From: Haliotis rubra
Lineage: Eukaryota
DNA length: 64,000 nt
Reading direction: 5' to 3'
Assembly: GCF_003918875.1 (NCBI RefSeq)
Contig: NW_025765725.1
Span: forward strand, 992,001 to 1,056,000
The position numbers and the translations under genes were made by a program. The number at the start of each line of letters is the position of its first letter. Positions within the stretch are counted from its first letter, which is position 1. The notes under the pieces were generated by a model, which searched no databases, was not told where the DNA came from, and saw only the letters and a list, made by a program, of their open reading frames with translations. Below are positions 1 to 64,000 of this stretch, one piece after another.

Positions 1-1632
1 CCATTGCTCATTTGGTGAAGCCATTTGTCCATAGCTCAGTTGGTAACAGCATTTGTCCATAGCACAGTTGGTATGTCCATTGCTTTTACGAATCAGCACC
101 GATTAACTACTATATTTGTGACACCCGCACATTTGTCATCGTATTACTTTTGTTGTTCTCACATGTACATATAAATGTTCCTCATAATTAAGAAGTTGAC
201 ATCCATGCATTTTCAACCTAAATGCATACTAAAAGCAGGATTACCTGTGTATGTGACTACTAAGTTCAGTACTAAATGCTAGCAATTATAAGTATAGTGA
301 CACGACGAGTGTTTTCGCACCTTTGTATCGCAGCATTCCACAGCAAGTTAACACGATGCAGGGCAAACTATCAAATGGTTAAGTTTGTAAATATCAATAA
401 CATCAATAGACTCAGACACCACACCCAGACCACGAAACTTTGTCACGTTTGAAGTGTTAATTTGACATGCACGATTGCGTTGCCTTCGCTTAGAAACTAG
501 TTAGACAGCTGGCCACACTGGAAAGACCGGGTGAAGTTATCTGGCAGTTTAAAAATGTTCACGCTTTGTGAATTATTGCAAATATATTATCGTGTTGAAT
601 ATGCTTTATCCATACTTATTCGTACGTCTGGGAAACATGGGAGGGGAAAGAGGGAGGAGTAAAGCCATTAATGCGAATTTGTGACTATTTTATTGAAGTG
701 TTTTTGTTTATATTCATGTTTTTAATGCTAATAAGTTTCACGAAGTGTGTTTGTTTTGTTTTGTTTATATTTTATTATATTTTTAGTACTTATAAATTTC
801 ACGAAGTGTTTTTGTTTTGTTTATATTTTATTATGTTTTTAGTACTAATAAGTTTCATCAAGCATGCAGCCAATTTAATGAATATTTCGTGTAGTTTAGT
901 CAAACCAGTTCGATTACCCATTTAGAAATAAATGCTTTGTCTTGAGGCTCAATTTGTGCAGCTAAGGTGACGATTTCTGGCAGAGATCCTTTTCATTTAA
1001 TACAATTTGCAAAATAGGGACAGTTTATTCGGATTGTGTTAAATTAGTTGTGCGTTGATTTTTTTCAAAAATATATTCTTCTCATTACACAGCCAAATAT
1101 AACGATAAAGACATAAATCAAGGTGTGCATTACCAGAGGTATTCCCATTTCTGTCTGAAGTCGTCTAAGAAACCCCATTGCATGTAGGAGAAATGACCTG
1201 AAACGACCTGTCTCAAGTTAAAAGTGCTTTAGGACTGTCCAAGATCGGTAACAGGACCTGCCACTGGCGTTTAGACCAGATATTCAATCTAAATAAAACT
1301 AGGCTTCGTTTTGCAGTTCTGAACTACACTATTGTTGTTAGCGAAGAATTTCCTGAGTGTCATGGTGGCGTTTGCCCTGGCCACGTGTGTGGAACCCTGG
1401 ATTGGGGTTGAGGTTGGGGTTGGGGGGGCCCCCAGACATAACACACGTGCATCACCAGTGGAGAAAGGGATATTACGCTTCACACTATGCTTGAGTTACA
1501 CTATGATTAGATAAAGGTGAACAACTATGGACAGCACAGACCTGCAGTGTTTTAGAGGACAAGGACAGTAAGCAATATCCTCGATGGACATCGTGCAGAC
1601 ATACAACACTTCAGCTATTGTCACATGTATAT

Positions 1633-2165
1633 AGATGGATGAACGGATGGGTGGATGGGTGGGGGAATGGTTGGACAGATGGATTGATGGGTGACCGGAT
1701 GGATGGGAGGGGGAGACGGTTGGACGGATTGATGGATGTTTGGACGGATGGATTTGAGAGGATAGACGGTTGGAGGGGTGGGGGGATGGATTGATAGACG
1801 GATGGAGGGGTGAGGGGGTGGATGGATGAAGGATGGGTTGGGTGATGAGCGGATGGATGGTAGGACGGATGGTTTGGTGTATGGACGGATTGGTGGATGG
1901 ACGGATGATGGGTGAGGGGATGGACGGATAGATGGGTGAGGGGATTGAGGATGGTTGGATGGGTGGGGGATGGATGGGGGAGGGGATAGATGGTAGGACG
2001 GATAGATTGGTTGATGGACGGATTATTGGATGGACGGTTGGATGGGTGAGGGGATGGATTGGTGGATGGAGTTTTTTCGCACCTTTTTGTATCACAGCAT
2101 TCCACAGCAAGTTAACACGACGGATGGATGGATGGGTTGGTGGGTGGGCGGATGGGTGAATAGAT
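1633..2165 (+). repeat. Degenerate (GGAT/GGAC)n microsatellite
   Basis: Visible tetranucleotide periodicity. Confidence 0.9.
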
Positions 2166-3461
2166 GAATGATGCACCTGTTGACTGATAGATGATAGAAA
2201 GAGAGTGAACTCTGTATATAGAAAAGGGCTCTGCCATGCTAGGTACAGTTGCATGTTCGTATCGAGAGCCACCTGTTCGTTTTAGGCGAACACGAAGCAT
2301 CAGTATTCGATATTGATTTTTTAACATGCCCATAATGTCTTTGGGTGACTATTGACAGTCTTTTGTCGCATTTATTTGAATGACCAACCCTAATCAATAT
2401 TTTCGTACGGGTTTATATTTCATAGGCCTCCCTCCACCCAGACTCAACCACCAGCACACAACTGTATCTATCCTAGGGGCAATTCCTTAGACATTCTGAA
2501 GCGTAGATACATGGGAGAACTGTAGCCTTTACGGACGTGTTTACCCTTTTCGCGAAAACCGATGCCATCACCTACATTCACCGATCAGTTCAAATGATTT
2601 TCAGCATCATTTGTCTTAGACTTTCCCGGGAATCTGTGACGACAGATAATTACAAATATTTTCTGGAATTATATATGATTAATGCGTGTTCATACAAGCC
2701 TCCATCACATTCTCTGCAGGTTTGTTCGTGTGAAAAAGCATTAGAGCAACGTAAGAGAGCCTCACAGCAACTGACATTATTTCTTCTGTCTGACATGTCT
2801 GTGAACTTGCCCGGGATAGTGTACACCAATAGTTATCTATTAATCTGGGGTAGAGGTTACACCGTGTCACGATGACCTAGGGAGGCGTAATGCAGTCAGG
2901 GTCTTCTGCACAGGTTCTCCAGGTATGCCAATGCACATTGTCTAGTCTGTATGTCGTGTAAATGCATATTCAGATCTTCGGGTATTCATCCGATTATCAT
3001 GTTTATGTGTGTACAAAAATACCTTTGTCATGATTACTTAAGTGTGTTTGAGGCCCAAGTAATACACGTATAAACTTGCAATGAGTGACATAGTGCGTTC
3101 CTCAAGAGTCCATATTTCACGATTACCATACAACATATCTGATTAAATCTACTTTAAATATCCAGGACGTTGGAATATTTTTCTCGACATAATAAAAATA
3201 ATTTAATTTAATTTCAGTGAGAGTTTTCATTAACATATAGCTCGAACGGAAGACTAATCGTTTGAGTATTGCCATAGCTCGTTGTCAAATGAAACATTAA
3301 TGTGAAATATATTATTACTGAGTGAATGGATGATGAATCAAGAATTTGATGAACCCCTTTCATTGCTTCATTTGTTTCGGCTGGGATTGTTTACATCTAT
3401 ATGTTTAATACATTAGTCTTAACTGCAATATTTAGGTTTTATAATGTTTATTTTTACTATT

Positions 3462-3582
3462 CATTGGCGGATCCAGTGTGTGGTGGAAGGGTTGGGGATC
3501 CACCCCTTTTTAAAATGACTTAAGACCACATCTGAACAACCCCCAACCCCTTCCCCTTTCAAAGTTCCTGGATTCGCCCATG
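3462..3582. mobile_element. MITE (hAT-like TIRs)
   Basis: cattggcggatccag … ctggattcgcccatg; TSD not clear. Confidence 0.6.
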
Positions 3583-3859
3583 CTGTTGTTATAGTGCAAA
3601 TATTTCATTAATATTTCACACACACAAATATAATAGCTATGATATTTGAAATTTATATGAATTCACAAAGATACCTATATTGTGATTTTCCCTACACAAA
3701 TGAGAGTAACTAATTTAGGTTGTAAAACATGCCGCCAGACATAGACATACTGTAGACAATAGATGACTTTTACGCTGCAGTAACCGGCTGCCTGTCACTT
3801 ACAGATTGACACTCTGACCAGTTATGATGCTAATCCCATAAACAAGTCGGCGGTCAGTT

Positions 3860-4104
3860 TGAGTGAGTGAGTGAATCCAGTTTATGGCGCACTCAGCAAT
3901 ATTCCAGCTACATAGCTGTGGTCTGTTGGTAATCGAGTCTGGACCAGACAATCCAGTGATCAACATCATAAGCATCAATCTGCGCAATTGGGAACCGATG
4001 ACATGTGTCGACCAAGTCAGCGAGCCTGACCACCCGATCCCATTAGTCGCCTCTTACGACAAGCATGGGTTACTCAAGAATCATTTTTCACGGACCTTCA
4101 CGGG
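3860..4104 (-). mobile_element. SINE-like family B
   Basis: Matches family consensus. Confidence 0.88.
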
Positions 4105-5704
4105 TTGCGGTCAATCTGAAATGCTTCTGGCTAAATGAAACGATAGCCTTGTTAATTCATATATATTTCAAATATCAAAGTTACTATATTTTTGTGTGTG
4201 AAATATTAGTGAAATATTTGGACTATAACACTATGTTATCAATACATATTCTGTGTGCTACTCATTTCGGCACGTGTTTTGTGTGTACGTATTCGTATTT
4301 AAAGGGGTTTCTTTATTCATCTGATGTTAAACGTCAAATGCCAAGTGAACGAGACTGGAAAAGCCTAAACTGTCATGACAAGATGTTGGATACACACGTG
4401 ACTTGAAATCTATGTAATTAGTGTCTGACTTTGTATCAGTTGGCAGATAATGCAGCTAAATATTAACCAAATGTATTTGTTGATCAGAAATTGATCAGCT
4501 GATCCGACCCCCAGGGAAGATGATTCCGAAAATCTCCTCTCGACTCAATCAGTGACTCTCGATCAGTTTAACGGCCGATTTAATGTATTAGAAATGTATT
4601 TTTCAAACAGGAAAACGGGAAATATACAGAGACATGGATGTGACTGGGTGCGCTTCTACTTTAAGTTCTGATAAAGCTGTCAGTTATTTGCAATCAACCT
4701 TTCAACAGTGATATGCAAATGTAACATTTGTTTGGCAAACCTTTTGTAAAATCAGATGTGTAACAAATAGTCGTGAATTTACGCCATTTTGTACTTTTAA
4801 AGAATAAAAAAAATATTTTAAATCATCAAAATTATGTAACCATTGAAATTTAAGTAACTAAATCATTAATAATTAATGTAAACGACATGCATTATATACG
4901 TTGATGACGTAGATGTGCAATAGTAGAGCATGTAATCGCACAAACATGCAGATTGTCTTAGAAGGTCGGATGGATGGTGTTCGATAACACACAAAACAAT
5001 TATTTTGTTTATATTTAATGTGAAAAAACATATTTCACAACCTTCATTAATAATCCGTTACTCTTCAAACTGCACGGATTTGTCTGTGTATGAGTGTCTC
5101 TTGTAGAGGTGTATCTTGTGACGTCAGATGTACTTATATGGTAGTAACAGGAATTATCAGTGTTTTCTACAAAAGAATATTAATTCATTATGCACTGATG
5201 ATGTTGAATATCCAAATGAATATATTAGCTACAATTTGCGTGTTTTTAAATTTTGAACTTTTGTCGTTTGTTTGTACGTTTTGTCTCCAGCCAGCTTCAT
5301 ACCAGGCTTTCCGCGCTGGAAAGTGATGATGATGATGATGATGATGATGAATACCGCCACAGTGGCCCCTGAACAGTTCATTCATAATCATTGTTTAATC
5401 TGTCATCTAAGACAACATGACCTATCGGTTTTAGCCAGTGAAACTCTGTGACTGTTAGCTGGTCTTACCGGGATAATATTCTAAGCCGCCATGTAGCTGG
5501 ACTATTGCTGAGTGCGGCGTTACTAAAACAACACACAAAATCCAAAGCGTTGCACTAAAATAACCGATAACGAATCATAGAAACGGGTTACTGAAAATCC
5601 AAAGACTGTCAAAGATGCCGTTGGACATAAATTTACATCAGGCATGCTATGCACACACACATGATTATCATAAGGTTTCCAAAATATAGCTGTCTAAAAA
5701 GCAG

Positions 5705-5836
5705 NNNNNNNNNNNNNNNNNNNNNNNNNNNNNNNNNNNNNNNNNNNNNNNNNNNNNNNNNNNNNNNNNNNNNNNNNNNNNNNNNNNNNNNNNNNNNNNN
5801 NNNNNNNNNNNNNNNNNNNNNNNNNNNNNNNNNNNN
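5705..5836. other. Assembly gap (N run); other gaps at 45817-45958 and 46623-46790
   Basis: Runs of n. Confidence 0.99.
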
Positions 5837-6584
5837 GCACGTACGCCATCGTACAAGCACACACTCATATATATTTGTTACTACTTTTCAAGAGGTTTTC
5901 AATCAAATTTAGAGCTATTATAAGTTCGTTAATACCTCTGATTTTCCAACCCACAATGTTTATCTCCTAACTGATCGTCGTACGGCTTCTACCGGTGCTT
6001 GCCAAACCCACACAAACATGTGTTAAGATAGATGACTATCGATACCTGGATCGAATTACAATCAGTGGTCGCAACTGTCCATGTCATAGGTTACGATTGT
6101 CGGTGTTAGTATTCGTCTTCTTGATAACAAAGATAATAACATAGTTGTAACTGTTGGTCAGTGACCATGTTTGTGTCCATCACTACAATGGTCAGTGGTT
6201 ATGATTGTATCTTTATCTGCTCATATCAGCGACAGTGGTATATGTCGTGTGTCTTACTAAATGTAAGATTATGTGTCTACAGTGGTCACAGTGTTCACTG
6301 ATTATAACATGTCTTTGATTATAATTACCAATGCTATGTATTCTGGTATCCAATTTCGTGTTATACCAATAAAATACATACCCCATGTGTTAGTCTGCTG
6401 AAACGGAATGCCTGTCGAGTTCCTGTATCTCAGGAGAGAGAAGGAAGAAAAACGTGGCACATTGAAATCGGCTCTCCGACACGTCAGTTGCCAAACATGA
6501 ATAGCAATGTCTGCTTCATATATCTCTCAGAATTCGGAAAAAAATAAAACGTACCATTTGCTTGCAAATAAAATGACATGTAAT

Positions 6585-6824
6585 CAGGGATGGAAATAAC
6601 CCATTGCCCCACGTCCGAGTCAAGTGATTTTTCTGTCGGGCAAGCAAATTCGTATATCACACTGTACCGGCGTCCAGTTGACTTTCCACGGTTAATTATG
6701 TTGTTTATTTAAAATATCCAACAAGAAAACGGTCGGTATAGTGGAAAGATTATCAGGGCAAGTGATTTCACATGTGCCACTGTACCGGAGTACATTAGCA
6801 ATTTTAAAGTCATTTCCACCCCTG
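6585..6824. mobile_element. hAT-type MITE
   Basis: TIRs cagggatggaaataac / gtcatttccacccctg; flanks catgtaat / catgtagg; partial copy at 29665-29830. Confidence 0.75.
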
Positions 6825-6874
6825 CATGTAGGAGTTGAAGTTAAGGGACCGTGCCCCAAGCCTCGTGCATAGAT

Positions 6875-7131
6875 GGGGCGGTGGGGTAGCCTAGTGGATA
6901 AAGCGTTCGCTCGTCATGCCAAAGAGTTGAGATGAGTAGAGTTGGGCTTTACGTCACATCGGCTTTATTCAGCCATATAGTGACGAGATCAAGTCACAAT
7001 TATAGACATTTCATGCCAAAGACCAGGGTTCGATTCCCCACACGGGTACAATGTGTGAAGCCTATATCTGATGTCCATCGTCGTGATATTGCTGGGATGT
7101 TTGTAAAAGTGTCGTAAATCATACTCACTCA
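6875..7131 (+). mobile_element. SINE A with a nested antisense retroposon tail
   Basis: Outer TSD ctcgtgcatagat. Inner insertion ~6925-7010 has TSD tcatgccaaaga and carries a reverse-oriented …ggctgaataaagccgatgtgacgtaaa… tail. Confidence 0.85.
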
Positions 7132-7189
7132 CTCGTGCATAGATAACATTTCAATCATGTTCTGAAACTCTGATTTGTTTCTTCTCCAG

Positions 7190-8796
7190 GTGGTGCCGGG
7201 GTACTGGGGTTTGAGAGAGGAAGAGTCGCCTCCCTGGAAGAGTCGCCATCTGGCCACTGAACCTCAGATGCAGACGTTTGAGCTTGAGATGGAAGAAGAC
7301 CAGCCGCTCGATCTGAGCATGAAGCCACGCGAGCTCGTGGAGTCCCCCTTCCCCGGGCAGGTGCCTTCTGGGGAGAAACATCATGGACAGGACTCTCCAC
7401 TGTGCCTCATCAAAGACTGTGGATGTAACAACCATGGTACCCGACAGCGATCGGGTGGCGGGAACTCGGTGTATAATGGCGGGAAGTATGGGCCCCTCCA
7501 TCAAATGGAGATCGTCCTTTGTTCCCCGATTCCCATAGTGAAATGACTTTAAAGTCGAGATTTATTGATAGAAACGGTGCGTACGAGAGCCAACACATGT
7601 GCTATGACCGTGTTGCTGTGCCAAAGCATGACATGTGTAGGCAGAGTGAAGTGGAGGGGGCCTTCCACTATAATCGGGCCACTAACGACGAAGAACGGAT
7701 GGATACTAACGCAGAACACGTCCCGTTTGAAGCTATTTGTCCAGCTGCTCAAAGCAAATTCAAACCAGTGTTTCAGACTTGTGCCAGAACCCATATCGAT
7801 CACCCCAGTGTCAACTACAGTCTTTCGTCAAAGTATTATGAAAGTCGCGAGCACTGTGCTCAGTCGTTCCTTGATCTCAGCAACTTTGGAACAACGCGGG
7901 GTAGCTTGTGGAAGCCTTGCGGAAACATCGAAGAAGGGTGCAGACCTATACGACGACCTTGGCACGGCGACATGAACGCATCTGCTCCTTGGGGACGACC
8001 CTGTAGAGAATGGAACAACAGGGACTTGGCAGAGGGACCCAGGATGCATTGGAGACCCTTCGTGGACACACCGACCTCCCACGGCCATCCTTCGTCTCCA
8101 ACCACAGCGCACCAGCCTTCCGTTGACACACTAAAATCCACAGGTATTGGGAGTGCGGTTCCGAAATCAACCACAGCAGGTTCGCTCTCGGGGACCAGCA
8201 AATCCACCCAGCCTAATTCAGGAAGAACGGCGCAGATATCCACTGGCGCCTCTTGTTTACAAACAACAAGGACTGTAGGGCACTCCTTCGCCTCAACTGT
8301 TCCACTCATCTCTAAGTCTGCAGTCCCACCCAGATCGAACTCTCACTCTTCTTCACTGTCGGCTATCTCAAGGAGCCCTGGTTCGCCGATTTTGGTCCCT
8401 AGAGCCCCGTACACGTCCATTCGAGTGACGCGGAGTCCCAAAACATTCCACAACGAATCGGTTCGGACAATACAAGATCCTGATCTGAGAGAAGCTTCGC
8501 TCAGGCGGTCGCACGATGGCAGCAAACGACATTTGTCCGGGAAACTGGAAGCGCAGGAAAAGGAAAACATCGATTTGACGGACAGTGGAACGGCTACTTC
8601 CGGTGTGGCTACATCCGGGGGCTTGAAGATGCCCGCCCTGGACTATTTGATCTCAAAGGTTCTGGTGGAGCGGATTGATATTCCTTTTAAGCCGTGTAAC
8701 ACGGAGATCAAGAAGATCTATAATGGAGAGAGTAAAGGAAGACTACGCCTTGTTGATCTCATAGAGCTGCAAGTTGAAGAGAGTCTTAAAGCGTAA
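7190..8796 (+). CDS. Terminal coding exon of an uncharacterised, largely disordered protein with corepressor-binding motifs; one -1 frameshift near 7490-7496
   Basis: Pyrimidine-rich acceptor tgatttgtttcttctccag ends at 7189 (phase 0); first in-frame ATG is 7268. ORF 7175-7546 contains DQPLDLSMK and overlaps the 425-aa ORF 7519-8796, whose frame is open from 7477. Adding one C to gggcccc (7490-7496) fuses them (…GKYGPPPSNGDRPLF…). GC-richer than flanks and non-repetitive; poly(A) signals lie downstream. Confidence 0.75.
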
Positions 8797-9541
8797 TGAC
8801 GTTGTTGTTTAGGGATTGTGTTATTTGTTTTCTTTTCGTCTTTTGACCAATGGAGCAGGTTTATGAGCAGTATTGATGATTAACTCGGTGATGGCTGATG
8901 CGACTCAACCAGGGTATACTTGTGTATGTGTATGACTGTACATTCGTGATGTGACCGACTTGTATAATGGCAATTGACGTAACACTTCTAACAAGGAATT
9001 GTTGCCTGTGATAGCGACATGTTTCACTGCCCGAAAGGTTCAAATCCTTCCACTTGGGATCATATCTCATGGTTATTTGCGCTCGCGCCGTTCACCTTTG
9101 AAGGGAGTTTAGGATTTCTCAGTTTTTGATATATGTATCTTGCCATTGAGTGCTTCTTATTAAGGTGACTGTTATACACAGAGAAATATGTCGTATTTAT
9201 TAATGTAACTTATTATTTTGTTTCAGTTTAGATTGAACGACAGATGTGTGTGTCGTCTGGTTGCTATAAGAACTACTTCTGTGACGTCACTTTGACGTCA
9301 CAGCGATAGACTCGGTGGCGATTGGTTAGTCTCCCGTGTCTTTCATCCATGTACCCAGATCTATTAACAAGATTGAACATGTGATCTGCGAGTCTACCAC
9401 TCAGTGAGGTTTAGGTCGTCAGCAGTGCAATGAAGCTGGAGTGCAATATTTTCATCAAATCTCACTTTTCTATCAAGGTAACTACCGGAGTATTTTAAGG
9501 AAACCAATCTGTTTGGTGTTCATGTTTTCAATGGCTATGCT

Positions 9542-9557
9542 ATTAAATGAAAATAAA
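9542..9557 (+). promoter_or_regulatory. Candidate polyadenylation signals (ATTAAA, AATAAA) of the 7190-8796 gene
   Basis: attaaa at 9542-9547 and aataaa at 9552-9557, ~750 bp after the stop, followed by T-rich sequence. Confidence 0.4.
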
Positions 9558-9841
9558 AGTATTACGTACACAAAGTGTCCACTTATTTTTATCACTTCAA
9601 GTAACTGAGTCCAACGAGATCAGCCATTCAGTTTGCCATGTGTAACATTATTGGTTGATTACTTGCTTTGACTTAATGTGATGTACGAAAGTTCCCTTGT
9701 GATTCTTTTCTTTGTTAATAACGCCACAGTCAGCAATATCCCAGCTATATGGCGGCGGTCTGTAAATACTAGAGTCTGGACCAAACAATCTTGTGATAAA
9801 AAACGTGAGCATTGATCTAAGCAAATGGGATACGATGACAC

Positions 9842-10114
9842 CAGTGTTTACCCTTTACCCTGAAAAGCTGCAGGCCCTATGGACCCAAAACCATTAAAAG
9901 TTGTGGGTCCTGATCAGAATGTGTAGGCCCTATATTTTAATATGGAAATAATACAACAACGTATGGTATGGATTTACAACTTATGGAAATAATACTCTTA
10001 GTTACTGGGGATGAAAACACTGTTGGCCATAAAGACCTGCAGAAAAGAAAAGCTGTAGGCCCGAGTGGTTTTCAGTTGGATTCGGGCCTAAGGACCGACG
10101 TTAATTTCGAACTT
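9842..10114 (+). mobile_element. Dispersed MITE-like repeat
   Basis: Reverse-complement copy at 19332-19556. Confidence 0.7.
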
Positions 10115-10144
10115 TGGATAACACGTGTCAGCCATATTGGCCAG

Positions 10145-10251
10145 GGTGCCGTTGTACAAAACAACTTTAGCGCTAAGGCTACTTTAAGTCTATGTTAAAG
10201 TATGGGAGTTACGGTCACCTTAGCGCCAAGATCGCTTTGTACAACGGCACC
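10145..10251. mobile_element. PIF/Harbinger-like MITE
   Basis: TIRs ggtgccgttgtacaaa / tttgtacaacggcacc; 3-bp TSD CAG. Confidence 0.75.
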
Positions 10252-10709
10252 CAGGACAACAATTGTGATCTGTAACAACAATGGGTACTTCCGGTTACTC
10301 ACAGATATCGTCAGTATTACATAGCAACCTTTTCTTTCTTTATTTGCTGAAAAGATTACTCTCTGCTGCTCACTAGTTCAGGATCTCGTAGCAGTGATTG
10401 TATTTGTTGCCAAATATAATACCGTCATATTTGCGAGGTGTTTCTAAAAGAAGTGGCATTACTGGATATTAACTGTTCGTTTTGTTGGTGCAATTTATCA
10501 TCAGTGTGGAAAATATTGACATTGATACATGTGATAACTCACGAGACACTTCATTTTTTCATAGCAAGGACTTTTGTCGTAGCTCACAAAATAACGTGAT
10601 AATTGCACTGCCGGGATCCTTTATAGAATCTCACAAAACTGCAATAATTAATTACAAGGATGCTATTGTGTAACTAGGAAAAACACCGTTATTTCATAGC
10701 AAGGATTTA

Positions 10710-11107
10710 TAAGTCCATTCCATCTACATGCATGCTTAAAGCGCTTTGTTTTTCCCTCGATCTCTTGAAGTTAAACTCAAACGGCACATCGTATTTTCAA
10801 TATCAAATCAGTGGGGAGCATACACTAGACACCAAGTAAATGTGATATCCCATACATACGAGGTACTCATTCACAGCTGGGTGGACTGGGACACATAGTC
10901 ACAGTACTTTGTCCAAGTTTTACTGCACGTTGCTGTACCCGCAACTAGGTGTTTGCACGTATTCATGTGGCCACCATCTGGTCATTTACCAACGGATTCG
11001 TGGGTACTTTAGGTGCACTGGGTTGTGTACTGTACACTCGGGGTTGTGACAACACTGAAAGCTGGATCACTAGCCTGGCGCCTTAGACAGCTCGCCCGCC
11101 ACGTCCA
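10710..11107 (-). mobile_element. tRNA-Leu-like headed SINE with CORE-like segment, internally deleted
   Basis: Reverse complement matches 30408-30590 (head gcgagctgtctaaggcgccagg) plus 32929-33235 (…cccagtccacccagctgtgaatgggtacc…). Confidence 0.7.
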
Positions 11108-11125
11108 CAAAGGATCCTTTATAGT

Positions 11126-11290
11126 TGTAGTATTGTCAATGAGTTGTACAGCCTATATTGTCTCCGTGATTACTTTATGTGTATCACGTGACTTGTGTAC
11201 TACGTCAGAATAAAGCGGGTGAGTGGAACTACTCGCATGTCGTGTTGTCCCTTGTATGTGTTGACGAAGAGAGCCCATGAAGATACTACA
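11126..11290 (+). repeat. 5' LTR
   Basis: TG…CA termini with an 8-bp inverted repeat; internal AATAAA; matches 16230-16394. Confidence 0.95.
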
Positions 11291-11291
11291 A

Positions 11292-11304
11292 TGGCGACGA
11301 GGAT
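11292..11304 (+). other. Primer-binding site complementary to the 3' end of tRNA-Ser(GCT)
   Basis: TGGCGACGAGGAT begins 1 nt after the 5' LTR and is complementary to …AUCCUCGUCGCCA. Confidence 0.8.
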
Positions 11305-11343
11305 TGAATCTGTCGTATTGCTTCAAGGGAAGGTGGTATACAC

Positions 11344-11551
11344 CAGGGGCGTAGCTGCCATATAGGCAAAAAGGCAATTGCCTACACATAATTTTGTAAA
11401 AAAAATATTAAAAAAAAGAAAATGATAAATTTGAACGAAAAATGTTACAGGTGAATTTATTTCAACATGCTGAAAGCATGGATATGTACGTATAATAATT
11501 GCATTCAAAACTTTTTGCCTACACATAATAATTGGCTCAGATACGCCCCTG
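11344..11551. mobile_element. hAT-type MITE nested in the Gypsy 5' leader
   Basis: TIRs CAGGGGCGTAgCTG / CAGaTACGCCCCTG; flanks gtatacac / (g)tacacac fit a near-perfect 8-bp TSD. Confidence 0.8.
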
Positions 11552-11872
11552 TACACACGCAACATGAACTATGTTAGTGATACGAACTCTCACTAATTGG
11601 TGGAACTTTCAAACAGAACTTTGAGTGAGAACTTTTGCACTCGTGAAGACGCCATTTATTCTCGTGCATCACATGTATCTCACCTGTCAGTGTCACGGTA
11701 TGTCGCAAGTCTGGTTTACAGTCTACACCATGTCTACAGTATGTTTTCAGCATGAACATTTCTCATCATGAACTGGATATTGAGAACATTTTCCATATTT
11801 TGCTTAGTCGTACTTGCCTTGACATTCACAAACTTTGACTTTTTCAAATTGTGTCAACAGTGTATAGCCAAT

Positions 11873-14800
11873 ATGGTTGACCCTGAACCTGTCGCAGCAC
11901 CTGTGAACTTTAATCTGCATTTACGTCCTCCACCAGCTCTAAATATGAATCCCACTGATCTGAGTAATGAATTTACGGTCTGGATGGAAACCTTCTCTAT
12001 TTATGAGGTTGCTAGTGGTCTAGAGACGCAAGGGGACAAGGTTCGAAGGGCTACTTTGATGCATTGTCTAGGCACTTCATGTCAAAGAATTTTTCTTACA
12101 TTGCCTGGTCAGAAAGATACTTATAATAGCGCTATTTAAAGCTGTTTTGAGTGCATACTTCAATCCAAAAAGAAACGTTGTGGCAGAACATTATAGATTT
12201 CGTTCTCGAGCACAAGGGTCAGATGAGAGTATTGATAATTTGTTACTGATTTGAGAGAACTTGCCAAGACTTGTAATTTTGGTGCTTTGCATGATGAGAT
12301 GATTAGAGATCAGATTGTTGAGAAATGTGCATCGAAACATTTGAGAGAGAAACTTCTGCTGAAAGATGATTTAACTTTAGATTCTGCTCTTAAGGTTGCG
12401 AGGCTTTATGAGATGGCCATGGAGAATTCTAAGGCTATTGCAGGAATTTCTGTTAATAAAGTTGATTTTAACTTTACTCAGTCTGGTAATCAGCCTTATA
12501 ACCGGTGTTACACATGTGGTTTTTCAGATCACAAGGCTTCTGATTGTGGTGCTATCAACGCTAACTGTCTGTTCTGTAAAAAGAAGGGTCATCTGGCTAG
12601 GGTATGTAAAGCTAGACAGTCAGGTGGTAGTTCAACCTCATGTAGTAGGTCTAGTTCTACATCAAGGTTTCAGTTAGGTAAGTCAGTTACTGATAAGCAA
12701 GGTCATTCAAAGCAGAAGGCTGGTAGAAAGAAGAAAAAGGTTGGTAAGGTTAAATTTCAGCAACAGAATGATAAGCAGAAATTGAATGCAGTGTTGATTG
12801 ATGAGACATGTTCTGAGTCAGATTCTTTTTCAGAAGATGCAGAGTTTGTTTATTATCTTGATTCAGATTTGTTTACTTCTGTGAATGTCAATGGTAGAGA
12901 TTTGGAGATGTTCTTAGATTCAGGTTCATATAGGAACATTATTTCAGAGGTGACTTATGATAGATATTTCAAACATTTTCCACTTTCTTCTACAGCTAAA
13001 CATTTCAAAGCTTATGGTCAGAAGCAGCCAATGGAATGTCTTGGTTATTTTGATGTTCTTTTGAAAGTTGTTGACAATCAAGCTGAAGATAGGATTTATG
13101 TCATGTCTGGTGATGAGGTATCTTTGCTTGGAAGGAAGTCTAGTCTTGAGTTGTCTTTGCTTCAGATCAACATCAATAAGGTCAGTTCTCCAACTAACCT
13201 AGATCATCTGTTTGATGAATTTTCAGATGTTTTTGATGGCTTGGGTCAAATTAAAGATTTTACTCATACTATCATGGTTAATGAGTCAGTCTCACCGGTT
13301 ACACAACCACTCCGTACGTTATCCTATTCTATGGTGGAAGCGGTCAATTCTGAGTTAGACAGGATGATTGATGATGATATCATTGATGAAGTACATCGTG
13401 CTACACCTTGGGTTTCAAATATACATTGTGTTCCGAAACCAAATACTTCTGAGATTAGAGTTTGTTGTGATTTACGTGAGGTCAACAAGGCTGTTGTTCG
13501 TGAGAGGTTTCCTATTCCTACTGTAGATGATACACTCTATGCTATGAAGTCAGCACGTTACTTTGCCAAGCTTGATTGTAAACGGGGATTCTGGCAGATT
13601 TTATTGGCAGAGGATTCTAGAGATTTACACACAGAGGTATATTTAGATTCAAAAGACTTCCTTTTGGTTTGAATTCAGCTTCTGAAGCATATCAAAAGGC
13701 TATGAACTATGTTTTCAATGATATTTCAGGTTTGGAGAAATATATTGATGACTTGATTTGCTATGCAAATTCTCTAGAACTTGAAATTTTGCTCAGAAAA
13801 GTTTTCAAAAGATGTAGAGAGTGCAATTTAAAGCTCCACAAGGACAAGTATAAATTTGGCATGACAGAGATAGAGGTTCTGGGACATGTAGTTTCTTCTG
13901 AAGGTGTTAGACCTAATCCTAAGAAGGTATCAGCTGTTGAACTAGCTAATCCTCCAGGAAATGTTTCAGAGTTACGTTCATTCTTAGGACTGTGCAATTA
14001 CTTGATGAAGTTTATTCCTGGTTTTGAAGATCTTTGTGAGCCATTATGTCTTCTCACTAGAACTGGAGTGAAATGGAAATGGAATGATGTTTGTCAGTCA
14101 GCATTTGTATCACATGTTTTGCTTTCTATGATGTTGAGGCTCCAACTATTGTGGTTAGTGATGCTAGTCCGGTTGATTTGGGTTCAGTTTTACTTAAAGA
14201 GCAAGACGATGGCAGTTTTCAACCTATTGCGTTTGCTAGTCGTTCCTTGACAGAAACTGAGCGTAGGTATTCACAAATAGAACGAGAAGCTTTAGGATGT
14301 ATCTGGTCTGTGGAACATTTCCACAAGTATCTTTGGGGAAGGAAGTTTGTATTACAAACTGATCACCATCCGTTAATTCACATGGTTCACTCAAGAGAAA
14401 ACAGTTCAGTTACCCCTTAGAATTCAAAGATTCGCTTGGAAGTTACAGGGATACGATTTCCAAATTAGACACATAGCTGGCAAATCTAATATTGCAGACT
14501 TTTTCTCAAGACAATCTTTATCATCCAAGAAAAGTGACAATGTGGCTGATTATTATATCAGATTTGTGGTTGACACATGTGTACTAGATATTGATTCAAT
14601 TACAAAGGATGAAATCAGAAACTGTTCATCAAGAGATGGAGAAATTGTGAAAGTATTAAGTGCTATAGAAACAGATGACTGGAGTGATGTGTCAGTGCAG
14701 TATCTGAAGTTCAAGAACGAACTCTCAACGTATGATTCTATTCTTTTGAGAGGAGAGAGAATAGTGATTCCTCGATCACTAAGGTCGAAAGTTTTGAGTA

Positions 14801-16021
14801 TTGCTCATGAGACACATCAAGGCATAATACGCACTAAACAATTCCTTCGGACTAGATTCTAGAAATATGGATTTTGACGTGGAACAACTTGTTAACAAGT
14901 GTACAACCTGTGTTCTGAATCAACCTTTAAGAAATGACACTCCATTACAACCTGTAGATCCAGCTCCGAGACCTTGGTCGAAAGTCGGTATAGACATCGT
15001 TGGACCTATTGACTCAGCCTATGTGTTAACGTTGATAGATTACTTTTCTTCATATCCATTTGATGTTGTGATTAAAGACATTACATCAAGTGCTATCATT
15101 GAAGTTTTGGAAAGAATATTACCTGAACATGGTTTCCCAGAAGGCATAGTTTCAGATAATGGTCGTCAATTTGTGAGTGCACATTTTTTGAAATTTTTGA
15201 GAATGGCAGGGATTGAACATATTCGTTCTTCGCCATATTGTCCAAAGAGCAATGGAAAGATCGATCGTTTCCATAGATTTCTGAAGAAAGCATTCCGTTC
15301 TGCATCAACTGATGGGAATGACTGGAAACGACAGTTACCGAGAATTCTACAAATGTATAGAGCTACTCCATCATCGAGCTACTGGTGAAAATCCAGCAAT
15401 GTTATTGCTTCATAGGAACAATAAAACCGAATATCCAGTACTGTGTTCATCGAAACCTGATCCATTATTATCAAGAAAACTCTGTTATGCAGACAAGATG
15501 AAGACATATGCAGATGTGAAGAACAGTGTAAAACATCATACGTTTAGTGTTGGTGATATAGTGTACATTGCCAATTTTGTGCGGGGTAAGTTAACTCCAA
15601 CGTACAACCTGTAAAACATGTGATCATCAACAAGAAACAACGTGATACATTCCAGATCGTGAACTGTGATACAGGTGTTATCAGTGTAAGAAATGCTAAA
15701 TTTCTTAGACATGCTCCATGTGAGGATCCAGTGAACTTTGATAATGTTGAGATTCCTGAAGATATGATTCCGAGAAATTTGGTATTAGACAGAACTGAGT
15801 CACAAGTACAAGCAACTTCAGTACCTACAGAGAACTCTACTGTTCAACAGGATAACTTGTGTGCTGATTTAGCTGTAGATCCCAGTACTAATGTGACTGA
15901 AACTGAAGAAGAAAATGAACTGAGTGGATCTGCTACACAATCAGCAGATACTGCTTGTTTAAGAAGATCTCGAAGATCACGTCGTGCTCCTGCATATTTG
16001 AAGGACTATGTAAAGAAATGA
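11873..16021 (+). pseudogene. gag-pol of the Gypsy element, broken into about 8 fragments
   Basis: Two CCHC knuckles (CYTCGFSDHKASDC, CLFCKKKGHLARVC), protease LDSGS, RT YIDD, RNase H DAS…YSQIEREAL, integrase AHETH…CTTC and GIDIVGP…SDNGRQF, C-terminal LRRSRRSRRAPAYLKDY. Confidence 0.93.
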
Positions 16022-16229
16022 ACGTTTAAATATTCTATATTAAGTCATTATGATTTATCATTATGGTGACTTGTGTAATTATGAAAGTGGGATATGTTTG
16101 ATGGTATATTCATTTGTTGAATCATATTATTTATTACATGTTTGAGTGTTTGACTGGTGGTAGATCTTAATATTTTCAAATTTAATATTTGAAAATAATT
16201 GATGTTTTCAGTACTAACTGTTGGAGAAC

Positions 16230-16394
16230 TGTAGTATTCTCAATGAGTTGTACAGCCTATATTGTCTCCGTGATTACTTTATGTGTATCACGTGACTTGT
16301 GTACTACGTCAGAATAAAGCGGGTGATTGGAACTACTCGCATGTCGTGTTGTCCCTTGTATGTGTTGACGAAGAGAGCCCATGAAGATACTACA
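16230..16394 (+). repeat. 3' LTR
   Basis: Matches the 5' LTR except for 2 substitutions; followed by TSD atagt. Confidence 0.95.
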
Positions 16395-19300
16395 ATAGTG
16401 ACTGACAACAATGCCTCATTCGATCATAACAAGGATCCGCCATGGTTAAGCTTCATTCTATGATTATAGGAAAAAAAATCATCTGTTAAAAAGTACCGGT
16501 AAAACAGTCCTTGGTAAAAAAAAGTCCTTTTGCAGTAAAAACTGATCTACTTATTTATTTGACAAGATTGACATCAAAGATAAAAGAACACATGAAGAAA
16601 TCACTTGATATGACAGATTAAATTTTAAAATTGATGTTTGATCTTTTAAACGACTTAAAAAAAAAACATAATGTGCTCATATCTTAAACTGACCTTTTAT
16701 CTGTAGTTAAACAGTTGTTCCTCAGTGTGTGTACTGATCATCAAAATCTAACTAAAAAAACTTGTTTTTCTATACATTTCTTTTTAGAAAATGAAAAGGG
16801 GACTTTTTTCCGGAGGACTTTTTTTTACCGGTACTTTTTTTTACCGAACACCCATTCTATCACCTACTAAATAATATTGACAGTGACAGCTAAAATTCTT
16901 TCTATTACCCATGTTTATTTAGGCCATGTGGGGAGGCCACACATTGTGAAAAAGTGCCTCAACATACTTGTAGAAGGAATTGACTTTATCATAAATGCTC
17001 AGTATCTAAAAAAAACAATGTTCTACCAAAGTAACCTGTTCATTTAGTTAATTAGATGTGAGAATTTGTTTTTGTATCGTTGCATTAATCACTATGGCAA
17101 CAGAACAAACTGAGCAATGGGAATGCAGGAGCAGCATTTGGTCCGGACCTTCAATATGGCCGCCTTCCGGCTTGCTTATTTGGTTATCTCAGGTTACATT
17201 TGGATCACAACCAACCTCCATCTCCTTCTAAAATTCTAACTTTTATGTCCCAAATGAGTGCATTAGCAGCAATTGTAGAAGGTCGGTTCGTTTTAACGCA
17301 GTGAGTGAGTGAGTGAGTGAGTTTAGTTTTACACCACACTCAGCAATATTCCAGCTATATGGCGGCGGTCTGTAAATAATCGAATCTGGACCAGACAATC
17401 CAGTGATCAACAGAACAGCCTGCACTTGCTATCGGTGCCGTAATTCGTCAGCCTGGCCGTTTCACCACAGGCGTCCGCCTGGCATTTGAGCGCAACTGTT
17501 CGCGTCAGTTTCCAGCGAATCGATAATGGATCGCTCGCCGTCCGGAGAAGAGTGAAGAACAACAATAGTGCCTCCCACAATCAGTCATGGCAGCCAATAC
17601 GCCAGCGGGGACAAAAACCCGGGTGGTGCCCGCCTGGTTATAGTCCGATTCCTTTCTGCTCTTCCGTATACGCCCTTTCTGCCGCCCAATCCTGGAATGA
17701 GGCGCGTTGCCAGCACCGGTATGGGTGCCAGCCGATGAGAAGTCCCGGCGGCCCGCGATCGTCCGCCCCACCGCCAGCAACTACGCTGGCATGCGCGAAT
17801 AAAGAATCCAGCGCATTCCCTGGCCCAGTTTCGCTGTCCCGCATTGTGGGTTAGTTACGGCATAACCGTCATCCCAGCTTGTCGATCCGCCTCCGCAGTT
17901 CGCAAAGCCGAAAAAGTTCAAATGCATATTATTTTTAACGCTGAAATGAATGGTTATTCTAACATAACAGTATTATTGCATACAATATAACACATCCAAA
18001 TATTTGGGTAGTTATTACAAATTCAAATATATATTATTTTTATAGCTGAAATTAATGGTTATTACACTTGTTGAAGCCCTGGTCAGTACCCAACACTGTC
18101 CAATCCTGCAGCTGCTCTCACTGCTCAAATTTCCTCCTTATTTTCACATCTTCCATTTTCAAAAATGTTTTGCTCACACCGCTTAAATTGATTCTATTAT
18201 TTTGTCATAGCATAGTATCCTTGGCAAATAACTGAGGTGTTTCTTTTCACCAAACTGTCAAATATTGCTTTTTGCTCCATGGTCAGAATGACAAATATAA
18301 AGCAAAATAAACAGACCAAGCAAAGTCCACAGCGCAACAATACAATCAATCAGCATGTGTATGTCATCATCCAATCCCAAGGAATGAACAATTATTATTC
18401 CCTAATTTATATATATATTTTTCACACACACACACACACACACACGCATGCACACACACACATGCATGCATACATACATACATATATATATAATAAAACT
18501 TGGCTTTTAATTAGTCCAATAAAAGAGAAATGTTTGGTAACGTAACTGACTGAAATAACTTGTTCGGAATATCTTAAGCCACATGTGCAATATCATTAAA
18601 TATTATATAAAAAAACCCAAGTGCCTTTAAAACCTTGTTCTGATCAAGTTTCCCGAGCTTACAAGAAGCTCCCACTTGTTGATAATACTAAACTAAGATA
18701 TCTATAACTACTTAAGAGCTGAACCATCATAAAAATCACTTTTCAGTCTTTTCCTGTCTACCGCCTTTACAAAACATAGCACAGTAGTCTTTTCCGTATT
18801 TACAGTCAAACCCCACTTTTACAATAAACACATATCTAAACCGTCTTGCAATCCTTTCAAATTGTTACTAAAAGCACCATGTCAAAACTGAACATGCCGA
18901 AAGTTGTTCCATCTGGCCTGTATAATGTTCTTGCCTGGCGACAGATGCCCTGACATATGATGTTTACCATGAGAGAGTTAACACAAATGAACAACTGAAT
19001 AAAGCTCCCCTTCACTGCACACTGTCTGAACAATCTTGTCACTCAGGAATATAAATAGATCCAAAAACATTTTTTCAATTGCAATGCACAAGGTGACTAG
19101 TTTTACCATGCCTCAGCAATTATTAAGAGCATTTGGACTATGTGTGTACATGACATGAAACACATTAAGAATTTTGTGGTATCTCTTTTGAAGTGAGAAG
19201 CTTTGTCGTAGCACAATTAGCGGTTATCTCAGTAAAATTCTTCTCCTCTAGTTTCCAAATGTTTATTTTGTAAACACGATATATCAGGTAGTTGTATATT

Positions 19301-20239
19301 ATTTACCATGTAGAATTCGACCTAATTGTTACACTGTTCGAAATTAACGTCGACCCTTATGCTCGAATTCGACTGAAAACCACTCGGACCCACAGCTTTG
19401 GTTTTCTGCAGGTCCTTATGGCCGACTGATTTTTCATCCCCAATAACAACATGTAAGAGTATCATTTCCATATTAAAATGTACACATTCTGATCAGGCTT
19501 TTTATGGTACAGGGTCCTTAGGGCCTGCAGCTTTTCAGGGTTAAGGGCAAACACTGATTTGTTATACATATATTCATGAAACAAGTAATATCAAAGGTTT
19601 TGATATTGTACATACAGCAAGTAAAATAGTCACTTTCGATAATCTTTCACTTCTAACGTCTGAAAATTTTATTAATGACACAACTCATTTTTTTTTAAAT
19701 CTTGAGTATAAGCTTTTACTTTACTTTCAAAGTATTGCAATTTTAGACAAATGTTGAATGTCCAGTTATCACCTTATTCATTTAATTATTTTTAAGCACA
19801 TATTTATCTCTTTTATGTTTTAGTAATTTCATATTTTATGATGTTAGTTATTTGTATTTTGTCAAGCCCTTTGATCCAAAGAATTCTATTAAGGTATTAA
19901 AGTATTGTCCATGTCTATGTCCATGTGTCTATATATATGAAGGCTTTGGAATACCTCTCTCCTACAGTGTTTAACAGTGCAAATTAACACATGAGAAGGT
20001 CTGAAGCAAATGCCCCGTGAATACTTGGATCGGAGTAGGTAAACAGCGACCTATGCTTTCGGGTCCCTCATATCGCCTACACCTCATTTCGCCTACACCC
20101 TCATATTCGCCTCCCACCTACATATGAATTATAATGGCCAGTTCTTCTACCCATCCTTCTATCATAATATTGGGTATTACCCAACTGGCTGTTAACATTA
20201 AAACAAACAGATCTTGTACACGTTTTGATTGTATAAACA

Positions 20240-20830
20240 TCACATCAGCATGATAGCTAGAATGAATGAAATTGTCAAGACTGAGGGCGGTGGTGTAGCC
20301 TTCCAGCGGATTAAAGCGTTGAACTCGTCACGCCGAAGACCCGGGTTCGAATCCCCACATGGGTACAATGCGTGAAGCCCATTTCTGGTGTTCCCCGCCG
20401 TGATGTAGCTGGAATTTTGCTAACAGCGACGTAAAACCCAACTCAGTCAGTCAGTCAGTCAGTCAGTCAAGACTGATGATCTCTCCTGTGCAGCAGATCT
20501 ACAATGCTCAATCTTGACGAAAATACATCAGCCACCATACCATCCTTTGCCAGTGTACAAGCCGCCTTGTACAGACATAGAGTCGATTCCGCCAGTTCCT
20601 GATCCCAGAGCCAACGTAAACCTGGGAGATCCGTGGACCAAGACTGAGGATGAAGTGAGACTTTCTCTGTAGAGATGGCAGCGTAGATGACAGACTACTG
20701 CGTGTTTGCAAACCACTGGAGATGTTGGAAATACTCGAGTGAAGCTGACATCATGTTTATGGATGGTACTTTCTTTGTTTTGCCCTGGCTGGTGGTTGCG
20801 CAGGTGTACATTGTTCCTCATTCCTCTGGT
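20240..20830 (+). pseudogene. Mutator/MULE transposase remnant interrupted by a SINE
   Basis: After removing SINE 20285-20467, fragments read MIARMNEIVKTD, TIPSFASVQAALYRHR and ADIMFMDGTF…AQVY. FMDGTF is the first catalytic-Asp motif of MULE transposases. Confidence 0.7.
20285..20467 (+). mobile_element. SINE A
   Basis: Matches family consensus; TSD tcaagactga; (CAGT)n tail. Confidence 0.85.
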
Positions 20831-21603
20831 GGATGGCGGATGAATCCTGTGGCATTATCACCTCAGGGTTAAGGGCAAACACTGATTTGTTATACATATA
20901 TTCATGAAACAAGTAATATCAAAGGTTTTGATATTGTACATACAGCAAGTAAAATAGTCACTTTCGATAATCTTTCACTTCTAACGTCTGAAAATTTTAT
21001 TAATGACACAACTCATTTTTTTTTAAATCTTGAGTATAAGCTTTTACTTTACTTTCAAAGTATTGCAATTTTAGACAAATGTTGAATGTCCAGTTATCAC
21101 CTTATTCATTTAATTATTTTTAAGCACATATTTATCTCTTTTTATATTTTTAGTAATTTCATATTTTATGATGTTATTTATGTGTATTTTTGTCAAGCCC
21201 TTTGATCCAAAGAATTCCTATTAAGGTAACAAAGTATTGTCCATGTCAATGCCCATGTCTATATATATGAAGGCTTTGGAATACTTCTCCTACAGTGTTT
21301 AACAGTGCAAATTAACACATAAGAAGGTGTCTGAAGCAATGCCCCCGTGAATACTTGGATTGGAGTAGGTATTCAGCGACCTATGCTTTTCGGGGTCCTC
21401 ATATCGCCTACACCTCATTTCGCCTACACCTCATATTCGCCTCACCTACAATAATTATAATGGCCAGTTCTACCACCCCTATCATAATATTGGGTATTAC
21501 CCAACTGGCTGTTAACATTAAACAAACAGATCTTGTACATGTTTTGATTGTATAAACATCACATCAGAATGATAGCTAGAATGAAGGAAATTGTCAAGAT
21601 TGA

Positions 21604-21762
21604 GGGGCGTTGGGGTAGCCTAGTGGTTAAAGCGCCGAAGACCCGGGTTCGAATCCCCACATGGGTACAATGTGTGAAGCCCATTTCTGGTGTTCCCCCG
21701 CCGTGATGTAGCTGGAATATTGCTAAAAGCGGAGTAAAACCTAACTCAGTCAGTCAGTCAGT
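21604..21762 (+). mobile_element. SINE A (duplicate of the 20285 copy)
   Basis: Same flanks as the 20285 copy, within the tandem duplication. Confidence 0.85.
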
Positions 21763-21816
21763 TAAGACTGACAACACTCCTCCGAGAGGCTTTTGTACTA
21801 ACTGGCTGTTGTCCAG

Positions 21817-21943
21817 GGCCCCGTTTCACAAAGCTCTCGTAATCCTAAGATCTCGTAACTTTTCTCGTAGCGTTCGTATTTCCTACACTGTAACATTGAC
21901 TTACGATAGTCGTAGCCCTACGAGAGCTTTGTGAAATGGGGCT
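21817..21943. mobile_element. PIF/Harbinger-like MITE
   Basis: TIRs gccccgtttcacaaagctctcgta / tacgagagctttgtgaaatggggc. Confidence 0.7.
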
Positions 21944-22698
21944 TTTGACCTAGACTCTCTTGTCGTATGAGTGACGGGGGATTGGGAGGACAGATTTGCT
22001 GACTTGGTTGGTACATGTGATTGTATCTCAACTGTGTGTAACAATTCTCATTATGCCAACAACGGAATGTCTGTCTAGATTCCATAATATACAGACTGCC
22101 GTCGTATAGCTCGAATATTGTCGAGTTTGGTGTTAAACTCACGCAACAGCAACCAGCTCCATGACTCACAACATCCGTGAAGATCCGGGTTAGAATTGAT
22201 CTTCAGCAACCCATGCTTGTCGTAAAAGACGACTAACAGAATCGGGTGGTCAGACTCGTTGAGCTGGTTGACACATGTCATCGTATCCCAGTTGCCTATT
22301 GTCTGGTCCAGATTGGATTATTTACACGCGGCAGTAATATAGCTTGAACATTGCTGAGTGCGGCGATAACAACAAAGAAAGAAACGACCAAACAAACAAT
22401 CATTTATACAAGTGACTTCAGTTGATCCCAAACAACACCTCAGTAGGAGACATTGGTTTTTTTAATATCGTGTTTATTGCCAACCATAAATACAACGCAT
22501 ACGTACTACATGACAACTAGCAGACACACACGTGTATCTAGGCCCAAGAACGCCTAGAAGGGAACTTCTACTGTTAAGAATACCTATCTTTATCACAGAC
22601 CCTTATACTGAACAGAGACATGTATCCTCGGCAAATAGGGCAAGAATAATTGACATTGTGCTAAATAGTTACAAGTCTTTTTCTATAAAGCAGCTAAT

Positions 22699-22937
22699 CC
22701 GTGAAGGTCCGGCTTAGAATGTACCTTCAGTAACCATGCTTGTCGTACGAGGCGACTAACGGGATCGGGCGGTCAGGCTTGTTGGCTTGGTTGACACATG
22801 TCATCGGTTCCCAATTGCGCAGATCGATGCTCATGCTATTGATCACTGGATTGTCAGGTCCAGACTCGATTATTTACAGGCCGCCGCCATATAGCTTGGA
22901 TATTGCTGAGTACGGCGTAAAACTAAAATCACTCACT
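22699..22937 (+). mobile_element. SINE-like family B
   Basis: Matches family consensus; TSD ctataaagcagct. Confidence 0.9.
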
Positions 22938-23741
22938 ATAAAGCAGCTGTTGAATATAGAACGTCAGTGAAAAAGACTACCCAGGCTTGACTCTTCTCAG
23001 AAACAAATGATGTTTGATGTAACGGGCTAGCTGTAATTGGTTGTGAAAACTATGTTAATGGTTGTTTGAAAATTCACTAGCCAGTCACGCCAGTGACTGT
23101 GGAGATTTACTGGAACGACTGAATTTTTACTAGCCACGGGCTAGCGGGCCAGTGGCTATTTCGCACACTTTGTGCTCGGGGAATCTTTCTTAAAATAATA
23201 TAAAAGAAGATCGTAAAAGTTCTTGTTGATACTAAACTTCGTCACTTACTTCTGTGTTTAATCTGTATTGAGGGGGAAACCATGCTTTAAATATATAATG
23301 CTCATTACTTACATGTGACACGGAAGGAAGTTAATCCTTGACGTCATTGTCAGCTGATCGGAGCCCATATCTGACGTCATGCTGTTGGGTAATGAACATA
23401 TATTATAGTAGAACAATGATGTTTTACAGCAAGGATACACTAGAGATTATTTTCATAAATAGTGCATGATCACTATCATGTTGACATTTTGAGAGCCTTA
23501 CATTTATGGGTTCACGGCCCATTGGCCAGTTGACGGTAATATATAACAAACATTCTTTATCTATATTACGACAAATAACGATGTCATTCAAATTTCATAG
23601 CATTGTTTATTTCTTCTAATTCAACGATTATCCTCATCAATTGACAGGAAGGATATTTCCGAATCGTATATATTTGCCATAAAATGAAACAGTAGACCAC
23701 TTTGATATGAGCCAAGTCTGTTTGATGCTTCCAGATATTGC

Positions 23742-23906
23742 GGGGCGGTGGGATAGCCTGGTGGTTAAAGCGTTCGCTCGACACGCCGACGACTCGGGTT
23801 CGATTCCCCACATGGGCACAATCTATGAAGCCCATTTCTGGTGTCCCCCGCCGTGATTTTGCTGGAATATTGCTAAAAGCGGCGTAAAACCAAACTCACT
23901 CACACA
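23742..23906 (+). mobile_element. SINE A
   Basis: Full-length copy; TSD-like cttccagata / cttcaagata. Confidence 0.9.
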
Positions 23907-23961
23907 CTTCAAGATACCCAAAGGTGATTCGAAATCTGCACCTGAAATCTTGGTGTAAAGG

Positions 23962-24129
23962 AGTGAGTAAGTGAGTATTATTTTACGCCGTTTATAGCAA
24001 TATTCCAGCAATATCACGGCGGGGGACACCAGAAATGGGCTTCACACATTGTACCCATGTGGGGATTCGAACCCGGGTCTTCGGCGTGACGAGCGAACGC
24101 TTTAACCACTGGGCTACTCAACCACCCCC
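23962..24129 (-). mobile_element. SINE A
   Basis: Full-length reverse copy; TSD tggtgtaaagg. Confidence 0.9.
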
Positions 24130-24867
24130 TGGTGTAAAGGGTAGCTCTTAAGCCCCGGTTTAGTCTCTGATGTTGTCAGTACGTTTAAGAAGACAAATTG
24201 AAGGTCATGTGTCAAGGATGAACTATTCAATCCGTTCATACTTTAGGTTCATACAAATCATGCCTTTCACGATTCAACAACACCATCAGGATCTCAAGTC
24301 AGTATTCTCTGTAAACAGTATCTAAACGGTACAACCGATAGCAAAATAGGAGATTCTTTCACGACGGATATCAAGCACACACCACCATTGTGATGTCTTA
24401 TCCAATAAAAAAATTCCAAGCGCTAGCGTCAGGTTACAAAAGTTAAATTTAGCAACATCGACTGTACTGATAACTTATCTCTTTACTGAGAAGTGGTTGC
24501 TTCGTATCCACACTGCTGAACATCAATGCTTTCAACCCACGGCAGTTCGTCATAGACTCATGTCAATGACGTCTTTGAAAAAAGATGTTTATTTGTTGTT
24601 TACCGTCCCACTCAGATCTATTCCAGCTATATGGCGGCGGTCTGTAAGTAATCGAGTCTGGACCAGGCAATCCAGTGATCAACAGCATGAGCATCGATCT
24701 ACGTAATTGGGATACGATAACATTTGTCAACCAAGCAAACGAGCCTGACCACCCGATCCCATTAGTCGCCTCTTGCGACAAGCACAGGTTGCTGAAGATC
24801 AATTCTAACCCAGATCTTCATTTGTGAGCATCATAACGTCATTTTGCGTGTCTCACACGACTCAAGG

Positions 24868-25089
24868 TCAATACCGAGTGTAACCTCCATGTGACTGTAT
24901 GACAGCCAGCACTCTCCTCCTCATACCCCCTGTCAGCCTCCTGATCTTCTGAAGGGCCAGTCTAAGCCATTCCTCGTGTAAAACAGCTTCCAATTGGACC
25001 AGATTCAATACAGGAGGGTCCCTTTGTTGGACACGACGACCAGTCATGTCCCAGATATGCTCCAAAGGGTTATGGTCGGGCTCTTTCAA
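24868..25089 (-). pseudogene. Tc1 transposase C-terminal fragment
   Basis: PDHNPLEHIWD…MRRRVLAVIQSHGGYTRY. Confidence 0.85.
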
Positions 25090-25519
25090 TCGTGAGATAC
25101 CTCACGGGGTGCTTAACTAAGTTCTTTGTGTATAAATATAGGAATGTGTGAACAAACTGCAGAGCTGCGCACACTATAAGTTTCAAAGTATCTGTGGAAA
25201 TACAATTTAAGGAAAACCTGTTATAGCAGTCGACAAACATAATGTATTTTACAGGTTTGGGAAAGCAGAGACCTTGGAGTTTTGGCCTTGTCCTAAATCG
25301 ACGTCGGATAGGTTTTCACAGTGCAAAAACTCGACATTGTTTGATTAGACTTGTAGAGGTAGCTACAGTACCTACTTCATGTTAGATTGCCGAGGGGCTC
25401 TTTCTATATTCGTCATGTCTGCATGTTGGGTATCTGAGAACTATGCTCAGGGGCTAATGTTGTTTCGTATTTACGATCGACAGCCAACACTATACATTCG
25501 ACCGGTGTTATGGTGTCTT

Positions 25520-25940
25520 CCCATTCTGCCTACAGTCCCATTCTGTCTACAGCCTACAGTCCCTTTCTGCCTACAGTCCCTTTCTGCCTACAATCCTACA
25601 ATGTCATTCTGCTTACAACCCTATTCTGCCTACAGTCCTATTCTGCCTACAGTCCTATTCTGCCTACAGCCCTATTCTGCCTACAGTTCTATTCTGCCTA
25701 GCGTCCTATTCTGCCTACAGTTCTATTCTGCCTACAGTCCTTTTCTGCCTACAACCCTATTCTGCCTACAGTTCTATTCTGCCTACAGTCCTATTCTGCC
25801 TACAGTCCCATTCTGCCTACAGTCCTATTCTGCCTACAGTCCCATTTTGCCTACAGTCCCATTCTGCATACAGTCCTATTCTGCCTGCAGTCCCATTTTG
25901 CCTACAGTCCCATTTTGCCTACAGTCCCATTCTGCCTACA
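25520..25940 (+). repeat. 17-bp minisatellite (ctattctgcctacagtc)n
   Basis: About 24 tandem units. Confidence 0.92.
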
Positions 25941-26825
25941 CGTTAAAACAACAGTGATCTGGCAGTAAGGTTAATGTGCTGACGTATTCTCTCTTTTTTT
26001 CTTTTCTTTTTTACACATAAATACAACATTCACTCACACATTCATACTACAAATAAAATAACCAGAAATAAACTAATTCACATTGATAATATTATCTCCT
26101 GAAAAAGATGTTCATATTGTTTCCATTTGTTATGGTATTACTGAAACTTTGCTTTGCGATAAAATCTATTTTTTTCTATCTTGCTGTAATATTTCAATTC
26201 TTTTTTAAATACGGGTAAATGTGGTATTCGATTTGTAAGTTTACATTTATAGATATGCTGACATATTCTACCTTTACTAAAATGAACTTGACCAAAAGTT
26301 AATTTCAGGCAATACTGTAAAAATGACAAAAACTAGTGTTTCTACCAAAAAATAGGTATATGGTATCTTTATTCTTTCTGAATGCATTTTATTCATTGGA
26401 ATTGACAAAATGTCATGGAATATAAGTTTTGAACTTAAGATGCCACCCCTCAAGATGGTTATTCGTCCTGGGCCCAATATTGCCGAACAGTGTCCAGATT
26501 CCTATAGGAAAGCATGCCTCATAGCCCACCTATGTAGGCAGAATGGGCTGTAGCTGATGTTATCCAAACACCGATGAATTTGCACTTCACTTCGTCATGC
26601 CAGGCTGGAGATACACATACAGTGATTTCATTGTAAAGCCGGGTTACCTATACTATAACTGGCTGTAAGTTAATCCCTCCTTATATTTACTTTTCAACGT
26701 GATGAATATGAGGGCATATTAACCAGTAATTTGTAATATCTGTAGTCAGTTCAAGCTACGCGTTGAGTTTCAGATTCAAAATGGTTTGGTTTTGCCTACA
26801 TGTACCCTTGCTCCACACGAAAATC

Positions 26826-26985
26826 GAGGCGGTGGGGGTAGCCTAGTGGTTAAAGCGTTTCCCGTCACGCCGAAGACCCGGGTTCGATTCCCCACATGGG
26901 TACAATGTGTGGAGCTCGTTTCTGGTGTACCCACGCAGTGATATTGCTGGAATATTGCTGAAACCATACTGACTCACTCACTCAT
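26826..26985 (+). mobile_element. SINE A
   Basis: Matches family consensus, with A and B boxes and ACTC tail. Confidence 0.85.
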
Positions 26986-27796
26986 ACACTACGAGAAATT
27001 CATAGTACATATGTTATATTTCGGATTGCACTTTATCAGTAAAGTACAGATTCAATTACATTTGGGTTGAGTCCCATCTGTTCATAGTACATCGTATTTT
27101 TGTCCTAATTAGTAACTTATATATGACTCGATTATCCGGAATTTCGTTAACCCGGTGGATTATAATGTGCGATTCTACGGGCCGTGATATTACTGGAATA
27201 GTGCTGAAAACGGCGTAAACTCACTCAAACTCACTGAAAGAGTCTGAAAAGTGTGCTCAAAAGCACACAACGTTATCAACAAATAACGCAAAGTGTGCTT
27301 GTAACCACTTGTAGAATTTACAAATGTATCGGTTTATGATGCATTCCACTTGTGGAAATTCCCGGTCAGGTTATGTCAGAAGCACTTGATAATTGCCGTG
27401 TTGCCGGTGTCCCCACCCTCTGACGTGGACGTGGCGGTGTGCATGTCGTCGCGCCCAGATGGTACTGACTGTTCATTAGTCACTGGTTGGCTGGTGCAGA
27501 CTCTTTAGTTAAAGTAACATCAACGCCTAATACAGACTGAGTGAATGAGTGAGTGAGTGTGGTTTTTCGCCGCTTTTAGCAATATTCCAGCTACATCACG
27601 GCGGGGGACACCAGAAAGGGGCTTCACACATTGTACCCAGAAATACAAAAAAAAAGATGAAGAAGATGCTATTTGTTGCCGCAAGGGGTAAAAGGATTTT
27701 GTATTTCGTATCTGAGTGGGGTGCTCAAGATATACTATGGCAAGGTATTTCGGAAGGTATGTGCTAAAAAATTGGACAAATTATAACACATACCTC

Positions 27797-27814
27797 AACA
27801 CACGCACGCACGCA

Positions 27815-27866
<52 letters not shown>
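27797..27866 (+). repeat. (CA)n microsatellite
   Basis: Seen directly. Others: (CA)n at 18423-18462, (GAT)n at 5323-5350, (TCTG)n at 28785-28875. Confidence 0.9.
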
Positions 27867-27868
<2 letters not shown>

Positions 27869-30800
27869 ATCACGCACACAATCAGACAGGGAGAGAGAGG
27901 AAGAGAAAGACAGAGAGAAATATAATTGCAAGCAACGATGAGGGCTCCTTGGCTTTAGTTCTATCTATTGCATCTGAGGGCTAGAAATCATTGTCCAAAA
28001 CGGAGCCAGAACACGTTTTTAAGAAGTTCCGGAGAAGAAATAGTTCCCTCTTTAAAAAACCGGTATCTCAGTTGTTCTTGGGTCTACGGTCAAAACAATT
28101 AGTGTTCTGGAATCACCAAGCCTTCATCTACCATACTACCATTTGTACAGAATTTGCACATTTTTGGAGCAAACTATTCAGAAAACTGCTGAAAAACATG
28201 ACCAAAAACTGAAAACAAAAATAACTGCCAAACGGTACGTTTTAGCGACTTGACCCGTCCAGGCAAAATTGTTGGGAATTTGATTGTGCATCTGTACAAG
28301 AGATTTGGAAGTGTTGGAACATTAGTTCTTGAGATATTTGCTGTCAAACTTTGAAATTTCGGAATTAATTGTCTAGAGGCAAGGATCCCTAATAAGATAT
28401 AAACAACAGCAAGGGCCTCACACACACACACACAAACATACAAACATACAAACACACACAAAAATACAAACACACAACGTGCATGCTGTCTCGCTGTCCC
28501 CTAATGTGTCTTTTATAGCTGACAAAACCTGCCATTTTATTCTTTCCAAGCGTAAGTCTTAATGTATGCATAAGCGTATGTATATAATACCTAATTCAGC
28601 TTTATATCTTAATTACTTGTATTTATTTATTATAGCATTTATCGTTTTATACAATAATATTCGATCTTTGTGTACATTTTACAGAACTTAGTCTCAAATA
28701 CTGCTTATAAGAGTGGCTTAACTTTTAATGTGTTTTTTGACTGTATCTGTATATTTTATATTGAAGTGAGACTTTAATCAACAGTCCGTCTGTCTGTCTG
28801 TCGTCTGTATGTCTGTTTGTCTGTCTGTCGTCTGTATGTCTGTTTGTCTGTCTGTCGTTTGTCTGTATGTCTGTATAAGGGTGCCAAATTGAACACGCTT
28901 AATAACCCATTTCAACATGCCCATGATAGCATGATACGAGTCAGGGTTATAATTATCATACTCATATTTGTCACGCCCTGTGCAATTACAGAGAACTGTT
29001 GTTGTTGTCCTTGAAATTTAATTATATGATTTCATTAAAAACAGTACATATTTTGACATGAAATCAATTTATCTGCACCAGGAGATACCGAGAGTCACAC
29101 ATAAACATTGCTTTTTAAAAACGTTATGGATCGCCATCTGCAGCAATAAACTAAACAATGCGTTTCAACATGACACAACCGTCGGTTATTTCAGTGGAGA
29201 AAAATATTTGTTTTCAAGCAAAATGATTCACAACATTCACTGATTTTTCTATTTTACTGCACACTTCGGTGCATACATAGATTTGCTTAAGCTATTGCCA
29301 GTGCATTCTCTTCCCACAGAGGTTACTCAAGTTATATCTCCCCACGTACTTGGGGAAGAGAATGTAGCCAGTGAGATCTTGAAATAACTTGCAGTCTGCA
29401 AAATCTTTGGCGTTCATACTGAACTTAAAAGCATGTGACTGTAATTTGAAACCTCTGATTCACACCCAGTATTTTCAACAGCAGTTTGACGTATTGACCA
29501 TTCCTTTAACTGAAGAGGAATCCTACTGAAATGTATCGTTTCACTTTCTTATGTCAGGATTAATACTCAAAACACTGTTTCAATAATTAAACTTGGAACT
29601 GCATATTAGAGTTGATAAAACAGATCGAATGAGACGAAGTTAAAATCAACTTGTGAAAAGGTTTATTGATTTTTTCTGTCGGGCAAGCAAATTTGTATAT
29701 CACACTGTACCGGTGTCCGGTTGACTTTCCAATGTTAATTATGTTGTTTATTTAAAGAATCAGCAAGAAATCGATCGGTATAGAGTAAACATAACACTAT
29801 CAATGGGCAAGTGTTTTACATGTGCCAGTTAATGGGGGAGTCTGGTCCAGACAATCAAGGGATCCAAACGTCGAAGTCAGATTCGTTCCAACTTGATGGC
29901 GGCTGCCTGTTAATGATTGAATTTGAACCAGACAGTCCTGTGACCGATTCAGCACTGATACACACCTGAGAGACACGATGACAAGCAATCAAGGGCGAGT
30001 TTGGGCCAGACAATCCAGTGATCAATCCAGCAATCATTAACACCTTTCGAGCAATCAACCACAGGATCCATGGTATCTTCCTTTACCACAGGTAACTGTA
30101 CAGGCGGTTCTGAAAAAAAGGCTTTTTCAAGGTCATCTTAAAGTTTGGCGCCGAGAATGACTTGGACTTCTCGACACTCAAAAGGGAGCCAATGAAGGGC
30201 GTCTGAATTTAGAATGAAAAAACAACAACACTGTATCATGACTGCGAATCGTTCACGTCAAGATTTTGGCAGAACATATGAGTAAGTGAGTGATGTCAAG
30301 GGACGTATCTATACCGAATCGCGCACGCTTGCACATGTTCAGATAAACCTAATAGGACTAAGATACGCAACTCTGCAAAGTCCATTGCGCAACTAAACCT
30401 ATGTTGAGGGCGCGTTGAGCGAGCTATCTAAGGCGCCAGGCTAGTGATCCAGGGAGCTTGGAGGTGCCGGGATCGAACCCACGTTTTACCGGGTGTAAAA
30501 ACCTTGGAGTCAGATTCTTTCAAGTGTTGTCACAAACCCTAGTGTACAGTACACACTTAAACGAACCCACGCATCCGTTGGTAAATGACTACTGATGTAC
30601 TACTATTAGATGAGCCACGACCTGACAAATGACCCCAATTTGCATATATGGAAGGCCCTCCAGAACATTCCATTTGAAAAATGAGGGAAACAGGTTGTCG
30701 TCTAAAACTTGAAAAGTTCAATTTCCTCGTGCGAACCGTGTTTTGATTGTTATACCATACTAAGTATGTGTACAGCTAAGATCCTGAGAAACTGAACCAA

Positions 30801-31202
30801 GACAAATATAACTTAATTTACAAAACACCCCACACAAGTGCTAGAGAAAAGAATATTTGTTATGTTTACAAACGGATGTATAATCGGCATGTATTCTGGT
30901 GCACCCTCTCCACACAGGGGTCAAATACCGAATAGATCCATTATGGAATGTACTGATTTAGGCGTACTTCGGGCCTTAGTCGTAACTTTCTAAATCGGTC
31001 TCGGTGTCTGAATCTCTTGCCAGTCCTACTCCGATCACGATTCTGTCAATTTCTTTTTTCTACTGCAATTTCCCGTTGCCAGTAGCCATCTTCAATGGTT
31101 TTCACATGTTCACAACATTCGGACTATTCCTTGGCACCGATTACTGTCATTCTCTCGTTTATGGCAACTCTTAGCGAAGTTTTTGTGAACTGAGAGTTTT
31201 GT

Positions 31203-31964
31203 TTAGCAACATATTTTTTTGACATTGGCCCAAATCAACTCAATTGGGTTCAATTCTGCGTGGTAAGGAGGAAGACGTAGTACATCATGGCCATGTTGTT
31301 TCAACATAGTGTCTACTCTATAGACAGGGCCCGATTTGTTGGATTTTGCCAGACACAACAGTTCGGCTTTGAGCATTTTATCGTCAAATGCAATATTGTG
31401 CCTTTGTAACCAAGCTTTGGTATCATCTTTTCTGTTAGCCGTTGTTGGACATTTGTCCACTTGCTTGCTGTGGTATGGCGCATTATCCATAACAATGACG
31501 GAGTGGGGTGGAATATGTGGGATCAATGTGTCCTGTAGCCATTTGGAAAAATTATCAAAATTCATCTCGTCATGATAATCTGCTGATTTGAGCTTTAAGT
31601 CAAATACAAGTAAAGCATTTGGTACAAAACCGTTTTCGGACTCTGCATGAACAACAATAAGCCGAGGTCCGGTACCGGACGGACGCTGAACCCCATTTAT
31701 CACAACCTCACCATCAAGCTGCCAACATTTTGGGACAATGTGGTGTACATGCAACCATGTTTCATCGATAAAGATGATTGTTCGATCTTCATCTCGACAC
31801 TTTTTTATTGCACGTAAGTATTGCATGCGCTTTGCAACGATGTCTTTTCGTTCTTTTAAAACCTTACGATTTGACTGCGTTTTTCGCCACCTAAACCCCA
31901 TGTCTTTCAGATTATTTCGAAAACTTTCCTTTGAACCCTGGTAATGCGATTGGTTTCTTGCCAT
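31203..31964 (-). pseudogene. DD81E transposase core; decayed N- and C-terminal parts flank it
   Basis: FIDETW…VIVMDNAPYH…LRLPPYHAELNPIELIW, with 81 residues between the second D and E. Confidence 0.88.
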
Positions 31965-32454
31965 ATCCTATATCATTTCTAGAGTAGGCAGTTGCTTTTT
32001 GTACTCCATATAAACTTTGTACAAATTGACGGACTGCACACCGGCCAAAATCATCAAGTTTGTGCTTGGAAGTTTGAGGTTTGCGCAACTTGTTGGACTA
32101 ATAAACGTAGGCCTACTCGCACCCCTATCACCTTCCGCTTTAATATATACGTTTTAAAGTTGCCTTGGAAAGACCAGTAGCAAGGCTACTTTTGACATAG
32201 CGTCTACTTTGGTTGCACACGCCTTTTCCATATAAATAATAACATTGTAGGCTAACCCCTTGCCTGAGAATGAACAAATTGCCCATGCTTCCCTAACTTG
32301 CACATGATAAATTAATTAAAATCATTCACAAATTGACTCGTGTCGAGATGGTGTCTTGCTGTAACAAAATCGCTCTACGAGACACGTGTTAAACAGAAGC
32401 GGTATTGAGTTCACGCCAAGGTCAGCATGTATCGCTAAATCGTTAATCTACCTT

Positions 32455-32830
32455 TATCATCCAAAACTGTGTTCCACAGGAGATATCGCTTGTGTGAGAT
32501 CAAACGATATCTCCTAGGAGATCGTTTTGACAGTAGATTTTGTACAATGCCCTGACAATGCTATGACGTCATGTACTTGATGACGTCACAATGCTATGAC
32601 ATCGCTGCACTGCAAGTCTAATGGCAGTACCATGTTCAGAGATGTACATTGAAAATTAATGAAGAGTGATTTTGGATGATAAATAGAATCTCACCCTCGT
32701 GTCTTCTGATATCAAATATATCAACACTCGTTGATAAAAGTAAAAATATCCTCGGCAAGCCTCGGATATTTGTAACTTTATCAACTCGTGTTGATATAAT
32801 TGATATCAGAAGACACTTGGGTGAGATTCT
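32455..32830 (+). mobile_element. Non-autonomous element with a terminal ~145-bp hairpin, nested in the DD81E transposon
   Basis: Second copy at 61845-62231; foldback agaatctcaccc…ctcggcaagcctcg…gggtgagattct. Confidence 0.75.
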
Positions 32831-33410
32831 CTATGTAGCAACCAAGTGTATTCGTCTAGACTCCCTGTCCCCCTACTTGTCACAAACGCATGTACTGCGC
32901 AGGCTCATCTAATACGAGTCAAGCAGTAGACGGTGGCCAAATGAATACGTGCAAACACCTAGTTGCGGGTACAGCAAGGTGAAGCAAACTTGGACAAAGT
33001 ACTGTGACTATGTGTCCCAGTCCACCCAGCTGTGAATGGGTACCTCGGAAGGATGGGAAGCCCATTAACTCGGTGCGCCTAGTGGCTGCAAGAGTTGCAT
33101 CTTCCCCAGGGAGTTGAGATTAAAAATACGATATGACGTTGAGATTGACATCCTATGATCGAGAGAAAAACAAAACGCTTTGAGAAGCTGAGCTGAGCTG
33201 GATATTGGCGCTATACAAATATCAGTATAATAATAAGAAGAATGTATCACCTCGGTTAGCCCTCCCTCATCAAACTGGTACGCCTTGACATGTTTGCAAT
33301 ATTGTCCCAAGTGGAAATAATACTCAGTTGTTCACAGAGGACCAATCCCCACAATAACTGGTTAAATAAAGTTGTACATTTGATACTAAATAAACACTTT
33401 ACTAAATTTG

Positions 33411-34025
33411 ACCCGTGAAGATCCGGGTTAGAATTGATCTTCAGCTACCCATGCTTGTCGTAAGAGGCGACTAACGGGATCGGGTGGCCTAGCTCACTGA
33501 CTGGGTTGAGACATGTCATCGTATTTCATTTGCGTTCTATCGATGTTCATGAGGTGAGGTGAAATTATGGGTTTAACGTCGTGCTTGAGAATATTTCGCT
33601 CATATGACGACGTGCATGCGTGTGTATGTATATGTGCGGCTGCTTGTACAAGCCCAGACTTAAGCTGGTTTTATAGTGCTAGACCACTGAGATACCATGC
33701 CGCAGTGAAGCATGAACACCCCACTCAGACACATTATACTGACTCCGAGCCGACCAGTCCTTGTTGTACCAATTAATGCCGAGCGCCGGGCATGGACCAA
33801 CAAGTACCATATTTTAACGTCTTTCGATATGACGCGGTCTGGAATCGAACCCGCGACCATCCACTCTCCGGGCGGACGCTCTAACCACTACACCACGGAG
33901 GCGGTCCTCGATGTTCATGGAGTTGATCCCTGGATTGTCTGGTCCAGACTCGAATATTTACAGACGGCCGCCATATAGCTGGAATATTGCTGGGTGCGGC
34001 GTAAAATTAAACTCACTCACTCACT
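33411..34025 (+). mobile_element. SINE-like family B interrupted by a family D SINE
   Basis: TSD cactttactaa; the nested element at 33552-33907 has TSD tcgatgttcatg. Confidence 0.88.
33552..33907 (-). mobile_element. SINE family D, nested copy
   Basis: Near-identical reverse complement of 39113-39468. Confidence 0.88.
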
Positions 34026-34987
34026 TTACTAAGTTTAGTCTTGCTGGCGATTAGGTGCCTGGCTCTGAGGGTATGGGTTTGAATGGTACTAGAATCTGTA
34101 CTTTACAGAAAAAGTTCAATCCCAAATATAACATATGTTGCAGATAAGTCATTGATAACTTTCTCAGTGTGTTCTGTAAGACTGCTCCTTTTGTTTTGTT
34201 TAATGCAACCTATTTTTGAGTATAAATACAGAGGTGGTACATATATATTTTCAAAATCAACAAGATAATCCCAGCTTTAATTAAACGCGGCGTGTATGTA
34301 ATCGAGTCTTTACAAGACAATTCTGTGATTGACATCATTGGCATCGATCTGTACAATTTGGATTCGATGACATGTGTCAACCAAGTCAGCGAGCCCGACC
34401 ACCCGATCCCGTTAGTGGCCTCTTACGACAAGCATGGGTTACTGAAGACTCTAACCCGGATCTTCACTGGTATACAGGTTGCTGGGGCCAGTTCAATCCA
34501 GGAAACCCAAAGGTATCGACAAGAACATTATGTGTTGAACATGCTTGGGGTTTGACGGACACGGCAATATCAAGTACATATCATTTACAGTTTCAAGGAT
34601 TTAATTTCCTTGTGTCTAAATGGTGAAGGAATGGGTCAGTCATCACATTGGGTCTGACCATCTGTCTGACCGGTCCAGATTGTTGACCGACGTTTACTTT
34701 AACCCATGACCCCTTGACGAGCTACCTGAGGGTCATGACTTGACCAGGTCATCACCGAGGGTCGTGGTTGACGGTCACTGTCTTTGATATTCTTGACCGC
34801 CTTTAATTTAGGTGAAAGAGCAACGGATTATGAATCAGTCTTTGCATCATCCAACAAGCATTAACCTGATAAATGTCCCTTCCTCTGTGTCACAGGGTCA
34901 TTGAGGTGTGTGTAATGTGTGTTTGTTACTATTAAACTGACACAGTAGACTGAAATATTAATATATATTCCTCTTTATAATCTGTTC

Positions 34988-35312
34988 GTGACGAGTCCAT
35001 GCAGGTAGCAAAAGTAATGTAAGTCCCATGGTCCCTGGTATGGTGATCTACCTTCAGTTATTGGCGATTTATAGCCCATTTTTATAATGTATTGTTTTTC
35101 CCCTATAGTTAAAACGTTTTAGATTTAATTACTAGTTTTACATACATATGTGATATTCTAGTTGTCTTGCTGTCCTTCGTCGGCAGGTTTTTTATAATAT
35201 ACATATACATATGTATACAATTATATTTCATTTCAATATCAAATGTTCTCGTCACGATATGGCTGAAATATTGCCGATGTGACGTTAAATATTAACTCAC
35301 TCACTCACTCAC
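34988..35312 (+). mobile_element. Retroposon family C (~320 bp; possibly the 3' UTR of the partner LINE)
   Basis: Second copy at 43098-43397. Ends gtcacgatatggctgaaatattgccgatgtgacgttaaa…(ACTC)n; no tRNA boxes seen. Confidence 0.7.
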
Positions 35313-37372
35313 TGTTCGTGACAATCCGGTTTAGAGTTGGCCTTCAGTAACCCATGTTTGTCGTAAGAGGCGACTAACAGGATCGGGTGGTCAGGCTCGC
35401 TGACTTGGGAGACACATGCCATCGTATCCCAAATGATAGATGTTCATGATTTTGGACTTTTGATTGTCCAGACTCTCATTTTTACGACTGCCGCCATGAG
35501 TTAAAATATTGCAGAATGCGGTGTTAAAAAATATATCATCAATATTCATTCGGAAGGGGACAAGCCAGAATGCTGCCTTTTCACTCACAAACACCCATGA
35601 ATGGTTGATGAGAACCTGTTTTACGGCTCCGACAGGAAGTAACAGATGGGAGCCAACGCTTGCATCATTCTGTGGAATCGAAAACCCGGACTCTCAGCGT
35701 TACGAGCGACCACGATAACAATGACGCGAACCAATCGCTCACCAGCATAAAACGATTGGTTCCTCCCATTCCCCCACCCCAAATAATATTTGTAAATTAA
35801 TATATACTAAAATTATTAACAAAACTTAACACAACAATTACTAGAGAACTAACAACAATTACTAAAAGTCCAAAATTTAAGTAAGGGTTAGGGTCAGATT
35901 TAGAGTTTTGGGGGAACGAGACGAACTCTTTCCCGAGGCCATGGGCTTACTTTTTCAAGAAAGGAGGCTTTGCTCCAACTTATGAACCGACCGAAGATAT
36001 ACTTTTAATATTTGGAATTCACTGTTGAAATCAGCTGGGATGCGCCTGGCAGCCGATACCTTGCTTCCACGCGCAATGCACGTGCTGCTCTGCACGCGCT
36101 ACCCGTGTCCTGCACGTGCTGCTCTGCACGCACAACCCGTCTTGTGGGAAAAACCTGGTTCATACTGATAGTAAACCACATTCTTCACAGCGAACCGGGT
36201 TGCAGGTTCGAAACCAGGCATCGACACAATAAAGTGGACGTTTTCAATAAGGTGATATTTACGATCGTATTCAGTAATAGCAAGACAGAGTTATATCAAT
36301 CTTCAAAACAAGTAAAAGTATTCAAAGTCAAGGGCTATTCCTCAGAAAACCCCGGGCTGCGGGCAATTCTGTAGAAATTTCCCGGGATTTCTCAGAGAAT
36401 GCCCGCGAAACTGCCTGTCGAGGTTTACTCGGTAAAAGGAGAACATGGCGAGACAACAGAGTGATGTCTAAATCTGTCAAAAGTAGTCCCTCCAAATATG
36501 AAGCCCTATCGCCATTTTGTTATGACCTTTTCGTGAAACTTAAACGACATTGTCGGTGACAACAAGCAATGTGTAAACGTCCACGTCCACGACCACGACC
36601 ACGACCACAGTCAGTTTGCGACCTCCTCCCACGATGCAATATAACTGAATTGTTGCGGCTGTTGTCCCTTTCACACATCATACAAATTTTCCCTTTACAT
36701 AAGTGTACAATAAAACTTCCAAGGTTATGACGACATATATTTAGAACGTTATTAAATATATAACCATCGCCGTATGTTACGTGCCGGCTGTAACAGCAGT
36801 ATCTCAGCTTGTTCAGCTTGACCTGATCAAGTGAATACTAATGTATTGCGCCACAGCTGGTTTGGCCTATTATTGTGAAGGGGTGTACATTTGTGAGTTG
36901 ATTGTCAACATGTCCGAACAGCCGACACAAGGTCGTCATTTGACATTCATTGTCGAGAAATCGTCAGCAATGTCCTAACTACTGGGACAGAAATATTGCA
37001 GTTGAACAGTGATAATTGAAATGGGTGTAGAGAGTGATAAGAGTGAATGGGATTGTGAAAGTAATTGACGTCTGTACTTTGCAAAGTTAGCAAACCAAAA
37101 TAGATAGCATATAACTGTATAAACAATTCAATTAAACATGAAATGATTGCTTTTTTCAGAAGTGTTGTTTTCCGGGACAGGTTCTGTAACGAATCCATGT
37201 ATGCATGCTTCGCACGAACGCAGCATTAATAACATTCTCTGCTCCCCTATTTAATGAAGTTAACTCGTCCTGCCGTGTGTGCCATTTGACCACCTGGGTC
37301 ATGCATATGTAGAGTAGCTCAGGTCAAGCTGAACACGCTGTAGTTCTGTTGAAACAGTGGTATAGCGAGGGA

Positions 37373-37621
37373 GAGTGAGTGAGTGAGTTTAGTTTTACGC
37401 CGCACTCAGCAATATTCCAGCTATATGGGGGCGGTCCGTAAATAATCGAGTCTGGACCAGACAATCCAGGGATCAACAGTATGAACATCGATCTACGCAA
37501 CTGGGATACGATGACGTGTGTCAACCCAGTCAGCGAGCCTGACCACCCGATCCCGATAGTCTACTCTCACGACAAGCATGGGTTACTGAAGATCATTATT
37601 CTAACCCGGATCTTCACGGGT
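37373..37621 (-). mobile_element. SINE-like family B (~245 bp, non-tRNA head), clean copy
   Basis: Family consensus head acccgtgaagatccgggttagaat…gatcttcagtaacccatgcttgtcgtaagaggcgactaa; tail gctggaatattgctgagtgcggcgtaaaactaa(ACTC)n. Other copies at 9710-9840(-), 17302-17413(-), 22174-22400, 24590-24820(-), 34295-34467(-), 35317-35530, 38262-38431(-), 46414-46622 and 48272-48462. Confidence 0.9.
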
Positions 37622-39112
37622 TCTCTGTCACATGGTCAGCCAGAAGGCATGCTGCATGCTTCACAGAGGCTGACGACATCCAGGATCATGAGCAGAGGGG
37701 CGTGTTTGGGCGAAAGGTACAAGAGAGGCCATAAACTTTGTTTACAGTTTGTTTCCACCCAGCTGTCGAACATGAGAGAGACAGTACAATCCATGAGATA
37801 GATAAGTTTAAAAATTATAAATATACATTTGTATTTTCTTAGTATAATGGATGATGTCATGATGCAGTAGATGAGGTTATAATACGCTTGATGACATGAT
37901 ACAATAGATGACCTCATGATACAATGGATGACCTCATGATACAATGCGTGTCATGATATGATATCAAGTGGTTGATAGGAGACCACAACGTTACAAGGCT
38001 GCCCACAAAAGCTGCACAAAAACAACAGCATCAACAACAGCGTCAACAACAGCGTCAACAACAGCTGCTGGGACAAGACTGTATATAACATATATTTTCA
38101 GGAATTACTACATTTAGGTCTGCCTGGAACAGTAGCTGAAATTGTTTTAATCCCTTCCCGATATAAACGCTGCATAAAAAAACAACAGGCTTGAATAAAT
38201 TCTGAGACAGTACATTGGATTACCTAAACCACACCTGTGGCATGACAAGGATCTTCTCGGTGGTCAGACAGACAATCCAGTGATCAACAGCATGAGCATC
38301 GATCTGCGCAATTGGGAACCAATGACATGTGTCAACCAGGTCAGCGAGCCTGACCACCCGATCCCGTTAGTCGCCTCTTACGACAAGCATGGGTTACTGA
38401 AGATCAATATTCTAACCCGGATCTCCATGGGTAGCGAGGGAGATAACTGCTGGATGTTACATTTCTTTCTTAAGAGAGGGGCGGTGGGGTAGCCTTGTGG
38501 TTAAAGTGTTCGTTCGTCACGCCGAAGGCCCGGGTTCGATTCTGATATGTTGTCCCCCGTGATATTGTTAGGATATTGCTAAATGCGGCGAAAAACTAAC
38601 TTCACTCACTCACTAGTCAGTAATACGTCATTCAATACAGTCAGTAATACGTCATTCAATACAATCAGTAATACGGTGATTAATACTGTCAGTAAGGCAT
38701 TCGTAACACATACGGATTCTCTTAAAATATACACATGGGAAAAAGTATCGCAACACAGGCCATTCGTATTCATCTCATGATAATATTCGTTTTTTATGAT
38801 TACAATACGTATATCCGCCATTAAACAATTATGTTTCAGTAAACCGTTCTTACAGCTTTGAAAAGCTGATTTCGTTGTTGATAGGCAAATATGGGGTGTA
38901 GATTTAGGTAAGTTCCTCGTTATGGTTAATGGTAGCATGTTTATACTAAGAAATAACAGCATTTTGGGATCCTTTTTTTCATGTGTGTATTGAGCCGGTT
39001 CCAAATAAATAAGTAAATAAATATATAATAAAGATACAAACAAACAAATGTTCATTCTGACCTTCAGGGAGAAGTGAATACAGATAACAGCATCGCTTTG
39101 TTATGGTACGAA

Positions 39113-39468
39113 ACCGCCTCCGTGGTGTAGTGGTTAGAGCGTCCGCCCGGAGAGCGGAAGGGCGCGGGTTCGATCCCCGGCCGCGTCATACCAAAAGACG
39201 TTAATATATGGTACTTGTTGGTCCCTGCCTGGCGCTCGGCATTAATGGGTACAACAAGGACTGGTCGGCTCGGAGTCAGTATAATGTGTCTGAGTGGGGT
39301 ATTCATGCTTCACTGCGGCATGGTATCTCAGTGGGCTAGCACTATAAAACCAGCTTAAGTCTGGGCTAGTACAAGCAGCCGCACATACACATACACACGC
39401 ATGCACGTCGTCAAATGAGCGAAATATTCTCAAGCACGACGTTAAACCCAATTTCACCTCACCTCACC
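39113..39468 (+). mobile_element. SINE family D (tRNA head with Deu/Nin-like middle, ~355 bp)
   Basis: A box tggtgtagtgg, B box ggttcgatccc, middle cataccaaaagacgtt…cctggcgctcggcatta, (TCACC)n tail, TSD ttgttat(g/a)gtacga. Confidence 0.88.
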
Positions 39469-40242
39469 TTGTTATAGTACGATGCATTATGACAACGTTA
39501 ATTCATTTGTGTGTGCAGATGCGCACACAAGAGAAATAAACTGAATATGTGCGCTCGTGTGTGTGTCTGTCTGTGCCTCTAGATAAGTAGTTTGATCCGT
39601 GTTAGTAATGCGTATGACCTTGCGGAGGGTCGTCAGTCGGGGACCTTCCTGGTATAAATCTTACATGTCACAAACGACCCATGGAACAGGACACGGTCAC
39701 CCAGTTAGCGGCCATTGTTGATTTATGATGTTCTAGGTTTAATACTTACAAACATGCTGATACAGCATAAGGCAATATCTCCCATCCGAATCCCTTGTTC
39801 AACGGGTTCTGGCTTCTGGAATTGGAATCACTTATGTTCAAATTTATTGACTTTGTGGATTTCCATGCAAGTAGTTATATTTTTACAGTTAGGTGCCGTT
39901 AGGTTACTAGGTTACTAGGTGACTAGGTGACTTGGGCAGTTACGCAAGTACACGCCTGTGTCATGTATGGGATATATTGTAATATATCCTACATAATATA
40001 CACTCTAAAGTATACATTTAGTGCTATTTTTACAATTACATGTATCTGACTGACTGATGATATTGGTTTTACGCCGCTTTTAGCAATATTTCAGCGACAT
40101 CACGGCGGGGACACCAGAAATCTAAATTGTACCCATTGGGGATTCGAACCCTCTTTTTACAACGCTTTAACACTGCTACCCCATCTATGTATCTAGGTTA
40201 CTAGGTGACTTGAGTAGATACGCAAGTACACGCCTGTGTCAT

Positions 40243-40506
40243 GTGAGTGAATGAGTGAGTGAGTGAGTGAGTTTAGTTTTACGCCGAACTCAGCAATATT
40301 CCAGCTGTATGGCGGCCTTCTGTAAATAATCGACTCTGTACCAGACAATCCAGTGATCAACAGCAATGAGCATCGATCTGCGCAATTGGGAATCGATGAC
40401 ATGTGTGAACCAAGTCAACGAGCCTGACCACCCGATGCCGTTAGTCGCCTCTTACGTCAAGCATGGGTTACTGAAGATCAATATTCTAACCCGGACCTGC
40501 ACGGGT
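40243..40506 (-). mobile_element. SINE-like family B
   Basis: Matches family consensus; TSD-like cctgtgtca(t/c)gt. Confidence 0.88.
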
Positions 40507-40589
40507 ATCCTGTGTCACGTATGTCATACACTCTAAAAGACATTATTTGTGATAAACTGATATATATACTATAAATACAAAAAGACTAC

Positions 40590-42690
40590 AATATATGGGT
40601 AGACTACACTGCATGGGTCAGTTACACCGTACAGGTAAATTACATTGTATTGGTAATCTAAACTGTGTTTGAAAGCTACACTGTATGGGTAAGCTACACA
40701 GAACAGGTAAGTTACAGTGTATGGGTAATCTAAACTGTGTTTGTAAGCTACACTGTATGGGTAAGCTACACAGAACAGGTAAGTTACATTGTATGGGTAA
40801 TCTAAACTGTGTTTGTAAGCTACACTGTATGGGTAAGCTACACAGAACAGGTAAGTTACAGTGTATGGGTTGTATGGGTAATCTAAACTGTGTTTGTAAG
40901 CTACACTGTATGGGTAAGCTACACAGAACAGGTAAGTTACATTGTATGGGTAATCTAAACTGTGTTTGTAAGCTACACTGTATGGGTAAGCTACACAGAA
41001 CAGGTAAGTTACAGTGTATGGGTAATCTAAACTGTGTTTGTAAGCTACACTGTATGGGTAAGCTACACAGAACAGGTAAGTTACATTGTATGGGTAATCT
41101 AAACTGTGTTTGTAAGCTACACTGTATGGGTAAGCTACAGAGAACAGGTAAGTTACAGTGTATGGGTAATCTAAACTGTGTTTGTAAGCTACACTGTATG
41201 GGTAAGCTACACAGAACAGGTAAGTTACATTGTATGGGTAATCTTAACTGTGTTTGTAAGCTACACTGTATGGGTAAGCTACACAGAACAGGTAAGTTAC
41301 ATTGTATGGGTAATCTAAACTGTTGTTTGTAAGCTACACTGTATGGGTAAGTTACAGAGAACAGGTAAGCTACAGTTACATTGTACATGGGTAATCTAAA
41401 CTGTGTTTGTAAGCTACACTGTATGGGTAAGCTACACAGAACAGGTAAGTTACAGTGTATGGGTAATCTAAACTGTGTTTGTAAGCTACACTGTGGGTGG
41501 GTAAGCTACAGAGAACAGGTAAGTTACATTGTATGGGTAATCTAAACTGTGTTTTGTAAGCTACACTGTATGGGTAAGCTACACAGAACAGGTAAGTTAC
41601 ATTGTATGTGTAATCTAAACTGTGTTTGTAAGCTACACTGTATGGGTAAGCTACACAGAACAGGTAAAGTTACAGTGTATGTGTAATCTAAACTGTGTTT
41701 TGTAAGCTACACTGTATGGGTAAGCTACACAGAACAGGTAAGCTACAGTGTATGGGTGTAATCTAAACTGTGTTTGTAAACACTGTATGGGGTACAGTGT
41801 TTGTAACGTGTTACAGTATGTAAGCTACACTGTATGGGTAAGCTACAGAACAGAAGCTACAATGTATGGGTAAGTACATTGTACAATGTAAGCTACAATG
41901 TATGGGTACATTGTACAGTTTGTAAGCTACAATGTATGGGTAAAGGTAAGTTACATGTGTAATCAGATACAGCTACAATGTATGGGTAAGCTACACATTG
42001 TACAGGTAAGCTACATTTTATTGGTAAGGTACATTGTACAGGTAAGCTACATTGTATGGGTAAGGTACATTGTACAGGTAAGCTACATTGTATGGGTAAG
42101 GTACATTGTACAGGTAAGCTACATTGTATTGGTAAGGTACACTGTACAGGTAAGCTACAATGTATGGGTAAGGTACATTGTACAGGTAAGCTACAATGTA
42201 TGGGTAAGGTACATTGTACAGGTAAGCTACATTTTATTGGTAAGGTACATTGTACAGGTAAGCTACATTGTATGGGTAAGGTACATTGTACAGGTAAGCT
42301 ACATTGTATGGGTAAGGTACATTGTACAGGTAAGCTACATTGTATGGGTAAGGTACATTGTACAGGTAAGCTACATTGTATGGGTAAGGTGGGGCGGTGG
42401 GGTAGCCCAGTGGTTAAAGCGTTGGCTCGTCACACCGAAGACCCGGGTTCCATTCCCCACATGGGCACAATGTGTGAAGCCCATTTCTGGTGTCCCCCGC
42501 CGTGATATTGCTGGAATATTGCTAAAAGCGGCATAAAACTACAGTCAGTCAGTCAGTATGGGTAAGGTACATTGTACAGGTAAGCTACAATGTATGGGTA
42601 AGGTACATTGTACAGGTAAGGTACAATGTATGGGTAAGGTACATTGTACAGGTATGCTACAATGTATGGCTAATTTACACTGTATGCTAC
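40590..42690 (+). repeat. Satellite with an 18-bp monomer; 72-bp then 36-bp higher-order repeats
   Basis: Monomers ctacactgtatgggtaag / ctacacagaacaggtaag / ttacattgtatgggtaat / ctaaactgtgtttgtaag, later ctacattgtatgggtaag / gtacattgtacaggtaag. Confidence 0.93.
42391..42555 (+). mobile_element. SINE A inserted into the 36-bp satellite
   Basis: Full-length copy flanked by gtatgggtaaggt on both sides. Confidence 0.9.
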
Positions 42691-43097
42691 AATTTTCAAA
42701 GAATCACAGTCAAAAAGGTCTTGCTTGACTGGGTTGAATATTCCACCACAAGGGATATATATTTCACATCACGAACTATGAAGGATCTTTTTAAAAATAT
42801 AAGTTATCATTTAATTATTGCATTTTTAAAGGAATTAGATTTGTTAACTGATTTGTAACTAGATAAATATTTTATTATTGGAAGTTTAAATTAATAACAC
42901 AGATTGTTAGTGGCTGTATTCTCAGGGGGGGTTAAAGTATTGTAAAATGATTGTCCTCCTAAAAAGGTACGTACGTCCCATAACATTCAAAGTAAATTTA
43001 AAGTCTCCACTTTTTTAATCGCAGAATATGTGTATTTTTAATGTATGGCTAGATGTGTGTAAATTGCTAACAGCTTAAGGGATGATGTAAATCCAGC

Positions 43098-43397
43098 TCG
43101 GGTCCATGCAGGTAGCAAATGTACTGTAAGTCCCCATGGTCCCTAGTATGGTGATCTACCTTCAGTTGTTGGCAATCTATAGCCTGTGTTAATATTGCAT
43201 TGTCTTGTATAGGTAAAATGTTTTTGATTTAGTTACTAGTTTTAAATTTCTAACTGTGATAATCTAGTTGTTTTACTGTCCTTCGTCGACAGGTTTTTAT
43301 GACATATCTTTACTTTATATTAGTGTATAACATGATTTAGTCACGATATGGCTGAAATATTGCCAAAGTGACTTTAAATTTTAATTCACTCACTCAT
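43098..43397 (+). mobile_element. Retroposon family C
   Basis: Colinear with 34988-35312. Confidence 0.7.
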
Positions 43398-43669
43398 TAA
43401 GCTACAATTTAGTAGATAGTTACACTGTATGTGTAAGATACAGTCGATTTGCATCATTCAGCTACACTGCATTGTAGAGTCGGTGGTCTGAAATTCCACA
43501 CCAGTCCTTGTTCTATCCTCTATACATTATTAATGGCGGAATTTCCTACATGTCACTAATCTCACTGGATAAATGTATACCTTGAATTATTTTGTTTTTC
43601 TAAATGTAGTCCTTACATATAGCATTTACAAGAATTGAATAGATATTTTACAAACAGACTAAGTGTCTA

Positions 43670-44866
43670 AGACGTCTCAATTTTGTAATGATACAGGCAT
43701 GAGTATAAACTTGAGTAAAACAAAATTATGGTTTTTCGGAAAGGTGGTCCTCTCCGCCACTATGAGGAGTGGTTCTTTGAGGATGAGAAAATAGAGGTAG
43801 TAAATGTATATAGATACTTAGGTGTTGTGTTCACACCATCTCTCTCATGGAAAGCACACAAAGCTTGTATGTCATTGTATAATTATCAAAATAAATTTGG
43901 TGCAATTTCGTGTCTAGATATATTTAAAATTTTTGATGCAGCTGTTTGTCCTATCCTTTCCTATGGGGCAGATATGTGGGGCACTTCATACTGTAGACAG
44001 ATAGAAAGTTTGCAAATATACTTCTGTAAAAGAATTTTGAAAGTTAGTAAATATACCAGCAATGTTATGGCGCTAGGTGAATGTGGCTGAGTTCCATTCC
44101 AATGTCAGTATATGTCTAGATGTGCTCAATATTGGTGTAGATTGCTTTAGTTAAATACTCATAGGTTGCCGTATCAGTGTTAACAAGTGCTTATGTTATT
44201 GGCTGAAGCTGGTAGAAATACTTGTGTTACATCTGGTTAACACATTTTGTATCAGTTTGGTATTAGTATTGTATGGTTATCCCAATATGTAGGTAATGTA
44301 AATCTATTCATGAGGTTGTATGATAGTTTATGTCAAGACTGGCGTCTTAGTATCTGGTTGATCAAAATGTATATGGTAAATTTAAGTCATTGCTGAGTGT
44401 AGAAAGATACTTAAGTGCAGATATTCCATATTAGTACAAGCATGTTATCTCAATTTAGGTGTAATAATTTCCGTTTAGCGGTTGAGTTGGGTAGCCATAA
44501 AACATCAGTTATGCTGATAGGATTTGTTCTTATTGTTATAGTAATGGTTTATTCCATGTTCTGTTGATATGTGAGAGATATGAAGATACTGGACAAGAAT
44601 GCCTTCCTTCATGTTTACTTGTTAACCGTAGTTTTGGTAATTTCATTAAGCTAATTTCTTGTATCACCATAAACACGTTAATTTGTGTTGAACGTCATAT
44701 ACAGAAAGTAAGAAGCAAATCTGATATTACAATGTTAAATTCATTAAATTCGCAGTACTAATACTTAAGCATATAAATTTACAATGCGATGTACCAGTGT
44801 GCCTGTAATTTTGTATTATGGGCCCTTGGCCTAGAATTACAGAAATAAAATCTGTCTGTCTATCTG
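43670..44866 (+). mobile_element. 5'-truncated, decayed non-LTR retrotransposon (RT C-terminus; RTE-X-like)
   Basis: NLSKTKIMVFRKGG…YRYLGV…PILSYGADMWG…FCKRIL…TSNVMALGECG, degraded Cys/His C-terminus, and AATAAA plus (TCTG)n tail at 44844-44866. Confidence 0.75.
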
Positions 44867-44944
44867 TCAATTTGCAGTGTGGAGATGAGTTGATCAGATT
44901 GGCTCTGATTAGGTTACGTTTTAGATGTATGCATACAAAATAGA

Positions 44945-45440
44945 TGTAACCTCTATACATTATCTTGTACATCAACTATGAAGTAACCTCTATGCATTAT
45001 CATCATCTATACATTATCTTGTACATCAACTATGAAGTTACCTCTATGCATTATCATGTACATCAACGTTGAAGCTACCTCTATACATTATCTTGTACAT
45101 CAACGTTGAAGCAACCACTATACATTATCTTGTACATCAACGTTGAAGTAACCTCTATACATTTTCATGTACATCAACGTTGAAGCTACCTCTATACATT
45201 ATCTTGTACATAAACTATGAAGTTACCACTATACATTATCATGTACATCAACGTTGAAGCAACCACTATACATTATCTTGTACATCAACGTTGAAGTAAC
45301 CTCTATACATTATCTTGTACATCAACTTTGAAGTTCCCTCTATACATTACCTTTTACATCAACTATGGACCTACCTCAATACATTATCCTGTACATCAAC
45401 TATGGAGCTACTGCTATACATTACCTTGTACATGTCAACT
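44945..45440 (+). repeat. 37-bp minisatellite
   Basis: Unit ctctatacattatcttgtacatcaac(tat/gtt)gaagtaac, about 13 copies. Confidence 0.9.
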
Positions 45441-45780
45441 AGTTTGTCTCTCAGACCCTTAAGGGTCACGCTGATGACCCAGGTTCGATTCCCCACATCG
45501 GTACAATGTGCAAAGCCCATTTCTGGTTTCCCCGCCGTGATATTGCTGGAATAGTGCTAAAAGCAGCGCAAAACCATACTCACTCACTCAGACCCTTAAG
45601 AATAAATCCAACTGGAGTCCTAATCAAGTTTAGTCCCGATTGCCTCAGCTCCAGAGTTTAAGGATTGTTCTGGGCTCCGTTTTGTTGGTAAATGTTTATA
45701 TATTTTTGAATGAGGTAACTTTTTTCTTGGACAAAAGGGAATATATTTTTGACCATATTCAAGGGCATTAATATAATATT

Positions 45781-46105
45781 ATGTTATGCTATGCTATGCT
45801 GTGCTACGTTGCTATGNNNNNNNNNNNNNNNNNNNNNNNNNNNNNNNNNNNNNNNNNNNNNNNNNNNNNNNNNNNNNNNNNNNNNNNNNNNNNNNNNNNN
45901 NNNNNNNNNNNNNNNNNNNNNNNNNNNNNNNNNNNNNNNNNNNNNNNNNNNNNNNNNNCTGCTAGCCTATGCTATGCTATGCTATGCTATGCTATGCTAT
46001 GCTACGCTATGCTACGCGTTGCGTTGCGTTGCGTTGCGTTGCGTTGGTTTGCGTCGGGTTGGGTTGGGTTGGGATAGGTTGATAAGATTAGATTCGATTA
46101 GATTA
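45781..46105 (+). repeat. Compound pentanucleotide microsatellite spanning an N-gap
   Basis: (ATGCT)n, then (GCGTT)n, (GGGTT)n and (GATTA)n. Confidence 0.85.
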
Positions 46106-46891
46106 TAACGTTGTGCTTAACAAATACAGAACTTGATGTCCAAAAATATCTTGGACATCAGCTGGATTCAGATTCTTGTCGTCGTCACAATCCGACAGCA
46201 GAACCCACATCATTAGCGTTCGTATGTCTCGCCTTTACGACCCAAGATGAGACAGTAAGTCACTTGAAAGTGAGTCAGTAGGTGAACACTGCTGACGCGA
46301 CACTAAAACGTATTCATTGTGCCCCTTGTTGTGGCAGGTACAATGATATAAGAAAGTGACGGACAACGGGCAAGTTCCCTGCTTTGCATAACCTGTGATT
46401 TGTTCATCTAGTTCACGTGAAGGTCAGGCTTGGAATCTGTCTTCAGCAACCTATGCTTGTCGTAGAGGTGACTTATTGAATGGGATTGTCAGGCTCGGGG
46501 ACCTGGTCAGTGCAAGTCCGTGTGAAGTCGGTCGATGTTAATGAGGACTATCACTGGATTCGATTGCTTACAGACAGGCGTCATATAGATTAAATATTGC
46601 TGAGTGAGCAGTTGAACAACAANNNNNNNNNNNNNNNNNNNNNNNNNNNNNNNNNNNNNNNNNNNNNNNNNNNNNNNNNNNNNNNNNNNNNNNNNNNNNN
46701 NNNNNNNNNNNNNNNNNNNNNNNNNNNNNNNNNNNNNNNNNNNNNNNNNNNNNNNNNNNNNNNNNNNNNNNNNNNNNNNNNNNNNNNNNNATAATGAATA
46801 TTTTGTTTTATTTAGCATACGCAAAGGTATTATACCCCTGAATCATTAGACGCAATTGAGTTAAATTCTTGAAACTGTAAAATGATATGTA

Positions 46892-48163
46892 CAGTACAAC
46901 CAGAAATTATTGAGAATTTAAAGATTGTAATTTTTTATATTTTTTTCACTCAGTACACGAGTATTAAATGTGAATATTAGCAGAACATAACTCCAGATTC
47001 AAAGACAGGTGAACAGTTAGTATTTTGTCAAGTCACCATGGGCAGCAATGCAGGCTTCAATGCGGCGGGGCATACTACTGATCAAAGAAGTTAGAAAGTC
47101 GTGGTCCATGATGTCCCAATATCGGACCACCTCTTCTTTCATTTCAGCAATATTTGTCAGATTTTGCTTATTGACACTTTCCTTCATAAGTCCCCAAACA
47201 TTTTCTATTGGATTTAGGCCAGGGTTATAGCTTTGCCAATCTAACAATGTCATATTTTGGGTCCGAAACCAGGCCTGTGAATGCTTTGAACGATGTTTTG
47301 GGTCGTTGTCCTGCTGGAAAATCCAAACATTTCCATAGCACACGTGAGCAGATGGAAGAGAATATCTGTGTACCGCTCACTGTTCATATTCCCTTCAAAT
47401 ACACAGAGAGGCGTTGCCCCTAACACAAATATGCCACACCACACGTTAAATTTCGGACTGTACTTTGGGCGCTGATACAAAGGTGTTTCAGTTTGTTTGG
47501 TCCAGAATTTCAGTGTATTAGAAGCAAGCCACACAGAACTTCCATCTGAGAAAATCACATTGTCCCTGTTAAAATTTCTATGCTGTAAGCACCAGTTCAA
47601 CCTTCGCTCCTTTTTTTCAGGTTTCATGATCGGTGATGGAATTACTCCACTTTTCTGCCAACATATTGCATGCAGCTCAGTTCTAATTGTCTCCCTAACA
47701 GACAGCCACAGTTCCTCTATCAATCATATCCAGCCTTAAGTTTTCTAAACTCCTTCGTTTGTTTTAGAAACAAGAATACCAAGCCGCCTCCTGTCACCGA
47801 CAGTCAATTTTCTGGGCCTACCTGCACCTCCCTGGTGCTCAATGCAATAACCATTTGCAATATTTTTCAAAACACGATAAACAGTGGACAAAGGGATGCC
47901 TGTTCTACTTGAAATCACTTTAGCTGATCTGATGTCAATGATCAACTTCCTCTTCTCTAAATCATCCATACTGAGGATCACTGAAAATGTCGTCTGCTAG
48001 CAAGTCAACAAAGGGGGATAACTCTTCACAAACTAATGAAAAAATATTAACGGAGTTCTCTCTCTTGAATGAAACCAAGCACTTGATAGCTGGTCAAGGT
48101 TGTTTATACTAGAAATCCAATTAAACATATTCCTAAACTTCTCAATAATTTCTGGTCATACTA
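46892..48163 (-). mobile_element. Tc1 (DD34E) transposon, full length but frameshifted
   Basis: TIRs cagtacaaccagaaattattgagaa / ttctcaataatttctggtcatacta, flanked by TA. Fragments: HTH …GIPLSTVYRV…GAGRPRK, VIFSDG, QQDNDPKH-(34)-NPIENVW, …AHGDLTKY. Confidence 0.92.
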
Positions 48164-50509
48164 TACTTCATATTGCTCTATCCGTCAAACTCCAAGCACG
48201 TTCAACAAATAATGTACTTGTCGATGCCTTTGCGGTTCCTGGCTTGAATTGGCCCCAGCAACCTGTATACCAGTAAAGATACCGGATAGAATTGATCTTC
48301 AGTAACCCATGATTGTCATAAGAGGTGACTGACGGGATCAGGTGGTCGGGCTCGCTTGCTTGGTTGACACATGTCATCGGTTCCCAATTGTGCAGATCGA
48401 TTATTTACAGACCGCCGCCATAAAGCTGGAATATTGCTGAGCGCGGCGTTAAGCGACAAACAATCTTTCACCTTTACTTTTATCATCAAATATGTACAAA
48501 ACCTATTTAAGTTGCTGATACGAGGTGTTGAATCTGAAGTGGTGCCATGTGCTGGTGACATACTGCGACATGTAACAGCATGCTCTGTAACATGCACGCG
48601 GCCTGGAACAGCTGTTTACCACTACTCTGTTGACATACTTGTTGAAGGTCATACAGCTGGAGCCAGGACGACGTGGTAGATGTTCCAGTTGTCGCTGCAA
48701 CAGAAGAATAACCCGGACCAATGTCCACACATCGGCACTGTAGCAGTGTGAAGAAGGGCCACCATTAAAATCAGTTGGATCATAACTGTATTCTATATTA
48801 TTGCTATATTCAGATGCGCAGATGAAATCCATAAAATGTTTATAAATAGAGGAAATAGTGCGAAGTTATACGCTATTTGGAACACATTGCAGTTATGTCA
48901 CAGGACAACAGCTGATCGTCACAGGTAAACTGAATGTAGTCCAAGGTCAATATAATGGTGCTAGAAACGCTGCTCTTGGACAACGAAGAGACAAGCTCAA
49001 CACAATGAGTACACCGACTCGGAGATTCTTATTTGTTTTTGGTTTTTTCGGGAATTCTTGATTTATTTTTTCTTTCAATTATTTTCTTAAAAATATGTTT
49101 TTATTTAAATCCGCAAAGTATGCATAACGTGTCGTGTGTAGACCACTTGATCATACATGCCATGATGTGACATGAGACGTTGTTGTGTCAGGCCGCAGGA
49201 CATGTAACCAAAAGGAAATGTAAAAAATTAAGAAACATTGGGATATCAGTGTGAACATTATAATGTATGTCTGTTTTATTTGCCATGCATTTCGGACTTC
49301 AGACACGCCCAAATACATGAGCATGGCTAAACTGAGTGAAAATGCCGATTTGTCGAACTTCATAAGAAAGTCGCACTAGTTTTAGTTTTAATGTCTGTAC
49401 TGTGTTTGTTGAATTTTATGAAGACCAGAAAAAAATAAAAATAAACCAGCATAGGTCGAAAACAAAATCTTCTTCACATTCACATGAACAAATTTGAATA
49501 CTCAATTGTTCTGCAAATTTGCAATTTCCACATATATTTATTATGCGTTTTCATAACTTGTATATTTTGCAGAATATGGATCATTAATACGTCTATCACA
49601 AGATGTTTTCCCACAAACAGAACATACCCGGAGTTCCTACCATAGCATGCACTACCAACACTGTAGATTCCTTCTGTGAACCACCTGGCTAAACACCTGG
49701 TTTATATTCATTTACTTGCAGAAAATTTGATTTTTAGAAAAAAGCACTAGACTTACATCCATACCGTTCCATCAACAAAACAGTTAAAAACTCGCTTCCA
49801 GACTGCAAATTGGCAATAGTGAGTGGGTATGGTTTTACGCCGATTTCTAGCACTATTCCATCAATATCCCGGGGGACACAAAAAGATGACATGTGAAGAA
49901 ATATCAGTGCACATATTGTTGCAAATATTCTAGCTTGGTTTTCTTACTTGTCTGTAAGAAGGCACTATAGTTTGAGAATCTTAGTCAGCTTTGGGCTGAT
50001 ATAATGTCGAAGAGACTTTTCAAATCATTTAGGGGCGGTGGGGTAGCCTAGTAGCTAAAGCGTTCGCTCCTCACGCCGAAGACCTGGGTTCGATTCCCCA
50101 GATGTGGGGACAATGTGTGAAGCCCATTTCTTGCTGAACACAAAACACAACACAAAATTCCTTCACTCACTAAGAACCAATCAATTCGCACGAACACCCA
50201 TGAAACTAGTCAGCAGTGCACAGTCTTGAGTAACCATTAAGCACCGACATATATATACAGTATATGTGTTGTTTCAGGATATTTGATCTGACTCTTGAGG
50301 CATTGATACGGGGAGGTGTTGTACGTAGCCTAGTGGGTTCGATTCCCCACATGGGTACAATGTGTGAAGACCATTTCTGATGTCCCCCGCCGTGATATTG
50401 CTGGATTATTGCTAAAAGCGGCGTAAAATGAAACTCATATCCCCTTTTCTATTTATGATGGCTGCATGAGCTTATTACATATTTCTGTGGCGGATTTTTA
50501 TTGAATTTA

Positions 50510-51080
50510 CTCTCCTGAACGAGCTATAATGGAGACGATTGAGACCCCGTTCTTCTTCTGTTTCATACACAGATTTATGTATAATGATGCAGGGTGGCAA
50601 AAAGCCCTATCCGCCAGACACTGTAACCAGAAATGATGTATTCAACTTTCCAATTGCCAACATTCCCTTCATGTTGAGCAGCTCCTGCATGTAATGTATA
50701 ATTTCAGGATTTATGAGCATGCTGTTTCTACGAAGACTTGAAACAGCATCAAACCACACGTTGTCACGGTAAAGCTTTCAAAAATATGGGGGCGGTGGGG
50801 TAGCCTAGTGGTTAAAGCGTTCGGTCGTCACGCCGAAGACCCGAGTTCGATTCCCCACATGGGTGTAGTGAGTAAAGCCCATTTCTGGTGTCCCCCGCCG
50901 TGATATTGCTGGAATATTGCTAAAAGCGGCGTAAAACCAAACTCACTCACTCACTTTCAAAAATATTTATGGTTTACATGCTATCTCTTTCAATTTGACA
51001 GTGATAAACATGATGTCTCATGAAATTCCCTGTTAAGACTCGAACCACATGTTTCCGCTCATCTTCAGGTGAACAGTTTT
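50510..51080 (+). mobile_element. Highly decayed Penelope-like RT C-terminal remnant interrupted by a SINE
   Basis: Fragments ETIET…SSVSYTDL…DVFNFPIANIPF…APA resemble the PLE RT motif DDFNFPIVNFPF…PAYG. Confidence 0.45.
50788..50953 (+). mobile_element. SINE family A (tRNA-derived, ~170 bp), clean copy
   Basis: A box tagcctagtgg, B box gttcgattcc, (ACTC)n tail, TSD ctttcaaaaatat. Partial or degenerate copies at 27535-27640(-), 38478-38613, 40050-40185(-), 45460-45590, 49820-49880(-), 50032-50132, 50310-50438, 62561-62710 and 63820-63920(-). Confidence 0.92.
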
Positions 51081-51502
51081 ATCATGTAATGGAGGGCGTT
51101 ATCGGTGCATTAAAGCAGTCTGATAAACTTGGCATCCAAATCAGGTAAATATGCAAATGAGGTCAAAACACGAACTACTTTCACAAAACTCCATACACGC
51201 CATGCGAATCCTAAAACATTTCAACATTCACTGACGACGTCGTCGCGAGGTTAGTTATAGCAATATGCCGCTGTCATGAACGACCTTCACCTTGGTGTAC
51301 CGCAAAGTATTCTTACGCGAATGCTCGATTCTCTTCATATAAATTCACGTACGATTTGCTTCTTTTTTGAGAGTAATTTTAAGAATAACATTGTATGATA
51401 AGGAGATTATTAATCTCGTGTGTTTCCGTATCTTTAATATCATATATTAGAAATATAAAATATATATTATGGTCGCATAATACAAGCTTTATTCCCAATA
51501 TA

Positions 51503-52976
51503 TACTGAACCACAAAGGAAACGTCGCCTTTCAAAACCAAATGCAAGATTGTGTTCTTAAGAAGTGGTGTTTTTATAATGATTGTATCCTATTGTTAACA
51601 TGTTTTTCAATCCAAATTGACAATTATTACCAACATCAGTGTGTTTTCTGATGAAAAAGCATATCGACCAAACCCACCTAAAAAGGCAGACGTGGTAAAG
51701 GTTTCCGTATGACATTCGTGAAAATGAAAATGCACGTGCATATCGTGACAACCCTACCAATGAAAGCGAGTCCCAAACTCACCTGAAATCATTTTTGTTT
51801 TGACGTAATCGCCATGGCATGAGATCAGAGGAACCAAGTCTTGGGACGATTGCAAGTGGGCCGGACTGGACTGAGGGCAGACAATCATTTTAATGTTCAT
51901 GATAGGACAATATACCGACAGCAGGAGTGGTATCACGTCACTAACAGCGTCCAAGACAGTCCACGCAGTGGGCGACTTTCAGTAACATCACAACATCAGA
52001 CCGACAGATTGTGCGCAACCGTCTGCAGGATCGCTTCCCCAGAGCAACGGAAACAGCACGCCAGACCATTGGGACTCACAACAGAACCATCAGTGCCGAA
52101 ACAGTGCGTTGACGTTTGCGCGGAAGACATCTCTGCTATCACAGACCGTATCGTAGTCATCACAGCAAAAACCGACTGCAATGGCCAAATCAGCACCGAA
52201 ATTAGCGTAATCGACAATGGATAACTGTCCTTTTTTGTCATGAAAGCCGATATTGTGTTTTGACAGTCGATGGCAGAGTGAGAGTATGGTGAAGGCGTGG
52301 GGAAAGAGACTCGTGGGGTGGTCCAAGCATCTAAGTATGGGGTGCAATTGGTCTGAACCAGATAGTTGGCACCGTGGTGTTCCAGAATCTTGGTCAGGAG
52401 GAGGAAATGACGTGACAGCTGCTCGCTATATTGACCAAGTCATAAGACCCCACGTTGTACCATATATTGGACGTTACAGAAATCACATCTTCCAGCAACA
52501 CAACGCTTGTGCCCACACTGCCAGAGTAATATTGGACTTGCTAAGACAACATGGCATCCAAACCCTACAATAGCCTGCACTCAGTCCTGATTTGAGTCCA
52601 ATAGAACACCTTTGGGACGAGATTCAAAGAAGACTGAATGACCTCCAACCAAGGCCAACAAGTGCGGCTGGACTCAATCAGGCATTTCACAGAGTATGGA
52701 CCCAAGTGCCTATGACTTTCATCAACCGGCTAATTCATTCCATGTACAGACGATGCAACGCTTTCGTCGATGCCCATGGAGGCTACACACAATACTGACT
52801 TTGGAGTATCTTGATGGTACCATTTTTGGTGATTTTGTTTGTGTGATTTCCGACAATATGATAACCAAAATTGTCAAGTTGAACTCAATCCTCCGTTTTG
52901 ATTGTTAATTAGAATGAATTAAAGTGTGTGCTTTAGGAAACCGCTATCGGTGCGACATTTCTTTTGTGGTTCAGTA
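51503..52976 (+). mobile_element. Tc1 transposon, decayed
   Basis: TIRs tactgaaccacaaa…/…tttgtggttcagta with TA flanks. Fragments: PRSGR, VTAARYIDQVIRPHVVP, FQQHNA, SPIEHLWDEI…AHGGYTQY. Confidence 0.9.
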
Positions 52977-55261
52977 TATTATATTAATGATACGGAAACA
53001 CACGAGGTTAATAATCTCTGTGACCTACCTTTGCATGTGTTTATGACATGTGCCCCAGTGGTGCAGGATAGGCCTACATTTTCACGAACACCAGCTATAA
53101 TCACTATTTGATGGTGATAAACAACATGCTCATGATACACTCGTTACCATTAATCGTCAAACGACTCTTCTTTTAGACGAGATTTCTTTTGAATATGGCC
53201 AAGCATTATCTCGCTTTAGTAAGTATTAACATTTTAAACAGTTTCCAATCGATATACAAGAATAAAACAGTAATGTTATAACGACGTTATTTAAAAAATA
53301 TCAACTTTTGCACACGCGAAGTAGCAGTCAAGTACATATTCGGTGATACATCCTCTGAGTAATTGTCGGAGATTCTTTTTAAATGTGTCAGCAATAAGTT
53401 CACAATTACCTTAAGATGACAATGGGCGATTTGACAAGACATGTATCGGACGTATAAATACAAATATATAGTACTTAAGTCCGTTTGTCAAAGATTGAAC
53501 TTCCTAGTGCAGTGGGAACTGTATGCTTGGTCGGTAATGGACGTTCCCAAGGTAGTGTTTTCAGTCCTTGCTTGTTTATGTAATTAAAATATGTAAAATG
53601 GAAATCTTCAATTAATTTCCTGGTAATTCTACAATACTAGTAGATAAAAACCTTGGTGATATCAAGGCCGCCAATAAATAACCTGTGTGATCTGTCAGCA
53701 ACGTCTTTCATCTTCACAGCGACATGGTCGTACTAAATGTCACTTCGCAATTGAAAGAAGGTTTCAGAATAATCATGGCGCCATGTACAAACTTCAAAAG
53801 AAACAAACGCTGGTACGATCACTAGAGTATGCAAAATGGAGACCTTTGCATGCTGTGAGTAGACCGGCCGTTCACGTCGTCATAATAATAGCGGACTTTA
53901 GATAATTTCTAAATGATTGAAAACGGAGTCAGCTGGATAATGAATATTCTGAGCCAAATATTGTCAGTCGCTGCCGGTTGCATATACACAAATGACATAG
54001 AGAGCATGTCTGAATGTTTAGAATTTGATTCTAATTACAGTTATTTAATTTTTCTAAGATGCCAAATTAAAACTTTCTAAGGATAATTACGATTAATCTA
54101 AGGCAGAAAACAAACGACGGTGTCGGTGACTTAAATTAAGAATCCTCGCACAGGGCTAAATGGCGCGCTGTTCTATTGATGTGACTGCCTCCTACGTTAA
54201 GACCTACGTTACAAGAAAAAAACAAATGATAAACAGTTTGATGACGGGTTACGTTCTGATTAAATATCCTTCTAAATTATTTTAATTACATCTGTCATTA
54301 ACGTAAACCGTATGGGGCAATATGAACGTTGCATTTCTAGATCAGTTTAGATCAGTACATCCAGATGAAGCTGAGTAGTCAAGCGACATTCCACGATTGC
54401 ATTGTGGGAATGTAAACATTGCGAACGTTACCGTGTCGCTGAAAACTTGTGAGTCGAATTGAGACATTTTAAACGTCGGAAAACATAAACGTAATGTTTC
54501 CACCAGTGACGTTAGCTGCGTGAAGCAACTGCAAACCAAGACACGGGATGCAACGGAGCAGTTTACTGTAGGAGGCTGTACGAGGCGATGACAACTGACA
54601 TGCATCGTGACGTCGCTTACATTGTGACGTAATGCAAAATTGTTCGATTACGAGGGGGCAGACTAGAATGGCATTACATTGTGACGTAATGCAAAAAGTG
54701 CACATTATCGTCTGATAAAGTACTGTCGGCGCCTTTGATCTTTCACCGAAGCAATAAAGAGTTTTATTACCTACGAGGGCGAAAATATCGGGGTTCATAT
54801 TTTTCATACGATGCCCTAGGGCAAAATATCACTTTGTGATGGTGACGTGACGTCATGAACAATATTATGACGTCACGTTTCTTCTCTAACGTTGCGTTGC
54901 AGCGACGGCGGGTAGCCAGCCTATGTTTGAAAGTAGATTTGGGTCTATTTTCCTCAATTTGACGACTTCGGTAATACACAGACTATTATATGACCCCATA
55001 TCATACTATGTTTACGACACTCGTGCCTAAATATCGGTATATCCCGCGCTCTCGCTCGGGAAATACCAACCATTAGGCACTCGTGTCGTAAACATAGTAT
55101 CATATGGGCACTCATATATATCCTCTATATAGAGTACAGGTTTTTGCCGCTTTTAACAATATTTAAGCAATGATAATTGTTGTTGGACGTTTTAACTTGC
55201 TACTAGTATATGTTTAAATGCAGCAATTGGTGGGATTGTGGGCAGGCTCGAGACGTTCTAG

Positions 55262-58200
55262 TGGGGATGTGGGTAGGGTGTAGATGTTGTTTGGTTGGTG
55301 TGGGGGTAGGGTGTAGATGTTGTTTGGTGGGTGTGGGAGTAGGGTGTAGGTGTTGTTTGGTGGGGGTAGGGTGTAGATGTTGTTTGGTGGGGGTAGGGTG
55401 TAGATGTTGTTTGGTGGGTGAGGGTAGGGTGTAGGTGTTGTTTGTGTGGGGTAGGGTGTAGGTGTTGTTTGGTTGGTGTGGGGGTAGGGTGTTGATGTTG
55501 TTTGGTGGGTGTGGGGGTAGGGTGTAGATGTTGTTTGGTTGGTGTGTGGGTAGGGTGTCGGTGTTGTTTGGTGGGTGTGGGTGTAGGGCGTGTAGATGTT
55601 GTTTGGTTGGTGTGGGGGTAGGGTGTAGATGTTGTTTGGTGGGTGTGGGGGTAGGGCGTAGATGTTGTTTGGTTGGTGTTGGGGTAGGGTGTAGGTGTTA
55701 TTTGGTGGATGTGAGTGTAGGGCGTAGATGTTGTTTGGTGGGTGTGGGGGTAGGGTGTAGATGTTGTTTGGTGGGTGTGGGGGTAGGGCGTAGATGTTGT
55801 TTGGTTGGTGTGGGTGTAGGGCGTAGATGTTGTTTGGTTGGTGTGGGGGTAGGGTGTAGAGTGTTGTTTGGTTGGTGTGGGGGTAGGGTGTAGATGTAAT
55901 TTGGTGGGTGTGGGTGTAGGGCGTAGATGTTGTTTGGTTGGTGTGGGGGTAGGGCGTAGATGTTGTTTGGTTGGTGTGTGGGGTAGAGTTGTAGATGTTG
56001 TTGTTTGGTAAGGTGTGTATGGATAGGGTGTAGATGTTGTTTGTAGGTGAGTGTGTGAAATTAGGGCGTAGATGTTGTTTAGTTGGTGTGTGGGTAGGAG
56101 GGTATCGGTGTTGTTTGGTGGGTGTAGGAGTAGTGTGTAGATGTTGTTTGGTTGAGTGTATTAGGGGTAGTGGTGTGGGAGTGTTGTTTGGTGGAGTGTG
56201 TGGGTACAGTGTCGGTGTTGTTTGGTGGGTGTGTGGATAGGGTGCAGATGTTGTTTGGTGGGTGTGGGGGTAGGGCGTAGATGTTGTTTGGTTGGTGTGT
56301 GGGTAGGGTGTCGGTGTTGTTTGGTGGGTGTGGGGGTAGTGTGTAGATGTTGTTTGGTTGGTGTGGGGGTAAGATTATGGAGGTGTTGTTTGGTGGGTGT
56401 GTGGGTACGGTGTCGGTGTTGTTTGGTGGGTGTGGGGGTAGGGTGTAGATGTTGTTTGGTTGGTGTGGGTGTAGGGTGTAGATGTTGTTTGGTGCGTGTG
56501 TGTATAGGGTGCAGATGTTGTTTGGTGTGTGTGGGGGTGGGGCGTAGATGTTGTTTGGTTGGTGTGTGGGTAGGGTGTCGGTGTTGTTTGGTGGGTGTGG
56601 GGGTAGGGGGTAGATGTTGTTTGGTTGGTTTTGGGGGTAGGGTGTAGATGTTGTTCAGTAGAATTGTGGGGTGTAGGGTGTAGGTGTTGTTTGGTGGGTG
56701 TGTGGGTAGGGTGTGTCAGTGTTGTTTGGTGGAACAGGTGTGGGTGTAGGGCGTAGATGCTGTTTGGTTGGTGTGAAGGTAGGGTGTAGGTGTTATTTGG
56801 TGGATGTGAGTGTAGTTTAGGGATGTGGAATGTTGTTTGGTTGGGTGTAGGGGTAGGGTGTAGATGTTGTTTAGTGGGTGTGGGGAGTAGGAGATGTAGA
56901 TGTTGTTTGGTGGAGTGTGGGTGTAGTGTACATAGATGTTTATTTTGGTTGTGGTGTATGTGGGGTAGGGTGTAGAGTGTTGTTTAGTTAGGGTTAATAG
57001 AGGGTAGGGTGTAGATGTAATTTGGTGGGTGTGGAGTGTAGGGCGTAGATGTTGTTTAGTAGAGTGGTGTAGGGGTAGGGATATTAATGTGTTGTTTGGT
57101 AAGGTGTATGGGAGTAGGTTGTGGATGTTGTTTGGTGGGTGTGTGGATAGGATTGCAGATGTTGTTTAGTGGGTGTGGGGGTAGAGGTGTGGAGTGTTGT
57201 TTTAGTTGTGTGTGTGGGTAGGAGTGTCGTAGGGTGTTGTTTGGTGGGTGTGGGGGTAGTGTGTAGATGTTGTTTGGTTAAGGGTGTGAGGGGTAGGGTG
57301 TAGGGTGTTGTTTGTATTGGGTGTGTGGGTACAGTGTCCGGTGTTGTTTAGTGGAGTGTGAGGTAGGAAGTGTAGATATTGTTTTGGTTAGTGAGGTGTA
57401 GGGTGTAGATGTTGTTTGGTTAAGTGTGTGTATAGGGTGCAGATGTTGTTTTAGTGTGTGTGTAGGAATTGGGGCATGTAGATGTTGTTTGGTTGGTGTG
57501 TGGGTAAGGTGTCGGTGTTGTTTGGTAGGTGTGGGAGTAAGGGGGGTAGATGTTGTTTGGTTGGTTTAGGGTAGAGATTGTAGAATGTTGTTCAGTGGAG
57601 TGTGGGTGTAAGGGTGTAGAGTGTTGTTTTGGTGGGGTGTGTGGGTACAGTGTCAGTGTTGTTTAGTGGAGTGTGTGGAAGTGTAGGAGTGTAAATGCTG
57701 TTTGGTTGGTGTAGGGGTAGGGCGTAGATGTTGTTTAGTAGGTGTGTGGGTAGGGTGTAGAGTGTGTTGTTTGGTGTGTGTGTGGGTAGAAGGTAGTAGG
57801 TGTTGTTTGGTGGGTGTGTGAGTAGGGCGTCGGTGTTGTTTAGTAGGTGTGTGGGTAGAGTGTCGGTGTTGTTTAGAAGGTGTGTGTATAGGTTGTTTGT
57901 AGTGTGTAGGTGTAGAAGTGTAGGTGTTGTTTGAGTGGGTGTGGGGGTAGGGCGTAGATGTTGTTTGGTTGGGTGTGTGGGTAGGGTGTAGGTGTTGTTT
58001 TGGTGGTGTGTGTGGGTAGGAAGTGGGTGTGGATGTAGGGTGTGTGGAGAATGTTGTTTAGTGGGTAGTGTGTGTAGAGGCATGTAGATGTTGTTTGGTA
58101 GTAAGTGTGTGGGTAGAATTGTTGAAGATGTTGTTTGGTGGGTGTGGGGGTAGGGTGTGGGAGTGTTGTTTTGGTGGATGTGTGGGTAGGGTGTAGGTGT

Positions 58201-59530
58201 TGTTTGGTGGGTGTGGGGCCAGGTGTAGGTGTTGTTTGGTGGGTGTGTGAAGTAGGGTGTAGAGTGTTGTTTGGTAGGTGTGGGGTAGGGTGTAGAGTGT
58301 TGTTTGGTTGGTGTGTAGGGGTAGGGTGTTTGGTGTGTGTGTAGGGTGTAGAGTGTTGTTTGGTAGGTGTGGGTGTAGGGTGTAGGTGTTGTTTAGTAGG
58401 TGTGTGAGTAGAGGTGTAGGTGTTGTTTGGTGGGTAGTGTGTAGGAGTGTAGATGTTGTTTGGTGGTGTGTGTGGGTGTTGTTAGATTGTGTGTGTGTGA
58501 GTAGGGTGTAGGTGTTGTTTGGTGGGTGTGTGTGTAGGAAGGTGTAGGTGTTGTTTGGTGGGTAGTGTGTAGTAGGGTGTAGGTGTTGTTTGGTGGGTGT
58601 GTGAAGTAGGGTGTAGGTGTTGTTTGTTTGGTGGGTGTGTGATAGAGTAGGGTGTAGGTGTTGTTTGGTTGGTAGTGTGTAGGGTGTAGATGTTGTTTGG
58701 TGGGTGTGTGGGTAGGGTGTCGGTGTTGTTTGGTTGGTGTGGGTGTAGGGTGTAGGTGTTGTTTGGTGGGTGTGTGGGTAGGGTGTAGGTGTTGTTTGGT
58801 AGGTGTGTGAGTAGGGTGTAGATGTTGTTTGGTGGGTGTGGGTGTAGGGTGTAGGTGTTGTTTGGTTGGTGTGTGGGTAGGATGTAGTTGTTGTTTGGTA
58901 GGTGTGTGGGTAGGGTGTTGGTGTTGTTTGGTGGGTGTGGGTGTAGGGTGTAGGTGTTGTTTGGTGGGTAGTGTGTAGGGTGTAGATGTTGTTTGGTAGG
59001 TGTGTGGGTAGGGTGTAGGTGTTGTTTGGTGGACGTGGGTGTAGGGTGTAGGTGTTGTTTTGGTGTGTGTGTGGGTAGGGTGTAGGTGTTGTTTGGTTGG
59101 TGTGGGGGTAGGGTGTAGGTGTTGTTTGGTGGGTGTGTGAGTAGGGTGTAGGTGTTGTTTGGTTGGTGTGTGGGTAGGGTATAGGTTTTGTTTGGTGGGT
59201 GTGGGGGTAGGTTGTAGTTGTTGTTTGGTGGGTGTGTGGGTGAGTGTAGATGTGGTTTGGTGGGGATGAGGGTAGGCTGTAGGTTCTGTTTAATGGGTTG
59301 ATGGGTAGGGCGTAGGTATTGTTTGGTGAGTGGGGTGTAGGTGTTGTTTGGTGGATAGGGTTTAGGTACTTTTTGTGGGTGTGCGGGTAGGGTGAAGATG
59401 TTGTTTGGTGAGGATGTGGGTAAGTTGAGATCTTTTCTGTTTCTGGGTGAATAGTATTTATTTGTGGGTGGGGGTGTTGGTTTGTGTTTGTGCACGTGGT
59501 GCGGACGTGCATGGGTTGTAGGTGTGTTTT
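55262..59530 (+). repeat. 33-bp G/T-rich minisatellite array, ~4.3 kb
   Basis: Unit gtagggtgtagatgttgtttggtgggtgtgggg; indel-rich centre. Confidence 0.95.
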
Positions 59531-60214
59531 GATATACTTACGGGTGAAACAGTCAGTGAGATTTTTCAGTGAAAGAGTAAAGTGATAGTGATATTTCACT
59601 GCAGTGACAGAAATCTGATCTGTTCACTGTTGTCAAAATATCACTTTGTTGGAAATGCTTCGTGGCTCAACAATGTTTTCTGTCAAGCATCTTGTTACAC
59701 AATACCATAAATGGCGATGTAAACATATTCATTTCACCAAATGCATTTGGTCATCAAACGTGGGCTCCGGCGAAGAAAATATTCAGTGCATCCGCACTAA
59801 GCGAGTTCGTCTGTGACTGTCTCTCGGTGTGTTGCTTCGAGCACGTGTGAGTTTACATCTGTTCAAAACACTTGAGTTACGTGAGTGCTGGCAGCTTTCA
59901 ACACTGGCATACGTTTGACTTTTTTCATTATATGGGCCGAAGTCATTACTAGTCTGTCTCACAGTCCCCGACCCACAGTCCCTGGCGAGTCTTCCCTGCC
60001 ATGCTACATCGCTAAATGAGGCAAGTCTAGATTCCCTTCCATCTCACTGGAGCTCATTTCCAGATTAAATGGGGCTATTTGTTACTATCAAAATGATATA
60101 TATTCAGAGAATAAGCGTTATTATTACCTGTATATATGCTTACTGACACAGCAAATTGGTGATTTGTTTCCCTTAATCGTGGAATTCCCATTCTCGTTTG
60201 TTTGTGGTTCTCAT

Positions 60215-60509
60215 AAGGGGTGAAACAGCATATCGCGGTATTTTGCCTCCGGTTCGGTATACCGAATGCAATCCAAAATTTCTTTTTTTCGGTTTTCGTA
60301 CCGTCATTTTATTAACTTTTAAAAAGATTTCTTCTAAAATATCTAGAAATCGAATCATTTTGTCAAAATCTATGCATTTCTTTGCTAGACGGCCGCTACT
60401 TTCCCTGAAATATATTCTGCTATACCGAACCGAAACGGACCGAACCGAAGATTTTGTACCGCAATACATATAAACCGAACCGTGGTTAGAGAGTACCGTT
60501 TCACACTTA
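60215..60509. mobile_element. hAT-type MITE
   Basis: Perfect 8-bp TSD gttctcat; TIRs aaggggtgaaac / gtttcacactta; subterminal accga repeats. Confidence 0.8.
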
Positions 60510-61671
60510 GTTCTCATGTATTATTGCGTTAGCACCGAGATTTGACGCGCACGCTGAGACAAAAAAGATCGTTTGATGGATCTTATCTTAAGTGCTGATC
60601 ATATTCAAATAATGACAATAGATACAAATATGGCAACTGATACAGATGTTTTAACTCGGTTTTTATTTTATTTTCGAATACCGAACTATAGCTTATCTGT
60701 GCGCCTGGACAAAGAGGTGAACAGTCTTTAGTTTAGAGTTGGGAGAATTTGGCTTTCGTTCATCGCATTTTCTCAGATTGATAATGTTTAAATTTAATTA
60801 AACAAAATTGGAAGCTAATAATGAATAGAATATTCCACGTGTCTAGTGAAATATGATTTATTACACACGTGTTCTGAATATCTTTCAGGCAGCTTGCAAT
60901 ATCGAGGTGGCAACAGAAAGTTTGCCATTGTGACGTCACTATCGTTGAATAACCTAGTTTGGTTACACAGCACTTGTTGGATAACTTTCAACTTGTTACA
61001 CAACAACTATCTAACAACAAAATTATCTAAAAAATATATTCAGAACACGTGTGTAATAAATAGACATTACAAAACGAGTGGGTGTTGAATATAGAAAATA
61101 TTGCAACAAAATATTGTTAAACGTTTTGATTTATACAGAGATTACAAAACCAGTGGGTGTTGAATATGGAAAAAAATATCGTTGCAATAATTTCCATATT
61201 CAACACACACTCGTTTTGTAATGTCTATGTGTATCTGTCATCTCGAAATATAGGATAAGATAGATGTCGTTTGAACATAACTTTTGCATTATTCTCTGAG
61301 ACACATGTTGTTTACGAGAAAAAACGTTAAAAAAACAGTTGTTACAATAAGCAACAGTCGTTAACTGGCAATGCCGTTCGCTTATTGATATTGTACGTAC
61401 GCTTCACGAATTTCATGACAAACTCATGAAAGGTGAAAGGGAGATCACTCTCAATAAGCTACCTCCCTCCGTGCAAGAGCTATTTCTCGAAGTATTGATG
61501 GTCTGGGCTGCTTATATCAAAATAGTTTATATGTGAGGACAGAATACGCAGAATCTGACTCAACTTGTCGACAATCATGAAGAGAGGCAGGTCACCGTTA
61601 GTGGAGGATGAAGGAGAAAGAAAGAAGACTGATGTTGGCATTAAGCTGAGTCAAAGGGGTACGTGAAATAC

Positions 61672-61824
61672 TGACTGACTGACTGAGTATGGTTTTACGC
61701 CGTTTTTAGCAATATTCCAGCAATATCACAGCGGGGGACACCAAATATGGGCTTCACAAATTGTACCCATGTGGGGAATTGAACCCGGGCGTACGCTTTA
61801 ACCAATAGGCTACCCCTACGCCCC
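61672..61824 (-). mobile_element. SINE A
   Basis: TSD ggtacgtgaaatac. Confidence 0.85.
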
Positions 61825-61844
61825 GGTACGTGAAATACAATATT

Positions 61845-62231
61845 TTATCATCCAAAACTGTGTTCCACAGGAGATATCGCTTGTGTGAGATCATATGATA
61901 TCTCCTAGGAGATATCGTTTTGACAGTAGATTTTGTACAATGCCCTGACAATGCTATGACGTCATCAACTTTGATGACGTCACAATGCTATGACATCACT
62001 GCACAGCAAGTCTAATGGCAGTACAGTGTTGAGAGATGTACATTTTTCATTGAAAACTAATGAAGAATGATTTTTGATGATAAATAGAATCTCACCCTCG
62101 TGTCTACTGACATCAATTATATCAACACTCGTTGATAAAAGTGAAAATATCCTTGGCACGCCTCGGACATTTGTAACTTTATCAACTCGTGTTGATATAA
62201 TTGATATCAGTAGACACTTGGGTGAGATTCT
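61845..62231 (+). mobile_element. Second copy of the hairpin element
   Basis: Colinear with 32455-32830. Confidence 0.75.
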
Positions 62232-64000
62232 TGTATGGTTGTACAGAAGAACAATTTTGCAGGAGCTGTACATATATTCTGCAGAATCTTACCTTCAATA
62301 ATATGGCTGAGTTGTTATTTTGACTCTCTATTAAACAGCGATTGGCTGCCTCGGACAAGATTGACTGCTGCTTATTTGTTGAACACAAAACACAACACAA
62401 AATTCCTTCACTCACTAGCCAAGAAATGATCAATTCACATGTACACCCAATAAACTAGTCAGCAGTGCACATTCTCGAGTACCCATTAAGCACAAAACAT
62501 ATATAAAATTATATGTGTTGTTTCAGGATATTTGATCTGACTCTTGATCCATGTTGATAAGGGGCGGTGGGGTGGTTAAAGCGTTTGCTCGACACGCCGA
62601 AGACCTGGGTTGGATTCCCCTCATGGGCACAATGAGTGAAGCCCATTTCTGATGTCACCCACCATGATATTGCTGGAATATTGCCAGAAGCCGCGTAAAA
62701 CTCAACTCATGTTGATATCAACATATCCACATGAATCAGTGCTCATGCTGTCCACCACTGGTTGCCCTGGTGTTTTGGAGAAGGTTGCATCATTGTTGAT
62801 TGTGGCAGAAAACAATATTCATTCACTCAATTGATCAAGCAAGCAATTTGTAAGGCAATCCAGAAAGCATTTTGACTGCATATTACAGATGAGTAATTAA
62901 ATGAATTTAATAATTATATGTAGCCCATATGACTGCAGTGTTTATTGTGTGCCCACAGAGCGGTCAATCCACCCACCCACAACCTCGGCAGCCCGGGTCC
63001 AGTGGGGGCCATACCTGGCGGAGAGGCAGTGGGGAACCGTCAGGGAGGACAGGTCTACAGACGGAAACTGGTTTGTACTAACAGAGGGAGGGCTTGTCAG
63101 GTGACATTCACTGCAAGTCTATTCTGGGTACACCTATAGTAAACCAATACCTATCGTCCATATCCTCTAGTGTCATGGGCACTTCCTATTATAGGAAGCA
63201 CAAGCTATAAAATTTGCAAAAATAAGAGAGCATCAAATAAAAAATAACCATTAAAATCTGTTTATTTGTATCGACTTCCGGTCAGTAAAACTAACCAACG
63301 GTTTTGAAAATAGAAGGTAAATTATCACAAATAAAAATATGTATATATGAGTGTTTGAAAAATCGGACCAACGGAATTCTGCGAGTTGGAGCGAATGAGC
63401 ACGGGAAAGTTGCCTTACCCTAAATATATGACAACCTTGATATGTACAGAAGATTTAGATTCAGGAGAATTGACATTTTCAAGATAGTGGATACAATCAG
63501 AAGTGATACTGATTATGGCTCCTATCGCAATTTCTCCACATATTATTTCTCCATCGGAAAAGTTGGGTTTTCTCGTTTCTTTTTGGTTTTCCATGATTAC
63601 GACTGAAATGCATGTGTCGCGAAGTCTTTTCGCGCCCTTTCCCGAAGGTTTAGAAATGTTCGATAATCTAAAAAAAGCACACTACGCCTCGACGTAAAGT
63701 CGGGCGTAGTAATGCCTAGGCTTAACCGATGTTGTGCATGACGTGTTAGAGCAGGGCGCTGCTAAGCCCGACGTAGTGTGTTACGCCTGACGTTAACTAC
63801 GCCCGACATGCATATAGCCTCAGAAATATCACAAATAGGCTTCACACATTGTACCCAGGTGAGGAATCAAATGTTGGCATGACTAGTGAACACTTTAACC
63901 ACTAGGCTACCCCACTGCCCTACTGTGATGGAACTGGAATACTTACAGTGTGTCAGTCTAGTGGTTACAGTGTTAGTTCATCATGAAACAGACCCTGGTT

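What the first reader, a model, noticed from the sequence alone, without database searches (positions are those of the whole stretch)
7190..8796. Orphan disordered protein combining CtBP, Groucho-like and CoRNR-like motifs: candidate multi-corepressor adaptor
Seen: PLDLS followed by MK (7304-7318) in an acidic context, plus weaker FLDLS (7867-7881) and NIDLT. WKPC (7909), RRPW (7951), PWGRP and WRPF (8050-8061) cluster within ~50 aa. After a long Ser/Thr/Pro linker come two amphipathic motifs, LDYLISKVL (8638-8664) and LVDLIELQV (8749-8775). No DNA-binding or catalytic domain is visible in this exon. Known: PxDLS binds CtBP; WRPW/FRPW/FKPY-type peptides bind the Groucho/TLE WD40 domain; Lxx[I/H]Ixxx[I/L] CoRNR boxes of NCoR/SMRT bind unliganded nuclear receptors. 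Hairless and Ripply are DNA-binding-free adaptors built from such motifs. Inference: a lineage-specific scaffold linking nuclear receptors or another helix-binding factor to CtBP and Groucho. I do not recognise it as a named gene.
Basis: partly seen in the sequence, partly recalled or inferred. Interest (0 to 1): 0.75.

Follow-up and report, generated by a model that had tools for sequence, protein, structure and literature searches.

The report
Mollusc-only disordered protein with corepressor motifs
This is the single coding exon of a real, transcribed abalone gene from a previously undescribed family, seen so far only in molluscs, of mostly disordered proteins that always carry a CtBP-docking motif at the start and a small helical domain at the end, so it is a credible but untested candidate adaptor for gene repression.

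Summary
As assembled, though, 7190-8796 is two reading frames. PLDLS lies in one and everything else in the other. Contigs from three public runs add one C after 7492, which restores a single 509-codon ORF (ATG 7268 to stop 8796). Transcript-like contigs break at the acceptor at 7189/7190 and end after AATAAA near 9570.

The protein is not an orphan. A profile of its last 65 residues finds 43 cluster representatives, and every named one is a gastropod or bivalve "uncharacterized protein". None has a Pfam domain, and no solved structure resembles it.

- **Conserved family-wide:** N-terminal PLDL[ST] (nearly every member with an intact N-terminus) and the C-terminal three-helix domain that contains both "CoRNR-like" strings.
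- **Conserved in several lineages:** one Groucho-type motif, WRPF in Haliotis, Y/H/FRPF in caenogastropods, FRPY/F in two heterobranch-type members and WRPY in clams.
- **Haliotis-only:** WKPC, RRPW and PWGRP. FLDLS is not a conserved CtBP motif.

Best reading: a corepressor adaptor known so far only from molluscs, binding CtBP firmly and Groucho plausibly, with an unknown partner for the C-terminal domain. The nuclear-receptor idea has no support. No binding was tested.

The parts
7188..7189 (+). AG splice acceptor of the last exon
   Evidence: Follows a polypyrimidine tract. Three transcript-like contigs stop matching exactly here and continue with 25-187 unmatched upstream letters (table 8). 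The DNA-like contig X1 rec4 runs through colinearly.
7190..9570 (+). Terminal exon: leader, whole conserved CDS and 3'UTR
   Evidence: X3 rec19 covers 7188-9570 and X8 rec26 covers 7188-9535. ATTAAA lies at 9542-9547 and AATAAA at 9552-9557.
7190..7267 (+). In-frame leader without a stop: 5'UTR or a weakly conserved N-terminal extension
   Evidence: The Haliotis gene models extend upstream through it (P0001, P0002). It varies more than the sequence after Met. Patella, Lottia and Gigantopelta proteins start 12 residues before PLDLS. The upstream exon at G000:C835:953241-953330 has an in-frame TGA.
7268..7270 (+). Probable start codon (MQTFELEMEEDQPLDLS)
   Evidence: Position relative to PLDLS matches Patella, Lottia and Gigantopelta (Met at -12). 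Inferred, not shown.
7304..7324 (+). PLDLSMK, canonical CtBP-binding PxDLS motif in an acidic context
   Evidence: PLDL[ST] is present near the N-terminus in nearly every full-length member (PLDLR or PLNLR in three; one clam model starts after it), usually followed by K/R within 1-3 residues. AF2 confidence rises locally (pLDDT 78).
7403..7435 (+). CLIKDCGCNNH: conserved C-x4-C-x-C(-x2-3-H) motif
   Evidence: Present in Haliotis, Patella, Gigantopelta, most caenogastropod-type members, two heterobranch-type members and all seven scallop-group members. Absent from the clam group. Function unknown.
7493..7496 (+). C-run one base too short in the assembly, causing the apparent frame break
   Evidence: 'Put in behind 7492: C' in all covering contigs of X1, X3 and X8 (table 4). 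Orthologues read GPPPSNG here.
7867..7881 (+). FLDLS: part of a conserved hydrophobic S-x-L-x-L-S patch, not a conserved CtBP motif
   Evidence: MAFFT aligns it with SASSTLLMLSN, SSLLLLSN and SSLLSLS in caenogastropod-type sequences.
7909..8001 (+). WKPC, RRPW, PWGRP: Trp/Arg/Pro strings specific to Haliotis
   Evidence: Present in P0001, P0002 and the window only. Enriched against shuffles (P=0.0001) but not conserved outside the genus.
8050..8067 (+). WRPFVD: Groucho/TLE-type [WYF]RP[FY] motif
   Evidence: Matches YRPFED, HRPFED, FRPFDD and YRPYE (caenogastropod-type), FRPYHD and FRPFNS (heterobranch-type), and KKRKNLWRPYDS in 22 of 23 clam-group members. WRPF in Runx1 keeps TLE3 binding (PMC13043292).
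8068..8625 (+). Ser/Thr/Pro-rich disordered linker
   Evidence: Ser 12%, Pro 8%, Thr 7% over the whole protein. AF2 pLDDT 42-53 and no secondary structure. Alignable only within the genus.
8626..8793 (+). Conserved C-terminal domain (K-M-P-ALDYLISKVLVERIDIPFKPCNTEIKKIYNGESKGRLRLVDLIELQVEESLKA), three predicted helices
   Evidence: 29 invariant columns among 12 gastropod sequences. The profile finds 43 representatives at E<=1e-3; in the family-type hits (one, P0042, is a repeat protein with short internal matches) the match ends within a few residues of the C-terminus (one model runs on 18 residues). AF2 gives helices at 459-470, 481-487 and 497-510 with pLDDT about 70-95. No Pfam, PDB or Atlas match.
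8794..8796 (+). Stop codon TAA
9542..9557 (+). Polyadenylation signals ATTAAA and AATAAA
   Evidence: Sequence. Transcript-like contigs end at 9535 and 9570.

Best explanation
Window 7190 to about 9570 is the last exon of a single-copy abalone (Haliotis) gene and holds the whole conserved coding sequence: ATG 7268 to TAA 8796, 509 codons once the assembly's missing C at 7493-7496 is counted. It encodes a member of an undescribed protein family whose named members are all gastropods or bivalves. The protein is intrinsically disordered except at its two ends.

Proposed mechanism (inferred, not shown):
- The invariant N-terminal PLDLS-x-K motif docks into the PxDLS cleft of CtBP.
- The WRPF motif binds the WD40 pore of Groucho/TLE. 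It appears as YRPF, FRPY or WRPY in other lineages and is lost in some.
- The invariant C-terminal three-helix domain attaches the protein to a still unknown partner, most likely a DNA-bound transcription factor or chromatin protein.

On this reading the protein works as a DNA-binding-free corepressor adaptor. The gene, its transcription, the family and the motif conservation are shown. All binding events and the repressor role are inferred from what is established about PxDLS and WRPW/Y motifs.
For: - **Gene reality.** Orthologues are 93-95% identical in H. asinina and H. cracherodii. Substitutions against a sister species split 11 synonymous to 5 non-synonymous. Contigs are spliced at 7189/7190 and end after AATAAA. 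The gene is single copy.
- **Frame break.** It is an assembly error (table 4).
- **Family.** 43 representatives at E<=1e-3 in 1.84 billion proteins, the family-type matches all lying at the C-terminus. Named members come from Haliotis, Patella, Lottia, Gigantopelta, Nucella, Littorina, Batillaria, Biomphalaria, Bulinus, Physella, Bradybaena, Candidula, Ylistrum, Mercenaria and Mactra.
- **PLDL[ST].** Present in nearly every member with an intact N-terminus.
- **[WYFH]RP[FY].** Present in Haliotis, seven of eight caenogastropod-type members, two heterobranch-type members and 22 of 23 clam-group members.
- **WRPF as a TLE ligand.** Runx1 carrying WRPF still co-precipitates TLE3 (PMC13043292).
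- **Partner present.** Groucho/TLE genes exist in this genome.
- **Architecture.** Only the PLDLS region and the C-terminal domain are confidently modelled.
- **Nuclear signals.** Strong basic clusters (KKRK, KRRKR) occur in the bivalve members.
- **From my own knowledge.** PxDLS peptides bind a hydrophobic cleft of CtBP (E1A, ZEB, the CtBP/BARS peptide structure). WRPW/Y and FKPY peptides bind the TLE WD40 pore, including at internal positions as in Ripply and Brinker.
Against: - No binding was tested, and no CtBP sequence could be brought into the complex predictor.
- The Groucho-type motif is absent from Patella, Lottia, Gigantopelta, the scallop group and most heterobranch-type members, so it is not essential to the family.
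- Whether the clam WRPY and the gastropod YRPF/WRPF share an origin or arose separately is unresolved. The disordered regions do not align reliably.
- The published TLE data on WRPF concern a C-terminal motif; here the motif is internal.
- The Haliotis protein has no obvious classical NLS.
- The C-terminal domain has no identified partner or known fold.
- Expression time and place are unknown.
Confidence: 0.55

Rival explanations
1. The protein is a dedicated CtBP partner only. It could be a CtBP-dependent repressor or a regulator or sequesterer of CtBP, comparable in logic to vertebrate RAI2. On this reading the [WYF]RP[FY] strings do not bind Groucho and serve another role or none.
For: PLDLS is the only linear motif kept family-wide. 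The Gro-type motif is missing in several lineages, and the alignment cannot prove its homology between classes.
Against: The motif is nearly invariant (22 of 23) in the clam group and recurs in three gastropod lineages with the same core and an acidic tail. The chance of one such tetrapeptide per protein is about 0.015. WRPF is a competent TLE ligand.
Confidence: 0.2
2. The C-terminal three-helix domain itself binds DNA or nucleosomes. The protein would then be a sequence-specific or chromatin-bound repressor rather than an adaptor.
For: The domain is a small, confidently modelled three-helix unit at the C-terminus. It is the most conserved part of the protein. Many DNA-binding modules are three-helix bundles (own knowledge).
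Against: The last and best conserved helix, LVDLIELQVEESLKA, is acidic and hydrophobic rather than basic. By a hand count the domain has about 10 basic and 9 acidic residues. No HTH, homeodomain or Myb match appears in Pfam at E<=10 or in fold searches (best Z 3.8).
Confidence: 0.1
3. One reading: LDYLISKVL and LVDLIELQV are CoRNR boxes that dock on unliganded nuclear receptors, making the protein an NCoR/SMRT-like receptor corepressor.
For: LDYLISKVL fits a loosened L-x-x-[ILH]-I-x-x-x-[IL] pattern, with chance about 0.017 per protein. Both strings lie in amphipathic helices.
Against: Both strings are helices of one co-conserved domain modelled with confidence, not isolated peptides in disorder. 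Across the family, position 4 is L/W/M/C (one R) rather than the I/V/H of true CoRNR boxes. Nothing else links the family to nuclear receptors.
Confidence: 0.05
4. The conserved motifs serve something other than transcriptional repression, such as a cytoplasmic scaffold or a degradation signal. On this reading the resemblance to corepressor motifs is coincidental.
For: No functional data exist. Short motifs are degenerate. The Haliotis protein lacks a clear NLS.
Against: An exact PLDL[ST] core followed by a basic residue, kept across two mollusc classes, is the textbook CtBP ligand. The bivalve members carry strong NLS-like KKRK and KRRKR clusters. A second independent corepressor-type motif co-occurs with it.
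Confidence: 0.1

Closest known systems
Hairless / S-CAP (arthropod Su(H) corepressor adaptors)
   Same: Long, mostly disordered proteins without a DNA-binding domain. They combine a CtBP PxDLS-type motif and a Groucho-binding motif with one short conserved docking domain for a transcription factor (PMC6777938).
   Different: No sequence relation was found. Hairless and S-CAP are arthropod-restricted, their docking domain (the SBD) is internal, and their CtBP motif is C-terminal. Here the CtBP motif is N-terminal and the docking domain is at the C-terminus. In molluscs Su(H) itself carries Gro and CtBP motifs (PMC6777938), so Su(H) is not an obvious partner.
Ripply (vertebrate/chordate Groucho adaptor for T-box factors)
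   Same: A small adaptor without a DNA-binding domain, carrying an internal WRPW-type motif plus a conserved C-terminal partner-binding domain. From memory, its FDYLYS...FPVQ stretch loosely resembles LDYLIS...IPFK here.
   Different: The Pfam Ripply model (PF14998) hits neither this protein nor this locus in a whole-genome search. Ripply has no CtBP motif and is far shorter. The resemblance is recalled from memory and not supported by any test.
Brinker, Hairy/Hes, Knirps and ZEB-type repressors that recruit both CtBP and Groucho
   Same: They use PxDLS plus [WF][RK]P[WY] motifs in one polypeptide to recruit two corepressors.
   Different: Each of those has a recognised DNA-binding domain. None is detectable here.
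LCoR / E93
   Same: The CtBP motif has nearly the same wording (PLDLTVRK or PLDLSAK, from memory; the clam members read PLDLTVRR or PLDLTVKR), and it lies near the N-terminus of a largely disordered corepressor.
   Different: LCoR and E93 end in an HTH_psq domain and carry an LxxLL receptor box. No HTH_psq hit and no LxxLL occurs here. The similarity is limited to the short motif.
NCoR/SMRT CoRNR boxes
   Same: An amphipathic L-x-x-[L/I]-I-x-x-x-L helix.
   Different: Here the helix is part of a folded, co-conserved three-helix domain, and the diagnostic position varies outside the CoRNR consensus.

Membership tests
CtBP-binding PxDLS-motif proteins (functional class) | P-x-D-L-S core with a basic residue within 1-3 positions after it | tested here: met
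   PLDLSMK at 7304-7324. The same core occurs in nearly every full-length family member.
CtBP-binding PxDLS-motif proteins (functional class) | Motif lies in an accessible, disordered region | tested here: met
   It sits 13 residues from the probable N-terminus, and AF2 shows no secondary structure around it.
CtBP-binding PxDLS-motif proteins (functional class) | Physical binding to CtBP | not testable with these tools
A pull-down or ITC is needed.
Groucho/TLE WRPW/Y-motif ligands | Aromatic-[RK]-P-aromatic tetrapeptide, classically ending in W or Y | tested here: inconclusive
   Haliotis has WRPF, ending in F. Clam members have canonical WRPY; other gastropods have YRPF, HRPF, FRPF, FRPY and YRPY. 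Runx1 carrying WRPF keeps TLE3 co-IP (PMC13043292).
Groucho/TLE WRPW/Y-motif ligands | Conservation of the motif in orthologues | tested here: inconclusive
   Kept in Haliotis, caenogastropod-type members, two heterobranch-type members and the clam group. Absent in Patella, Lottia, Gigantopelta, the scallop group and group C. Positional homology between classes is not provable.
Groucho/TLE WRPW/Y-motif ligands | Binding to the TLE WD40 domain | not testable with these tools
   Gro/TLE genes exist in the genome, but no complex was modelled.
CoRNR-box nuclear-receptor corepressors (NCoR/SMRT type) | [IL]-x-x-[IVH]-I-x-x-x-[IL] helix in a disordered receptor-interaction region | tested here: not met
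   LDYLISKVL has L at the [IVH] position, and the family shows L/W/M/C (one R) there. Both strings lie inside a three-helix domain modelled at pLDDT about 70-95.
Ripply | Ripply homology domain (Pfam PF14998) together with WRPW | tested here: not met
   No PF14998 hit at E<=10 in ten family members or E<=1 in the window protein. The whole-genome search with PF14998 does not hit this locus.
Hairless / S-CAP | Su(H)-binding domain, with ELM2/SANT in chelicerate S-CAP | tested here: not met
   No Pfam family of any kind hits. According to PMC6777938 the family is confined to arthropods. The SBD itself was not searched with a dedicated model.
LCoR / E93 | C-terminal HTH_psq domain and LxxLL box | tested here: not met
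   No HTH_psq hit and no LxxLL in any of the first twelve members.

The most novel reading that the evidence does not exclude
This is the founding member of a phylum-restricted adaptor system. Its invariant C-terminal three-helix domain would be a new docking module for one specific mollusc transcription factor, bridging that factor to CtBP in all lineages and to Groucho in some. That would make it a mollusc counterpart of Hairless or Ripply that arose independently. The gain and loss of the Gro motif between lineages would then be a natural experiment in rewiring corepressor use.
Probability: 0.35. Interest if true: 0.65.

Novelty: new variant of a known kind. Interest (0 to 1): 0.45.

Why it matters
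Adaptors built from short motifs, such as Hairless, S-CAP and Ripply, show how lineages rewire repression without changing DNA-binding proteins. So far they are known from arthropods and chordates. This locus points to a comparable, independently built protein family, so far seen only in molluscs, that has not been described in anything I could search. Its members are annotated only as uncharacterized, hypothetical or, in one automatic name, 'atrophin-1-like'.

The family offers three things:
- a clean test case for motif gain and loss (Groucho motif present or absent by lineage, CtBP motif fixed);
- a new conserved 55-residue domain whose partner can be found with a simple bait screen;
- a correction to this assembly, a one-base homopolymer error that splits the gene.

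If the motifs do not bind, the gene is merely one more conserved disordered protein of unknown function.

Tried and rejected
- **Intron hypothesis for the frame switch** (GT near 7437, AG near 7540). Rejected: three runs show an extra C and no joint there, and orthologues read straight through.
- **Family and sequence scans.** Pfam on both window pieces and on ten family members found nothing relevant; the only rows are CH-domain hits at E about 0.03-0.05, below cut-off. The PDB sequence search gave only noise. Rfam on the whole window found nothing.
- **Fold searches.** The C-terminal domain alone (model pLDDT 70) and the full-length model were searched with Foldseek against PDB, VIA-align wide and the ESM Atlas. 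Best results were Z 3.8 and TM 0.52 on unrelated bacterial proteins, so there is no usable match.
- **ESM Atlas feature search.** The best hit was adenovirus E1A at 0.76, below the tool's usable range and probably driven by the shared PLDLS. I did not use it. A second Atlas search on a clam member's C-terminus gave no usable hit.
- **Homodimer of the C-terminal domain** with complex prediction. The tool returned 'no answer' (score 0.00), which is not evidence either way.
- **Ripply relationship**, a resemblance recalled from memory. The Pfam PF14998 genome search did not hit the locus.
- **'Atrophin-1-like' label** on the Littorina homologue. I take it to be a compositional auto-annotation. 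No Atrophin Pfam hit appeared in the members scanned, though the Littorina protein itself was not scanned.
- **Upstream exons as the source of a known domain.** They encode only W/R/G-rich, non-conserved sequence, and one has a TGA.
- **Literature.** Searches for six locus identifiers, the Lottia gene tag and its UniProt accession found no paper.
- **Earlier scan notes.** Only an unrelated SINE note at 33411-33485 turned up.
- **Taxon of two unnamed groups.** Group C (P0027, P0029) and the short divergent hits (P0023, P0028) could not be assigned to a taxon.
Full report
**1. What is in the sequence**

The window is G000:C835:992001-1056000 of a 1.38-Gb genome. The closest proteins are from Haliotis asinina and H. 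cracherodii at 93-95% identity, so the organism is an abalone.

As assembled, however, 7190-8796 is not one open frame. The frame that holds PLDLS (7304-7318) ends at TGA 7544-7546. The frame that holds every other motif opens only at 7477.

I laid contigs of four public runs on 5900-11800. The covering contig of X1 (DNA-like, the closest match), X3 and X8 each inserts one C behind 7492, in the run CCCC at 7493-7496. With five Cs the reading is ..GGKYG-P-PPSNGDRPLF.., exactly as in both Haliotis orthologues. The break is a homopolymer under-call. A second such error lies at 9096. An intron explanation is excluded, because no joint was reported there.

**2. Gene model and expression**

Contigs X3 rec19 (2558 nt), X8 rec26 (2537 nt) and X17 rec13 stop matching at 7188. 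They carry 173, 187 and 25 more letters on the upstream side. The DNA-like contig X1 rec4 instead runs colinearly from 7036 to 9756. That is the signature of splicing at the AG at 7188-7189.

The two long transcript-like contigs end at 9535 and 9570. This is just after ATTAAA (9542-9547) and AATAAA (9552-9557). The runs are only guessed to be RNA, but their spliced 5' break and their 3' ends next to these signals fit transcripts.

The N-terminal extension of the H. cracherodii model maps to two exons, 20 kb and 46 kb upstream (G000:C835:979260-979382 and 953241-953330). The more distant one has an in-frame TGA in this genome. These extensions are W/R/G-rich, differ between Haliotis gene models and carry no Pfam domain. 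Patella, Lottia and Gigantopelta proteins start 12 residues before PLDLS.

I therefore take ATG 7268 as the conserved start. That gives a 509-residue protein encoded entirely in this exon. This start is an inference.

Against the sister species seen in X3 and X8, the listed CDS differences split 11 synonymous to 5 non-synonymous. This indicates purifying selection even across the disordered part. The gene is single copy.

**3. The family**

The word-index searches found gastropod relatives that share only the two ends of the protein. I built a profile of the last 65 residues (A2) and searched it against 1.84 billion cluster representatives. It gave 43 hits at E<=1e-3. One (P0042) is an unrelated-looking repeat protein with short internal matches. 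In the rest, apart from fragments, the match lies at the C-terminus of proteins of roughly 300-960 residues. A further profile search added more clam sequences.

Every hit that carries a name is a mollusc:

| Group | Named genera |
|---|---|
| Vetigastropods, limpets and Gigantopelta | Haliotis, Patella, Lottia, Gigantopelta |
| Caenogastropods | Nucella, Littorina, Batillaria |
| Heterobranchs | Biomphalaria, Bulinus, Physella, Bradybaena, Candidula |
| Bivalves | Ylistrum (scallop), Mercenaria and Mactra (clams) |

All are labelled uncharacterized or hypothetical, apart from one automatic 'atrophin-1-like' name. Several unnamed hits come from run assemblies and environmental metagenomes. Two that I fetched are single uninterrupted ORFs. 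Two small groups (P0027/P0029 and P0023/P0028) have no taxon attached.

None of the family members I scanned has a Pfam domain. No paper mentions the locus identifiers I searched.

**4. Which motifs are conserved**

- **PLDL[ST].** It is present near the N-terminus of nearly every family member with an intact N-terminus. The exceptions are PLDLR or PLNLR in three sequences and one clam model that begins after the motif. K or R usually follows within three residues. In the scallop group the motif begins at residue 4 (MEQPLDLS).
- **C-x4-C-x-C(-x2-3-H).** This motif (7403-7435) follows 20-50 residues later in most gastropods and in all scallop-group members. It is absent from the clam group. Its role is unknown.
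Only WRPF (8050-8061) has counterparts elsewhere. Caenogastropod-type members have SPRPFYRPFED, FHRPFED, IYRPFED, FFRPFDD and LYRPYE. Two heterobranch-type members have SLFRPYHD and SLFRPFNS. In the clam group, 22 of 23 members have KKRKNLWRPYDS. WKPC, RRPW and PWGRP occur only in Haliotis. The motif is absent from Patella, Lottia, Gigantopelta, the scallop group and group C.
- **Homology of that motif across classes.** The disordered regions do not align reliably across classes. I cannot show that the clam and gastropod motifs descend from one ancestral site. The alternative is repeated origin, which would also argue for function.
- **FLDLS.** It aligns with SSTLLMLS and SSLLLLS in caenogastropod-type sequences. 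It is a conserved hydrophobic patch, not a conserved CtBP site.
- **The C-terminal domain.** The two 'CoRNR-like' strings are helix 1 and helix 3 of the C-terminal domain. That domain has 29 invariant columns among 12 gastropod sequences.

**5. Structure**

With the 43-row family alignment, AlphaFold2 models residues 1-455 without secondary structure. pLDDT is mostly 40-55 there, with a local rise to 78 over the PLDLS block. The last 55 residues form three helices (459-470, 481-487, 497-510) with block pLDDT about 70-95. The domain modelled alone gave the same helices at pLDDT 70.

Foldseek against PDB, VIA-align wide and the Atlas shape search found nothing above noise; the best Z was 3.8. 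A homodimer test gave no verdict.

**6. How it most likely works**

- **Shown.** The gene is real, spliced and constrained. Its named relatives are all molluscs. The architecture is an N-terminal PLDLS motif, a variable disordered body and an invariant C-terminal helical domain.
- **From established knowledge.** PxDLS followed by a basic residue is the canonical ligand of the CtBP cleft. [WFY][RK]P[WY] peptides bind the Groucho/TLE WD40 pore, and internal copies work in Ripply and Brinker.
- **From the literature.** Runx1 with its terminal WRPY changed to WRPF still co-precipitates TLE3, even after phosphatase treatment. It behaves in vivo between WRPY and WRPW (PMC13043292). A final Phe is therefore compatible with TLE binding.
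- **In this genome.** Groucho/TLE genes are present.
- **Inferred.** The protein recruits CtBP in all lineages and Groucho in those that keep the motif. Its C-terminal domain tethers it to an unknown partner. A DNA-bound factor is the most economical guess, because no DNA-binding domain is detectable and helix 3 is acidic.

I put about 0.8 on CtBP binding, about 0.5 on Groucho binding by the Haliotis motif and about 0.55 on the adaptor model as a whole.

**7. Comparison with known systems**

The protein works like Hairless, S-CAP and Ripply, which are motif-built adaptors. It belongs to none of them:
- there are no Pfam hits at all;
- the Ripply model misses the locus genome-wide;
- Hairless and S-CAP are arthropod-restricted;
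- mollusc Su(H) carries its own Gro and CtBP motifs (PMC6777938), which makes Su(H) an unlikely partner.

The wording of the CtBP motif resembles that of LCoR and E93, but this protein has neither an HTH_psq domain nor an LxxLL box. The CoRNR reading fails its own consensus across the family and ignores that the strings sit in a folded domain.

**8. Verdict**

The motifs are real, the ORF is real only after the assembly error is recognised, and the protein is not an orphan.

The CtBP part is strong, the Groucho part is plausible for one of the four strings, and the nuclear-receptor part is unsupported.

This is a new, undescribed family, apparently restricted to molluscs, of a known functional kind. 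It is moderately interesting because of the clean pattern of motif conservation and loss and because of the new C-terminal domain. Function remains untested.

Noticed in passing
window 6690-7110: A very high-copy SINE-like repeat lies directly upstream of the splice acceptor. Summed contig depth reaches about 1.4e7 in the DNA run, with many variant joints around 6897-7044, and there is a B-box-like GGTTCGATTCC near 7030. ARAGORN calls no tRNA.
   Followed up: partly
window 9096: A second one-base homopolymer under-call: all three runs insert a T. This suggests systematic homopolymer errors in the assembly.
   Followed up: no
window 9643-9839, 10037-10233, 10825-11218: Further high-copy interspersed repeats flank the 3' end of the gene, with depth of 1e5-1e7 in the DNA run.
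   Followed up: no
window 12251-15388: A decayed LTR-retroelement pol region: RVT_1 split over two ORFs (12251-13672 and 13669-14250) and an integrase core at 14867-15388.
   Followed up: partly
window 31203-31964 (-): A DDE_3 transposase remnant (E 5e-14).
   Followed up: no
window 55271-59341: A G-rich 33-bp minisatellite of about 120 copies at 76% match, with GC skew up to 0.92. It creates long spurious ORFs on both strands.
   Followed up: partly
window 1496-2272: A strand-biased repetitive stretch that translates as PSIHPS-like repeats (GC skew 0.26). It is probably a tandem repeat, not a gene.
   Followed up: no
window ~5700-5850: A run of N, either masked or an assembly gap.
   Followed up: no
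P0036-P0046 (clam-group homologues), about 45 residues before the C-terminal domain: An extra internal copy of the helix-3-like motif (SLIDLIEEIEADA, compare MLDVIELQVE). Two members scored two stretches against the profile.
   Followed up: no
P0006, P0012 (Nucella lapillus): Nucella has two paralogues (569 and 961 residues), both with PLDLS, YRPFED and the C-terminal domain. Haliotis has a single copy.
   Followed up: no
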